A DNA stretch of 55,363 nt from Pseudomonadota bacterium (GCA_043825875.1 JBDRRF010000015.1:1-55363); one strand, 5' to 3'; positions 1 through 55,363 are shown, counted from the stretch's first letter. Translations and numbers: made by a program. Notes: generated by a model from the sequence alone, not told the origin.

Positions 1-1
1 A

Positions 2-36
2 AAGGGTTCAAGGATTCGAGGCTTCAAGGGTTCAAG
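2..36. repeat. Degenerate 8-bp tandem repeat (RAGGVTTC x4+), possibly cut by the window edge
   Basis: AAGGGTTC AAGGATTC GAGGCTTC AAGGGTTC AAG read directly. Confidence 0.8.
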
Positions 37-148
37 CGATATACTATCCCTAATCTTCTTCTTATCAGAGTTGATCCTGTCTAAAAATTATTGTTGAAGT
101 CCAAAGTAGGCCAATCTCAATTCCAGTGAAATAACAAAAAAATATCAG

Positions 149-291
149 ACAGGATTTACAGGATTAACATGATTATTATCAGTTCGCTCCGGAAGAGCGG
201 ACTGAAGCATGCATCAGCTTCTCGGAGGGTAAGGCAATAAATTATCGCTCTTCGCCGTCAGGCAGAATCCTGTCCATCCTGTTAATCCTGT
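149..291. repeat. REP/MITE-like 143-bp element with inverted arms made of 3x ACAGGATTN 9-mers and an internal hairpin
   Basis: Left arm ACAGGATTTACAGGATTAACATGATT (149-174); right arm AATCCTGTCCATCCTGTTAATCCTGT (266-291); internal stem TCAGTTCGCTC-CGGAA-GAGCGGACTGA (179-205). Confidence 0.65.
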
Positions 292-786
292 ATAAAAAAC
301 ACTACCAATTTAACCCCGATCTGCTATTTCTCTTTTAATGGCGTAATAGTGTTACATCTTGAACCGTGAATTGTGTGGAAAACATAAAATAAATTAAGAG
401 GAAATCATGATAACCAATAAGACAGGAATGTTTGATGTCCATATTCATGATCCGCCTTCCCCCGAAATCTGATCACTGAACCTTAAAAAAAAAGAAAACG
501 CAAATTCATATTTATAGTTAAAAAGTATACTGCTTTACTTTAATACCAAAAAATCTAAATCCGGTGTTACTAAAAAGACTTGCTTGGACGAAAAGAATAA
601 AACTGAAATAATTTAAGACAAAATTTTTGCATTAATAAATAAATTTAATTTATATGTCAAGAATATAATGTTTTTCTGTTGGTGGTAATTTGACTATATC
701 AAATATTTATTTTATAATATTATCAATTTATTACTGTAAAACTCTAATTCTTAAATTGAATAAACCATATGTAAAAAGGTTGAAAA

Positions 787-2115
787 ATGAAAATTGATCC
801 TATCATATCCGGACAATTGCCTGAACGTGTTCAGGAGGCCATTTTTAATCAACAGAACAAAAGTGAAATACTTGTAGGTTGGTTTCAGCTATCTATTGTT
901 AGTTTATTCGGCATACTCTATACTGTTAGCCCCAAGACTTTTTCTTCTCAGAATACATTTACACTTGTTCCATGGTTTCTGGCTATATATTTTATTCTTA
1001 CCTGTGCAAGGATTCTGCTGGCGCAAAGAGGAAGACTTTCAACGCCACTGCTCTATTTGTCTGTACTTGCGGATATTGGTTTACTTCTGTCCATGATTTG
1101 GGCATTTCATTTGCAGTATAATCAGCCTCCCACATTTTATTTGAAATCACCAACCTTGCTGTATGTCTTTATTTTTATTGCCTTGCGGACTTTGCGCTTT
1201 GAAGCGCGATATGTCGTGACGGCTGGCATTATCGCCGCTTTGGGCTGGATCGGATTAAGCTTTTATGCAGGTTATGTTTCAGGTGGTATTAAGATGGTAA
1301 CTCGTGATTATGTACATTATATGACTTCAAACAGCATTCTGGTGGGTGCTGAACTGGATAAGACTATAACAATTCTGACAGTCACCGCAATCCTGGCAGT
1401 GGCTATTACCAGAGCCCGCCGTTTGATGGTGCAAGCTGTGGTGGAAGGGGCCGCAGCTCGTGACCTGGCTCGATTTTTTTCACCGGAAATTGCCCGCAAG
1501 ATTGTGGCCAGTGAAAAACAGATTAGGGCAGGGCAGGGCCAGATTCGGCACGCCGCTATTTTTAACTGTGACATAAGGGGTTTTACTAGAATGGCCGGCA
1601 ATATTGAACCGGATGTTCTTATGAGTTTACTGGCTGAATATCAAGCACTGATCATACCCATTATCCACCAGCACGGAGGAGCTATTGATAAATTTATGGG
1701 CGATGGCATTATGGCCACCTTTGGAGCAGCTTTACCCAGCGAAACTTATGCCGCAGATGCTTTGCGTGCTACGGATGAAGTTCTATCCGCTGTTGACTTG
1801 TGGAATGAGACTTTAACTGCTCATAATCGCCCGCAAATTCGGATAGGCGCGGCTGTATCTACCGGGCAGATTATTTTCGGGGCCGTAGGTGATGCGGATC
1901 GATTGGAATATACTGTTATTGGGGATGCAGTTAATCTATGCGCCAAACTTGAGAAACACAACAAGACCGAAGGAGTTCGGGCTTTGACTACTGAAAATAC
2001 TTACACACTTGCGTTTAAACAGGGTTTTCGATTTATAGATGAGGATAAACGGCTTAAGCAACGCAGGGTGGAAGGCGTAGATGATCCAATAAACCTGATA
2101 GTATTGGCCAATTGA
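787..2115 (+). CDS. Membrane-bound class III adenylate/guanylate cyclase
   Basis: About 6 N-terminal TM segments; motifs FNCDIRGFT, IDKFMGDGIMA, EYTVIGDAVNLCAKLE. Confidence 0.92.
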   Translation: MKIDPIISGQLPERVQEAIFNQQNKSEILVGWFQLSIVSLFGILYTVSPKTFSSQNTFTLVPWFLAIYFILTCARILLAQRGRLSTPLLYLSVLADIGLLLSMIWAFHLQYNQPPTFYLKSPTLLYVFIFIALRTLRFEARYVVTAGIIAALGWIGLSFYAGYVSGGIKMVTRDYVHYMTSNSILVGAELDKTITILTVTAILAVAITRARRLMVQAVVEGAAARDLARFFSPEIARKIVASEKQIRAGQGQIRHAAIFNCDIRGFTRMAGNIEPDVLMSLLAEYQALIIPIIHQHGGAIDKFMGDGIMATFGAALPSETYAADALRATDEVLSAVDLWNETLTAHNRPQIRIGAAVSTGQIIFGAVGDADRLEYTVIGDAVNLCAKLEKHNKTEGVRALTTENTYTLAFKQGFRFIDEDKRLKQRRVEGVDDPINLIVLAN

Positions 2116-2309
2116 TATCAATGACATCCTTTGCTTCTTTAATATAAATTACTTGATTTTAAATAAATATTGCTGTATAGAATATTTCAATGGAATAACA
2201 AATGTATTTAGAACCGGATAATACTATTCATCTTAATTGTTAATATTACTACATCTTATATCTGATCATATTCAATAACCATCCGGTTAAGTTTAACAGG
2301 AGGTGTGAT

Positions 2310-2795
2310 ATGAACAAGCCAGTAAACAGTTGGGATGATATTCCTTCTTTAGAATTGGAGATGGAAGATTCTTCTAAAGAAGAAAAAAACAGAGATAATC
2401 GTCGCCATGGCAGGATTGATTCTAATGTATTGAAGGGCTTACTGCTCGAAAATATATCTTTTCTTCCTATAAAGATAGCCACATTAAACGGTGTTTACGA
2501 TGGTAATATAGAAAATCTGAGCCAAAGCGGCATCCGTTTTTCAGTACCTAATTCCCTTGAAAAAGGTGAGGCTGTTAAGCTGGGATTTATTATCAATTCT
2601 CGTAAGATTACTGTAAAAGGAATTGTCATATGGGTAAATAATTATGAATCAGGTTCAACGGGAGGCTTTGAATTTGTTGATCCTGATCAAAAGGATGTTG
2701 ATTTTATCGCAAGTTTGATTCAAGCAAGCAATTTTAATAAAGTTGCCGAAGCCGAGGAAAGTAAAAAAGAAAATATTGAAGACTTCCCCGAATAA
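2310..2795 (+). CDS. PilZ-domain (c-di-GMP binding) protein
   Basis: RRHGR (RxxxR) and NLSQSG (D/NxSxxG) motifs; AGGAGG RBS. Confidence 0.85.
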   Translation: MNKPVNSWDDIPSLELEMEDSSKEEKNRDNRRHGRIDSNVLKGLLLENISFLPIKIATLNGVYDGNIENLSQSGIRFSVPNSLEKGEAVKLGFIINSRKITVKGIVIWVNNYESGSTGGFEFVDPDQKDVDFIASLIQASNFNKVAEAEESKKENIEDFPE

Positions 2796-3006
2796 GCTTT
2801 ATTTGAATCTTTCTAAATTATTAAATGATTTAATCAGTTTTTAAGCCTGGGTTTTAAATTAATATTTATCGCTGCATTATTATATCTTTATAAGCAACCA
2901 TAGTAGTTCTCACAAATATAAGACCTGCCTTGAAACATAGTATTAATAATCTATTCTATTGAGCCAATTTCAAATTGCAAGCTAATAAAAAGACAGGAGT
3001 GTTGTT

Positions 3007-4581
3007 TTGGAACTGATAATCAATGATTTGCAAATTCCCATTGAAAAAGACGGGATTGATGAATATTTAAATGCTGTTTCCAAAAAGCTTGAAACAGACA
3101 AAAACAATATATCCATCGTAAAAATTCTTAGTAAATCACTTGATATAAGAAGCAAAGAACAATTCTATTATAAAATATCACTTGTTGTAAGTACTGATAT
3201 CAGCTTTAAAAACGATCAAAATATATCTGTATATACAGAAGAAATAAAAGCAAAAAGTAAAATAAATAATATTAAAGACAGGCCTATAATCGTAGGTTTT
3301 GGGCCTGCCGGCATGTTTGCTGCTCTTGAACTTATAGATCATGGGATTAAACCTTTAATATTTGAAAGAGGTAAAAAGATTAAAGAACGCTCAATTGATA
3401 TTCAAAGATTTATAAAAAATAGAGAGATAAATCCTGAATCAAATATCCAGTTTGGTGAAGGAGGCGCCGGGTCGTATTCGGACGGAAAACTTTTTTCCAG
3501 AAGAAATAATAATACTAGCTATGTAAATCGGGTGTTAAAGACTTTTATTAAATTTGGCGCACCTGAAGAAATAGGCTATATCAGCAAGCCTCATTTGGGT
3601 ACTGACGTATTATGCAATATAGTTACTAATATAAGGCTATATATCCTTGAAAGAGGCGGTGAGATATTATACAGCTCTAAAATGACGGACATCCTGATAT
3701 CAGAGGGTATGGCATCGGGCATTATAATTAATGGTGAGAAGGAATATCTTTCTTCAAGTATCTATATTGCTTTGGGGCATTCCGCGCGCGATACATTTGA
3801 GATGATGTATAATAAAGGTGTTGCTCTTGAGCAAAAGCCGATTTTGGTTGGAGTGAGAATAGAGCATCCTGTTGAAACTATTAATCTTATGCGCTATGGT
3901 GATAAATATAAGAATTATCCTGCCTTAGGAGCTGCTACCTATTCTTTGAATTATACCAATCGAAAAATTAAAAGGGGAGTTTATACTTTCTGCATGTGCC
4001 CGGGAGGTGAAGTAATTAATGCTTCATCCAATCAAGGTATGCTGGTTGTAAACGGAATGAGTTACTCAGTCAGGTCATCGGTATTTTCAAATGCAGCTCT
4101 TGTTGTGACCTGTCATATAGATGATTATAAATCAGCGAATCCATTGGCCGGTATCAAGTTTCAAAAAGATATAGAGCAAAAGGCCTTTAACGCAGGAGGA
4201 CAAAAGTGGGAAGTACCAGCGCAAAACCTGATGGATTTTTTGGGTGATCAACACTCTTCCTGCTTAAATAAAAACTCGTACAAGATGGGGGTTGTTTCTG
4301 TTGATATGAAAGAGATTTTTCCAGAATTTGTGACCAAGGAACTTTTGGCCGCATTTAATAAATGGAAAGAAGATTATCCGTTGTTTGTGTCGGAACATGC
4401 GATATTGTTAGGTGCGGAAACAAGAACTTCATCTCCTGTTCGAATTAAACGCAATGATAAATTTGAATCGGTAAATATAAAAAATTTGTACCCTATCGGT
4501 GAAGGTTCAGGCTATACAGGTGGTATAACAAGTTCTGCCGCTGATGCCATAAAGGCTGTTGAAACACATCTGCATTTATAA
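3007..4581 (+). CDS. FAD-dependent oxidoreductase/dehydrogenase (uncharacterised family)
   Basis: IVGFGPAG Rossmann motif; QFGEGGAGSYSDGKL; FCMCPGG; GEGSGYTGGITSSA; TTG start with AGGAG RBS. Confidence 0.88.
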   Translation: MELIINDLQIPIEKDGIDEYLNAVSKKLETDKNNISIVKILSKSLDIRSKEQFYYKISLVVSTDISFKNDQNISVYTEEIKAKSKINNIKDRPIIVGFGPAGMFAALELIDHGIKPLIFERGKKIKERSIDIQRFIKNREINPESNIQFGEGGAGSYSDGKLFSRRNNNTSYVNRVLKTFIKFGAPEEIGYISKPHLGTDVLCNIVTNIRLYILERGGEILYSSKMTDILISEGMASGIIINGEKEYLSSSIYIALGHSARDTFEMMYNKGVALEQKPILVGVRIEHPVETINLMRYGDKYKNYPALGAATYSLNYTNRKIKRGVYTFCMCPGGEVINASSNQGMLVVNGMSYSVRSSVFSNAALVVTCHIDDYKSANPLAGIKFQKDIEQKAFNAGGQKWEVPAQNLMDFLGDQHSSCLNKNSYKMGVVSVDMKEIFPEFVTKELLAAFNKWKEDYPLFVSEHAILLGAETRTSSPVRIKRNDKFESVNIKNLYPIGEGSGYTGGITSSAADAIKAVETHLHL

Positions 4582-4653
4582 AAAAGCCATCTTTTTTGTT
4601 GCTTTTTATGTATAAAGAAGCTTTAAACTGCCATTATTTTTAGAGGTGTTTGT

Positions 4654-6534
4654 ATGATAAGCGTAGAAAATATTTCAAAAAGTTATGGCGGTTATATTCT
4701 TTTCGATGGGGCCGGGTTCAAGATAAACCCAAAAGAAAGAGTCGGGCTGGTAGGTAGAAACGGCCATGGAAAAACTACATTATTCAGACTGATAAAAAAA
4801 GAAGAACAACCTGATTCCGGAAATATTATTATACCAAAGTCTTATCGTATAGGATGTGTTGAACAGCAAATCGAATTTACGGAAGATACAGTGCTCAAAG
4901 AGGGCATGAAAGGTCTTTTGGAAGATGAAAAAGATCACTTCTGGAAGGTTGAAAAAATTTTGGCCGGACTTGGCTTTTCTTCAGATGATTTAGAAATCAA
5001 TCCTCTTGAGCTTTCAGGTGGATTCCAGGTTCGACTTAATCTTGCCAAGTTAATAGTATCCGAACCGGATCTTCTCCTTTTGGACGAGCCCACAAACTAT
5101 CTTGATATTACTTCCATACGTTGGGTTGAGCGCTTTCTTGTTAACTGGCCCCGCGAACTAATGCTTATAACCCATGACAGAGGGTTTATGGATAAAGTTG
5201 TAACCCATGTCGTAGGAATACACAGGAACAAGATAAGGAAAATACCAGGCAACACGGAAAAATATTATACTCAAATAGCTCAGGACGAGGAGATATACGA
5301 AAAAACGCGCGTCAATGATGATAAGCGCAAAAAAGAAATTGAGCTGTTTATAAGCCGCTTCAGGGCAAAGGCAAGGCTTGCCAATATGGTGCAATCAAGA
5401 GTTAAAACCCTTAATAAGATGGAAAAAAAGGATAAGCTTGCAAACATAAAAACCCTCGACTTTTCCTTTAGAAGCGCCCCATATCGGGGAAAGCGCATTC
5501 TTGAAGCAAGTGATATATGCTTTTCGCATGATCCGCAAACCCAGCTTATCAGGGATTTTTCGATCACCATGGGAGCACGAGACAGGGTATGTATTATAGG
5601 AAAAAACGGCAAGGGCAAAACAACACTTCTTAAAATTCTTGCCGGTGTGCTTGTTCCTCAAAAAGGGCTGGTAGATTACAATCCGGCGGCCATAAAAGGA
5701 TTTTTTGAACAGACAAATGTGAGCCATCTTATAGACAGCCGTACAGTAGAAGAAGAAATCCTTTATTCTCATGCTGATATAGATAGGCAGGTTGCAAGAA
5801 ATATTTGCGGAGTAATGATGTTTCAGGGAGATTCCGCTTTAAAGAAAATAGGTGTTTTATCAGGCGGAGAAAAGAGCAGAGTGCTTGTAGGAAAGCTGCT
5901 TGCAACTCCGGTTAATCTTCTTCTTTTAGATGAGCCGACAAATCATTTTGACATGGAATCCTGCGATGCATTACTTGCTGCTATCGATTCTTTTGAAGGT
6001 GCAATAATTATGGTAACGCATAATGAAATGTTTCTTCATGCCCTTGCAGAGCGCCTTATTGTATTCCAGGATGAAAACGTGCATGTTTTTGAGGGAAGTT
6101 ACCAGCGGTTTTTAGAAACAGAAGGATGGAAAGAAGAAAAAATATCAGGTCAAAGTACTTTTATATCTTCCGATATCGTTGAACCCTTATCAAATCAAGG
6201 CATTAAGATAAACAAGAAAGAACTCCGCCGTCTTCGCTCCGAGATAGTCACTGAAAAATCAAAAACATTAAATCCCATAGAACGAAAGATTTCAAAAACT
6301 GAAAATGAAATCGAAGTTCTCGAAAAAAAGTTAAGCAGCTTGATGGAAGCTATGCAAAAAGCTTCGGAAGACAAAACAGGCAAAAAAATTGTCGAACTGT
6401 CAAAATCTATTCATACTTGCCAGACATCCATAGACAGGCTTTTTAATGAACTTGCAGCGCTAACCGATGAATTTGAAGAAAAGAGCGCTGTGTTTGAAGA
6501 AAAGCTGAAACAGATAGAACTTCCTGAAGAATAG
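4654..6534 (+). CDS. ABC-F family ATPase (ribosome-associated, Uup/YheS-like)
   Basis: Two NBDs (GRNGHGKTT, GKNGKGKTT; LSGG; LLLLDEPTN), no TM segments, C-terminal coiled coil. Confidence 0.92.
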   Translation: MISVENISKSYGGYILFDGAGFKINPKERVGLVGRNGHGKTTLFRLIKKEEQPDSGNIIIPKSYRIGCVEQQIEFTEDTVLKEGMKGLLEDEKDHFWKVEKILAGLGFSSDDLEINPLELSGGFQVRLNLAKLIVSEPDLLLLDEPTNYLDITSIRWVERFLVNWPRELMLITHDRGFMDKVVTHVVGIHRNKIRKIPGNTEKYYTQIAQDEEIYEKTRVNDDKRKKEIELFISRFRAKARLANMVQSRVKTLNKMEKKDKLANIKTLDFSFRSAPYRGKRILEASDICFSHDPQTQLIRDFSITMGARDRVCIIGKNGKGKTTLLKILAGVLVPQKGLVDYNPAAIKGFFEQTNVSHLIDSRTVEEEILYSHADIDRQVARNICGVMMFQGDSALKKIGVLSGGEKSRVLVGKLLATPVNLLLLDEPTNHFDMESCDALLAAIDSFEGAIIMVTHNEMFLHALAERLIVFQDENVHVFEGSYQRFLETEGWKEEKISGQSTFISSDIVEPLSNQGIKINKKELRRLRSEIVTEKSKTLNPIERKISKTENEIEVLEKKLSSLMEAMQKASEDKTGKKIVELSKSIHTCQTSIDRLFNELAALTDEFEEKSAVFEEKLKQIELPEE

Positions 6535-6634
6535 ATTTAACTATTAACACCCAGGGCCGGTCGAACCTCTGAGGCTCGCACCAGCAGAGCTGGTGGTTTA
6601 TGCAAGAAAATTAGATGCAGCTATGGAGGAATAT

Positions 6635-8788
6635 ATGACGTTTGTTTCGGAAGCTCCCCAAAAGAATACGGAACTGGAATGGTGGTTCTGTCGCGGGAAT
6701 TATCAAGTTGGTTCGGAGCCTCCTACCTTTTTTATGACCAGTTTTTTCAGGACATTTTCAAAATCTTTAGAGTCAGAGATTACGGGATACTCTCTGTTGA
6801 CAGCTTCTCTATCATCAGATGAAACGTGCCACCGTTTTTCCTCATGGATTGACCAAGGCGCCCAGACTATTTTTTTGAAAAATGTAGATACTATTGAAGA
6901 GTCTACCCTTAGCAAGCATTTTAAAAATGCCTGTCTGGATGAAATTAAAAAATATGGCCCGCCTGCACCCATAAAGCTAAAGTCATCTGTTCCGGTACTA
7001 TCAGAAGATATCCTGGATATAAAATGGGATTCATACAGGTTTTTTCAAACCGGAGACAAGTTTAATCTTTACTGTGATTTTCCCGGAGACAAAAATTGCC
7101 AATTCAGTTTTAGCCCTAGGTATGACCGTTTGAATCTTTCTTCAGGAGATCTTTCCAGGTTTGGCAATATGGCTTATTTTACTTATCCCGATATGGCATT
7201 ATCCGGAATAGTAAACAATCGAAAAGTAGAGGGCAATGCCTGGTTTGACCACCAATTTGGTGATTTTTCCTGGATGTTTAATGATGATGGGAAATCCCCT
7301 TTGTCCTGGATATGGGCAGGAATCAATTTAGACAGCGGCACAGATATTATTTTTATGCGACACATTGATGCAAAAAACCGGCAAACCTTGCATCAATGGG
7401 TTTATGTCCGGCATGCTTCAGGACAAAAACAAAAACTGTATACTGCCAAACTTCATATTATAAAAGAGTGGGAAAGCTCTGTCACCCACATTCATTATCC
7501 AATCGCATTAAGGCTTGAAGTGCCGGAAATTGATCTTAACCTTGATATACTGCCCATGGCGGATGATCAGGAAATTCCATTTTTTGGGGTACAGCGGGCA
7601 ATATGGCAAGGTGCTGCAATGGTTTCCGGTACCATAAACGGTATTTCCCAAACAGGAAAAGGACGACTTGAGTTAAACGGATTTGGTTATATCTTTGATT
7701 CAAGAGAATATATCAACACTTTTGTGAAAACCATTGATACCCATCTGGAAGATTTTTTGCCCCGTAAAATTGATACGCAATGGATCGAAAAGAACATAGG
7801 GAAAGAAAATTATCGCCATGAGCCGGAAGGAATTACAGAAGTCATATCCAAACCGGCCTGGGATTTTTTATCTCGCAGTGGCAAACACTGGCGCCCTTTG
7901 TGTTCCATATTATTTGTTGAATCTACAGGCATACTATCCAAACCTTATGCCAGGTTGATATCTCTGTTTACTGAATTTAATCATACAGGTTCTTTGATCA
8001 TTGATGATATTGAAGATGATTCTCTGATCCGCAGGGGAAAAGAATGTCTTCATCGGGAATTTGGTATTGATGTAGCCATCAATCTTGGAACTTTCCTTTA
8101 TTTTCTTCCTTATATTGTTTTAAAAGACTACCCGGACCTGACTGATCAGCAGCGGCTTGAAATATATCATCTTATCATTCAGGTATGGACAAGGGCGCAT
8201 ATAGGCCAGGGGCTGGATATCTATTGGTCAAAACATTTGAGCCGGGAGAATCTTGAAAAATGGTTAAATGATGACTTAGATGAAAAACTTTTGCAGATGT
8301 ATGCATATAAAACAGGTGCAAGCGTTGAGGCTGTCGCCGAACTGGCCTGTATACTTTCACATGACAGTGGAAAAAAACGGGAGATATTTGCCGCGCTGGG
8401 CAGAGTATTTGGAGTTGCTTTCCAAATTATTGATGATGTAAATAATTTTAATGATTCGCCCGGATGGACAAAAACATGCGGTGAAGATATCAGTGCGGGT
8501 AAACCTACCTATGTGATCGTGACAGCTTTAAAAATGTTGCCTGATAAGGAAAGAAACCGATTTTTAGATATCTTTTGTGATAGTAAACTCAGAAAAGAAA
8601 AAACCGGACTTAAAGAGGCTATTGACATGATAAACAAATCCGGAGCTCTTTCAATATGCAGGTCAAAGGCTGAGAAAATGATAGACTGTGAGTGGCAAAA
8701 TTTTAATGCATATGCCCTGCATTGTGATTCCAAAATAATGCTTAGAATGCTGATTGCCGCATTGCTCAATTATTCCTATGATGTATAG
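6635..8788 (+). CDS. Fusion protein: N-terminal AttH/CrtC-like lipocalin-type domain plus C-terminal trans-isoprenyl diphosphate synthase
   Basis: N-half: LEWWF, GNAWFDHQFG, WIWAGINL, WES..T...YP, DQE, WQGA..VSG, GRLELNG. C-half: GKHWRP, SLIIDDIEDDSLIRRG, GQGLD, YKTG, FQIIDDVNN, EDISAGKPT. Start moved to ATG 6635 behind GGAGG. Confidence 0.85.
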   Translation: MTFVSEAPQKNTELEWWFCRGNYQVGSEPPTFFMTSFFRTFSKSLESEITGYSLLTASLSSDETCHRFSSWIDQGAQTIFLKNVDTIEESTLSKHFKNACLDEIKKYGPPAPIKLKSSVPVLSEDILDIKWDSYRFFQTGDKFNLYCDFPGDKNCQFSFSPRYDRLNLSSGDLSRFGNMAYFTYPDMALSGIVNNRKVEGNAWFDHQFGDFSWMFNDDGKSPLSWIWAGINLDSGTDIIFMRHIDAKNRQTLHQWVYVRHASGQKQKLYTAKLHIIKEWESSVTHIHYPIALRLEVPEIDLNLDILPMADDQEIPFFGVQRAIWQGAAMVSGTINGISQTGKGRLELNGFGYIFDSREYINTFVKTIDTHLEDFLPRKIDTQWIEKNIGKENYRHEPEGITEVISKPAWDFLSRSGKHWRPLCSILFVESTGILSKPYARLISLFTEFNHTGSLIIDDIEDDSLIRRGKECLHREFGIDVAINLGTFLYFLPYIVLKDYPDLTDQQRLEIYHLIIQVWTRAHIGQGLDIYWSKHLSRENLEKWLNDDLDEKLLQMYAYKTGASVEAVAELACILSHDSGKKREIFAALGRVFGVAFQIIDDVNNFNDSPGWTKTCGEDISAGKPTYVIVTALKMLPDKERNRFLDIFCDSKLRKEKTGLKEAIDMINKSGALSICRSKAEKMIDCEWQNFNAYALHCDSKIMLRMLIAALLNYSYDV

Positions 8789-8835
8789 CTATTTCGATAT
8801 TTCCGGTTTTACTTGTTATAAAGCAGGAAGATGTA

Positions 8836-9522
8836 ATGTCTGAATATGCCTTTGTTTTAAAAAACCTTAGCAAACAATACCGCAGCAATAACCTCCCGGC
8901 TGTGGATAATATCTCTTTGCAGATACAAAAAAATGGTTTTGCAGCTATTTTGGGACCCAGCGGCAGTGGAAAATCCACCCTTCTGAATATGATGGGTGGT
9001 ATTGAATCTCCTGATACCGGCCAACTTTTTATCATGGAAGAAAAAATGGCGGTTTCCGGCTGGAACAGGGTCCGGCAGAAAACCATTGGTTTTGTCTTTC
9101 AAAATTTCAATCTGTTTCCGACCCTGACTGCGTTGGAAAATATTGAAATGCCGATGTTCGGTGTAATAAGAGGGCGAAAAAACCGGCGCGCAAGGGCAAC
9201 GGCTCTGCTTAAAAGAGTTGATCTGCTCAACCGGGCCAGCCATAAGCCCTCTCAATTATCAGGCGGAGAATGCCAACGGGTGGCCATTGCCAGGAGTCTT
9301 GCAAATTCACCCCAAATTCTACTGGCTGATGAACCTACCGGCAACCTTGATTCAGGGACTTCGCTAAATATCGTATCTCTTTTCAAAGATATTCATACCA
9401 TTAATAAAACAACACTAGTAGTAGTTACCCATGATGAAAAAATTGCAGAGCATGCGTCTCTTATCCTTAACCTGAAAGATGGAAAATTAGTTTCAGAATA
9501 CAGGAAACCAATCACTAAATAA
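8836..9522 (+). CDS. ABC exporter ATP-binding subunit (LolD/MacB-like)
   Basis: GPSGSGKST, LSGGECQRVAIAR, LLADEPTGNLD, VTHD. Confidence 0.93.
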   Translation: MSEYAFVLKNLSKQYRSNNLPAVDNISLQIQKNGFAAILGPSGSGKSTLLNMMGGIESPDTGQLFIMEEKMAVSGWNRVRQKTIGFVFQNFNLFPTLTALENIEMPMFGVIRGRKNRRARATALLKRVDLLNRASHKPSQLSGGECQRVAIARSLANSPQILLADEPTGNLDSGTSLNIVSLFKDIHTINKTTLVVVTHDEKIAEHASLILNLKDGKLVSEYRKPITK

Positions 9523-9534
9523 TGGAGCCGGGGT

Positions 9535-10656
9535 ATGTTTTTTATTTCCATTGTATTTAAAAATTTGATACGGAGAAGTCTTAGGACTTTTTTTACTGTT
9601 CTTGGTATTGCCACTGCAGTCGCAGCTTTTATCGCACTGGTAGGCTTGGCCAGGGGATATGAAAATGCATGGCAGAACTCCCTGGAAGAAAGGAATACAC
9701 ATCTGTTTGGATCCCAAAAAGGTGTAGTGGATATTTTATCTGGCACCATTGAAAAATCAGTTTGCGATGAAATGTCTAAAATCAAAGGCGTCAACAGGGT
9801 TAGTGGTGAGCGGATTGAGCTTCTCTCTTTAGACAGCGGATCAATGATAATTGTTGCAGGATGGCCTAAAGACAGTTACCTGTGGGAAAGTATTCACTTA
9901 AAAGAAGGACATTTGCCGGACCCATCATCTGCTAATGAGGTTGTTCTTGGTTCCATGGCATCTACTGCCTTAAAGATCCGGCCTGGCGGAACTTTTAAAA
10001 TGCTTGGGAAAATTTTTAAGGTTTCAGGTATTTCCGATTCCGGCAGCGCCATGAAGAATAATGCCATGATTCTTACGCTGGAAGGGCTGGAGGAAATCAA
10101 CAATACTAAAGGAGAAATCACGACTGTTAACTTCCAATTGGATCACCCGGATAATGAAATTGCTGTTTTAGAAACCACAAGACGTTTGCAGGCAGCTTTC
10201 CCTGAATATACCTTTACGAAATCCGATGCGCTTTCAGAAAACAATAAAATTCTTCAGATGTTTCAAACAATGGCCTGGGGAACCAGTATGATTGCCATTT
10301 TTATTTGTCTGGTGGTGATCGTCAATACCCTGCTTATGTCTGTAATGGAAAGAACCCATGAAATAGGCGTACTGGTTACTTTGGGCTGGAGTTCAAGACG
10401 TATCCTTGGTCTGATTGCTCTGGAGGGGCTGGTTCTTACAATAGCCGGTGCAATGGCCGGCAGTGTTATAGGCGCTTACGGTCTTTTTACGCTGGCTGAC
10501 ATGCCCCAGATGAAAAGTTTTATCCAGCCGGGGATAGATTTGCGTCTGATTCTTGAAATTGTTTGCGCCACACTGGTAATAGGTTTTATAGGCAGTTCTT
10601 ATCCGGCATGGAGGGCCATACGTCTTAAACCCGCAGAAGCCCTAAGACACAGCTGA
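9535..10656 (+). CDS. ABC exporter permease (MacB/FtsX family)
   Basis: N-terminal TM, large periplasmic domain, NTLLMSVMERTHEIG, YPAWRA..L.P.EALR terminus. Confidence 0.9.
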   Translation: MFFISIVFKNLIRRSLRTFFTVLGIATAVAAFIALVGLARGYENAWQNSLEERNTHLFGSQKGVVDILSGTIEKSVCDEMSKIKGVNRVSGERIELLSLDSGSMIIVAGWPKDSYLWESIHLKEGHLPDPSSANEVVLGSMASTALKIRPGGTFKMLGKIFKVSGISDSGSAMKNNAMILTLEGLEEINNTKGEITTVNFQLDHPDNEIAVLETTRRLQAAFPEYTFTKSDALSENNKILQMFQTMAWGTSMIAIFICLVVIVNTLLMSVMERTHEIGVLVTLGWSSRRILGLIALEGLVLTIAGAMAGSVIGAYGLFTLADMPQMKSFIQPGIDLRLILEIVCATLVIGFIGSSYPAWRAIRLKPAEALRHS

Positions 10657-10722
10657 TAAAAAATGGTTCCCATGACCGCAAATATTATTTTTACCTATTG
10701 AGCCAGGTTCAAATTTGATTTG

Positions 10723-13020
10723 TTATCTTAAAGTCTGAATAGTTCTTGTAGGCCTTTTATAAAAAGATGAGTTTATAGTTAATTTCTTTCTCAAAAACGG
10801 ATTCTTTATATACAGTGTTCCATTCCCGCTTGAATATGCATATTTTCGTCCGGTGAAATTGAAATCTCTATTAACTTCTTTTACTTCAATTAAAGGAAAG
10901 TTATTAATGTCATTTTTACTGCAACGATTGTATACATGGTTGCTAATTAATGATTGCCTGCCTGAACGAGCATTAGAGCCTTTGGGCCAGATTTTTCTAA
11001 TGGGATTAAGGCAATCATTATCATCATAACCTAAAAGAATATTTAATTCTACTGTTTCTCCTGTGGTCATTTTATATAAATACCACTTGGAATCTCCTCC
11101 GGTTTTATTATTAAAATTAGAATCAGGATTGTTTTCTAAAACACTGTTTTTTAATTCAGTCAAATTGGCAAATTTATGTCTGGGCACTATTTCCCAAAAA
11201 CCTCTGGCATAAGTTCTGAATTTCTTCTTGTTTTCGTTCTTACTTACTCTACCAATAACAACATAATAACCATAATTTTGTAAAGACGTTAAGTCAAAAA
11301 ATGAAAATCTCACTCTTGATTTATCAGAAGTAGAGAATTCTTTCTTATTGCCATCAATTAATCTATAAGGAATATTATCCCAGAAAGATGGATAGCGCAT
11401 TGGATATTCCAAATGCCGATCAGTATTGTCCCGATCTTTATCTATACTTCCGGAAAAAGCATCTCCAAAATATTTATAATATCCATAGGAAAAACTTTTA
11501 TAAGTTCCTGCATTATCACTTAGCCAATGTCTTTTTCTTCCTTTCATAAACATTACATGTTCTTTCATATCATTATCATTTTCCCATTGAGGGATGTTAT
11601 GTTTAGTCATCAGCAGATGTGGTCTGGAAGCAAAATCATAATGCTTTAGGTATTTGGAATTATCCGAGCTTTGAAAAATATCATATGTAACTTTAAAACG
11701 ATTATATTTTCCGCCGGAAATATTCATAAAGTCATTCGTAGCAAAATAAAATTCAGGAGCAGATTCTACATTTTTACCGCGAATATAATTATAGCAATTT
11801 TTATCAAAATATCTTGGGCCTTGATGAGCTTTGTAATGGTCGGTTGAATAACGGGCCTGCATTCTGGCCCAATAACCATTGTGTTTATTCAACATGAAAT
11901 CATGAATAACATCAGGAATGCGATAATCTAACAAAGAAGCCCATAAAGCGTGCCCTGATGAATTGGAAAAGTCATTAAAAAATGAATTTTCCCAATTGTA
12001 GGCACCACTCAAAATCCCCATCATAAAAATAACTCCATCGTTTTCATACAAACCTAATTTTTTGGCGTAATCACTGTTTCTGCGATGAGGTCCAAATCTT
12101 TTGCCTTGAAAAGATTGAAAAGCAAATTTAGTAGACAAATAGTCTAAAGCATTTCTGGCTCCTTTTTTCAGATTAGAATTGTTTGCAAAAGAAAATATGT
12201 TTAATAAAGCATGCATGGAAAGTGCCTGGTATGGTCTGCCATTAGTTTCAAAAAATCCATTATGAACAATTCTTCCCGTGGCTTGAAGCAAAAGATCTTC
12301 TACTTCTTTATCCTGGTTAATAAAATTATTTCTATTGCCGTATTTTCCTGTTCTTAATCTATTATCATTTCTGGGATTATCTGATATCCATTGGTTAGTT
12401 AAATACTGTGAAGAAAAAATCATTAAAATATGGTTTTCCGTTTCCGGGTAAGTGATCCCATGATGTATAACTTTCTTTTTATCAGTAGATTGCCCCATGT
12501 AATAGCTCAATCCTTTATCAACAATATTAAAACAGGCTTGATTCGTTAAATATTTAGAATCATTTTTAAATAAGTATAATAATGTAATCATTTCTTTCAT
12601 TTTCATATCATAATTACCATCACCATGAGTTGCAGTTCCGGCAATTCCAATTTTTTTAATTGTGGTTGTCCATGTTTCCACGATTTGAGGAAAATTTGCA
12701 GGAGGCATGTATCTGTATAAAGGTGCAGCGCCTGGAGATGTAATTTGATTTGAATCATTTTCTTTTAGAGCTAATAAACCGGCAGCTATTCTGCGAAAAG
12801 ATTTAGTTCCTGCATCATCTTTAAAATTTCCGATACCATTTCTATATAGATCCCATAGCCATCTTTCAATAATGGCTTTTTGTCTGGATGAAAACTCATT
12901 GTTGGCAGCAGTAACATTGCTTGGAAGTGAACGAGCCTGGACATTTTCATTAATCAGGAAAACAGCAAGCAAGATAAGTAATAAACAAAAGCTATAGTTT
13001 ACATTTTTACAAAATTTCAT
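10723..13020 (-). CDS. Large secreted hypothetical protein (765 aa)
   Basis: Long ORF with signal peptide (…LLAVFLINENVQA|RS); very AT-rich; no family confidently recognised. Confidence 0.8.
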   Translation of the reverse strand: MKFCKNVNYSFCLLLILLAVFLINENVQARSLPSNVTAANNEFSSRQKAIIERWLWDLYRNGIGNFKDDAGTKSFRRIAAGLLALKENDSNQITSPGAAPLYRYMPPANFPQIVETWTTTIKKIGIAGTATHGDGNYDMKMKEMITLLYLFKNDSKYLTNQACFNIVDKGLSYYMGQSTDKKKVIHHGITYPETENHILMIFSSQYLTNQWISDNPRNDNRLRTGKYGNRNNFINQDKEVEDLLLQATGRIVHNGFFETNGRPYQALSMHALLNIFSFANNSNLKKGARNALDYLSTKFAFQSFQGKRFGPHRRNSDYAKKLGLYENDGVIFMMGILSGAYNWENSFFNDFSNSSGHALWASLLDYRIPDVIHDFMLNKHNGYWARMQARYSTDHYKAHQGPRYFDKNCYNYIRGKNVESAPEFYFATNDFMNISGGKYNRFKVTYDIFQSSDNSKYLKHYDFASRPHLLMTKHNIPQWENDNDMKEHVMFMKGRKRHWLSDNAGTYKSFSYGYYKYFGDAFSGSIDKDRDNTDRHLEYPMRYPSFWDNIPYRLIDGNKKEFSTSDKSRVRFSFFDLTSLQNYGYYVVIGRVSKNENKKKFRTYARGFWEIVPRHKFANLTELKNSVLENNPDSNFNNKTGGDSKWYLYKMTTGETVELNILLGYDDNDCLNPIRKIWPKGSNARSGRQSLISNHVYNRCSKNDINNFPLIEVKEVNRDFNFTGRKYAYSSGNGTLYIKNPFLRKKLTINSSFYKRPTRTIQTLR

Positions 13021-13367
13021 AATTAATTCCTATAGAGTTGGTTATTTAAATCCTAAGTGATATTGCAGATATTTCAAGCAGCTATAGAGTATTATGGAAA
13101 ACTTGTCAAATACTATAAGCATCTATGTAAGTTATCAAAGGATAAACTCCAAAATGATATAGGTGTTGGGAGAATAGTAAATAGAGTATACGAGATTTTA
13201 TCTAATGTGATAGAAATGCAGGGATCAGCTAATTTTGTTCATTTGCCGTACCAACATATCTGAAAATATATTGTAATTATCCACAGTGTTGGGTAGAATT
13301 TACTGTCTGATACTGTGAATAGTTAAAAAACTTGTGAGTAAAGTATGAATAAAAAGGGTAACAACAT

Positions 13368-13856
13368 ATGCAGCGAAAGTATAAAATTAGAAATAAAGTA
13401 CTTTTCCGAATAATTGGGCTTATAATACTTATATGCTTACTTCAGGCATGCGATAATGATAGCCAGTTTATCAAAGATATGGATGCTTTTTTTATGATGC
13501 CTGAGCGGATAGATTTAAAAGAAAGAGATAATGTGACCGAAGTTGTGCAGAGGTATTTTCCACAAGGTATGAAATTGTCTGATGCCCTGAAGGATCTTGA
13601 TGAACAAGGATTTGAAATATATGAGTACCAAAAGAAAGGTTTCCGCAAATGGCCGAATGGCGAATTAAAGCCATATAAGGATAAAAATCATGCGAAAATG
13701 GGTGCTACGCCAGGAATAAAAGTTAGTTACTTTGCTAAAAAGGTATACGGCTCTATCTATCTTTTGGTAACAAAACATGCAAGAATTACAATTAATTCAA
13801 ATGATGGAGAGAAAATTAAATATTCCTATGGGCAAATAGTATTACTTGGTATGTAA
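13368..13856 (+). CDS. Putative lipoprotein
   Basis: Basic N-terminus, hydrophobic stretch and lipobox LQAC. Confidence 0.72.
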   Translation: MQRKYKIRNKVLFRIIGLIILICLLQACDNDSQFIKDMDAFFMMPERIDLKERDNVTEVVQRYFPQGMKLSDALKDLDEQGFEIYEYQKKGFRKWPNGELKPYKDKNHAKMGATPGIKVSYFAKKVYGSIYLLVTKHARITINSNDGEKIKYSYGQIVLLGM

Positions 13857-13869
13857 CGCCTGATTATTC

Positions 13870-15960
13870 CTAAAATTGCCAGATTATTTTTGTGTAAACT
13901 CCGCGTTCAACCTCGGATGGAGAGTGATTATCCCGGTCGGTTCCCCATTCACTATGGCTATAATCAAACAGATTCTGGCCAACAATCGACAGTTCTAAGT
14001 TATTTAATATCTTCCATCCAATACGCAGATCTAAAGTTAAATAGCTGCCGACATTCAGGCCTGAAAGATCATCGACGTAACGTGCCCAAAAATCAAGCTC
14101 TACATTGTTTGAAATGTCCATTGTTGATCTTAAGGAAAATTGGTGTCTGGGACTTTGCTCCTCTGCTTCTTCAGATCGAGTATCATTGCTTTTGACATCC
14201 GGAGTTAAATCCATATTTAGATATGTATAAGCTCCCTGAAGGCGCCACCAATCCAGGATTCTGTAATCTGTGGCAATTTCCACTCCATAGGTTTTGCCAT
14301 GCATCAAATTATCTATTGTATTAGGAAGTACAAGGTGTGCCGGTGCGGGGGAACTCTCAAAATAGGGCGTGTCTGTTTCAAAAGTTCTGAGATTTTCATA
14401 ATCATTATAAAATAAAGCAATATCAAAACTTAAGTTGTTTTTTTGTTGAGTGCGATATCCAAGTTCGTAGGCAATTACTTCTTCATGTTTGATATCGTCA
14501 TTACCGAAGACGCTTAATAACATAGGAGTACTGCCGGGTATAACAACTGGATTGTGACGGCTGTCATGTTCTATGCGATCAGGAGTTCTTACTGCTCTTG
14601 ATATCGATGCCCACAGAGAATGCTTTGTATAAGCTGTCCATGCTATTTTGGCGCTGGGCTGAAACTCAAAGCCGGTATAGTCATTGTGCTCAAATTTAGT
14701 TCCCAAAGTAAGGATAAGGCAATCTTTTAAAAGTGTGATAGAATCTTGTAAAAAGCCGCTGTATAATTGATTAGTCGATTTCTCCGGATCAAATGAAAAA
14801 AAGAAGGTATCACTAAGTTCATCATAGGTTAACCGATATCCCAATCCCCAAACGATTTCATGCATTTGATTTAAAACCAACCGGTTCTGAAAGTCGAAAT
14901 CAAATGTATCTCTTTTTTCTTTTAATCTTATATTATTACGGTCTGTACGGTCATAATATATCTGCATTTGCAAATCGGAATCATTGGCAAAAGAGTGTTG
15001 CCAGCGCGCAAGAATATTAGCACCTGTCATATTGGAATCATCTTCCACGGTTTGGGTGAAAGGAGGATTTAATTGAGGTACTTTGAGAAGCTCTCCCGCT
15101 TTTGCGTCATACATATCTCCAAGAAATGTCAGCGTGTTAGCATTCGATAAATTGGAATCTATACGAAATCCTGCCCGATAGGCATACCAGCCGTCATCGG
15201 AAGGATCACCCGCAGAATCAATGGCATCGTCTTTATTAAAGTATTTAGCATAGGCCCTGTAATAGCTTTTATCGGAAAGGTTTCCACCGTATCGAATTCC
15301 GGTAAATGCACGCTCCTCTGTTCCGATCCCGGCTGTTAATAATTTTCCCTGGGTATCTTTTGCCTTTTTGGTTATGATGTTGATAACACCGTTTACCGCA
15401 TTAGCTCCCCAAAGGCTTCCTCCAGGGCCACGTATTACTTCGATCCGGTCAATGTCTTCTATTAAGGTATCTTGTATATCCCAATAGACTCCGGAAAATA
15501 AGGGAGAATATACTGTACGGCCGTCGATAAGAACAAGAAGTTTGGTGGCAAAGCGGCCATTAAAGCCTCTGGCTGTAATAGCCCATTTATTCGTATTGAT
15601 TCGTGCAACTTGAATTCCCGGTACCATTCGCAGGATTTCAGGGATATTCGTAGCCCCGGAGCGTCTTATATCTTCTGTTGTAATGGTAAATACTGCGGAA
15701 GGAGCTTCGAATAGTTTTTGAGGCTTTTTTGCTACTGAAGTTACTGTGATTTCCACATTCATGAGTTCTTCAAGAGTCAATTCAGTAAGATCAAATCCTG
15801 GTTTTTGGGTATATTTGCTGTCGCTTGCCCAGCAAGCAGGAGTTATGATTATATAGAGCAAGAGCCAAAACACTATTGCCGCAACCGACATGGCTGCTAA
15901 AAAAGTGTGTCGGAGATATTTATTAAGAAAATAATTATTTTTGTTAGTGTTACAAATCAC
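13870..15960 (-). CDS. TonB-dependent receptor
   Basis: Plug motifs (LTLEELMNV, LRMVPG, LLVLIDGR, IDRIEVIRGPG..LWGANAVNGVINIITK); terminal aromatic WQF; GGAG RBS before GTG. Confidence 0.93.
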   Translation of the reverse strand: MICNTNKNNYFLNKYLRHTFLAAMSVAAIVFWLLLYIIITPACWASDSKYTQKPGFDLTELTLEELMNVEITVTSVAKKPQKLFEAPSAVFTITTEDIRRSGATNIPEILRMVPGIQVARINTNKWAITARGFNGRFATKLLVLIDGRTVYSPLFSGVYWDIQDTLIEDIDRIEVIRGPGGSLWGANAVNGVINIITKKAKDTQGKLLTAGIGTEERAFTGIRYGGNLSDKSYYRAYAKYFNKDDAIDSAGDPSDDGWYAYRAGFRIDSNLSNANTLTFLGDMYDAKAGELLKVPQLNPPFTQTVEDDSNMTGANILARWQHSFANDSDLQMQIYYDRTDRNNIRLKEKRDTFDFDFQNRLVLNQMHEIVWGLGYRLTYDELSDTFFFSFDPEKSTNQLYSGFLQDSITLLKDCLILTLGTKFEHNDYTGFEFQPSAKIAWTAYTKHSLWASISRAVRTPDRIEHDSRHNPVVIPGSTPMLLSVFGNDDIKHEEVIAYELGYRTQQKNNLSFDIALFYNDYENLRTFETDTPYFESSPAPAHLVLPNTIDNLMHGKTYGVEIATDYRILDWWRLQGAYTYLNMDLTPDVKSNDTRSEEAEEQSPRHQFSLRSTMDISNNVELDFWARYVDDLSGLNVGSYLTLDLRIGWKILNNLELSIVGQNLFDYSHSEWGTDRDNHSPSEVERGVYTKIIWQF

Positions 15961-16184
15961 ACTATAACTCCAGTAGCTTCAAACAAAACATTATGATTAG
16001 AAAATCTTTATATTGCAGGGACTAAATATTATATTATACCTATCATTATGTGTATATCGGTATATATCACTAAAACTTGAAGAATTGAGATCTGTAATTT
16101 TGGGAATTACGATTTGTGGTAAAAGCAGAATGGATTTGATAAAAAGTTCAGAAAGCAAAACATAAAATAATAGCAAAACCTGGG

Positions 16185-16550
16185 CTATTTAATAATTTGC
16201 AAGCGATGATTTTTGATCCGCCAGTTATCAAATGCCTTAAGGTGATCCAAAAGATCCTGGCACTCCACCCTTAGCAAGGTGACCTTCCAGATGTTAGATG
16301 GTACAACGCGATCACTAAACAGATCAAAAATACTTTCTTGCCCATTTTGATCCATTGTCTTCAGTAACTCGGCAAGCGTTTTGGCAGTTGGCAAATAATC
16401 CTTGATATCTAAGGTGTTTACAACAATTTCTGCCGCAAGGGATTTTAGCTTATGGTAAACGCCGGGATTATTATTAATGGCCTTTTGGGTTGCCATTAAT
16501 ACATTCTCCCAGCGTTTTTCCAATTCATTAATTGTGAGATTATCTTCCAT
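16185..16550 (-). CDS. Hypothetical protein, probably co-transcribed with the upstream Fe-S selenoprotein
   Basis: 121-aa ORF 36 bp downstream on the same strand. Confidence 0.7.
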   Translation of the reverse strand: MEDNLTINELEKRWENVLMATQKAINNNPGVYHKLKSLAAEIVVNTLDIKDYLPTAKTLAELLKTMDQNGQESIFDLFSDRVVPSNIWKVTLLRVECQDLLDHLKAFDNWRIKNHRLQIIK

Positions 16551-16586
16551 GGTAAAGTATTGGTCAGGTGTTAAATTTCCGATTAT

Positions 16587-17906
16587 TTACATGGCTGTTT
16601 CCGGATGGAATACATTAACTTCTTTCAGATCATCTCCCAGGTATTCCCGTTCATTCGGCCCAAGTATTCCTAATGAAAGACAAATTAGAGTCCACAAATG
16701 CACAACAGGATAGTTGCCGCCGTAATGTTCACTTAGTTCATGAATCTGGGCATGGCAGTTATGGCATCCCGCTATACAATAGTCCGCTCCTGTGGCCTTA
16801 ATCTGATCATCTTTTAGCTTTCCGTACTGAAGACGCTGCTCCTTAAACCCCGATTGCAGGAATCCGCCGCCGCCGCCACAGCAGTAGTTGTTTGATCTGT
16901 TAGGCTGCATATCAATAAAATTTTCCTCACCTACAACGGATCTTACCACAAACCTCAGATCCTCAGCAATGGGATCGCCATAGCTCTTTCTTACAATCTG
17001 ACATGGATCTTGTACAGTAAATTTTATTTTTAAGTCTTTGTTCCAGTCGGAATTAACCTTCAATTTTCCTTCTCTGATCCATTTTGCATAGTATTCATAG
17101 ATATTTTTGACAACAAAATTATGTTCGAGATTGAATTTATTCAGTCCGGCCCGGACTGAGAAAGTAACGTGGCCTCACTCTGTATTAAGAAAGGTTTTAC
17201 ACCCCAATTTATTGGCCTGATTGACAGTGGTACGTGTAATATGTTCCCATGCCTCGTCATCTGAAAGAAACATACAGTAGTTTTCACCGGCCCAGCCATG
17301 GCTGCCGTATGTCCAGTCTACACCTGCCAGATGTAGTATTTTCCATAAGGGGACCATTTCATCCGGTTCTGTGACCGGTTCTCTCGAATTTTGATTCAAA
17401 AAAAACTCCGCTCCTTCTTTATCGATAGGAGCTTGCATATCAGCAAACTCGGGTTGGGCTTCCCGGTATTCTTCCAGCACATCTTCTACAACAAATATAA
17501 AGTCTTCCGGGGATGTACCCATGGCGCTGGTGCTTTCATTTCTTAATGCCATATCGCATGAGCCGATAATGCCTTTTGGCCGGTCTTCTCTTGGCCGAAG
17601 TTTTCTTGCATTATATATTAATTGAGGAATATCTATTTTCATGGGGCATACATAGACACAACGCTGACACATGGTGCACATCCATGGCCAATTTGATTTT
17701 CCAATTTCCTCATCCATACCAAATGCGGCCATGCGCAAAAATTTACGCGGGTCCATGCCATCTAAGCTTGTGGCCGGACATCCTGAAGAACATGCGCCAC
17801 AGGTTAGGCAAAGGTTTAAATTACCGCCTTCAGGTAAAATTTCCTTAACCTTGTCAATAAATATGGATTCTTTTTTCCTGCCTAACTTTACGACATCATC
17901 TGCCAT
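16587..17906 (-). CDS. Selenocysteine-containing Fe-S oxidoreductase (HdrD/GlpC-like: 2x[4Fe-4S] plus CCG domains), 439 aa
   Basis: ORFs 17175-17906 and 16587-17063 are in frame across TGA at 17177-17175, reading FLNTE-U-GHVTFSVRAGLNKF...EGKLKVNSD; CxxCxxCxxxCP x2; QDPCQ, YCCGGGGG, GCHNC. Confidence 0.9.
17141..17159 (-). promoter_or_regulatory. Bacterial SECIS hairpin
   Basis: mRNA UGA-15 nt-UCAGUCCG-GGC-CGGACUGA; perfect 8-bp stem with a G-first loop 23 nt after the UGA. Confidence 0.85.
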
Positions 17907-18010
17907 CGATTACTCCTCCTGTTCCGCTCTTTTATGAGTATCTATACAAAATCAGCGATAATTATAATTTGATAATGTACAATCCATTCTGATAGTTCTT
18001 TATAATGGTT

Positions 18011-18027
18011 AGCATAAACCATGCCGG
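18011..18027 (-). promoter_or_regulatory. sigma54 (-24/-12) promoter
   Basis: Minus strand CCGGCATGGTTTATGCT = GG-N10-GC, ~105 bp upstream of the selenoprotein start. Confidence 0.72.
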
Positions 18028-18110
18028 AGCGTAAGAAATATTAATAATTTAAATATGAAGTAAAATTAAATAGATATTATATATGGATCGGGATAGAAAT
18101 TTTGATAAAA

Positions 18111-18155
18111 TTGCAATATTGCAAATAAAGGAAAGAATGAATTGCAAATCAGCAA
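18111..18155. promoter_or_regulatory. Paired TTGC-N6-GCAA palindromes (candidate enhancer for a sigma54 activator)
   Basis: TTGCAATATTGCAA (18111-18124) and TTGCAAATCAGCAA (18142-18155), 31 bp apart. Confidence 0.55.
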
Positions 18156-18279
18156 TGGTATCTATCATATCAGGGTTATCGTTACAGTAATCACACGATT
18201 GGCTGATAGGTAGCCAAAGCCCTAATGGTATTTGGAGTATGTGGGATATAAAGCCAGCGCTATAAAAGATTTCGACATA

Positions 18280-20115
18280 TCATTTTTCGGTATTGAGAGC
18301 TTCTTTTATAGATTTTGCGATTTCAAGAGTTATACCGGGCAGAGCGCTTAATTCTTCTATTGCTGCTGCCCTGATTTTTTTTATGCTTCCAAAATGTTTT
18401 AAAAGCATTTCTTTTTTCTTTTTACCGATTCCGTTTATGTCATCAAGAGCGGAGTGAATTGATTTTTTGCGGATTTGCTTTCTATGAAACGATATGGCAA
18501 AATGGTGAGCTTCATCTCTTATTCTTTGAAGAAAAAAAAGAAGTTCTCTTTCTCTTCCAAAGTTAACAGGATTGGATCTGCCGGGCAGATATATTTTATC
18601 TTCTGCTTCGCCTTTGCTTTCATCTTTTTTTGCAATTCCTATAAGTTTAAATTTTCCGGTCAAATTCATATCGCTTAATATTTTTGAAACTATACCAATA
18701 TGTCCTTTTCCGCCATCTATGATAAGAAGATCGGGATATATTATTTCATTATTTATACGGAATCGTCTTTTAAGTGCTTCAGCCATGTAGGCATAATCAT
18801 TGTGTTCTTTTACTGTTCTTATGGAATACTTTCGATACAATGACTTTGCCGGTTTTGCATTTTCAAATACAACCATAGCTGAAACAGGATTAGTGCCCGA
18901 AATATTTGAGTTGTCAAAGCACTCTATTCTTGTCGGTATTCTTTCAATTCCAAGCCGCTTTTGAAGCCGTTCAAGAAGATCGGTTGATGATGTGATTGAA
19001 GATATTATTTTGTGAAGCTCATTTTGTGCATTGTAAAGCGCCATTTTTACAATTTCAAAACGTTCTCCTCTTTGGGGTGCATAGATTCTGACTCTATCTC
19101 CTTTAAGCTCGCTTAACCATTCTTCAATCAAGGAAGCATCATCTATTTCTGATGATACTATTACTTCATCAGGAATAGTATTTACCTTTTCGTAATACTG
19201 TCTGATAAATCCACCCAGCATTTCCGAATCGGAAATAACGGTTTCTTTAAAGTCAAAGTGCCTTGCATCCTGTAAATAGCCGCTTCTAACAGGCAAAAGG
19301 GTAATTACAGAAAGATCGTTGTTTCTTGCCGTTGCAAAGACATCTTTGTCCATAAAATCGGTTGTTACTGCTACCTGTTTTTCAAGAGTTTTTTGAATGG
19401 AAAACATTTTATCCCGGTATGCTGCCGCAAGTTCATAATCCTGTGCCTGTGAAGCTTTTTGCATTTTATCTTTTATATCTTTAATAAGAGCAGGCGTTCT
19501 TCCTTTTAAAAAAAGAATTACTTCTTTTACAGCTTCCTGATACATTGACTGATCTATTTCATTACAGCATGGACCAAAACACATTCCTATCTGGAAATTC
19601 AAGCATGGGCGGGTTCTTTTTTTAAAAGCGCTTGTTGTGCATTTTCTTAGTTTAAAAGTCTTGTGGATAAGCTTTAATGTTCCGCGAACCGCACCAGCCG
19701 AAGAAAAAGGGCCGAAATACATAGCATTGTCGGTTTTGGGTTTTCTGATAACGGTAAGATGCGGATATTTACTTTTTATATCAAGCCGAAGAGACGGATA
19801 GCGTTTATCATCCTTTAAAATCACATTGTATCGGGGTTTATATTTTTTAATAAGATTTGATTCAAGAATCAGTGCTTCTTTTTCGGTTCCTGTAATTATT
19901 GTATCAAAAGATGCGATTTTTTTTATTAAAACGCCGGTTTTTAAATCCATTTGCTGATGGCGGCTTGAATCGGAAGAAACAAAATATGAAGCAAGCCGCT
20001 TTTTTAAATTCAGGGCTTTTCCTACATAAATTATTTCTCCACCGGCATCTTTCATAAGATAAACGCCGGGGCTTGTTGTAACTTCTGATAATTTTTCCGA
20101 TAAAACATTTGGCAT
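18280..20115 (-). CDS. uvrC: Excinuclease ABC subunit C
   Basis: GIY-YIG (PGVYLM..IIYVGKA.NLKKRL), RIECFDNS, DGGKG, RDEAHHFA, HhH C-terminus. Confidence 0.97.
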   Translation of the reverse strand: MPNVLSEKLSEVTTSPGVYLMKDAGGEIIYVGKALNLKKRLASYFVSSDSSRHQQMDLKTGVLIKKIASFDTIITGTEKEALILESNLIKKYKPRYNVILKDDKRYPSLRLDIKSKYPHLTVIRKPKTDNAMYFGPFSSAGAVRGTLKLIHKTFKLRKCTTSAFKKRTRPCLNFQIGMCFGPCCNEIDQSMYQEAVKEVILFLKGRTPALIKDIKDKMQKASQAQDYELAAAYRDKMFSIQKTLEKQVAVTTDFMDKDVFATARNNDLSVITLLPVRSGYLQDARHFDFKETVISDSEMLGGFIRQYYEKVNTIPDEVIVSSEIDDASLIEEWLSELKGDRVRIYAPQRGERFEIVKMALYNAQNELHKIISSITSSTDLLERLQKRLGIERIPTRIECFDNSNISGTNPVSAMVVFENAKPAKSLYRKYSIRTVKEHNDYAYMAEALKRRFRINNEIIYPDLLIIDGGKGHIGIVSKILSDMNLTGKFKLIGIAKKDESKGEAEDKIYLPGRSNPVNFGRERELLFFLQRIRDEAHHFAISFHRKQIRKKSIHSALDDINGIGKKKKEMLLKHFGSIKKIRAAAIEELSALPGITLEIAKSIKEALNTEK

Positions 20116-20121
20116 GACTTA

Positions 20122-22116
20122 TCAGTACTCAAAAACCATCTTTTTCTTTATCGCCATGATATTATCTCTTAGTTCGGCAGCCTTTTCAAAATCCAGTTCC
20201 TGAGCTGCTTTTTTCATTTCTTTTTCAAGGCTGAAAATAATATCGTCGATATTATTTGTGGATTCATATTTTGAAATTATTTCCGATACTTTGTCTGCAG
20301 CATATTTGTCGGAATCGGATGAATATTGAAACAATGGTGTAATTGCTTTTTCAATGCTTAATGGTGTTATACCGTGTTTTTTGTTATATGCTTTCTGGAT
20401 TTTTATGCGCCTTTTTGTCTCGTCAATGGCCTTTTTCATTGAATTGGTTATGACTTCGCTATACATTATTATACTGCCGTTTATATTTCTTGCTGCACGT
20501 CCGCTTGTTTGTATAAGTGATCTTGCCGAGCGAAGAAAACCTTCCTTGTCCGCATCCAGTATGGCTACAAGAGAAACTTCCGGAATATCGAGGCCTTCTC
20601 TTAATAGGTTTATACCGATAAGGACATCGAATATACCTTTTCTTAGATCCTGAATTATTTCCATTCTTTCAAGCGTTCCGATATCCGAATGAAGGTAGCT
20701 TACTTTTATACCCAGATCCGAATAGTATTCGGTTAAATCTTCGGCCATTCGCTTGGTTAAAGTAGTTATCAGCACTCGTTCATTTTTTTGTATTCTTGCA
20801 AGGATCTCTTCGAAAAGATCATCCACCTGGTTTTTGGCGCTTTTTATTTGTATAGGAGGATCTAAAAGCCCTGTGGGTCTTACAATAAGCTCTGCAACCG
20901 ATCCTTTTGCCTTTTCAAACTCAAAATCAGCCGGTGTTGCCGAAACATATATTACCTGAGATATTCTTGATTCAAATTCATCAAACCTTAGAGGCCGGTT
21001 ATCAAGGGCGGATGGAAGCCTGAATCCGAAGTTAACAAGAGTTTCTTTTCTGGATCTGTCGCCTTTATACATTCCATGCAGCTGTGGAACAGTTATATGG
21101 CTTTCATCAATAAACAAGAGGTAATCTTTGGGGAAATAATCCAGAAGGGTAGGGGGGGCTTCTCCGGCTGATCTTCCTGTAAGATGCCGTGAGTAGTTTT
21201 CTATTCCATTGCAGTATCCGATTTCCTGCATCATTTCTATATCAAAATGGGTTCTTTCTTCTATTCTTTGTGTTTCAATATATTTATTTTCATTTCTGAA
21301 AAACTCTATTCTTTCTTTGAGTTCAAACAATATAGTATCAACAGCTCTTTGAAGAGTCATTTTCTGTGTGACATAATGACTGGCCGGAAATATGGCAGTA
21401 CTATTCAAACTTTTTGTAATTGATCCTTTAAGTGGATCAATTTCTGAAATATCTTCAATATCATCACCGAAGAAATTTATACGGATTGCCTTGTCTTCTT
21501 CGTATGCAGGAAATATTTCCACCCTGTCGCCTCTTACCCTGAAGCTTCCCCTGAAAAAATCTATATCATTTCTTTCATAGTGCATTTCTATAAGATTTTT
21601 TAAAAATTTATCCCTGTCGAGTTCCATATTTTTTTCAATATAAACTCTCATTGAAAGATAATCTTCAGGAGCACCGAGTCCGAATATGCATGATACACTC
21701 GCAACAATTATCACATCTCTTCTGGAAAGAACCGAGCGAGTTGCGGAATGCCTTAATTTATCTATCATGTCATTAATGGACGAGTCTTTCTGGATGAAGG
21801 TATCACTGGAAGGAATATATGCCTCAGGCTGGTAGTAGTCGTAATAGCTTACAAAATATTCAACAGCGTTTTCCGGAAAAAGTAATTTGAACTCGCTGTA
21901 TAACTGGGCTGCAAGAGTTTTGTTCGGCGCAATCACAAGAGTTGGTTTGCCGGTGTTAGCAATAACATTTGCCATTGTAAATGTTTTGCCGGAACCTGTT
22001 ACACCTAGAAGCACCTGGTGCTTTTCCCCTGATTCTACGCCTGCACTCAATGATTTTATTGCTTCAGGCTGATCACCCTTGGGAGTGTATTCCGATATTA
22101 ATTTAAAACTATTCAT
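20122..22116 (-). CDS. uvrB: Excinuclease ABC subunit B
   Basis: [32 protein letters not shown]; likely start ATG 22116 just after the cysS stop. Confidence 0.97.
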
Positions 22117-22120
22117 AAGT

Positions 22121-23563
22121 TTAGGTGTTAAACTTCCATATACTTCCTTCCGGCCTGTCTTCAACTGTAATATCCATACCGGCCAGTTTATCCCTTATCT
22201 GGTCTGCTTTTTGCCAGTCTTTTGCTTTTCTTGCTTCAAATCGTTCTTTTACCAGGACATCGATTAAAGACGGATCAACAGCTTTTATTTCTATTAACTT
22301 ACTTTTTTTCTTATTAAAGTAAAGTTCAGCAGGTTCGGAAAGTATGCCTATTACATCAGCCATTTTGCGGGTGTCAGTATAAATTGAAGAAATTATCGTC
22401 TTTATTTCATCCGGGATTATCTTGCTGTTTTCATCGAGCAGGCGGTTTACATGTCGAATGGCATCAAACATGTATCCTATGCCCTTTGCAGTATTAAAAT
22501 CGTCATCCATTGCATCACAAAACTTTACCCAGTAATTTTCCAAATAATGGGCGGCATCTTTTTCTTTTATATCTTTAAGTTCTCCAATACGTTTTATCGT
22601 GGAGTAGATTTTATCAAGCGCTGCTTCAGATTCTTCCATAGCTTTGTCGTTAAAATCTATCGGGCTTCTGTAGTGATTTGATAGAAGAAAGAGGCGGATG
22701 GAATCAGGATGAAATGATTTAAGCATATCTTTAATCAAAAGAAAGTTGCCAAGAGATTTTGACATCTTTTCATGATTTATATTTACAAAACCATTGTGAA
22801 CCCAGTACTTCGCAAAGGGCTTATCATAAGCGCCTTCCGACTGGGCGATTTCATTTTCATGATGAGGAAAAATAAGATCCTTACCTCCTCCGTGAATATC
22901 AAAAGTTTCACCAAGATAGGTGCTGCTCATTGCTGAACATTCAATATGCCAGCCGGGCCTTCCTTTGCCCCACGGGCTTTCCCAGTAAGGTTCTCCCGGT
23001 TTTTGAGATTTCCACAGAGCAAAATCAAATGGATTTTTCTTTCTTTCATCAATTTCTACTCTTGCGCCTGCTTCCATATCTTCAAGCTTGCGACCGGAAA
23101 GTTTTCCGTAATCTTTAAATTTATCAACTGAATAATATATATCCCCATCTATCCTGTATGCTATCTCTTTTTTTAGCAATATTTCAATTAATGTAATGAT
23201 ATTGTCTATATGCTCAGTTGCTTTAGGTTCTATTGTCGCCCTTTCAATATTTAAGGCATCCATGTCTTCATAAAATTCCTTGATATATCTTTCTGCTACT
23301 TCATGAGAATCAATACCAAGCTGAACAGCGCGGTTTATGATCTTGTCATCAACATCAGTAAAGTTTCTTACATAAGTTACCTCAAACCCGGCTATCTTCA
23401 GATATTTTGAAATAACGTCAAATACTATTACGGATCTTGCATGACCTATGTGACACGAATCATATACTGTAGGGCCGCATACATACATGGTTACCTTGCC
23501 CGGCTTAACAGGCACAAAGGGTACTTTCTTTTTTTCTATTGTATTATATATACGAAGGGACAT
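22121..23563 (-). CDS. cysS: Cysteine--tRNA ligase
   Basis: [29 protein letters not shown]; likely start ATG 23563. Confidence 0.97.
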
Positions 23564-23596
23564 TTTTCTCCAATCAATCAAATAATTTCTAACTTT

Positions 23597-23738
23597 GAGC
23601 CACTTTCAAAACGTTTCAGTTTGGTCAAGGTCAAGGCGGGCGAAAATTTTAACCGCAGGAATACATATAGTATTTCGAGGATTAAAATTTTCGCCCAACG
23701 CTGAGATCGGCCAAAATGGGACGTTTTGAAACTGGCTC
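23597..23738. mobile_element. MITE copy 1 (142 bp)
   Basis: TIR GAGCCACTTTCAAAACG / CGTTTTGAAACTGGCTC; flanking 4-bp direct repeat CTTT. Confidence 0.9.
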
Positions 23739-23815
23739 CTTTGTAAAAACTTAAAAACGACTTATTCCGATTCTACCTTCATTAATCAACATTTCATATA
23801 GATAAAATATTATTA

Positions 23816-24283
23816 TTAGTCAATCAAAGCAGTACACATAGCCGCAATACCTTCTCCATTTCCAATGACTCCGAGTCCTTCCGTAGTTGTTGCCTTGACA
23901 TTAACAAGCTCTTTGTCAATACCTGCAGTAAGTGCTATGCTGGCTTCCATATCGGCTTTATAAGGAGATAGTTTAGGCTTTTCGGCAAAAACCGTTAAAT
24001 CAATATTTATTATATTATACCCTTTACTTTTTAACATAGCACAAGTTTTTGCAAGAAGTTTCAAACTGCATATATCTTTATACTCAGGATCTGAATCAGG
24101 AAAATGCATTCCAATATCACCGAGACCGGCAGCTCCTAACAAAGCATCACAAACCGCATGTACAACAACATCAGCATCCGAATGACCAAGCAGTCCTTTT
24201 TCAAATGGGATTAATATTCCGCCGAGAATAAGTTTTCGGTGGTGAGCCAGCTTATGAATGTCATAACCAATACCAATACGCAT
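23816..24283 (-). CDS. ispF: 2-C-methyl-D-erythritol 2,4-cyclodiphosphate synthase
   Basis: MRIGIGYDIH, GHSDADV..HA..DALLGA, DIG.HFPD, NVKATTTEGLG. Confidence 0.97.
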   Translation of the reverse strand: MRIGIGYDIHKLAHHRKLILGGILIPFEKGLLGHSDADVVVHAVCDALLGAAGLGDIGMHFPDSDPEYKDICSLKLLAKTCAMLKSKGYNIINIDLTVFAEKPKLSPYKADMEASIALTAGIDKELVNVKATTTEGLGVIGNGEGIAAMCTALID

Positions 24284-24413
24284 TTAAAATTAACTCCTTA
24301 AATAAATATGAATTTATATGCCAGCACGGCCAAGGCATCATAAATGTTTTTGGACAAATTGTCCACAACGGTATTTATATCATTTCTCAAAATATAGTGG
24401 TGGTCAAATAATA

Positions 24414-24440
24414 AGGCCGGACAACATTTCTGCCCGGCCT
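24414..24440 (-). terminator. Putative intrinsic terminator after the ompA-like gene
   Basis: Minus strand AGGCCGGGCA-loop-TGTCCGGCCT followed by TATTATTT. Confidence 0.6.
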
Positions 24441-24494
24441 CATTGAATTTGACCTTATTTTATTGTGGATAGATAAGGTTGTTTTGTTTTTTTA

Positions 24495-25853
24495 TTAAAA
24501 AATAGGTTTAAGTTCAACCCTGCGGTTTTTTGTCATTCCTTCAACAGTATCATTGGGTGAAGCAGGAACTAAAGGCCCGAATCCTTTGGCTGTAAGTTTC
24601 AAACGATTTACACCTTTTCTTACAAGATATTCTAAAACTGCTTTAGCTCTGTTTTTCGATAGTTTCTGATTAAATTTTATTGAACCACGATTGTCGGTAT
24701 GTCCCTGAATCTCAAACTTCATACCTGGATTATTTATAATAATGGCTACTACATTATCTAAAATCGGAAAAGATTGGGGCAATATGTTCGATTTCGCCGT
24801 ATCAAAATATACTCCTTCAAGTACCCAGCATCCTCTGGAATCTACTTTAGCGGCTTTTGGTGTGTTGGGGCATTTATCCGAAGGATCAAATACGCCATCA
24901 CCATCCGTATCCTGCGGGCATACCTCCGGTGGGCAGCCGTTTTCATCAACTTCAACACCTTTGGGGGTATCGGGGCATTTATCAAGATAATCATATACTC
25001 CGTCACCATCAGTATCCAATGGGCAGCCATCTTCATCAACTTTTACATCTTTGGGGGTATCGGGGCATTTATCAAGATAGTCATATACTCCGTCACCGTC
25101 AGTATCAAGTGGGCAGCCGATTTCGTCAACTTCAACACCTTTAGGCGTATTGGGGCATTTATCAAGATAGTCATACACTCCATCGCCATCAGTATCCGGT
25201 GGGCAGCCATCTTTATCAACTCTTACGCCTTTGGGAGTATTGGGGCATTTGTCAAGATAGTCATATACTCCATCACCATCACTATCTGCTTTGGGCGTTT
25301 CCTTTGCAGCACCGAATATAAAGGATAAACCTGCTGTGCAGAGTAAATTGTTTTGGGACTCATCCTTTCCAAGAGATCCGTAAGGAAGAACGTGTCTTAC
25401 ATCTCCGCGTAATGCCATATTGTCAGTAATAAAGTATTTTAATCCGGCCCCGTAATTAAATAAAAAATCGTTTTCGGCACCTCCTCTGTCCGGATTTAAT
25501 GTAATTCCTCCAACACCAGCTGCAAGATAAGGAACGAGTTTGCCAAAGCTTGTTATATTATACAGACCATCCAATTTATAAAGTAAGCCATCCACATCTC
25601 CACCAATATCATTTCGGTCAGAATTGATGTAGTTGAATGAACCTTCTATATCCCAATTTTCATTAATGCTGTAACCAAGATTTATTCCGTAGGTAATCCC
25701 GTCATCTAATCTCTGGTTTCCTTCAAAAAAGTACCAGCCTATATTTGGTGTAAGTGTAATTGCACCTTTTTTTTCAGCGGCAATACTTAAAGATGCAAAT
25801 AAACTTAGTATGGCAAAAATAGTAATAGTCAGTGTGAAACCCCTTTTCTTCAT
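24495..25853 (-). CDS. OmpA/OprF-family outer membrane protein with thrombospondin type-3 repeats
   Basis: Signal peptide, beta-barrel, five DxDGDGVxDxxDKCP repeats, OmpA_C motifs (GHTD..G...NQKLS..RA, NRRVE); start ATG 25853 behind AGGAGG. Confidence 0.93.
   Translation of the reverse strand: MKKRGFTLTITIFAILSLFASLSIAAEKKGAITLTPNIGWYFFEGNQRLDDGITYGINLGYSINENWDIEGSFNYINSDRNDIGGDVDGLLYKLDGLYNITSFGKLVPYLAAGVGGITLNPDRGGAENDFLFNYGAGLKYFITDNMALRGDVRHVLPYGSLGKDESQNNLLCTAGLSFIFGAAKETPKADSDGDGVYDYLDKCPNTPKGVRVDKDGCPPDTDGDGVYDYLDKCPNTPKGVEVDEIGCPLDTDGDGVYDYLDKCPDTPKDVKVDEDGCPLDTDGDGVYDYLDKCPDTPKGVEVDENGCPPEVCPQDTDGDGVFDPSDKCPNTPKAAKVDSRGCWVLEGVYFDTAKSNILPQSFPILDNVVAIIINNPGMKFEIQGHTDNRGSIKFNQKLSKNRAKAVLEYLVRKGVNRLKLTAKGFGPLVPASPNDTVEGMTKNRRVELKPIF
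24830..25287 (-). repeat. 90-bp intragenic tandem repeats (TSP3-like Ca-binding units)
   Basis: GGGCAGCC recurs at 24931, 25021, 25111 and 25201. Confidence 0.9.
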
Positions 25854-25925
25854 TATGTTCCTCCTTTTTAACAATATTATAAGTAACTAGCTAAAGTATA
25901 ATTAAAAGATTAACGCAAATTGTTA

Positions 25926-26067
25926 GAGCCAGTTTCAAAACGTCCCATTTTGGCCGATCTTTGCGTTGGGTGAAAATTTTAATCCTCGAAATACTCCATG
26001 TATTCCTGCGGTTAAAATATTTCCCCGCCTTGACCTTGACCAAACTGAAACGTTTTGAAAGTGGCTC
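25926..26067. mobile_element. MITE copy 2 (142 bp, opposite orientation to copy 1)
   Basis: Same TIRs; flanking direct repeat GTTA. Confidence 0.9.
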
Positions 26068-26203
26068 GTTACTTAATAAATTTATTATAAGAGATAAGCA
26101 AATTAATGCAAATATAATATTGATGGATTTAGCAAATAAAATCTATCAAATAAAACTATGGCTATAAATCCTATACTATGGTGAGATGTAACAGGCCGAA
26201 CAT

Positions 26204-27628
26204 TTAAGCATGAGCTTTTAACTTAAATGAGGAAATCATAGATCTTTTTGACGATCCTATCAGTGAAGAGGAATATTCTTTAAACCCTGTTTGCAGGTCT
26301 TGCAAGCGCATAAATTTTATTGCCAGTGGAGTTGATGAAAGAGATTTCCAGGCATTAATCGGGTTTATTTTTTTTCTTCTGAAAAATTCGGTTTTGACAA
26401 GAAAATTAATATCACCTTGCACAGGCTGATAATATATATAACCGTTTTTTATTGATACAGGCATGTTCAAGCCATATTCTTTAAGCAGTAACCACGATTC
26501 ATAAGGCTTTGGGTAATGATTAAAGTTCTTGTTAAGAAATTTTATTTCATGATTTTTTATGCTTTTTAAACGGAATCCCTCAATGATAACATTTCTTCCG
26601 AGTTTATTATCAAATGCTGCCATGCCTCCTTTTTGAGGATTATGGGAGTTGTTATTAACAATTTCCATTAGCATTCTATATCCGTCTTTCCCTTTTTTCA
26701 GTGCCAGAGCCAAAGCTTCATGATCCGCTGATTCAATAAGGTATCCTAAATCTTCTACATTATGAGATACTTTATCATCCATTGGCTTTAGCGTTTCTCC
26801 AAATTCATCACTTGTAAGATAGCTCCTTTGTCCTTTGTTGTTAATGATAAAGATCTGATAATCCATAGTTTGTTGCATGGCCAATTGGCCATGGTTATGA
26901 AGCCGTTTGGGTGAAGTTTCGTCATATATAAACCGGCCATTAACAATATTGATGCCGTGATATGCTTCCTGAACCATAAAGAATATATTATCTCTATCAA
27001 AACCAAAAAATCTGTTTTCCATAAATTCATTAATGATTTGATTACTGCTGAGTTCGTTAAGCACTATAAGCATTTTTTGGTTTGAAAGTACTTTTTTGGG
27101 GTCATGATTATACTTTTTTGCAAGTTTGACAATATCGAATGAAAATTGAAGCATATGTCTTGTCCCGAGGGAAAGTGGCAGAAGTTCTTCAGGATAGCAG
27201 CCTGACTGAAGTAAGACTTCTTCTTTAGAAATAGTTACGCCTTTTTCCCTGGAAATTAATTCTGTGATTTTATCAATAGACAGATCTCTTGAAATATTGA
27301 TCAGATATTTAGTGCCAAGGCCAAGTCTGGTCGCTTCTCCGGCAAAAGCGTGTTCTGAAAATAATTTTCCTTCAAAAATACATTGAAACGCTCTAACCCT
27401 GTCAGCATCGGTCAAAAATTTTTTATCCAGAATGCAGACATCTTTCAATTCTTCAAGATCATGGAGGTTTTCATACATGTTAATATCGATTTCGTTTTGT
27501 TCAATTTCATTTATTGAGCCAAAATGGCAAAGATTGTATCTGGCCTGATTCAGACAACATTCGATATAGTCAGTATGATCTCTGAATAAAAATGCGTTAT
27601 CTTTTCTTGCCGGTAAAGCTGAATGCAT
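26204..27628 (-). CDS. Divergent UDPGP/UAP-like nucleotidyltransferase-fold protein
   Basis: AGEATRLGLGTK (cf. AGGxGTRLG..PK), FFMVQ, HNHG, NVEDLG, QKGG in the family order. Confidence 0.55.
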   Translation of the reverse strand: MHSALPARKDNAFLFRDHTDYIECCLNQARYNLCHFGSINEIEQNEIDINMYENLHDLEELKDVCILDKKFLTDADRVRAFQCIFEGKLFSEHAFAGEATRLGLGTKYLINISRDLSIDKITELISREKGVTISKEEVLLQSGCYPEELLPLSLGTRHMLQFSFDIVKLAKKYNHDPKKVLSNQKMLIVLNELSSNQIINEFMENRFFGFDRDNIFFMVQEAYHGINIVNGRFIYDETSPKRLHNHGQLAMQQTMDYQIFIINNKGQRSYLTSDEFGETLKPMDDKVSHNVEDLGYLIESADHEALALALKKGKDGYRMLMEIVNNNSHNPQKGGMAAFDNKLGRNVIIEGFRLKSIKNHEIKFLNKNFNHYPKPYESWLLLKEYGLNMPVSIKNGYIYYQPVQGDINFLVKTEFFRRKKINPINAWKSLSSTPLAIKFMRLQDLQTGFKEYSSSLIGSSKRSMISSFKLKAHA

Positions 27629-27660
27629 AATAAAAATTCCTTTTCATTTCTTATTGCCTC

Positions 27661-28944
27661 TTAATGAAGTCCGTTTATCTCAGGCCGCAGTATGCCAAGT
27701 TTATGCATCTTTGCTCTTAAAGTGCTTGGGTGGAGGCCCAAAATCATCGCGGCCCCGCCCTTTCCATTGATGCGCCATCTGGTTTCGGAAAGTATTTTAA
27801 GAATTTGGGTTCGCACCGTCTCTTCCAGGGTTCTCATGGTAGATGACAATGGGTGGGATGAAATCTCCAGTTTGTCCGCCAGTTGCAACGTAGGACCTGG
27901 GCACAGGATCACGGCCCGTTCAATGATACTTTCCAGTTCCCGGACGTTCCCGGGCCATGGGTAATCCTGCAGCGCCTTCATCGTCTTTTTCCGGATCGAC
28001 GTGATCTGTTTCCCCAGTTTCCTTGAGTATCGCTTTGTGAAGGCATGGGCCAAAAGCGGGATGTCTTCTGCTCGCTGCCGTAACGGAGGGACAGTGATAG
28101 GGAAGACATTGAGCCGATAGTAAAGGTCCTTCCGAAACTGCCCCTTGCGGACATCTTCCTCAAGGTTTCGATTGGTCGTTGCCACGATGCGCACATCGAC
28201 TTTGATAGTATGAGACGAGCCCAGGCGCTCAAACTCGTTATGTTGTATCGCCCGGAGCAGCTTGGCCTGCATCTCCAACGGTAGTTCCCCGATCTCATCG
28301 AGACAAAGGGTGGAGCCATTGGCGATCTCGAACCGGCCTATCTGCCGGTTATCGGCTCCGGTAAATGCCCCCTTCTCCCGGCCGAACAATTCGCTCTCAA
28401 TTAAATTGCCGGGCAGGGTGGCACAGTTGACCGTGATCAAGGGCCTTTCCTTACGGGAACTCATGTCATGGATGGCGGAAGCGATCAACTCTTTTCCTGT
28501 ACCTGTTTCCCCGAGAATGAGGACCGTTGTGTTCGCAGGGGCGACCTGCTCCGCTCGATAGAGGACATAACTTAAGCCGTAGCTTTGGCCGATAATATGC
28601 TCAAATCGATGTTTCATTTTGTTCTCTTGACGGAAGTAAATATTCTTGGTTTCAAGTTGGTCTTTCGTCATTTTAATTTCAGAGAGAGCTGTCCTGAGCC
28701 CGAATGTACACGTCTCTTTCCGGTGTTTTAGTTCGTCATGTGCTTTTTGCAGTGTCTTATCCATCTTCTTGCGCTTTTGTTCCGTCAGATCAGTGACCAT
28801 GCACACCGAACCGTGTATATCCGTGCGCTGAGGGGTACTTGTGGAAAGTAAGACAGGTATAGAATTTTTATCTCCGGACTGAAAGGCAAGTTTCACCTTA
28901 CTGTTCTCCTTATCTCTTTTTCTTGCCGGTAAAGCCGAATTCAT
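27661..28944 (-). CDS. sigma54-dependent enhancer-binding protein (FhlA-like) with truncated sensory region
   Basis: [44 protein letters not shown]-terminal HTH. Confidence 0.92.
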
Positions 28945-28960
28945 AGTGTAAAATTCCCTT

Positions 28961-29263
28961 TTATTGATATGCTATTAAGAAGTAAGGATTTTTCTCGGGG
29001 ATTAAATCGTTTGCTTTATCTCCTGTAAACCAACATGAAGCCGGACGTACATCCAGGCTATTAAGACTTTTGCGGAAAACCTCGAGCCCGAAATTGTTGA
29101 TCTGCTTTAAGGCACTGGTATGTACGAATAGCTTGTTAGTATAGCATAACTTATTAATGAAATTTATTAATTCATGTGCTGAATTTCCATCGAAATCGCC
29201 AAATAATTTCAGATGAACATTATCACTGTTTCTAAAAACCTGGATTTTAAAATTCGCTGCCAT
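28961..29263 (-). CDS. STAS-like small protein (paralog A)
   Basis: NFKI...[15 protein letters not shown] pattern shared with 29786-30079. Confidence 0.65.
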
Positions 29264-29336
29264 TATATATTCTCCTTTCGAAGTTGTTTTTTAGTATCAG
29301 ATTTCCAAAAAGTCTTTAGGTAGTATATGAACTTTT

Positions 29337-29732
29337 TTATGCAAACCCTTCTCCTTTTTCATACAGTACCCAATTTTGCTTGCCCTGACGCTGGTAATGT
29401 AGCTCGCTTAATGGGGCAATAAGATGTATCCGCCAGTCATATTTAGGATCTTTTGCAGCCAGTTCTTCTGCCTGGGCTACAGACATGTAATTGGCACAAA
29501 CGGGAGTTGTCATTTCATCGTACATATATAAACATTCGTTGTTTTTGGTTAATAATGCTAAACCGAATCCTACCCTGATTTCTTCTTCCATAGGAAGAAT
29601 TGTCTTGTGGAAACCATAATAAGGAAGTATTCCATCCTGGTCTTTGATACAGGGAAGCGGTTTATATCCTGACTCTGTGTAAAATACGGAATGACTTTTA
29701 TGAGAATTTATTGTATGGTTAATGGCTATCAT
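29337..29732 (-). CDS. Hypothetical protein
   Basis: ORF with AAGGAG RBS before ATG 29732; C-terminal DP.YDWRI...PL....YQRQG...WVL.EKGEGFA. Confidence 0.7.
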   Translation of the reverse strand: MIAINHTINSHKSHSVFYTESGYKPLPCIKDQDGILPYYGFHKTILPMEEEIRVGFGLALLTKNNECLYMYDEMTTPVCANYMSVAQAEELAAKDPKYDWRIHLIAPLSELHYQRQGKQNWVLYEKGEGFA

Positions 29733-29785
29733 ATATCTTCTCCTTAACAATGCTGGTCGTTAGCCTATCGTTTGGTTTTAAAATA

Positions 29786-30079
29786 CTAATACCAGAAGGC
29801 CTCGCTTTCTTGAGGTTCCATCAGGTTTCCATATTTTCCGATAAATCTTAAGTCTTGAAAAGAATCGGTAAATAAATATTCTTTATGAAAAACATCTAAT
29901 GCCAAAGGATGGATTAAAAAAAGGTTGCTTGTGTTTATGAATATATTTTGAACTTTGTTGCAATTATCTTTCAATACTTCAATCAGCTGTATTGCTGAAA
30001 AACCATCAAATTCACCTATCAGATCAATGTGAAGATTAGATTTCTTTAACCGGGTAATAATTTTAAAATTTGGTGCCAT
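29786..30079 (-). CDS. STAS-like small protein (paralog B)
   Basis: NFKI...HIDLIGEFDGFSA.QLI. Confidence 0.65.
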   Translation of the reverse strand: MAPNFKIITRLKKSNLHIDLIGEFDGFSAIQLIEVLKDNCNKVQNIFINTSNLFLIHPLALDVFHKEYLFTDSFQDLRFIGKYGNLMEPQESEAFWY

Positions 30080-30287
30080 TTATTTAACCTGTTTTAATGG
30101 CTATATAGCGTCTGCCAAAAATATGTTCAGGGTATGTGGGGGATAGGGGAGTATCCTGAACAATCTATTTACCGTTGTTGGAATAGAAATTATGACAGAC
30201 GCTATATGCCTTATTGGGATAATATTTAATATTATCAAAAGTATTAAGGTTAACTCCATGTTATTATTATTTCTTATATCGCTTGTA

Positions 30288-30512
30288 TTATAAACGTTGA
30301 AATGACACGAAAAAGGTTTCTTGTTCCGAATAATTGTTGGTGTAGGAAACCTCATCGACCAATGTTGTTTGTAACTGATTAATGATTTTACATTTATTTG
30401 CACAATTCGGAAGTTTTATGTTTGAGCTGCAATCTCTGCACGGACTTTTTTTAACATAGCCGATATCACACTCGAGCTTTTTTATGTTTGAGATCTTCAA
30501 CTTGCTAGGCAT
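30288..30512 (-). CDS. Small Cys-rich protein (possible metal/Fe-S binding)
   Basis: SPCRDC-x7-CANKC; AAAGGA RBS. Confidence 0.6.
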   Translation of the reverse strand: MPSKLKISNIKKLECDIGYVKKSPCRDCSSNIKLPNCANKCKIINQLQTTLVDEVSYTNNYSEQETFFVSFQRL

Positions 30513-30655
30513 TTTATAGTCCTTTCCGTTTTGAATTATTGTTTAGAAGTAAACCGATCAACCTATCAAATAGCCTGTATTTTTATTATCTTTTGATTTT
30601 TACTTTGACTAAAAATACTGACTTTGTAAATAGGGTGAAGGATTCATTTTGCTTA

Positions 30656-30667
30656 GGGGAATTCCCC
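30656..30667. promoter_or_regulatory. Perfect palindrome GGGGAATTCCCC, candidate response-regulator operator
   Basis: 12-bp GC-armed palindrome in an AT-rich spacer ~145 bp upstream of 30512; extra TAGGG half-site at 30631. Confidence 0.4.
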
Positions 30668-30933
30668 ATTTTAAGGATTTAATAGTTCCAAAAATCATGG
30701 AAAAGTAATAGGTTTAATAATAAGCTGAAAGTAATGCTGCCGTTTGGCTACATGACTCTGTCATCTCCTCTTTTCGAGGTTATGCTTTATTTGATTAGAG
30801 GAAAACTCCCGATTTTAGCGGGAGGCCCCAGATTTTGATAATTCCGGGAATATAAAAAACCTTCTCTATATTAGAGGAATCATTAACTTCAGATACTGTA
30901 ATAATGCTATTCCGATTTGAGTAGTTAATAAAT

Positions 30934-31386
30934 TCAAGTATCAGGAATATGACTATCGAGTGCGTTGCGTATTTTTTCGGCAAAAACTTTCAACCTAAAA
31001 GGTTTTTGTATAAAATGAATATTTTCTTTAAACATTTCCGGACTAAAGATTGTTTCAGGCAGGCAGCCTGATATATAAATGCATTTCATATCAGGCCTTA
31101 TGTTATTTAGTGTTTTCGCAAGTTTCAGGCCATTCATTAAAGGCATCATAATATCTGTTATCAGCATATGAATCTGTCCTCTATAGCCTTTAGCAATACG
31201 AATAGCAGCATCAGGGTCAGCGGCGGTTAATACGGTATATTTTTGTTGTTCCAAAAATTCCTTGCAAAGTTCAAGTATAGCTTTTTCATCATCAATCAAA
31301 AGCAGCGTTTCCTTGTCGCGAACAGTGTTATCCAAAAGCATTTTAGATTTGATATAGACGGGGTTTTCGTCATCAATATTTATCAT
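30934..31386 (-). CDS. Single-domain response regulator
   Basis: LLIDDE, ITDIMMP.MNG, ISG, QKPF. Confidence 0.88.
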   Translation of the reverse strand: MINIDDENPVYIKSKMLLDNTVRDKETLLLIDDEKAILELCKEFLEQQKYTVLTAADPDAAIRIAKGYRGQIHMLITDIMMPLMNGLKLAKTLNNIRPDMKCIYISGCLPETIFSPEMFKENIHFIQKPFRLKVFAEKIRNALDSHIPDT

Positions 31387-31727
31387 GCTGTACCCCTTTG
31401 CGGTTGAATTTGGCGTATATTATTTTGCTTAAGATGTTTTCTGCTCTATCGGAAAATTTTTCGGACAGAAATAAAAAATCAAAGCTATATGTTTGCTGCA
31501 ATTAAGTATTATAGAATATGAACATTATAATATTAATAGTTCATAAATAAATAAAATTACACAATAGGAGTTAACTTGTTTTTTTAATATTACTATAAAA
31601 TAACCTACAAATAGCATACAGATACTTTTTTTTATAAAAATAGCTATACAAAACTGATTTGCAATAATTGCTATGACAGGTTTAAATACTGGTTATCGAT
31701 TTGTTCCGGTATGACGATATGAATTTA

Positions 31728-32405
31728 TCAGCTTTTCCAGAGATCAACATCAATAAGGCCGAGTTTAGCTGCATAGCGTACCAATTCTATGGTGCTATGG
31801 AGGTCAAGTTTACTCATGATGCTGGCCCGGTGATTTTCAACGGTTTTTGGACTTATGAAAAGCTTTTCAGCTATAGTTTTTGGAGTCATTCCTTCAGCCA
31901 ACAAGCGCAATATTTCCTGTTCCCTTGGAGTCAGAGCTCCATAAGCAAGGTCTTTTACTTTTGTCTTTTTTGTGGGTGTTTCCATTAAGCGGTTAGCAAC
32001 TTCCTGGGATAGAGAACTGTCCAAAAAATATTCACCTTTTGATATTGTATCAAGGCCTTTTATTAGTCCGCCTGCAGCCGATTCTTTTACCAGATATCCT
32101 GTAGCACCTGCCTGGAATGCTTCGGTGATATAATCGATTTTTGAATGCATGCTTAAAATAAGTACGCGTGTTTCAGGCAGAAAACTTAGTATTTCGCGGG
32201 TGACATCCATACCGTTTTGATCCGGCAGAGATATATCCATAACTACAAGTTCGGGCTTGAGTTTTTTTGCTTTTTGAATTGCTTCCTTGCCTGTTCCTGC
32301 TTCATCCACTACTTCGTATTCGGATTGTTTATCAAGAAGCGCCTTGATTCCCTGACGGAAAAGAGGGTGATCATCAACTATCAGTACTGTTTTCTTTGAG
32401 GCCAT
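31728..32405 (-). CDS. NarL/LuxR-family DNA-binding response regulator
   Basis: VDDHPLFRQG, MDISLP, LTPREQEIL..IAEKLFISPKTVENHR. Confidence 0.95.
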   Translation of the reverse strand: MASKKTVLIVDDHPLFRQGIKALLDKQSEYEVVDEAGTGKEAIQKAKKLKPELVVMDISLPDQNGMDVTREILSFLPETRVLILSMHSKIDYITEAFQAGATGYLVKESAAGGLIKGLDTISKGEYFLDSSLSQEVANRLMETPTKKTKVKDLAYGALTPREQEILRLLAEGMTPKTIAEKLFISPKTVENHRASIMSKLDLHSTIELVRYAAKLGLIDVDLWKS

Positions 32406-33861
32406 ATTTTTTTTCCTTTAAAGGAATTTCTATCAGAATCTTAGTTCCTTTTCCCGGATGAGAAGTTACATTCATTTTGCCGTCAAGCAGACTGACCCTT
32501 TCTTCCATGCTGCGAAGTCCCATTCGTTTTTCCTTTGTTAATCCTGCCAGACGTTTTTTTACATCAAATCCCATGCCATTGTCTTCTATGCGAAGGATGA
32601 TGTTAGGATAAGAAGCAACAAGCTTGATAACTGTCTGGCCGGCATTTGCATGTTTCCTGATATTATTCAGTCCCTCCTGAACCAAGCGGTAAAGATTTAT
32701 CTCGATATCCGGTTCCAGGTTTATATTGTCTATGCCTGCATCACTATAATCTACAGCAAGTTGTGCTTTTTTGGAAAAATCCTTGCAGTATTGATATATT
32801 GTTGATCCGATCCCAAACTGATCAAGACCCGGAGGCCGTAAATCATAAGACATATCCCTTACCGCAGTTATTATGCCCTGAAGAATATTAGTTTGTTCCA
32901 AAATTCTTTTTTTAATATCTTTGGCTGGGCTGCCATTATTATCAAGAAGGGTTTCATTACCGATTTTCAGCATGGAAAGATCCTGAGCGATCTTATCGTG
33001 CAGATCGCGGGAAATCATTTGGCGTTCCATTTCCTGAGCAGCAAGCAATTGTTGTGAAAGCCTGTGAATATTTTCATTAGCTTTTTTACGCTCGGTATTG
33101 TCTTGAACAAGAACCAAATAGCCTGATGAATGAAGGTCATCTATGGTGCCTATTTTCTTTATAAGTATATCAATGTCAATATTACCCGACTTATTTGTTT
33201 CGTATAATCCTGTGCTTTTTATTAATTCTAAATTGTAAGACAGTTCGGTCTGGACGGTTTCATTATTGTGTAATTTTGATTTTATTGAATCAGGGATATT
33301 AACATCATCAAACAAATTAAATTTTTTTAATTTTTCAAAATCATAAATTCCAAATATATTAATCAGAGCTTTGTTCGTCTCGATCGGGTATCCACCGGAA
33401 TCGTAAAGCCCTATGCCTATAGGCGAATTTTCAAAAACAATTCTGAATCTTTCTTCACTTTTTCGTAAAGACATTTCAAGACTACGTTCACGGGAAATCT
33501 TTTCGATAACAAGAGGCAGAAGTGTAAAAAAATCATTAGACTTTACCAGATAATCCCAGACTCCAAGCTTCATAGCTCGTACGGCAACCATTTCATTTCC
33601 CTGACCGGTAACCATAATAACGGGGATTTTATTTCTTTCATTATTTAAAACTTCCAATAGCTCTATTCCGGACATATCGGGAAGCTGATAATCTGTAATA
33701 ATGATATCAAACCTGGTATCAAAGAATTTTTCCAGAAATTCACTGGCAGATTTGAAATAGTGCATGGAAACATTAGGGATTTTTTTGGATATAGCACGTT
33801 CAATCAGAGTGTAATGTGCATCTTCATCTTCGATAATGGCAATTTTTAATATGGCATCCAT
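32374..33861 (-). CDS. Hybrid REC-PAS-HisKA_3 sensor histidine kinase
   Basis: IEDE..TDYQLP; PAS; ERQMISRDLHD; QEGLNNIRKHA; DNGMGF; likely start ATG 33861. Confidence 0.9.
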   Translation of the reverse strand: MDAILKIAIIEDEDAHYTLIERAISKKIPNVSMHYFKSASEFLEKFFDTRFDIIITDYQLPDMSGIELLEVLNNERNKIPVIMVTGQGNEMVAVRAMKLGVWDYLVKSNDFFTLLPLVIEKISRERSLEMSLRKSEERFRIVFENSPIGIGLYDSGGYPIETNKALINIFGIYDFEKLKKFNLFDDVNIPDSIKSKLHNNETVQTELSYNLELIKSTGLYETNKSGNIDIDILIKKIGTIDDLHSSGYLVLVQDNTERKKANENIHRLSQQLLAAQEMERQMISRDLHDKIAQDLSMLKIGNETLLDNNGSPAKDIKKRILEQTNILQGIITAVRDMSYDLRPPGLDQFGIGSTIYQYCKDFSKKAQLAVDYSDAGIDNINLEPDIEINLYRLVQEGLNNIRKHANAGQTVIKLVASYPNIILRIEDNGMGFDVKKRLAGLTKEKRMGLRSMEERVSLLDGKMNVTSHPGKGTKILIEIPLKEKKYGLKENSTDS

Positions 33862-33889
33862 TTCTATACCTGATACTTGTGTATTATGC

Positions 33890-34339
33890 TTAATCCTCAA
33901 GTACCGGCGGCTCATTAATAAGCAGCCAGTAAGAATTCAGTTGCATGATTTTTTCTTCAAACTCTTTGAATCCCACAGGTTTTGTAAGATAGCTGTTTGC
34001 ATAGTGATCATATGAATTGCCAATATCTTCTTCCCGGCCGGAGGTGGTGAGCATGATTACCGGTATTTTTTTCAGTTTGGGGTCTTCCTTGATTTGTTTT
34101 AAAACTTCAATTCCATCTATACCCGGAAGCTTGATATCAAGCAGTATAAGACCGACTGTGGGATTATTAACTTTATCAGCGTATTTGCCACGGTTATAAA
34201 GATAGTCGAGAGCTTCTTCACCATCAACTGCAACAATTATGCGGTTAACATTGCCGGCTTTGCGAATTGCGCGCTTGGTTAATTCCGCATGAGCTTTTTC
34301 ATCTTCTACAAGAAGGATGCTTGATGGTTCAAATATCAT
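33890..34339 (-). CDS. Single-domain response regulator (Rcp1-like)
   Basis: LLVEDE, LLDIKLP, MLTTS...DI...Y...ANSYLTKP. Confidence 0.92.
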   Translation of the reverse strand: MIFEPSSILLVEDEKAHAELTKRAIRKAGNVNRIIVAVDGEEALDYLYNRGKYADKVNNPTVGLILLDIKLPGIDGIEVLKQIKEDPKLKKIPVIMLTTSGREEDIGNSYDHYANSYLTKPVGFKEFEEKIMQLNSYWLLINEPPVLED

Positions 34340-34343
34340 ATTA

Positions 34344-36005
34344 TTAAACCTCGCTATTATTTAATGTAAAGAAAAATGTACTTCCCTGTCCTGGTTCTGA
34401 TGACACCCGGATTTCTCCATTATGATGTTCAATTATCCTTGCAACTATGGCAAGTCCTATGCCGGTACCTTCTCCGGCTTTTTTTGCATCAGGCAGCCTT
34501 TGGAATACCTGAAAAATAATTTTTTGATATCTGTGCTGAATACCTATACCATTATCTTTAACATAAAAAACATCCTGTTTTCCATCTTTTTTATGTCCGA
34601 TCTCAATTTCAGGCGATGGATTATCTTTTCCTATATATTTAATTGCATTTGATAGCAGGTTTTCAACAAGCTGGATCAGTCGTTTCTTTTCACCGTAAAC
34701 AGCCGGAAGATTCTGACCAATATTTATAGAAATTCCTTTGGCTTCAATTTGCGGTTTCAGCATACTCATGGCAGATTCGACGATTTCTCCAAACTGCAGC
34801 GGCATCTTTTTTTCATTTACCCGGCCGATTCGGGATAATTCTATAAGATCATTTATAAGAAGCCCCATTTTTTTTGTAGCTTCACTTATATATTGAAAAT
34901 AACCTTCGGCGCTTTCCGGAAGATCATTTCCAAAATCTTCACGCAATGCTCCAATAAAACCATCAATTGTTACAATTGGTGTTTTCAGATCATGTGATAT
35001 CGAATACAGAAAAGACTCCATCTCGGTATTTTTTGCAACCAGTTTTTCCATAGTATTTTTAAGTTCTATCTCATTATCCCGAAGAGCCGATTCCGATATT
35101 TTCCGTTTTTCAATTTCTTCAAAAGCGCTGTTTCTTGCATTACGATACATTTCAATACGCTGAAGAAGAAGAAAGAAAACAACCGAAAGGGTAGCAGAAA
35201 TTATTAGACCGAAAAGCAGGTATAATTGGTTGGGAATAGTTGCAAATTTAAATAATGACTCCCGTGGTTCAAAATGCATCTTCCATATTTTTCCGGGAAA
35301 ACGGATGTCTTCCATTATAACAAACTGTTTATACAAAAGTTTCTGTTTTGTTTTAGGTTCCTTAAGATTCATATAAATCAGCCGATCGTCTTCATATATC
35401 ATAATGCTGAAATTATTTGATATATTTTTTGCAATACATATATCCATAATATCTTTAATATGAAAAGCTCCGTTCAAGTACCCATGAATTTTGTTTTTGT
35501 AAATCAGCGGCCAGAATGTATCAAAAGTTATTTCACCCTTGCGCATTTCATGACACGGTGTTGTTTTGAATTTAAGGGTTTGCCGGACTGTTTCGAAGGT
35601 ATCGCGTATCTCGGTATCCAAATCATGGATATTTTTATTAACTATATCCGTATTGTATTCCTTCGGGAAAGTCCATTGAACTGTGCCATAAGGATCAATC
35701 CAGTTAATACCGAAAAAACCGGGGTAGTGGCCGAAAAAGGTTTTGGCAAACTGAATAAAACGCAGTTTGCTGAAATCAGGAGGAGTTCTGTCCACCCACC
35801 TCTCGGCCAATAAATCGAGTGAAGACATTCTGGCATTCATCATGCCTTCAATACGAATTTTAACCTGTTCTGCCGATGCTTGCGTTTGTCGCAAAATCAT
35901 TTTGTGCTCATCATTATTTTCATCTTTCCATAAGACAAGACTTACAGAGCAGCAGATCAGAAAAATAACAATGGATAAAGATCTTTTGTAATGGTGAATT
36001 TTCAT
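34344..36005 (-). CDS. Membrane sensor histidine kinase with CHASE-like periplasmic domain
   Basis: Two TM segments; SHDLKTP H-box; NLLSNAIKY; DNGIGI; GTGIGL. Confidence 0.9.
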   Translation of the reverse strand: MKIHHYKRSLSIVIFLICCSVSLVLWKDENNDEHKMILRQTQASAEQVKIRIEGMMNARMSSLDLLAERWVDRTPPDFSKLRFIQFAKTFFGHYPGFFGINWIDPYGTVQWTFPKEYNTDIVNKNIHDLDTEIRDTFETVRQTLKFKTTPCHEMRKGEITFDTFWPLIYKNKIHGYLNGAFHIKDIMDICIAKNISNNFSIMIYEDDRLIYMNLKEPKTKQKLLYKQFVIMEDIRFPGKIWKMHFEPRESLFKFATIPNQLYLLFGLIISATLSVVFFLLLQRIEMYRNARNSAFEEIEKRKISESALRDNEIELKNTMEKLVAKNTEMESFLYSISHDLKTPIVTIDGFIGALREDFGNDLPESAEGYFQYISEATKKMGLLINDLIELSRIGRVNEKKMPLQFGEIVESAMSMLKPQIEAKGISINIGQNLPAVYGEKKRLIQLVENLLSNAIKYIGKDNPSPEIEIGHKKDGKQDVFYVKDNGIGIQHRYQKIIFQVFQRLPDAKKAGEGTGIGLAIVARIIEHHNGEIRVSSEPGQGSTFFFTLNNSEV

Positions 36006-36345
36006 ATTATATTAACGGGCAATCTCATGAATAAGATTAAGTGATAACAATTTTTTATCAGGGCATGTCGCTATTGTCAAAATAATGTTGCGGTTTTCGA
36101 TGTCTTTGTTTTGCTATTAGTATTGATATATTTAAGAAAAATTATGGATTTTATTGTTCGGGCGATTAGAAATATTCATTAAAATTTGCACAACAGCAGT
36201 ATTTACTGTAATAAAAAGCTCGTCTATCTGTATATTGAGTTATCGGTGAGTGTTATATTTGTGCTTGAAAGCAAAATATACTTCTGATATATATAACAAT
36301 ATTTATTTTATATTAAAATACTTTATTCATAAAAAGAAGATTATC

Positions 36346-37689
36346 ATGAAAATTGTAATCGTAGGTGCCGGCGGTGTCGGTTCTCAATTAGCGGCACAGT
36401 TAATAGCAGATAATAAAGATGTTGTAATAATTGAGAAAAACCCTGATGTTGCCAAACATGCCTCAACTCATCTTGATTGTATTGTTATTACAGGTGAAGG
36501 AAATAATCCAAAGATTTTAAGAAAAGCCGGTATTGAAAAGGCTGATTTCTTCCTTAGCGTAACTGATTCCGATGAAGTAAATATGATTTCATGTGCCCTT
36601 GTTGCAAGCGAGTTTAAAGTGCCTAATAAGATTGCAAGGGTTAGGAATCTAGACTATTCCAGTATCAGAAATTTCGAGAAAGTTTTTCTTGGAATAGACT
36701 TTTTTGTTAATCCTGAACTGGAGGCGGCAAGAGAGATAGTAGCAAGTGTTATGTATGGAGCTTCCAGCGATTTAATGCTTTTCAGCAATGCTAATATTCA
36801 GATGAGAAATATCGTTATATCCAGCACTTCTTTTTTTAAAGATAAATCTTTAAGGGAAATAAAGGTAAGCTTAAAAAAAGATTTTTTAATTTCATGTATA
36901 GTAAGGCAGGACAAGGTTATCATTCCATCGGGAAACACAATTGTTAAAGAAAACGACAATATATATTTGGTTGCAACCCGGAATATACTGGAAGATGTTC
37001 TTAGTGAATTTGGAAGATCATCTTTGGTAATCAAAAATATTGTGATTGTGGGAGGTGGAAGAATTGGTAGATACACTGCAAGATATCTTATGGAGCAACA
37101 CCGTAATATTAAAATCATAGATTCGGATTATAAAAACTGTAAACTTCTGGCAGAAGAATTTCCCAAGGCTACTGTTATACATAGTGATATTTCGGACAGG
37201 GATATTTTTGAAGAAGAGCAGTTGTATTCCTACGATTTAATTGTGACAACAACAAACAAACAGGAATTAAATATTCTTGCTGCAATTTATGCAAAGACAT
37301 TTGGTATAAAAAGATCAATTGCACTTGTCACAAGAAGAAATTATCTTTCAATAGCTTCCAATCTTGGCATAGATTCTATTGTGAGCCCTAAAAGAAGTAC
37401 GGTAGATACTGTCTTAAAATTTATAAGAAAAGGCAATATTAAAAGCATATACAGCATCCTGACCGGAAAGGCTGAAGTAATTGAGTTTTCGGTCAATAAG
37501 AATAGCCCAATAACAGGCAAAACAATTGAAAATATAAGGCTGCCGGATAATACTTTAATACTTGCTGTAACAAGAGGTTTTGAAAGTTATATACCGGGTG
37601 GAAAATTTTTAATTCAGGAAGGCGATGATATCATAACGATAACAACAAAGGAATCTGTATCTGAGCTGGAAGAAATATTTAACAGATAA
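36346..37689 (+). CDS. trkA: Trk potassium uptake NAD-binding subunit
   Basis: Two RCK domains (IVGAGGVG, IVGGGRIG); start ATG 36346. Confidence 0.93.
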   Translation: MKIVIVGAGGVGSQLAAQLIADNKDVVIIEKNPDVAKHASTHLDCIVITGEGNNPKILRKAGIEKADFFLSVTDSDEVNMISCALVASEFKVPNKIARVRNLDYSSIRNFEKVFLGIDFFVNPELEAAREIVASVMYGASSDLMLFSNANIQMRNIVISSTSFFKDKSLREIKVSLKKDFLISCIVRQDKVIIPSGNTIVKENDNIYLVATRNILEDVLSEFGRSSLVIKNIVIVGGGRIGRYTARYLMEQHRNIKIIDSDYKNCKLLAEEFPKATVIHSDISDRDIFEEEQLYSYDLIVTTTNKQELNILAAIYAKTFGIKRSIALVTRRNYLSIASNLGIDSIVSPKRSTVDTVLKFIRKGNIKSIYSILTGKAEVIEFSVNKNSPITGKTIENIRLPDNTLILAVTRGFESYIPGGKFLIQEGDDIITITTKESVSELEEIFNR

Positions 37690-37692
37690 AAT

Positions 37693-39144
37693 ATGAACTA
37701 TAAACTTGTACTAAAGATAATATCAATATTAATACTGATTATAACTTTTTTTCTTATTTTCCCTGCGGCTGTTGCCCTTTACTATAAAGAGATTAATGAA
37801 TTCAAGGTATTTCTTGTTATAATAGGAAGTCTTCTTTTAATTTCATCGATATCATATTATTGTTTAAAGCCGGAAAGAAAAGATAGCCTTTCTACCAGAG
37901 ACGGCTTTCTTCTGGTAACTTTAAGTTGGATTTTTGCTTCTTTTGTTGGAGCCTTGCCGTTTTATTTTACTGATTGCATTCCGGTTTTTGCGGATGCATT
38001 TTTTGAGACCATGTCCGGATTCACCACAACAGGTGCCTCTATTCTTACGAGTATTGAGTCTCTTCCAAAATCAATGCTTTTCTGGAGATCCCTGACACAC
38101 TGGCTTGGAGGTATGGGAATAGTAGTTTTGACTGTTGCCATACTGCCTATTCTTGGAATCGGAGGGCTTCAATTGATAAAGGCTGAAGCGCCCGGGCCTT
38201 CCGTTGATAAGATTTCGCCGAGAATTAAAGAGACTGCAAAAATATTATGGTATATCTATTTGGGCCTTACGATAATAGAAACTATTCTTTTAATGCTTGG
38301 AGGTATGGATTTTTTTGATGCTCTTACTCATACATTCGGAACTCTTGCAACAGGAGGCTTTTCTCCCAAAAATACAAGTGTAGGATATTACAATTCCGCT
38401 TATATCGACGGAGTAATTACAATATTTATGATTATTGCGGGTGCTAATTTTATTCTTCACTATAGAATGATAACAGGAAGATATAAGAGTATGCTCCGGG
38501 ATACGGAATTTAGAGTATATATATCTATTTTTATCGTAGCTGTTGCTATAATAACTTTGAACCTCTACGGTACAAATTACGATTCCCTGGGTAATTCCAT
38601 ACGCCATGCCGGTTTCCAGGCTGCATCAATACTCACAACAACAGGATTTGCTACTGTTGATTATGAAAAATGGCCATTCCTTGCTCAGGCAATACTATTC
38701 TTTTTAATGTTTATTGGTGGATGCTCTGGCTCCACAGGAGGCGGGATTAAGGTAATTCGGATATATTCCCTTCTTAAACAAGCCTACAATGAAATGAAAT
38801 ATCTTCTTCATCCAAGAGCTATATTTATTTTAAAGATAAGCAGAAAGACTATTAAAAAGGATATAATGTATTCTATTTCCGGATTCTTCTTTCTTTATAT
38901 ATTTACGCTGCTAATAATCACATTGGTTGTAACTTCATCGAATCAGGATGTTCTTACTTCCTTTTCAACCGCCCTGGCTACAGTCGGAAATATCGGGCCG
39001 GGTTTCGGCAATATTGGTCCTGCTGAACACTACGCGTTTTATCCGGCCTATGTGAAATGGGTGCTTAGTTTTGCTATGCTGGCAGGCAGGTTGGAATTAT
39101 ATACAGTTTTGATACTTTTTACGCCTGTTTTTTGGAAGAAGTGA
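37693..39144 (+). CDS. trkH: Trk potassium uptake membrane subunit
   Basis: FETMSGFTTTG, WLGGMG, TGGF, GSTGGGIK, GNIGPG, GRLE. Confidence 0.95.
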   Translation: MNYKLVLKIISILILIITFFLIFPAAVALYYKEINEFKVFLVIIGSLLLISSISYYCLKPERKDSLSTRDGFLLVTLSWIFASFVGALPFYFTDCIPVFADAFFETMSGFTTTGASILTSIESLPKSMLFWRSLTHWLGGMGIVVLTVAILPILGIGGLQLIKAEAPGPSVDKISPRIKETAKILWYIYLGLTIIETILLMLGGMDFFDALTHTFGTLATGGFSPKNTSVGYYNSAYIDGVITIFMIIAGANFILHYRMITGRYKSMLRDTEFRVYISIFIVAVAIITLNLYGTNYDSLGNSIRHAGFQAASILTTTGFATVDYEKWPFLAQAILFFLMFIGGCSGSTGGGIKVIRIYSLLKQAYNEMKYLLHPRAIFILKISRKTIKKDIMYSISGFFFLYIFTLLIITLVVTSSNQDVLTSFSTALATVGNIGPGFGNIGPAEHYAFYPAYVKWVLSFAMLAGRLELYTVLILFTPVFWKK

Positions 39145-39472
39145 GTATTTGTAAAGATAAATCACTGTTCAACGTTTTCTACGATTTCCAATAATTGTCT
39201 AATTCTATTTTTGATATGGGGGTGTTTGTTAAGTTTCTTTTCCAAGCTGTTTTTTTACGGTCAGTCATCGGCAATTTCTCCTTTGTAAAGTGTTAATTTA
39301 TTTACCTAAACTGACCCAAGCAATAGTTTAATCAAAAAGTCTATATTTATTTAATGATTTCAGCATGATGTATTTTGACCCAATTATTTGCTTTGCTTCC
39401 AACATGATATGTTTTATGGGCCAATGATCTACCCTTCCCAAACTTTAATTACACCCGGTGTTTTTAACTTCC

Positions 39473-39503
39473 TTGACACTTAAGTGGTATTATTTTATAT
39501 AAT
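39473..39503 (+). promoter_or_regulatory. Possible sigma70 promoter
   Basis: TTGACA at 39473 and TATAAT at 39498; the 19-bp spacer is non-optimal. Confidence 0.35.
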
Positions 39504-39604
39504 CCAAAAATTGTGTGCGCAATTATATCAATAGCAAATCGAATATGAATTCAATATTCTATTTGCATTATTCAAAAACCAAGCAGGATATATGGACTAA
39601 TCTC

Positions 39605-40774
39605 ATGAAAAGATTTATTTCCCACTTATTGATTATATCGATTGTTTTTTTGCTGTTTCAATCGCCTATTTTAGCAGAATCTGCCGATTTCAGGAAAACT
39701 AAAATTGCTGTTCTTGACTTTCAGCTTCAGGGTGAGGGTTTTGAAACTCAGGATATGGGCTTAATCGTTGCGGAATGGTTTATTACAGCTCTTGTTAAGG
39801 CCGGGCGTTTTGAAGTTATCGAAAGAGGATTATTAAAAAAACTATTGGAAGAACAAAAGCTATCTATGACAGGCGTTGTTGATGCCACAACTGCTACACA
39901 GATAGGAAAGTTTCTCGGGGTTAAAACTATAATTAGCGGTTCTGTAATGAAACTGCAAGACGTAATTGAAATAAACGCAAGAATAATAGATGTGGAAACT
40001 GCTTCTATTATTGCAGCCGAAAATGTCAAAAGCTCAGCAGCTGTCAAGCTTCAGGATCTGGTTGTTCTGATGTCTGCTAAAATAATAAAAAACTTTCCAT
40101 TGGAGGGTTATATTGTAAACAAATCCGGTTCCAAAGTTACGATTGACTTAGGGCGTATGGCCGGTGTTAAAGATGATATGGAATTTTCGGTTTATAAAGA
40201 AGGTAAAGTAATCAAGCATCCCAAAACCGGTGCGGTAATCGATGTCCAGCGGATAGAAACAGGAAAAATAAAAATTACATCAATAAGGGATAAAATCGCA
40301 GAAGGGATAATTGTAAAAGAAGATTCTCCCGGTTCCATTTCCTATGGGCAGCTTGTCTGCAGTATAATGGGAAAGCTTCAACCGCTTGAACAAAGTGTGC
40401 CGCCCAGGGATAGAGCTTTCCAAAGCTCCCGATCATCAAGAAAATCTTCATCAAAGAAAGGCGAAAGCCCTGGCGATGTCGAAAGTATGCTTAAGTCTTC
40501 TAATTTGGAAGATAAAGAAGCAGCAGCAAAAATTGTTGCAAAACTTTACAGAAACGATCAGAGGATTCTTGATATAGTCAATGATGAACTGTTGAAAGGG
40601 TACAATGGCCCATCCAGTGACAGGCACTTCGTTAATTCTATGGCATGGCTTTGCAATGCGCTCGGGGCATCAGGAAATTCGAAATACAGATCAACTCTTG
40701 ACACTGTTTCAAGAAATGCGCCTAACAGAAAACTGAAAAAATATGCGAAAAAAAATCTGAGACGTCTCAGATAG
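39605..40774 (+). CDS. Exported CsgG/FlgO-like protein with FlgT-C-like domain and helical C-terminal tail
   Basis: Signal peptide; IAVLDF..F.VIER..L..LLEEQKL..G..D; INARIIDVET; IDLG...GV....F.VY.EG....HPKTG. Confidence 0.72.
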   Translation: MKRFISHLLIISIVFLLFQSPILAESADFRKTKIAVLDFQLQGEGFETQDMGLIVAEWFITALVKAGRFEVIERGLLKKLLEEQKLSMTGVVDATTATQIGKFLGVKTIISGSVMKLQDVIEINARIIDVETASIIAAENVKSSAAVKLQDLVVLMSAKIIKNFPLEGYIVNKSGSKVTIDLGRMAGVKDDMEFSVYKEGKVIKHPKTGAVIDVQRIETGKIKITSIRDKIAEGIIVKEDSPGSISYGQLVCSIMGKLQPLEQSVPPRDRAFQSSRSSRKSSSKKGESPGDVESMLKSSNLEDKEAAAKIVAKLYRNDQRILDIVNDELLKGYNGPSSDRHFVNSMAWLCNALGASGNSKYRSTLDTVSRNAPNRKLKKYAKKNLRRLR

Positions 40775-40805
40775 AGTTTTATATTATGATATAAGAGCAT
40801 ATATA

Positions 40806-42257
40806 TTGATATTTTTAAATCCAAAAAAAATTCTTCTTGTTCATCCTCTAGGTTACAAAAAAGAGTCAGCACGTAATGATATATCAAGAATAGCAAATAT
40901 CATTCCGCCTATAGGTCTTGCCGGAATAGCTGCCTATCTTGAAAATCGTAATATTTCCACATCCGTTATTGACTGCTATGCTGTACCCGATTCCGATCGT
41001 CTGATTCATGATTATGTGAGTATAGAAAAACCGGCTTATATTGGCTTAAGCTGTACTACCTCAACTTTTCTTGATGGGGTAAGGATAGCCAAAATGGCAA
41101 AAAAAATACTTCCGGAAACACAGGTTGTTTTCGGGGGAGCGCATGTATCCGCTCTTAAAGAAAGAGTACTTAAAGATTATCCTGTTATCGATTATGTTGT
41201 TGTTGGCGAAGGAGAGGAAACGCTTGCAGAACTTATAGAAAACGGCAGGGATGGTATCTCTTCTGTTATGGGCCTTATATACCGTGAAAAAACAGACGAT
41301 ATATGCTATACGGGCCGCAGAACAAATACTCTGGAACTTGATTTACTACCTTTTCCCGCATATGAAAAACTTGATGGTTTCCCTTTAGCTTACAGGGCGC
41401 CTTTATTTAATTATCCTAAGGCTCCAAGTTCAAGTTGTATCACTAGCCGTGGTTGCCCTTATGCATGCAGCTATTGTGACCGTTCGGTTTTTGGGCGTTC
41501 TTTCCGTTTTAACTCTGCTGAATACATGTATGAGCATGTGAGTTATCTTAATGAAAGATTTGGTGTCCGGCATATAATTTTCTACGATGATCAGTTCACT
41601 TTTAAAAGGGAACGGGTTGTGAATTTTACGAAAATGATGATTAACCGGCCGCTTAAATTATCCTTTAATTGCGTTGTCAGAGCAGAACATATAGATTACG
41701 ATCTTTTATTAATGTTAAAAGAGGCAGGATGCTGGATGATAAGCATTGGAATAGAAACAGGCGATGAAGAACTTTTATCTCAACATAGACAAAATGTTAA
41801 CTTATCTTTTCTGTCGGAAAAGATAAGGCTGATAAAAAAAGCGGGGATTCGTACAAAAGGACTTTTTATGATAGGACTTCCCGGTGAAACGGAAGCAGCT
41901 GTTAATAAAAGTATGGAATATGTATTTTCAAACCCGATAGATGAATTGAATATAGCAAAGTTTACTCCGTTTCCGGGTTCGCCGATTTACGAAAACATAC
42001 ATGAACTGGGCGAATTCAATGAAGATTGGGAACTGATGGACTGCATGAATTTTCTTTTTATACCACATGGTATGACAAAAGATAAGCTTGAAGAGCTTTT
42101 TAAAGAATTTTACAGAAAACACTTTATGCGGCCCAAAATTTTACTTGAATATACAAGTATGCTGTGGCGTTCACCCGACAGCTGGCAAAGATTTATGCGA
42201 AATCTGCCTGATTTTATCAAGTTTGTTATAAGTAATAAAAGACTTGGAAAACCATAG
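40806..42257 (+). CDS. B12-binding-domain radical SAM protein
   Basis: PPIGL, GGAHV, SRGCPYACSYC. Confidence 0.92.
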   Translation: MIFLNPKKILLVHPLGYKKESARNDISRIANIIPPIGLAGIAAYLENRNISTSVIDCYAVPDSDRLIHDYVSIEKPAYIGLSCTTSTFLDGVRIAKMAKKILPETQVVFGGAHVSALKERVLKDYPVIDYVVVGEGEETLAELIENGRDGISSVMGLIYREKTDDICYTGRRTNTLELDLLPFPAYEKLDGFPLAYRAPLFNYPKAPSSSCITSRGCPYACSYCDRSVFGRSFRFNSAEYMYEHVSYLNERFGVRHIIFYDDQFTFKRERVVNFTKMMINRPLKLSFNCVVRAEHIDYDLLLMLKEAGCWMISIGIETGDEELLSQHRQNVNLSFLSEKIRLIKKAGIRTKGLFMIGLPGETEAAVNKSMEYVFSNPIDELNIAKFTPFPGSPIYENIHELGEFNEDWELMDCMNFLFIPHGMTKDKLEELFKEFYRKHFMRPKILLEYTSMLWRSPDSWQRFMRNLPDFIKFVISNKRLGKP

Positions 42258-42265
42258 GGGAGAAA

Positions 42266-43126
42266 ATGAATATTAAATATTTTATAATCTATTGCTCACC
42301 ATCAGGCACTACCGAACATGTTGCAAAACATATTGAAAAAACATTGAAAGGGCTTGATGTAGATGTTTTTTTAAGAGACGTAGGCAAAGAAAATGACCGG
42401 CTTTTTGTACTGGATCAGATTAAAGCAGCCCAGGATAAAGCAACTAATGACGAGATATGCCTGTATGTAGGAACTCCTGTTTATGGCGGGCATGCGGTTT
42501 TGCCGACTATTACTTTTCTCAAAAAACTTTGTGAATCAAAGAACTGTTTTGCAGTTCCCTTTGTAACATGGGGAGGAGTTTGCAGTGGGGTTGCCCTCTG
42601 GGAAATGGGTAAAAAATTGCTTGAAAAAGGCTATAATCTTGCTGCGGCTTTAAAAGTGGGAGCAGTTCACTCAATGTTATGGCAATCCAAGAACCCGGTA
42701 TGTCAGGGCCATCCTGATATCGATGATGATAAAATTGTTAATAAGCTTGTTGCAAAAGTTCACAAGGGCTTGTCGGAAAGTAATTTGCAATATTTACAGC
42801 TACAGGAACTCGACTACCAGCCCGAAATGCTTGGGGCGGAGTTGAAGAAAACTACAACCGAAACACTCATGCAAATCCTTCCGAAAAGAACAGTAAACGA
42901 AGAAAAATGCACTCAATGCGGCATATGCGAACAAGAATGTCCTTCAGATGCAATTGATATGGCTCCGTATCCGGTATTTGGAAAAGACTGTTTTGGTTGC
43001 TTTAACTGTGTCAGGCTTTGCCCTGAAAACGCTATAGAAGCCGATCTTTCTGTTATTAAGGAACATATCAAGAAAAGAAAAGAATCCATAAATGAAGTTC
43101 CTTTAACCAAGGCTTTTTTGGGATAG
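42266..43126 (+). CDS. EFR1-type flavodoxin-like/4Fe-4S ferredoxin
   Basis: SPSGTT flavodoxin loop; CTQCGICEQECP; CFGCFNCVRLCP. Confidence 0.88.
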   Translation: MNIKYFIIYCSPSGTTEHVAKHIEKTLKGLDVDVFLRDVGKENDRLFVLDQIKAAQDKATNDEICLYVGTPVYGGHAVLPTITFLKKLCESKNCFAVPFVTWGGVCSGVALWEMGKKLLEKGYNLAAALKVGAVHSMLWQSKNPVCQGHPDIDDDKIVNKLVAKVHKGLSESNLQYLQLQELDYQPEMLGAELKKTTTETLMQILPKRTVNEEKCTQCGICEQECPSDAIDMAPYPVFGKDCFGCFNCVRLCPENAIEADLSVIKEHIKKRKESINEVPLTKAFLG

Positions 43127-43152
43127 AAGATAAAAAAAATAGATATTAAACA

Positions 43153-44154
43153 ATGCATATCGACGATCTGATAAAAAAAACACAATCAGGCGAAGTGCTG
43201 TCACGAGAAGAACTCGTTTATCTGTTGAGTCTATCGCCGGATTCTGCTGAAACTTATATGGCAATGGCTGAGGCAAATCGTGTTTCTAAAGAGCTGTCGG
43301 GAGGCAAAGCCGAAGTCCATGCTCAATTTGCAATCAATCTTGCACCGTGTGCTTGTGACTGCCTATTCTGCTCTTTTGCAAAGATCAATGGTGTATTCAC
43401 TGAAGCAACAGAGCTTTCGCCTGAGCAGGCTGTGGCATATACCCGTCAGTTTGAGATTGATGGCGCAAACGCTGTGTACATGATGTCAACGGCCAATTAC
43501 TCTTTTGAACGCTTCCTTGAAATGTCTGTGGAAGTAAGAAAAAATCTGAAACCGGAAACAACATTGATTGCTAATGTTGGCGACCAGTCTTATAAAAATG
43601 CTTTACGGTTAAAAGATGCGGGCTTTTCCGGCGTGTATCATGCTGTCCGTATGCGCGAGGGAAAGGATACTACTCTTTCAGTAGACAAGAGAAAAAAGAG
43701 TATAAAAAACTTTGAGGAAGCCGGTCTTGGAGTGGGCACATGCGTTGAACCGGTGGGGCCGGAACACACAAACGAGGAGTTAGCCGATATGATAGAATTT
43801 ACAGCTTCCTTCAATCCTTCATTTAGTGGTGCAGCCAGAAGAATTCCCATACCCGGAACCGGGATGGCAAAACTCGGTGTAATAAATGAAATGCGTATGG
43901 CTCAAATAGTTGCTGTCACAAGATTGGGAATGCCGCGATCCGTTATGGGAAATTGTACACATGAGCCTTGCACACTGGGAGCAATAGCCGGGGCAAATCT
44001 TTTCTGGGCGGAAGTCGGCGCTAATCCAAGAGATGTTGAGGAGAAGACGGAAGAGGGCAGGGGAGAAAGCGTTAGCAGTTGCAGAACTATTTACCAGGAA
44101 AGTAATTGGGATGTATGGAACGGCCCGTCACGCTATTATAATCGAATTAAATAA
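43153..44154 (+). CDS. Radical SAM protein (BioB-like fold)
   Basis: CACDCLFC; AGAN near the C-terminus. Confidence 0.85.
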   Translation: MHIDDLIKKTQSGEVLSREELVYLLSLSPDSAETYMAMAEANRVSKELSGGKAEVHAQFAINLAPCACDCLFCSFAKINGVFTEATELSPEQAVAYTRQFEIDGANAVYMMSTANYSFERFLEMSVEVRKNLKPETTLIANVGDQSYKNALRLKDAGFSGVYHAVRMREGKDTTLSVDKRKKSIKNFEEAGLGVGTCVEPVGPEHTNEELADMIEFTASFNPSFSGAARRIPIPGTGMAKLGVINEMRMAQIVAVTRLGMPRSVMGNCTHEPCTLGAIAGANLFWAEVGANPRDVEEKTEEGRGESVSSCRTIYQESNWDVWNGPSRYYNRIK

Positions 44155-44208
44155 AATGAACATGGAACAAGATTAAAGAAAGCCGTGTGGCTGATTCAAA
44201 AAAAGTCC

Positions 44209-44361
44209 CTATTCTTGTAGTTCTTCTTCAGTTTGATCGGTTTCAACTTGATCGGTTTCAACCATCTTTTTTTCCATCTTGCTCTGCCTTTTTTCCTCTT
44301 TCTTTTTTTTCTTATCTATTTCTTTCTGATATTTCTGGAACTTGTAATTAGATCTTGCCAT
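44209..44361 (-). CDS. Small highly charged 50-aa protein not in the ORF track
   Basis: AGAAAGGA RBS, then MARSNYKFQKYQKEIDKKKKKEEKRQSKMEKKMVETDQVETDQTEEELQE*. Confidence 0.7.
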   Translation of the reverse strand: MARSNYKFQKYQKEIDKKKKKEEKRQSKMEKKMVETDQVETDQTEEELQE

Positions 44362-44442
44362 GGCATTTCCTTTCTGGTCGCTTGCCAAATCAATAATATT
44401 ATTGATGACAGTGTAAAGAATTCTAGCTGTTAAGCAACCATT

Positions 44443-44480
44443 AAAAAAAAGGCACCCCCAATTTCACAGGAGATGCCTTT
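44443..44480 (-). terminator. Intrinsic terminator of csp
   Basis: AAAGGCATCTCC-loop-GGGGGTGCC followed by T8 on the minus strand. Confidence 0.8.
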
Positions 44481-44498
44481 AATTGTCTTAAATACAGG

Positions 44499-44699
44499 TT
44501 AGGCGATGGTTACATTTGCAGCAGCCGGACCTTTTGCTCCTTGCTCGATGTCAAAAGTCACGTGCGAACCTTCACTAAGAGACTTAAAACCGGTGGCATT
44601 GATTGCGCTATGATGCACAAATACATCCGGTCCGTTATCCTGTTCGATGAATCCAAAACCTTTTTGGTCGTTAAACCACTTAACAATTCCGTTTGTCAT
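44499..44699 (-). CDS. cspA: Cold-shock protein (CspA family), 66 aa
   Basis: [22 protein letters not shown]; start ATG 44699 behind AGGAGG. Confidence 0.95.
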
Positions 44700-44825
44700 A
44701 ATATTATCCTCCTTTCCAAAAATTTCAACGTTACAAGCTGAAGGATAATAGCGTTTAAATAAACGGATAATTCCCGCAGAGAGAAACCCTCCCACTAATT
44801 TGCGACAGGATTTAATTGATACTGT

Positions 44826-44854
44826 ATAATAAGCATGTTTACTTATAATAGCAA
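44826..44854 (-). promoter_or_regulatory. Probable sigma70 promoter of csp, implying a ~120-nt 5'UTR
   Basis: TTGCTA-N17-TATTAT. Confidence 0.5.
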
Positions 44855-44985
44855 GCTAAATTATTATTATTTTTTAATATATTAATAAAGCAGCGTTATT
44901 CACAGGGTTTTTCAGACTGCTTAGCTTTTTGTTGGAGCATCTTGCAGGCAAATTATCCAATAACAGCGGTTGTAGAAATACTATT

Positions 44986-45150
44986 GAGCCAGTTTCAAAA
45001 CGCCCCATTTTGGCCGATCTTAAGTGTTGGGCTCAAATTTCGCACGAAGTGAAGCTTTAGCGCTATCCTCGAAATACTCTATGTATTCCTGTGGCTGAAA
45101 TTTTCTCCCGCCTTGAGCTTGACCAAACTGAAACGTTTTGAAAGTGGCTC
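44986..45150. mobile_element. MITE copy 3 (165 bp, with internal insertion)
   Basis: Same TIRs; flanking direct repeat TATT; extra 23-mer at 45042-45064. Confidence 0.9.
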
Positions 45151-45195
45151 TATTCCGATGACTTATCGAGGAAGAAGTGTGCTTCCAATACCAGG

Positions 45196-45468
45196 TTACT
45201 TATGTATGCCCGACCGAATGCGCTCTAAGGCTTTCTCGATGGGCTGAGGATCAATTTGTCGCATAAGAACTCCGATATACTGAATCTGTCTGCGCCGGGC
45301 ACCATGGCTTTTTATTTTGCGTACCGATTTAATAGCAGCAAGAAGCTCTTCGGGTAGATCCATGCTCTCAATCTGGCTGAAAGGCAGAGCGACCAACTGT
45401 TCGCCAAGGCGCTGTAATGCCCTGTCTTCATTTTTTTTCTGTGTTCTGCTTTTATATTCCGTATCCAT
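45196..45468 (-). CDS. yjgA: Short YjgA/DarP (DUF615)-like ribosome-associated protein
   Basis: SRTQKK....LQ.LGEQL, L..AI.....I.SHGARRRQIQYIG.LMR. Confidence 0.8.
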   Translation of the reverse strand: MDTEYKSRTQKKNEDRALQRLGEQLVALPFSQIESMDLPEELLAAIKSVRKIKSHGARRRQIQYIGVLMRQIDPQPIEKALERIRSGIHK

Positions 45469-45676
45469 TTTACAGACCTGCTTCTTTATGTCTATAATTC
45501 AGTTGATTTTACACTTAAAGTCTTGCAATGTATTTTAATGCGCCAAGGAAATGTTTTATCCATATATATAACAACTAATACTGCAAAAGGTTTAAAATGA
45601 GCAAGAAATATCTCCAACATTCTTTTCGTCCCCGACTGATACCAGGCTGCATCCAAATTCGTATGATACGAAAGCG

Positions 45677-46879
45677 GTGAAAATGGTACCAGCCAATCGG
45701 ATCAAATGCATCAGAAGAAAAAAGCGGCAATCAACAACGGTATATCAGTATCAAAAGGATTGCCGTTATCTTGCCCAGATAGCCGATGGCTTAAAAGAAG
45801 CCGGCGCAAAGGAACTATCTGAACTCGGTGCCGAAGATATCAGTCCTGATTACAGCGGAGTTTATTTCACTGCCGACAAGTCAACCCTTTATCGAATTAA
45901 TTATCAGACAAGGATTATTTCACGCTGTCTTGCTCCTTTAATATCATATGCTTGCAATGATACCGATACGCTTTATCAGAAAGCCAAACAGATAGAGTGG
46001 GAAGATTTTATATCTTCCGGCAATACCTTTGCCGTATCAGCAAATGTATCCAACAGCGCTATTTCGCATTCAAAGTACGCGGCCCTGCGCCTTAAAGATG
46101 CAATTGCAGATTATTTCAAAGAAAAAACCGGCATGCGCCCGGATGTGTCGGTAAGTAATCCAGATATACAGCTTAACCTTAATATCAGAAACAATGAAGC
46201 AGTAATAAGATTCGATACTTCAGGCAGTGCACTTCACAGAAGAGGATACAGAGAAGAAACCGTTTCGGCTCCTATGCAGGAAACTGTGGCTGCCGCAATT
46301 ATCATGCTTAGTAAATGGGACGGTTCTTATCCTTTATATGATCCTATGTGCGGTTCGGGAACTCTTTTGTGTGAAGCGCTCATGCATTATAGTAAAATTC
46401 CTGCCGGTATTTTCAGGAATCGATTCGGTTTTGAATTTTTGCCCGATTTTGACAACTCTGTCTGGAAGCAGGTAAAAAAAGAGGCAGACGGTCACATCAT
46501 AGAATTGCCGAAAGGACTGATTACTGGAAGTGATGTGTCTGCGGAAGCTGTCAGCATGTCGCAAACAAACCTGATGGGGCTTCATTACGGAAAGAATGTA
46601 AGCATTGAAAGATCAGACTTTAGAAAACTGCCATCCCTTGAGAATCATGTCATTGTTGCCAATCCACCTTACGGCATCCGAATGGGAAAAGACGAGAACC
46701 TTAAAATATTTTATAAAGATCTTGGTGATTTTTTAAAACAAAAATGCAAAGGCTCGAATGCTTTTATTTTTTTTGGAGATAGAAAGTATATCAAAGACAT
46801 CGGGCTGGAAGCATCATGGAAAAAACCGGTCAAAGCCGGCGGCCTTGACGGCAGGCTGGTTAAATACGAGCTGTACTAA
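45677..46879 (+). CDS. THUMP-domain RNA methyltransferase (RlmL-like)
   Basis: LHRRGYR, APMQETVAA, DPMCGSGT, NPPYG. Confidence 0.9.
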   Translation: MKMVPANRIKCIRRKKRQSTTVYQYQKDCRYLAQIADGLKEAGAKELSELGAEDISPDYSGVYFTADKSTLYRINYQTRIISRCLAPLISYACNDTDTLYQKAKQIEWEDFISSGNTFAVSANVSNSAISHSKYAALRLKDAIADYFKEKTGMRPDVSVSNPDIQLNLNIRNNEAVIRFDTSGSALHRRGYREETVSAPMQETVAAAIIMLSKWDGSYPLYDPMCGSGTLLCEALMHYSKIPAGIFRNRFGFEFLPDFDNSVWKQVKKEADGHIIELPKGLITGSDVSAEAVSMSQTNLMGLHYGKNVSIERSDFRKLPSLENHVIVANPPYGIRMGKDENLKIFYKDLGDFLKQKCKGSNAFIFFGDRKYIKDIGLEASWKKPVKAGGLDGRLVKYELY

Positions 46880-46885
46880 TAATAA

Positions 46886-46922
46886 AAAAGCGGGCTCGCA
46901 AAAAGATTGCGAACCCGCTTTT
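46886..46922. terminator. Bidirectional intrinsic terminator
   Basis: AAAAGCGGGCTCGCAA-loop-TTGCGAACCCGCTTTT between convergent genes. Confidence 0.8.
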
Positions 46923-46965
46923 CAAATCAAAAAAAACCACCCTGAATTCTTAGTGTATTATGAAA

Positions 46966-47415
46966 TCATCCCTTGCCTGACCCGTCTTTTAAACGATCCT
47001 GGTCTCTTAAACGATCCTGGCTTCTTGTACGACTTTGGGTTCTCGTGGCAGCAAATAATTTACCGGCATTGCTATCTGTGAAATCCTGGCAGGAATCATC
47101 CATTAAACGATCCTGATCTTTGGTACGATCACTGATTCTGTCGGCAGCATAGAGTTCTCCGATATGATTATCTGTAAAATCTGTCTGACAGGAGCCGTCC
47201 TTTAAGCGATCCTGGTCTTTGTCACGATCACGGGTTTGGTCGGCAGCATAGAGTTCTCCGATATGATTATCTGTTAAATCTGTCTGACAGGAACCGTCCT
47301 TTAAACGATCCTGGTCTTTGGTACCATCACGATCCTGATCCCCGGCAATAACAATACTTGCACTGCAGAAAAGAACAACCAATACTAAAATTGCTGACTT
47401 ACGCCAAATTGACAT
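46966..47415 (-). CDS. Secreted protein with 33-aa tandem repeats (DQDRLKDGSC motif)
   Basis: Signal peptide ending in VIA; 99-bp DNA repeats; AGGAGGAG RBS. Confidence 0.85.
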   Translation of the reverse strand: MSIWRKSAILVLVVLFCSASIVIAGDQDRDGTKDQDRLKDGSCQTDLTDNHIGELYAADQTRDRDKDQDRLKDGSCQTDFTDNHIGELYAADRISDRTKDQDRLMDDSCQDFTDSNAGKLFAATRTQSRTRSQDRLRDQDRLKDGSGKG

Positions 47416-47514
47416 GACTCTCCTCCTTTTTGTTAAAATTAGATTTGTTTTTTTACGTAATTTTCACTCCCGGAATAAAAATAAATGATAATATAAATTG
47501 TCGTTTCATAATGG

Positions 47515-47542
47515 TTTACGTTCGACGGCAAAGAAGGTCACA
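47515..47542 (-). promoter_or_regulatory. Possible ECF-sigma promoter
   Basis: TGTGAC-N16-CGTAAA, ~100 bp upstream of 47415. Confidence 0.35.
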
Positions 47543-47910
47543 ATATTTTTAAGACTGACATAAATAATATGATTAAATATATTATGCCTTGCGGCTTTCT
47601 TGTTTGTTATTTCTTGATATATCAATAAATCAACGCTATTTGCAGGCCTTCTCAATAGCATCGATAGATAATCGGGACTGGTCTCAATTTATCTTCTTTC
47701 AAATATTACCAGTTTTTTGGCTTATAAAAAAATCATGATTATTTTCTAATAAAGTCTGAAAGGATCGGGCATCTGCTTTTATGGTGCATATATCAAATGT
47801 CATAAATATGTCCTGCTTGGATATGAGTACGTATCTAAAAAATTACAACTTGATTCGGAACATTATTTTGACAAACGTTATATCTGAAACAGACGATAAG
47901 GAGGTAAAAT

Positions 47911-48246
47911 ATGGAAAACAATCTAAAGAAAATCCTGACTCTTATTGGTGAGGAATATAAAGATAAAATTTTTGCGGATTCCGGTTATTATCTTGAGGTA
48001 GATATCGGCAAACAAGCTGAAAAACTGGGGTATGATGATTTAAAAAATAAATACCAACGTGTTGGTATAGTGGTTCCTATAAAGATGCCCGAAGCTGGCA
48101 TGAAAGTAATGATAGACGGCAGAACTTTTGTTCGGTACGCCCAGTTTGATTCTGGAATTGCAAGTCCCGAATATATTGCAAAAGAAGCCGAAATGGCTTA
48201 TAAACCTTATGTGCCTAAGGAAAGCATGGTCCTTAATTTTGCATGA
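47911..48246 (+). CDS. Hypothetical protein
   Basis: 111-aa ORF with AGGAGG RBS. Confidence 0.75.
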   Translation: MENNLKKILTLIGEEYKDKIFADSGYYLEVDIGKQAEKLGYDDLKNKYQRVGIVVPIKMPEAGMKVMIDGRTFVRYAQFDSGIASPEYIAKEAEMAYKPYVPKESMVLNFA

Positions 48247-48299
48247 TGCATGACAATTTTATGCTCAATTCAGGATTTCTTTTGTCATACAAAAACATC

Positions 48300-48340
48300 C
48301 CCGGCCAAAAAGCATACCACTTCTTTTGGGCCGGGCTTTT
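48300..48340. terminator. Putative terminator between convergent genes
   Basis: CCCGGCCAAAAAG...CTTTTGGGCCGGG then CTTTT. Confidence 0.55.
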
Positions 48341-48376
48341 CATGAAATAATCTATCCTGCTTAAGCTATCTTTTAC

Positions 48377-49588
48377 TTATATTTTTTTACTTCCCCACAC
48401 TGCATAAACCGGATCGGAATAAATAACCTCTCTTGCATACTCGTCATCTTCGGGTCTTGGCATACCCCTTACTGATTGGGTATGGATATCGGTAAATCCT
48501 TTTGATTGAAGAAAATATTCCAGAACCAATCCTATACGTTCAAATTCATGCAACTCCTTCCAGATGGAAATTACCTTTGGTGGAAACCAGCGATTGGAAA
48601 ATGTTACCACCAGGCAACCTTCGGGTTTTAAAACTCTTAAAATTTCCCGATAGACCTCAAAAGGCTTTGTAAGATACTCTACTGAAACTGTGCAAATCAC
48701 TGCATCAAAAATCTCGTTTTCAAAGGGCAGTTTTGGATTTATATTCAGGTCATGCACAAAATATTCATTCAAGGCAGGGTTTTTTTCCATCTCTACAGCA
48801 TTCATCCCCAGACCTGTAAGTTGTCGTACCTTTAAGCCCTTGGGCATATGAGACTGCCAGCTGCTCATTAAATCCAGAACCTTCATATCAGGCTTTAAAA
48901 CTTTTTCGTATATTCCGGAAACTACTTGTGAAGCCTGCCGGTCAATATGCCCAACAAGCCGGGGTTTTTCATAAAAAACGCCATCATCTTTGCTGTCTAT
49001 TCTTGCAAAGGGATGATCCGAAAAAAAATCAGTTGGTTTCCCGTAGGCCCTGGCCTGCATACCGAGGCCTTCGGTAATGGTTTCAATCCAGTCCATACAA
49101 GACCCGCCCCGTTCATTACTTTTTCCATTTACCTTTAAAAGCGTTACTTTAACATCTATATTGATATCGGACAGAGGATGGTTAAAATCCACTGTTAAAC
49201 AATCTTTATCGGCTGTTAAACATCGAAAAGGCGTCATGTTTTGCTTGTAAATACCAGGCATATTCCTTAAAAGGCCCTTCGGATAAAACCGGCCATTTTT
49301 AGGGTGATTATCTTTCAGTATTTTTGAAGAAGCATCAAACTGTATCGGTCTGAGCTTATGGATATGGCCGGATGAATATTTTGGAATGTATTCACCACTT
49401 TTTAAATTATATTGGAATTTTTCTCCGGGTTTTGCATTGATCAGAGCTTCGTGCATGGGCTTTGGAAAGCAATCACGCCAAAAATTGATATAGTCACTAT
49501 AAAAAATATCGTTATGAACAATATCATTGTTCTGCCAGTTTAATTCAAATCTCAGGTCGGCCTTTTTATCTTCATTATTAATAATCAT
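48377..49588 (-). CDS. Class I SAM-dependent methyltransferase with N-terminal SlyD/FKBP-like segment
   Basis: VDFNHPL motif; FYE.PRLV.HID, VLDLMSSW.SH, DLN..P.LPF, FSNRWFP.K. Confidence 0.8.
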   Translation of the reverse strand: MIINNEDKKADLRFELNWQNNDIVHNDIFYSDYINFWRDCFPKPMHEALINAKPGEKFQYNLKSGEYIPKYSSGHIHKLRPIQFDASSKILKDNHPKNGRFYPKGLLRNMPGIYKQNMTPFRCLTADKDCLTVDFNHPLSDINIDVKVTLLKVNGKSNERGGSCMDWIETITEGLGMQARAYGKPTDFFSDHPFARIDSKDDGVFYEKPRLVGHIDRQASQVVSGIYEKVLKPDMKVLDLMSSWQSHMPKGLKVRQLTGLGMNAVEMEKNPALNEYFVHDLNINPKLPFENEIFDAVICTVSVEYLTKPFEVYREILRVLKPEGCLVVTFSNRWFPPKVISIWKELHEFERIGLVLEYFLQSKGFTDIHTQSVRGMPRPEDDEYAREVIYSDPVYAVWGSKKI

Positions 49589-49987
49589 TTTATCACCTCG
49601 CATTTGGATAATAATAATTTCAAAGTGATTTTTTTAATAAATTAAGCACTATTTACTTTAAGGCAAATACGGAGGCAATTAATCATGTGCAAAGTATATT
49701 GATATCAGAGCTATCTCTTAGATTGGAGTTTAGATGATGTCATATTTGATTTCTATATTTACAAGTTATCTTATATATTTAAAAAACCTTTTTTGAACTC
49801 GTTTTTTTTCTTTCCAATAAATAAATTTTATTCTTTACTTTATTCTAATATTTCCCTAACAATACCCAAAAAATTATAAATGTGATTTGTAGATCATTTA
49901 CTTTTTGCTTTAGCTGATCAAATTGAATTTTCATTATACAACCTATTGTAATTAAATATATATTATAAATATTATACGGATAATTAT

Positions 49988-52240
49988 ATGGAAATCTATG
50001 TATTTGCGGTAGGCATATTATTTGCCGTGGCAAGTATGGATCTAATTGTTGGTGTCAGCAATGATGCAGTTAATTTTCTTAATTCATCGGTTGGCTCCCG
50101 TGTGGCTCCCAGGCATATAATTATGATTGTGGCAAGTCTTGGCATACTTGCCGGTGTTACTTTCTCGGGCGGTATGATGGAGGTGGTTCGAAAAGGCATA
50201 TTTCATCCCAAATACTTTATTATGCCTGAGTTAATAACAATTTTTCTTGCTGTTATGATAACCGATATACTGCTTCTTGATCTGTTCAACACGTTCGGCT
50301 TACCCACATCCACAACGGTTTCCATTGTTTTCGAACTGCTTGGTGCGGCCATTGCCGTTTCTATTGTAAAGATCACACAGAATAACCAGAGCTTGATGGC
50401 ACTTTTTGAATATATAAATACAACAAAGGCATTGAGCATAATATCGGGCATACTGCTTTCTGTGTTTATAGCGTTTATTTGTGGAGCGTTAGCCCAGTTT
50501 GTGACACGACTGGCTTTTACCTTTGATTATGAAAAAAGGTTGCGTCGCTATGGTGGATTATGGTGTGGCCTTGCCCTTACAATGATAATATATTTTATCT
50601 TAATCAAGGGCGCAAAAGGAGCATCTTTCATGACTCCCGATATGGTTGTGTGGATTAAAACCCACACCTGGAATATATTGGGTTATGGTTTTATAGGTTG
50701 TGCATTACTGGCCCAGTTTTTAGCTTTATTTACAAAATTTAATATTCTCAGGGTCATTGTTCTTGCCGGCACCTTCGCTCTTGCCATGGCCTTTGCCGCA
50801 AATGACCTTGTCAATTTTATCGGTGTTCCTTTAGCCGGATACCATGCATTTACACTGGCTAATGCCAGCGCCAATCCCCTGACCATTCCTATGGTGGCAA
50901 TGCAGAAGCAAATTCATACCAATACTTTGTTTCTGCTGGGTGCCGGGGGCATTATGGTGGTAACATTATGGTTATCCCGTAAAGCACGTACAGTTACCCA
51001 AACTATGGTTAATTTAAGCCGCCAGGATGAAGGGCTTGAAAGGTTTGACACATCCCGTTTATCACGCATTCTGGTACGAACGGTTATCTGGACAATAAAT
51101 ACTTCAAACAAAATTTGCCCTGAATCTGTTAGCGTATGGTGTAGTAAAAGATTTGATGCAAGCGATATTCAACCCGCCCCGGGTTATAATGGAGCCGTTC
51201 CTGAATTTGATTTGCTTCGTGCAAGTGTTAACCTTGTGGTAGCAAGTGCCCTTGTCTCATGGGCAACCAGCATGAAGCTTCCTCTTTCCACTACCTATGT
51301 TACGTTCATGGTTGCCATGGGCACTTCCCTTGCAGATCAGGCATGGGGATCTGAAAGCGCCGTTTATAGGGTTACAGGCGTACTGACTGTTATCGGCGGA
51401 TGGTTTTTTACCGCTTTTAGCGCCTTTACTATATCGTTAATTTTTGCCTTTGTACTTTCTTATGTTAACAAATGGGCAGCAATTATTCTGTTACTGACTG
51501 TGGTAGGGCTTATAATCTTTAGAAATTTCAAAATTTACGGTCATAGGGAAAAAGCAACCAATGAGTTGGAACTGCTTGATTTGAAACGTGTTAGTAATGC
51601 AGATTATGCTGTACGGACTTGCTTTGAGCATAGCGGACATTTTCTGAAAGTAGTTAGGAACAACCTGACTTTATGTTTTGACGGCATTCTTACCCAGGAT
51701 CGCAAACAATTAAAGAATTTGCGTAAAGGAACCAGCAAAATTCAGGCATGGTCCAATATTATAGTGGCTAACATATTTAAGACGCTACGACTGCTGCAAC
51801 AAGATGAAACTAAAAATGAAAACGCTGCTAAGTATTCCTATGTTATCTCTGCATTGCAGGAAATTTCCGAGAGTCTGCGCGATATGATACTTAGATGTCA
51901 TGTGCATACTTCAAACCAGCATTCAGGTTTGTTACCTGAACAGAAAAAAGAACTCCAGCAGGTACAAAAATTTATTGAGGCACTGCTTGACGATACCTCC
52001 CGGATTCTGCTTAACCGGGAAACGTTTCAGTATCGCGAAATTGCTGCTCATTATGTAGCGCTTAAACAATTTCTTGAAGATATTGACCACAAACAAGTGG
52101 AAAGGATTTGCTGTAATGAATCAAAAACCAGGCTCAGCATACTGTTTTACGGTATCAATAATGCCTGTATGAAAATCAGCGAACAAACGCTGCAACTACT
52201 GAATATATTTGATGAGATATTTCAACTGGACAAAAAATAA
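49988..52240 (+). CDS. Inorganic phosphate transporter (PiT family) with helical PhoU-like C-terminus
   Basis: GVSNDAVN, GLPTSTT, AANDLVN, LPLSTT. Confidence 0.88.
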   Translation: MEIYVFAVGILFAVASMDLIVGVSNDAVNFLNSSVGSRVAPRHIIMIVASLGILAGVTFSGGMMEVVRKGIFHPKYFIMPELITIFLAVMITDILLLDLFNTFGLPTSTTVSIVFELLGAAIAVSIVKITQNNQSLMALFEYINTTKALSIISGILLSVFIAFICGALAQFVTRLAFTFDYEKRLRRYGGLWCGLALTMIIYFILIKGAKGASFMTPDMVVWIKTHTWNILGYGFIGCALLAQFLALFTKFNILRVIVLAGTFALAMAFAANDLVNFIGVPLAGYHAFTLANASANPLTIPMVAMQKQIHTNTLFLLGAGGIMVVTLWLSRKARTVTQTMVNLSRQDEGLERFDTSRLSRILVRTVIWTINTSNKICPESVSVWCSKRFDASDIQPAPGYNGAVPEFDLLRASVNLVVASALVSWATSMKLPLSTTYVTFMVAMGTSLADQAWGSESAVYRVTGVLTVIGGWFFTAFSAFTISLIFAFVLSYVNKWAAIILLLTVVGLIIFRNFKIYGHREKATNELELLDLKRVSNADYAVRTCFEHSGHFLKVVRNNLTLCFDGILTQDRKQLKNLRKGTSKIQAWSNIIVANIFKTLRLLQQDETKNENAAKYSYVISALQEISESLRDMILRCHVHTSNQHSGLLPEQKKELQQVQKFIEALLDDTSRILLNRETFQYREIAAHYVALKQFLEDIDHKQVERICCNESKTRLSILFYGINNACMKISEQTLQLLNIFDEIFQLDKK

Positions 52241-52349
52241 TTTAGTATGAAGCATCCCCTTAAACGGATTATTATAGAATATAAAAACGTATAAACACCG
52301 TATAAGGGAAAAAATTAGCAATACTTTTTAATTATATTGTACCCGATTA

Positions 52350-53777
52350 TTATATTCCACCAAAGTGATTATCCATGCATAAGATCATGTTAGCTACTGA
52401 AACACCGGTGCTGGCGGTACCATCTGTGATCTGACCATACATAGGCCAGGTTGCCTCACCACAGAAATAAAGCCCTTCCACATCCGGTGATTTCTGTCCG
52501 ATTTTGGGAAGTGAACTGAACTCGTAATGTGAAGGGTGTACAGCGCCTTTGGGAGGTGTCTGAAACTCGATAGCTTTCTTGAAACCGGGATAGATTTCTT
52601 CAAAATTCTCATTCATCTCAGCAGTTATGCCTTCTAAACCAAGCCTGTTAAATTCTTCCTCAGACCTGATCGAGTACGACCAGACTAGTTGTTTACCTGC
52701 CGGAACATTCCAGGGCTGTTCTATGTTCTGTGCGCATCCTCCCTGTATAGTGGAACCCGTTTTAGGATCGTAAACCATAAAGAAAGCTCCATCCAGAGGT
52801 ATCGAATCATTTAGCCCTGTTACAAGAAAAACTCCGCCCATTTTCTGATTCATAGGTAACCGGAGAGTATCTGCAAGTGAAGCCGGCATAATCTTGAATA
52901 GATTAAAGTAATCAGACCATGTTGTTGCCAGTATGACCCGCCTGGCTTTTATGATTTCGTCTGATTTTCCTTCGTGCTTTATCGCTACACCAATTGTTTT
53001 GCCGTTTTTAATAAGCACTTCGGATACGTTCTGGCCGGTCCTGATTTCACATCCGAAGTTTTTGGTAATTGCATCGGCAATTGGTTCACAGATGCCCTTT
53101 TGCACATCCGGTATAGCAACACTCATCAATCCCTGGCCTCCAATCCATAACCTGAACATGACAGCGCCCTTGCCCATGGAACCACGTTCCCAGGTAAAAT
53201 TTGCATCTCCTGTCCATACATAGCCTGCCCAGAGACTGGTAAACAGGTACTTGACAGAAGGGTTTGAAGATCTTGCCTGAACCCATTGCTTTACCGAAAC
53301 CTGATCCCACTCACGGCACATTTCGTTGAAAGGCTTTGTGAGAATCTCGTGTACGAGAGGGCACAATTCCTGCTTCAGGCCGTCTTTGACAAGATCCGGA
53401 CGTGCAGCATCAAGAAATTCAATCATCCATTCCACAGCTGCATCTGTAGTCAGACATTTTGGAACCGTCATAAAAGTCTTTTTGGAACCTTTGAAATAAA
53501 TTCGCGGTTCCCGGCTGGTGTGATAGCGTATATTTGCGCCAAAGTCTTTCGCAGCATTTGCCCAACCGTAACCTCCGCCATTGTTGAGCGTTGTCATGAT
53601 AAGAGGTAGGTGCATGACTATATTGTATCCGTTAAAGCTGTGCGCCGCCGCCCGTCCGCCAACAACTGGCCCCTTTTCGAGCAGCAAAGTCTTCTGCCCT
53701 CCTTTTGCCAGATATCCACTACACACTAAACCGGCAAAACCGGCACCTATTACGATATTCTCAATATTTTCTTTCAT
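52350..53777 (-). CDS. Phytoene-desaturase-family FAD/NAD(P)-dependent oxidoreductase
   Basis: VIGAGFAGL, LEK...VGGRA, GLYFCGE. Confidence 0.8.
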   Translation of the reverse strand: MKENIENIVIGAGFAGLVCSGYLAKGGQKTLLLEKGPVVGGRAAAHSFNGYNIVMHLPLIMTTLNNGGGYGWANAAKDFGANIRYHTSREPRIYFKGSKKTFMTVPKCLTTDAAVEWMIEFLDAARPDLVKDGLKQELCPLVHEILTKPFNEMCREWDQVSVKQWVQARSSNPSVKYLFTSLWAGYVWTGDANFTWERGSMGKGAVMFRLWIGGQGLMSVAIPDVQKGICEPIADAITKNFGCEIRTGQNVSEVLIKNGKTIGVAIKHEGKSDEIIKARRVILATTWSDYFNLFKIMPASLADTLRLPMNQKMGGVFLVTGLNDSIPLDGAFFMVYDPKTGSTIQGGCAQNIEQPWNVPAGKQLVWSYSIRSEEEFNRLGLEGITAEMNENFEEIYPGFKKAIEFQTPPKGAVHPSHYEFSSLPKIGQKSPDVEGLYFCGEATWPMYGQITDGTASTGVSVANMILCMDNHFGGI

Positions 53778-53845
53778 AATACCCTGTTTTATTTAATTAT
53801 AAATTATTTAATGATTATAATCATTGTTAAAAGTCTTTCTATTTA

Positions 53846-53988
53846 GAGCCACTTCCAAAACGTTTCAGTTTGGTCAAGCTCAAGACGGGAGAAAATTTCA
53901 ACCACAGGAATATATTTAGTATTTCGAGGATTGAAATTTGAGCCCAACGCTTAAGATCGGCCAAAATGGGGCGTTTTGAAACTGGCTC
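53846..53988. mobile_element. MITE copy 4 (143 bp)
   Basis: Same TIRs with one extra mismatch; flanking direct repeat TTTA. Confidence 0.9.
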
Positions 53989-54042
53989 TTTAGTTTGAAT
54001 ATAGGACAAGTCGAAAATAAAACAGTAACTGTAAAAAAACAA

Positions 54043-54085
54043 GAAGTTATTTGGGGTGTGTTTTAAATACGCCCCAAATAACTTC
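54043..54085 (-). terminator. Intrinsic terminator after the DUF1329 gene
   Basis: GAAGTTATTTGGGGYGT long inverted repeat followed by a T-rich tail on the minus strand. Confidence 0.8.
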
Positions 54086-54096
54086 ACTAAGCATTC

Positions 54097-55363
54097 CTAT
54101 TTAGACAGCATTAAGAAATTATTTACTGTAAAATAGTCAGGATCCAACTTGGACGCAGGTAAGTACACGCGTGCTTCAGGATGATCCATACGGCCTGACC
54201 ATGTTGCGTGTTTGTATATTTCATCAATATAGAGCTGACTATCATAATCTCCTGTGCTGACCTTGCCGCTTGGCGATTCACTGTAGTGCAACAGCATGCA
54301 AACCCAGGTATGAAATTCGCCGGCCTTGTCATATACCTCCTTATACCATATTGTATAAGTTTCCTGATCAATATAGTTTACATGCAATCCCCAGTTATAA
54401 TAAGGATCTGTAGGCATCTGTTCTACAACCCATACTTTTCTTGGGACATAGGTAAGTGTGCCCGGAGCCGGAGCCCATGCATCACCCTTCCATCCCGGAA
54501 CTTCAAATCCTAATTTCATGCGTTTGCCGCTCCAGGGATATTTAGGAATGGTACTGCCATCAGGCACATCCTGCATTGGAATCATGTTTGGGCTGGTAAA
54601 ACTGACAAGAATTGTCTTTTCTCCTACAACCTTCCATTTCATGGAATCGTTTTTACCGCTCCACATGTAATTCATATCAAGCCATGCATCAGAACCCATA
54701 TATGGGTCGGATCTTGCCGTTGATGCTGTTTGACGTATTCTTCTGATAGCAGGCACATAAGCATAGTTGCTATTATCCCTTTCGTCTATATAGACGTAGG
54801 ACATGGTATTGGTGCCCTTGATACTCATCGGCTCAGTAACTCTCTGAAATTCATATGTAAGAACTTTTTTAGGATTTCTTATTTCCGTGCCCAGAGGCCT
54901 TCCCATCATATAAAGGCGTGTATCAATTCCGGTTATATAACGTTCCTCTGTGGTTTTGTTAATCCACGTTACATAAGAAGCTATTTTTGTCCCCATTAAA
55001 CGATATCTCTGATAATTGAAATTCCAAATGATCTTATTTGCCACCTTGGGATCATTAAGGTCAATATTCGGAAAAGGCATGCCATAAAAATTTGTTTCAG
55101 CAATTTTTCCCGTGCTTTTTTCGATTAAATCACCAGCAGCGTTTACATCGAATCTTCCTGCATTCTTAGCGCTTGCTGCAAGATAGCTGTCCAAATGCTT
55201 GTATTTAAAGTTTATCGTACCAGGCGTAACAACCCAGCCTCCCCTTTCAACCGCCCTGTATAAAGGCGGAATGAGTAAGTCTTTGTATTGAGCGCAGTTA
55301 GATTTGTCTATCAAATTGGGCAAATCTGCAGCCTGTAAAGTACCGCCGATACCCAAAAGAAGA
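54097..55363 (-). CDS. DUF1329-family exported protein (5' end outside the window)
   Basis: YGMPFP, IIWN, YVPAIRRIR, YD..GE pattern typical of DUF1329. Confidence 0.78.
   Translation of the reverse strand, partial: LLLGIGGTLQAADLPNLIDKSNCAQYKDLLIPPLYRAVERGGWVVTPGTINFKYKHLDSYLAASAKNAGRFDVNAAGDLIEKSTGKIAETNFYGMPFPNIDLNDPKVANKIIWNFNYQRYRLMGTKIASYVTWINKTTEERYITGIDTRLYMMGRPLGTEIRNPKKVLTYEFQRVTEPMSIKGTNTMSYVYIDERDNSNYAYVPAIRRIRQTASTARSDPYMGSDAWLDMNYMWSGKNDSMKWKVVGEKTILVSFTSPNMIPMQDVPDGSTIPKYPWSGKRMKLGFEVPGWKGDAWAPAPGTLTYVPRKVWVVEQMPTDPYYNWGLHVNYIDQETYTIWYKEVYDKAGEFHTWVCMLLHYSESPSGKVSTGDYDSQLYIDEIYKHATWSGRMDHPEARVYLPASKLDPDYFTVNNFLMLSK

Follow-up and report, generated by a model that had tools for sequence, protein, structure and literature searches.

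Enzymes of the AttH/CrtC superfamily are known for adding water to isoprenoid chains. CrtC hydrates an isoprenoid C=C bond to a tertiary alcohol, with His239, Trp241, Tyr266 and Asp268 (R. gelatinosus numbering) as its catalytic residues (PMC4717167), and it takes more than 20 terpenes of C12–C20 (PMC12402844). Kievitone hydratase adds water to an isoprenoid C=C with the same outcome, a tertiary alcohol (PMC5805349), and the AttH-like protein Hgs makes OH-GDGT (bioRxiv 10.1101/2025.10.20.683597). In these four reports, all characterised members of the family hydrate isoprenoid C=C bonds to tertiary alcohols.

We have analysed a locus in which a domain of this superfamily is fused to a trans-prenyl diphosphate synthase and accompanied by two ABC transporter genes. 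The features of the locus within the window (the whole 55,363-nt stretch of Pseudomonadota DNA that was analysed) are collected in Table 1.

Table 1. Features of the fusion locus; positions are counted from the first nucleotide of the window
Feature	Position	Strand	Assignment or evidence
Fusion gene, 717 aa	6635..8788	+	AttH/CrtC-like barrel + type-III-GGPPS-like synthase
N-domain, aa 1-355	6635..7699	+	Two lipocalin-like barrels, AttH/CrtC/kievitone-hydratase superfamily
C-domain, aa 356-717	7700..8785	+	trans-Prenyl diphosphate synthase
ABC ATPase, LolD/MacB-like, 228 aa	8836..9522	+	ABC_tran 1.5e-34 (Pfam)
MacB-type permease, 373 aa	9535..10656	+	FtsX 6.2e-15, MacB_PCD 2e-10 (Pfam)
Indel cassette, exactly the fusion, ATPase and permease genes	6534..10713	none	Relative-genome comparison

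The ORF of the fusion gene spans 6593-8788, and translation probably begins at ATG 6635, behind the ribosome-binding site GGAGGAATAT. The ATPase and MacB/FtsX permease genes follow at distances of 47 and 12 bases, as the earlier note had reported. On the two sides of the cassette lie a convergent ABC-F gene (ending at 6534) and a secreted 765-aa ORF on the minus strand (ending at 10723). A relative genome with flanks 95-96% identical has 33 bp where the cassette sits, a clean 4.18-kb indel; thus the three genes, already taken for one cassette in the earlier note, behave as one unit. This cassette was acquired by the source bacterium, and none of 40 related genomes yielded the fusion.

All the Pfam domains of the cassette (CrtC, Lipocalin_9, polyprenyl_synt, ABC_tran, FtsX and MacB_PCD) score above curated cut-offs. 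Within the 717-aa protein the barrel abuts the synthase without a linker, and AF2 predicts a compact structure for the whole chain (pLDDT 92.3, pTM 0.92; pTM 0.87 in the ESM Atlas model); the missing linker and both pTM values support a coupling of the two domains. Nearly all of the 120 database homologues listed carry the same three Pfam domains in ~720-760 aa and come from many sources, so the fusion is genuine and recurrent and no assembly artefact. It is carried by 66 of the 150 best 50%-identity representatives, in bacteria and Methanomicrobia; the closest homologue (locus L011) is 63% identical. The literature search found no paper describing a barrel-synthase fusion, and to that extent the architecture is undescribed, but since it is common in databases it is better called uncharacterised than unseen.

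The motif series that had suggested an AttH-type domain is present in the translation (ELEWWF, GNAWFDHQFG, WIWAGINLD, WESSVTHIHYP, DDQE, IWQGAAMVSG and GRLELNG), and HMM searches and structure prediction agreed with that assignment. Pfam CrtC (PF07143) matches residues 177-209 (31.1 bits, cut-off 22.5) at profile positions 133-167 only, while other family members match positions 1-167; Lipocalin_9 (PF17186) matches residues 224-349 (58.9 bits, cut-off 26.2). The strong PF07143 matches that we retrieved are secreted AttH-type proteins, not verified CrtC. Profile comparison of the barrel with the PDB gave 2ICH (NE1406; E-value 3.9e-35) and 7A0Q (kievitone hydratase; E-value 1.1e-9). The AF2 model of the barrel (pLDDT 91.9) is all-beta save two inserted helices, and in Foldseek it matched 2ICH with an E-value of 3e-20 (TM 0.71/0.79) and kievitone hydratase with 2e-14 (7A0T, TM 0.65/0.70). 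The N-domain is thus predicted to have the two-barrel fold of these proteins.

Conserved residues of the barrel are E15-W16-W17, D205-H206-Q207, W225/W227, S281, Y288-P289, Q312-E313, W324-E325-G326 and E346; position 208 is F in the window protein and W in most homologues. In the alignment kievitone hydratase also has D205, Q207, W225, W227, S281, Y288, P289, Q312, E313, E325, G326 and E346, all of which show little or no variation across the fusion family. This pattern is more in keeping with an active site than with a passive carrier. No signal peptide was found in the fusion, whose N-terminus MTFVSEAPQKNTELEWWF has no hydrophobic leader, whereas leaders are present in stand-alone AttH-like relatives from genomes of the same order. 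Three of six such secreted genes have both an ABC ATPase gene and that of a large FtsX permease as neighbours; for two more the stretch contains an ABC ATPase only.

These gene contexts bear on the idea that the barrel is a non-catalytic lipid-binding module, which would sequester the product chain, aid its release or solubility, or pass it on to the membrane or the ABC system. A cavity is present in lipocalin-like barrels, and the NE1406/AttH structure paper proposed lipid transport from a LolD/ABC context (PMC2954199). We find a pure carrier improbable given the many invariant acidic and polar residues common to the barrel and a proven hydratase. Its location also speaks against it: MacB-type systems work at the membrane's outer face and take their substrates there, and the barrel lies in the cytoplasm.

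Hydration is not the sole chemistry available to the barrel, because the broader fold also holds Diels-Alderases and 25-phosphosteroid lyase (Foldseek E ~1e-6). The latter enzyme eliminates phosphate from the tertiary carbon of an isoprenoid side chain (PMC11061730). By analogy the barrel could be a phosphate or diphosphate lyase, converting a tertiary or allylic prenyl (di)phosphate to a hydrocarbon or to a tertiary alcohol such as geranyllinalool, and would then be a fold-unrelated terpene synthase. With TM scores of 0.45-0.47 to the lyase, much weaker than the 0.62-0.79 to AttH and kievitone hydratase, we regard this as very unlikely.

The complete trans-IPPS that had been read in the same ORF is likewise present in the translation, in the motifs GKHWRP, DDIEDDSLIRRG, GQGLD, KT and DDVNN. 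Pfam polyprenyl_synt (PF00348) covers residues 402-662 (170.6 bits, cut-off 27; 4.6e-50), with DDIED at 457-461 followed by RRG, Y489-F490, H522-x-GQGLD, K559-T560, FQIIDDVNN at 597-604 and GK623. Among 41 full-length homologues K417, R420, H450, D457-D458-x-x-D461, R466-R467, G524-Q525-D528, K559 and D601 are invariant, and conservation reaches at least 90% at T560, D600 and K623. The roles of these residues are familiar from the FPPS/GGPPS literature, and the canonical substrate-binding motifs are all invariant or nearly so in this set.

The best PDB matches of the synthase are the GGPPS 1WY0 and the yeast type-III GGPPS 2DH4 (both ~2e-21). DDIED..RRG, YF, H-x-GQGLDIYW and DDxxN align residue by residue with 2DH4, and no aromatic residue stands at positions -5/-4 of the first Asp-rich motif (G452 and S453). 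N occupies the fifth position of the second motif in 34/41 homologues and in 45/66 fusion representatives; DDVNN is no oddity, because DDxxN with DDIED and GQGxDIxW is the type-III GGPP synthase signature, which the motif set here reproduces. For this reason the product is likely C20 (GGPP), judging from motifs only; the intact motifs agree with the polyprenyl diphosphate proposed in the earlier note, but not with its unspecified chain. Y489, F490 and H522, conserved in the fusion family, align with Y107, F108 and H139 of the yeast enzyme, which limit it to C20. The best NCBIfam matches are short-chain and GGPP synthases, all under their equivalog cut-offs (the top match has 97.6 bits against 468; GGPP_syn NF041003 has 72.5 against 500). 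The nearest stand-alone relatives of the synthase come from haloarchaea, DPANN archaea and spirochaetes, and the prenyltransferase domains of fungal chimeras are among its PDB matches (8V0F, 6V0K, 9E2H and 9WYV).

The resemblance to fungal chimeras, in domain order (modifier, then prenyltransferase) as well as in the type-III GGPPS subclass, suggests a protonation-initiated terpene cyclase: the barrel would, like CrtC, protonate the terminal C=C of GGPP, but the next double bond and not water would trap the cation, giving a cyclic diterpenoid. Carbocation chemistry of other kinds and pericyclic reactions also occur on this fold, and the authors of PMC4717167 liken the CrtC mechanism to that of acid-initiated terpenoid cyclases. 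We nevertheless rate a cyclase as a minor possibility, since in the four reports cited at the outset the superfamily enzymes characterised on isoprenoids are all hydratases. A hydroxylated product is also the better fit to a CrtD-like gene two ORFs upstream of the fusion in locus L022 and to a triple fusion (P0224, 1078 aa), in which a GT1 glycosyltransferase domain is joined ahead of the same two domains, as if an OH group were made and then glycosylated. We know of no member of the superfamily that cyclises. The fullest form of the proposal, in which the barrel is a new, cofactor-free and protonation-driven terpene synthase or cyclase turning GGPP from the fused synthase directly into a cyclic or rearranged diterpenoid secreted by the MacB-type pump, we hold to be just as doubtful. 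If this were so, the fungal chimeric cyclase-prenyltransferases would have a counterpart of independent fold in bacteria and methanogenic archaea, and these organisms would be an overlooked source of the diterpenoid biomarkers of sediments.

The permease and ATPase (ABC_tran 120 bits, FtsX 55.7 and MacB_PCD 41.7) are assigned by sequence to the MacB-type (type VII) ABC systems, the permease having one FtsX domain and a MacB periplasmic core domain; the cassette has only these two components, with no MacA-type adaptor or outer-membrane partner. The LolCDE lipoprotein release system was rejected, as both equivalog cut-offs were missed (LolD, 210.5 bits against 307.75; lolCE, 84.7 bits, far below 362.45). 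Conserved synteny with the ABC genes, a further expectation of the earlier note, was found in part. A MacB-type pair adjoins the fusion in 8/35 other loci, in two gene orders and in distant phyla, but in 27/35 loci, including L011, the FtsX/ABC pair is absent within the flanks examined. The same scan gave 0/45 for loci of stand-alone synthases, a crude contrast as these controls come from other taxa (haloarchaea, DPANN and spirochaetes). On the fusion tree the eight ABC loci and the window are spread over six terminal groups, each of them a single row or a pair of sisters, and the ABC label clusters no more than in shuffles, so the linkage may be loose. Other neighbours of the fusion, of lipid-trafficking type, are HAE3/HpnN-like RND genes (L014 and L038), an MlaC/HpnM-like gene (L044) and a LolA-like gene (L020), all matches to HpnN and HpnM being far below cut-offs; geranylgeranyl-reductase-family genes abut the fusion in L041 and L045, with scores above the subfamily cut-off, a point in favour of a GGPP-type synthase.

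No crtB or crtI lies within the window, in line with the view that this is not a standard carotenoid operon. That view needs a qualification, as another contig of the same genome has clustered GGPPS-like (crtE), phytoene-synthase-like (crtB), CrtID-like (crtI; 622.9 bits, cut-off 640), CruG/HpnB-like glycosyltransferase and CruF-like genes; because of this cluster a carotenoid link may exist despite the bare neighbourhood. The fusion would then join CrtE to CrtC in the Rosetta-stone sense, with GGPP supplied for phytoene, the barrel hydrating the C40 psi-end and the ABC system either unrelated or moving carotenoids. The crt-type cluster was, like the cassette, found in 0/40 relatives, and the CrtD-like neighbour in L022 points the same way. 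This explanation seems to us unlikely all the same: the window has no crt gene, a GGPPS-like gene and a CruF-type hydratase are already present in the crt cluster itself, and only 9/35 other fusion-bearing genomes yielded a crtI-family gene scoring above cut-off. The 26/35 in which it was not found, some of them incomplete MAGs, include the L011 genome, Methanoregula, Aminicenantes and two cultured strains.

The explanation that we tentatively favour, at somewhat less than an even chance, is a bifunctional GGPP synthase and isoprenoid hydratase making a tertiary-hydroxylated C20 lipid that the ABC system extracts. The C-domain, as an active short-chain type-III-GGPPS-like enzyme, would add IPP to an allylic diphosphate, with C20 (GGPP) as the most likely final length, and could hand the chain over to the barrel packed rigidly upon it. 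The barrel, a putative cofactor-free hydratase in the cytoplasm, would protonate a trisubstituted C=C, either in the geranylgeranyl chain or in a lipid derived from it, and water would complete the tertiary alcohol. The LolD-like ATPase and MacB-type permease may then draw the amphiphilic terpenoid from the cytoplasmic membrane to the periplasm or outer membrane. Against this favoured explanation stands the topology of an outer-face transporter and a cytoplasmic enzyme, which leaves a flip step unexplained.

Among known systems, the AttH-like hydratases (CrtC, fungal kievitone hydratase 7A0Q/7A0T, archaeal Hgs and the uncharacterised AttH NE1406 2ICH) share superfamily and fold with the barrel, as well as EWW, W-x-D-x-Q-W-G, W-x-W, S..T...YP, DQE, (W/Y)EG and G.G..E; those of known function add water to isoprenoid C=C bonds without a cofactor. 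The barrel here differs in having no signal peptide and in its fusion to a prenyl diphosphate synthase, and in comparison with 2ICH ~75 profile positions (76-150, with invariant E103 and G108) are unaligned, a gap spanned by 2ICH residues 97-132. In AttEFGH loci the neighbours of an AttH-like protein are a LolD-like ATPase and a permease of the FtsX family, as here, but AttH is exported and the permease is duplicated (~870 aa), whereas our barrel is part of a cytoplasmic fusion and its permease neighbour consists of one MacB/LolC-like unit of 373 aa; with no N-terminal leader, the fusion is not a secreted AttH proper. The crtB/crtI/crtD context of CrtC is absent around the fusion in the window. 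Hopanoid hpn clusters (HpnN RND, HpnM) likewise couple terpenoid synthesis to envelope lipid trafficking, and some fusions have HAE3/HpnN-like and HpnM/MlaC-like neighbours, with matches far below cut-offs. The synthase has DDIED..RRG, GQGLDIYW and DDxxN in common with type-III GGPPSs (yeast BTS1 2DH4, human GGPS1 2Q80) and fungal prenyltransferase domains, together with small residues ahead of the first motif and, at the chain-length positions, Y-F and H, but its match to solved GGPPSs is only ~2e-21 and it passes no NCBIfam equivalog. The bacterial analogue of fungal chimeric terpene synthases envisaged in the earlier note holds for domain order and prenyltransferase subclass only: the prenyltransferase half alone matches, and the N-domain, all-beta bar two helices, is not an alpha-helical class I/II cyclase, so that the protein is no member of the fungal type but pairs a related prenyltransferase with an N-terminal beta-barrel.

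As far as could be found, the 717-aa protein represents a widespread, uncharacterised bifunctional architecture assembled from two known families, an AttH/CrtC-type barrel (aa 1–355) and a prenyl diphosphate synthase (aa 356–717). A full-text literature search, with subscription journals largely outside its coverage, found no published description of the fusion. ORF calling bore out the three ORF positions and intergenic gaps reported in the earlier note, every motif quoted there is present in the fusion translation, and both halves were recognised by the HMM check it had proposed (see the table). The likely ATG start has a GGAGG box upstream and agrees with the N-termini of homologues. In a promoter/terminator scan of the cassette, no terminator-like site was seen between the three genes and counts did not exceed those in shuffled sequences. 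An assembly artefact or a chance ORF was ruled out by homologues with the same architecture, a collinear relative and a full-length AF2 model.

Features of the window and of the other loci discussed in the text (window coordinates unless a locus or genome is named; G000, source genome; L-numbers, loci)
Feature	Position	Strand	Remarks
Adenylate/guanylate cyclase-domain protein, then PilZ-domain protein	787-2795	+	Pfam
Fusion ORF	6635-8788	+	717 aa; long frame opens at GTG 6593, likely start ATG 6635
Pfam domains of fusion protein	CrtC 177-209, Lipocalin_9 224-349, polyprenyl_synt 402-662 (residues)		all above gathering scores
ABC ATPase	8836-9522	+	ABC_tran (Pfam); 47 bases after fusion gene
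FtsX permease	9535-10656	+	FtsX and MacB_PCD (Pfam); 12 bases after ATPase gene
765-aa ORF	10723-13020	-	signal-like N-terminal leader
TonB-dependent receptor	13870-15960	-	NCBIfam TOL_0244 family, 715.8 bits (cut-off 645)
CsgG-like gene, then B12-binding radical SAM gene, then two ORFs without family	39515-42257	+	
crt-type cluster	G000 contig C35:64800-70800 (L121 3832-9760)	-	outside window
HAE3/HpnN-like RND transporter	L014 4352-6796; L038 9146-11434		abuts fusion
MlaC/HpnM-like gene	L044 2565-3230		between fusion and ABC pair
LolA-like gene	L020 9265-10416		within two genes of fusion
Geranylgeranyl-reductase-family genes	L041 5679-6947; L045 5651-6898		directly upstream, same strand; 167 and 173 bits (cut-off 158.8)
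CrtD-like phytoene-desaturase-family gene	L022		within two genes of fusion
B12/radical-SAM gene	L019 (Methanoregula)		within two genes of fusion

A survey of the fused architecture, another of the checks proposed, found it to be recurrent in bacteria and Methanomicrobia. The word-indexed homologue search gave 176 matches; nearly all of the 120 listed are three-domain proteins of about 720–760 aa, with sources among them in Desulfatiglans, Desulfopila, Aminicenantes, Acidobacteriota, Verrucomicrobia, Melioribacteraceae and Methanoregula. When each species was represented by one genome, a scan found the fusion at 35 loci. Cultured carriers include Desulfatitalea alkaliphila, Bauldia litoralis and Antarctobacter jejuensis; archaeal carriers include Methanoregula, Methanoculleus and Methanomicrobiaceae MAGs. 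A profile of 35 N-domains (that of the window and 34 from genome loci) matched 4384 protein database representatives at E ≤ 0.001, of which 484 also reach E ≤ 1e-30; as a group, AttH-like proteins are numerous, and hardly any has been characterised. Among the best 150 representatives, where fusions were counted by length plus synthase motifs, 66 have at least 678 aa (66/66 with both synthase motifs), 18 are intermediate and mostly fragments, and 66 have at most 450 aa, including leaderless stand-alone barrels (e.g. P0176, P0183 and P0122). A search with the N-domain at stand-alone length gave only three word-sharing matches, including a cytoplasmic barrel of 365 aa that stops at the domain border. 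Seven ESM Atlas clusters carry the same three-family set.

A quick tree of the fusions (33 rows; truncated L022 was left out, as were L024 and L038, where the fusion is split into two ORFs) is discordant with taxonomy: Methanoregula stands beside Phycisphaerales, and a proteobacterium beside an acidobacterium, which fits horizontal spread. The two overlapping ORFs of the split fusions lie at 4757–6932 of L024 (Methanoregula MAG) and at 6962–9149 of L038 (Cohaesibacter MAG); these may be real splits or may come from a frameshift or from sequencing errors.

The source genome acquired the three genes as a single unit. The fusion was found in none of 40 relatives (16 congeneric, 24 from the same order), whose matches are stand-alone synthases or stand-alone barrels; a 722-aa frame in one relative (G019:C218) matches fusion residues 50–146 weakly (E 8e-4). 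In relative G008 both flanks lie on one contig at 95–96% nucleotide identity, collinear with window 2300–6533 and 10714–15995, and 33 bp stand there against 4,180 bp in the window. Two convergent genes flank the insert, their stop codons facing it on either side, and it contains the fusion, ATPase and permease genes and no others; no integrase, transposase or flanking repeat was noticed at it on inspection. The cassette is a strain-specific acquisition, which marks accessory envelope-lipid chemistry in this genome. The adjacent 765-aa ORF, with no Pfam or NCBIfam match, lies outside the cassette since it is also present in the relative without the cassette. A stretch of about 320 bp in the TonB-dependent receptor gene (window about 15353–15675) has 70–74% identity to several other contigs of the same genome and of relatives, which points to a paralogue family.

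In 41 full-length homologues, every substrate-binding motif known from trans-prenyl diphosphate synthases is nearly or fully invariant. The best solved matches of the C-domain are GGPP synthases, 1WY0 and the yeast type-III enzyme 2DH4 (about 2e-21). In the alignment with 2DH4, DDIEDDSLIRRG of the window protein pairs with DDIEDNAPLRRG of the yeast protein, followed by LYF with MYF, AHIGQGLDIYW with LHRGQGLDIYW, and DDVNN with DDYLN. The 'SARM DDVNN' singled out in the earlier note is present, but it is not an anomaly, since DDxxN is the type-III GGPPS form; the fifth residue of this second Asp-rich motif is N in 34/41 full-length homologues and in 45/66 fusion representatives. DDxxN is also found in stand-alone synthase relatives from DPANN archaea and spirochaetes (DDILD in haloarchaea), and the idea that an aberrant second motif marks the synthase as inactive or unusual was rejected on these grounds. 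A long-chain product, as might be read from G/S at −5/−4, was set aside; type-III GGPPSs also have small residues there.

In yeast GGPPS, elongation is halted at C20 by Tyr107, Phe108 and His139. Residues Y489, F490 and H522 of the fusion, which align to these three, are conserved in the fusion family, and for this reason C20 is the likeliest product of the synthase domain. No NCBIfam equivalog reaches its cut-off for this domain, so that chain length is something we infer.

Fungal bifunctional synthases also appear among the solved matches of the C-domain, through their PT domains. The fusion shares its domain order and PT subclass with those chimeras, as would be expected if the barrel were a protonation-initiated terpene cyclase; no member of the AttH/CrtC family is known to cyclise, however, and we consider this unlikely.

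The N-domain profile has two matches only among solved proteins, the putative AttH NE1406 (2ICH, E 3.9e-35) and 7A0Q (E 1.1e-9), an entry titled 'CrtC domain-containing protein'. Structure prediction supported the AttH/CrtC fold claimed earlier for this half: the AF2 model of residues 1–358 (pLDDT 91.9, pTM 0.91) ranked 2ICH at the top in Foldseek (E 3e-20, TM 0.71/0.79) and kievitone hydratase 7A0T/7A0Q second (E about 1e-14). Far lower (E 1e-8 to 1e-5) came the fungal decalin-forming Diels-Alderases CghA, Phm7 and Fsa2, and 25-phosphosteroid lyase; this last weak fold match is the sole basis for regarding the barrel as a (di)phosphate lyase, which is very improbable. The last barrel strand (GYGYIFD, about residue 355) leads directly into the first synthase helix, and the full-length models (AF2, pLDDT 92.3 and pTM 0.92; ESM Atlas, pTM 0.87) depict the fusion as one rigidly built protein.

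Nearly or fully invariant across the fusion family are E15-W16-W17, D205-H206-Q207, W225, W227, S281, Y288-P289, Q312-E313, W324-E325-G326 and E346, and in the profile alignments most of these are common to 2ICH and to kievitone hydratase, a proven prenyl hydratase. A barrel acting as a passive lipid carrier would agree with AttH/ABC lore, yet it fits the conserved acidic and polar residues poorly, and we give it little credence.

Characterised members of the family act on isoprenoid chains. CrtC hydrates acyclic carotenoids at their terminal C=C and has four essential residues; the authors of that study compare its mechanism to acid-initiated terpenoid cyclases (PMC4717167). The enzyme also hydrates more than 20 C12–C20 terpenes (PMC12402844), and kievitone hydratase hydrates a prenyl side chain (PMC5805349). 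Hgs, the first lipid-modifying AttH-like member, was reported as late as 2025, in a preprint, and makes hydroxy-GDGTs from unsaturated archaeal lipids; according to the same preprint, AttH-like hydratases are known to form tertiary alcohols only, and the term 'polyprenyl' is absent from its text (10.1101/2025.10.20.683597).

In our preferred reading, which we hold tentatively and at somewhat less than even odds, the synthase domain would make GGPP, the barrel would hydrate one trisubstituted double bond of the GGPP chain, or of a lipid built from GGPP, to a tertiary alcohol, and the MacB-type system would take the resulting amphiphile out of the cytoplasmic membrane. The predicted synthase activity is the firm part of this reading; hydration, hand-over between the domains and export are steps we infer, and the functional story is plausible and in part backed by context.

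That context comes from the neighbourhoods of other fusion loci. A MacB-type permease and ATPase adjoin the fusion in 8/35 other loci (L013, L015, L018, L020, L023, L044, L048 and L049) and in 0/45 loci of the same scan with a stand-alone synthase only, these controls being from other taxa and some contigs short. The synteny with ABC genes expected in the earlier note is found at these eight loci but is missing at the closest homologue (L011, 63% identity), with no MacB-type pair within 7 kb. The pair occurs in two gene orders, ATPase-then-permease being closer to the pair of the window and permease-then-ATPase less similar. On the fusion tree the eight loci and the window are spread over six separate terminal groups, each a single row or a sister pair, and clustering of the ABC label was not above that in shuffles.

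Pfam and NCBIfam scans of the ORFs up to two genes away from the fusion (130 ORFs) point repeatedly to lipid trafficking in the envelope and to geranylgeranyl chemistry (see the table); the two geranylgeranyl-reductase-family genes belong to alphaproteobacterial loci. One representative, P0224 (1078 aa), is a triple fusion with a GT1 glycosyltransferase C-domain (EryCIII-like_C) in front of CrtC/Lipocalin_9 and polyprenyl_synt; its very acidic N-terminus suggests a halophile. Such a domain, in this single case, fits a barrel-made hydroxyl that is then glycosylated. A BLAST search with the glycosyltransferase part of P0224 matched no ORF in any of the 80 loci.

The reading of a carotenoid-pathway CrtE-CrtC fusion gains some support from the crt-type cluster on contig C35 of the same genome, which comprises a CrtID-like desaturase (622.9 bits, cut-off 640), a phytoene/squalene-synthase-like gene, a GGPPS-like synthase, a 220-aa ORF without family, a CruG/HpnB-like glycosyltransferase and a CruF-like hydratase. 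This cluster, however, already has its own synthase and hydratase, and a crtI-family gene above cut-off is present in only 9/35 other fusion-bearing genomes (some incomplete MAGs); a role of the fusion in that pathway is improbable. Like the cassette, the C35 cluster is found in 0/40 relatives, and its product may be a carotenoid glycoside, unexpected in this lineage. The genome has two further stand-alone AttH/CrtC-like ORFs (G000:C55:25578-25883 and G000:C89:13480-13728; 335- and 343-aa frames), the one on C89 lying within a few kb of ORFs that match the crtI family weakly.

A strong Pfam 'CrtC' hit is not evidence of a carotenoid hydratase. Strong PF07143 hits (180–228 bits; loci L107–L120 among them) occur in 35/151 sampled genomes of the gammaproteobacterial class, a tally that takes in the unpublished genomes G183 and G081, and since 12 of the 14 PF07143 loci read hold secreted AttH-type proteins and not CrtC, the label should not be taken at face value; among the 14, the read-out for L104 and L114 was a wrong-frame ORF.

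A barrel hard-wired to a GGPP-type synthase points to its probable substrate class, so that function is directly testable in vitro with cheap substrates. Many fusion lineages are anaerobic, from sediment, peat and groundwater, and Methanomicrobia are also among them; the fusion may accordingly yield a hydroxylated isoprenoid lipid of wide occurrence, relevant to organic geochemistry and to membrane biology. For biocatalysis, too, a terpene hydratase that is regioselective and has its own substrate supply would be of interest.

The fusion departs from stand-alone AttH-like proteins in several respects. Against 2ICH, positions 76–150 of the fusion profile (about 75, including invariant E103 and G108) are unaligned, whereas 2ICH bridges this stretch with chain residues 97–132 only. 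The fusion barrel lacks the signal peptide that its stand-alone AttH-like counterparts, encoded in genomes of the same order, carry. Of six such stand-alone genes, three are next to genes for an ABC ATPase and for an FtsX permease of duplicated form (about 870 aa), the classical AttEFGH-like arrangement, which was also pointed out in the NE1406 structure paper (PMC2954199). Two others are accompanied in their stretch by an ABC ATPase alone, and the sixth lacks both partners.
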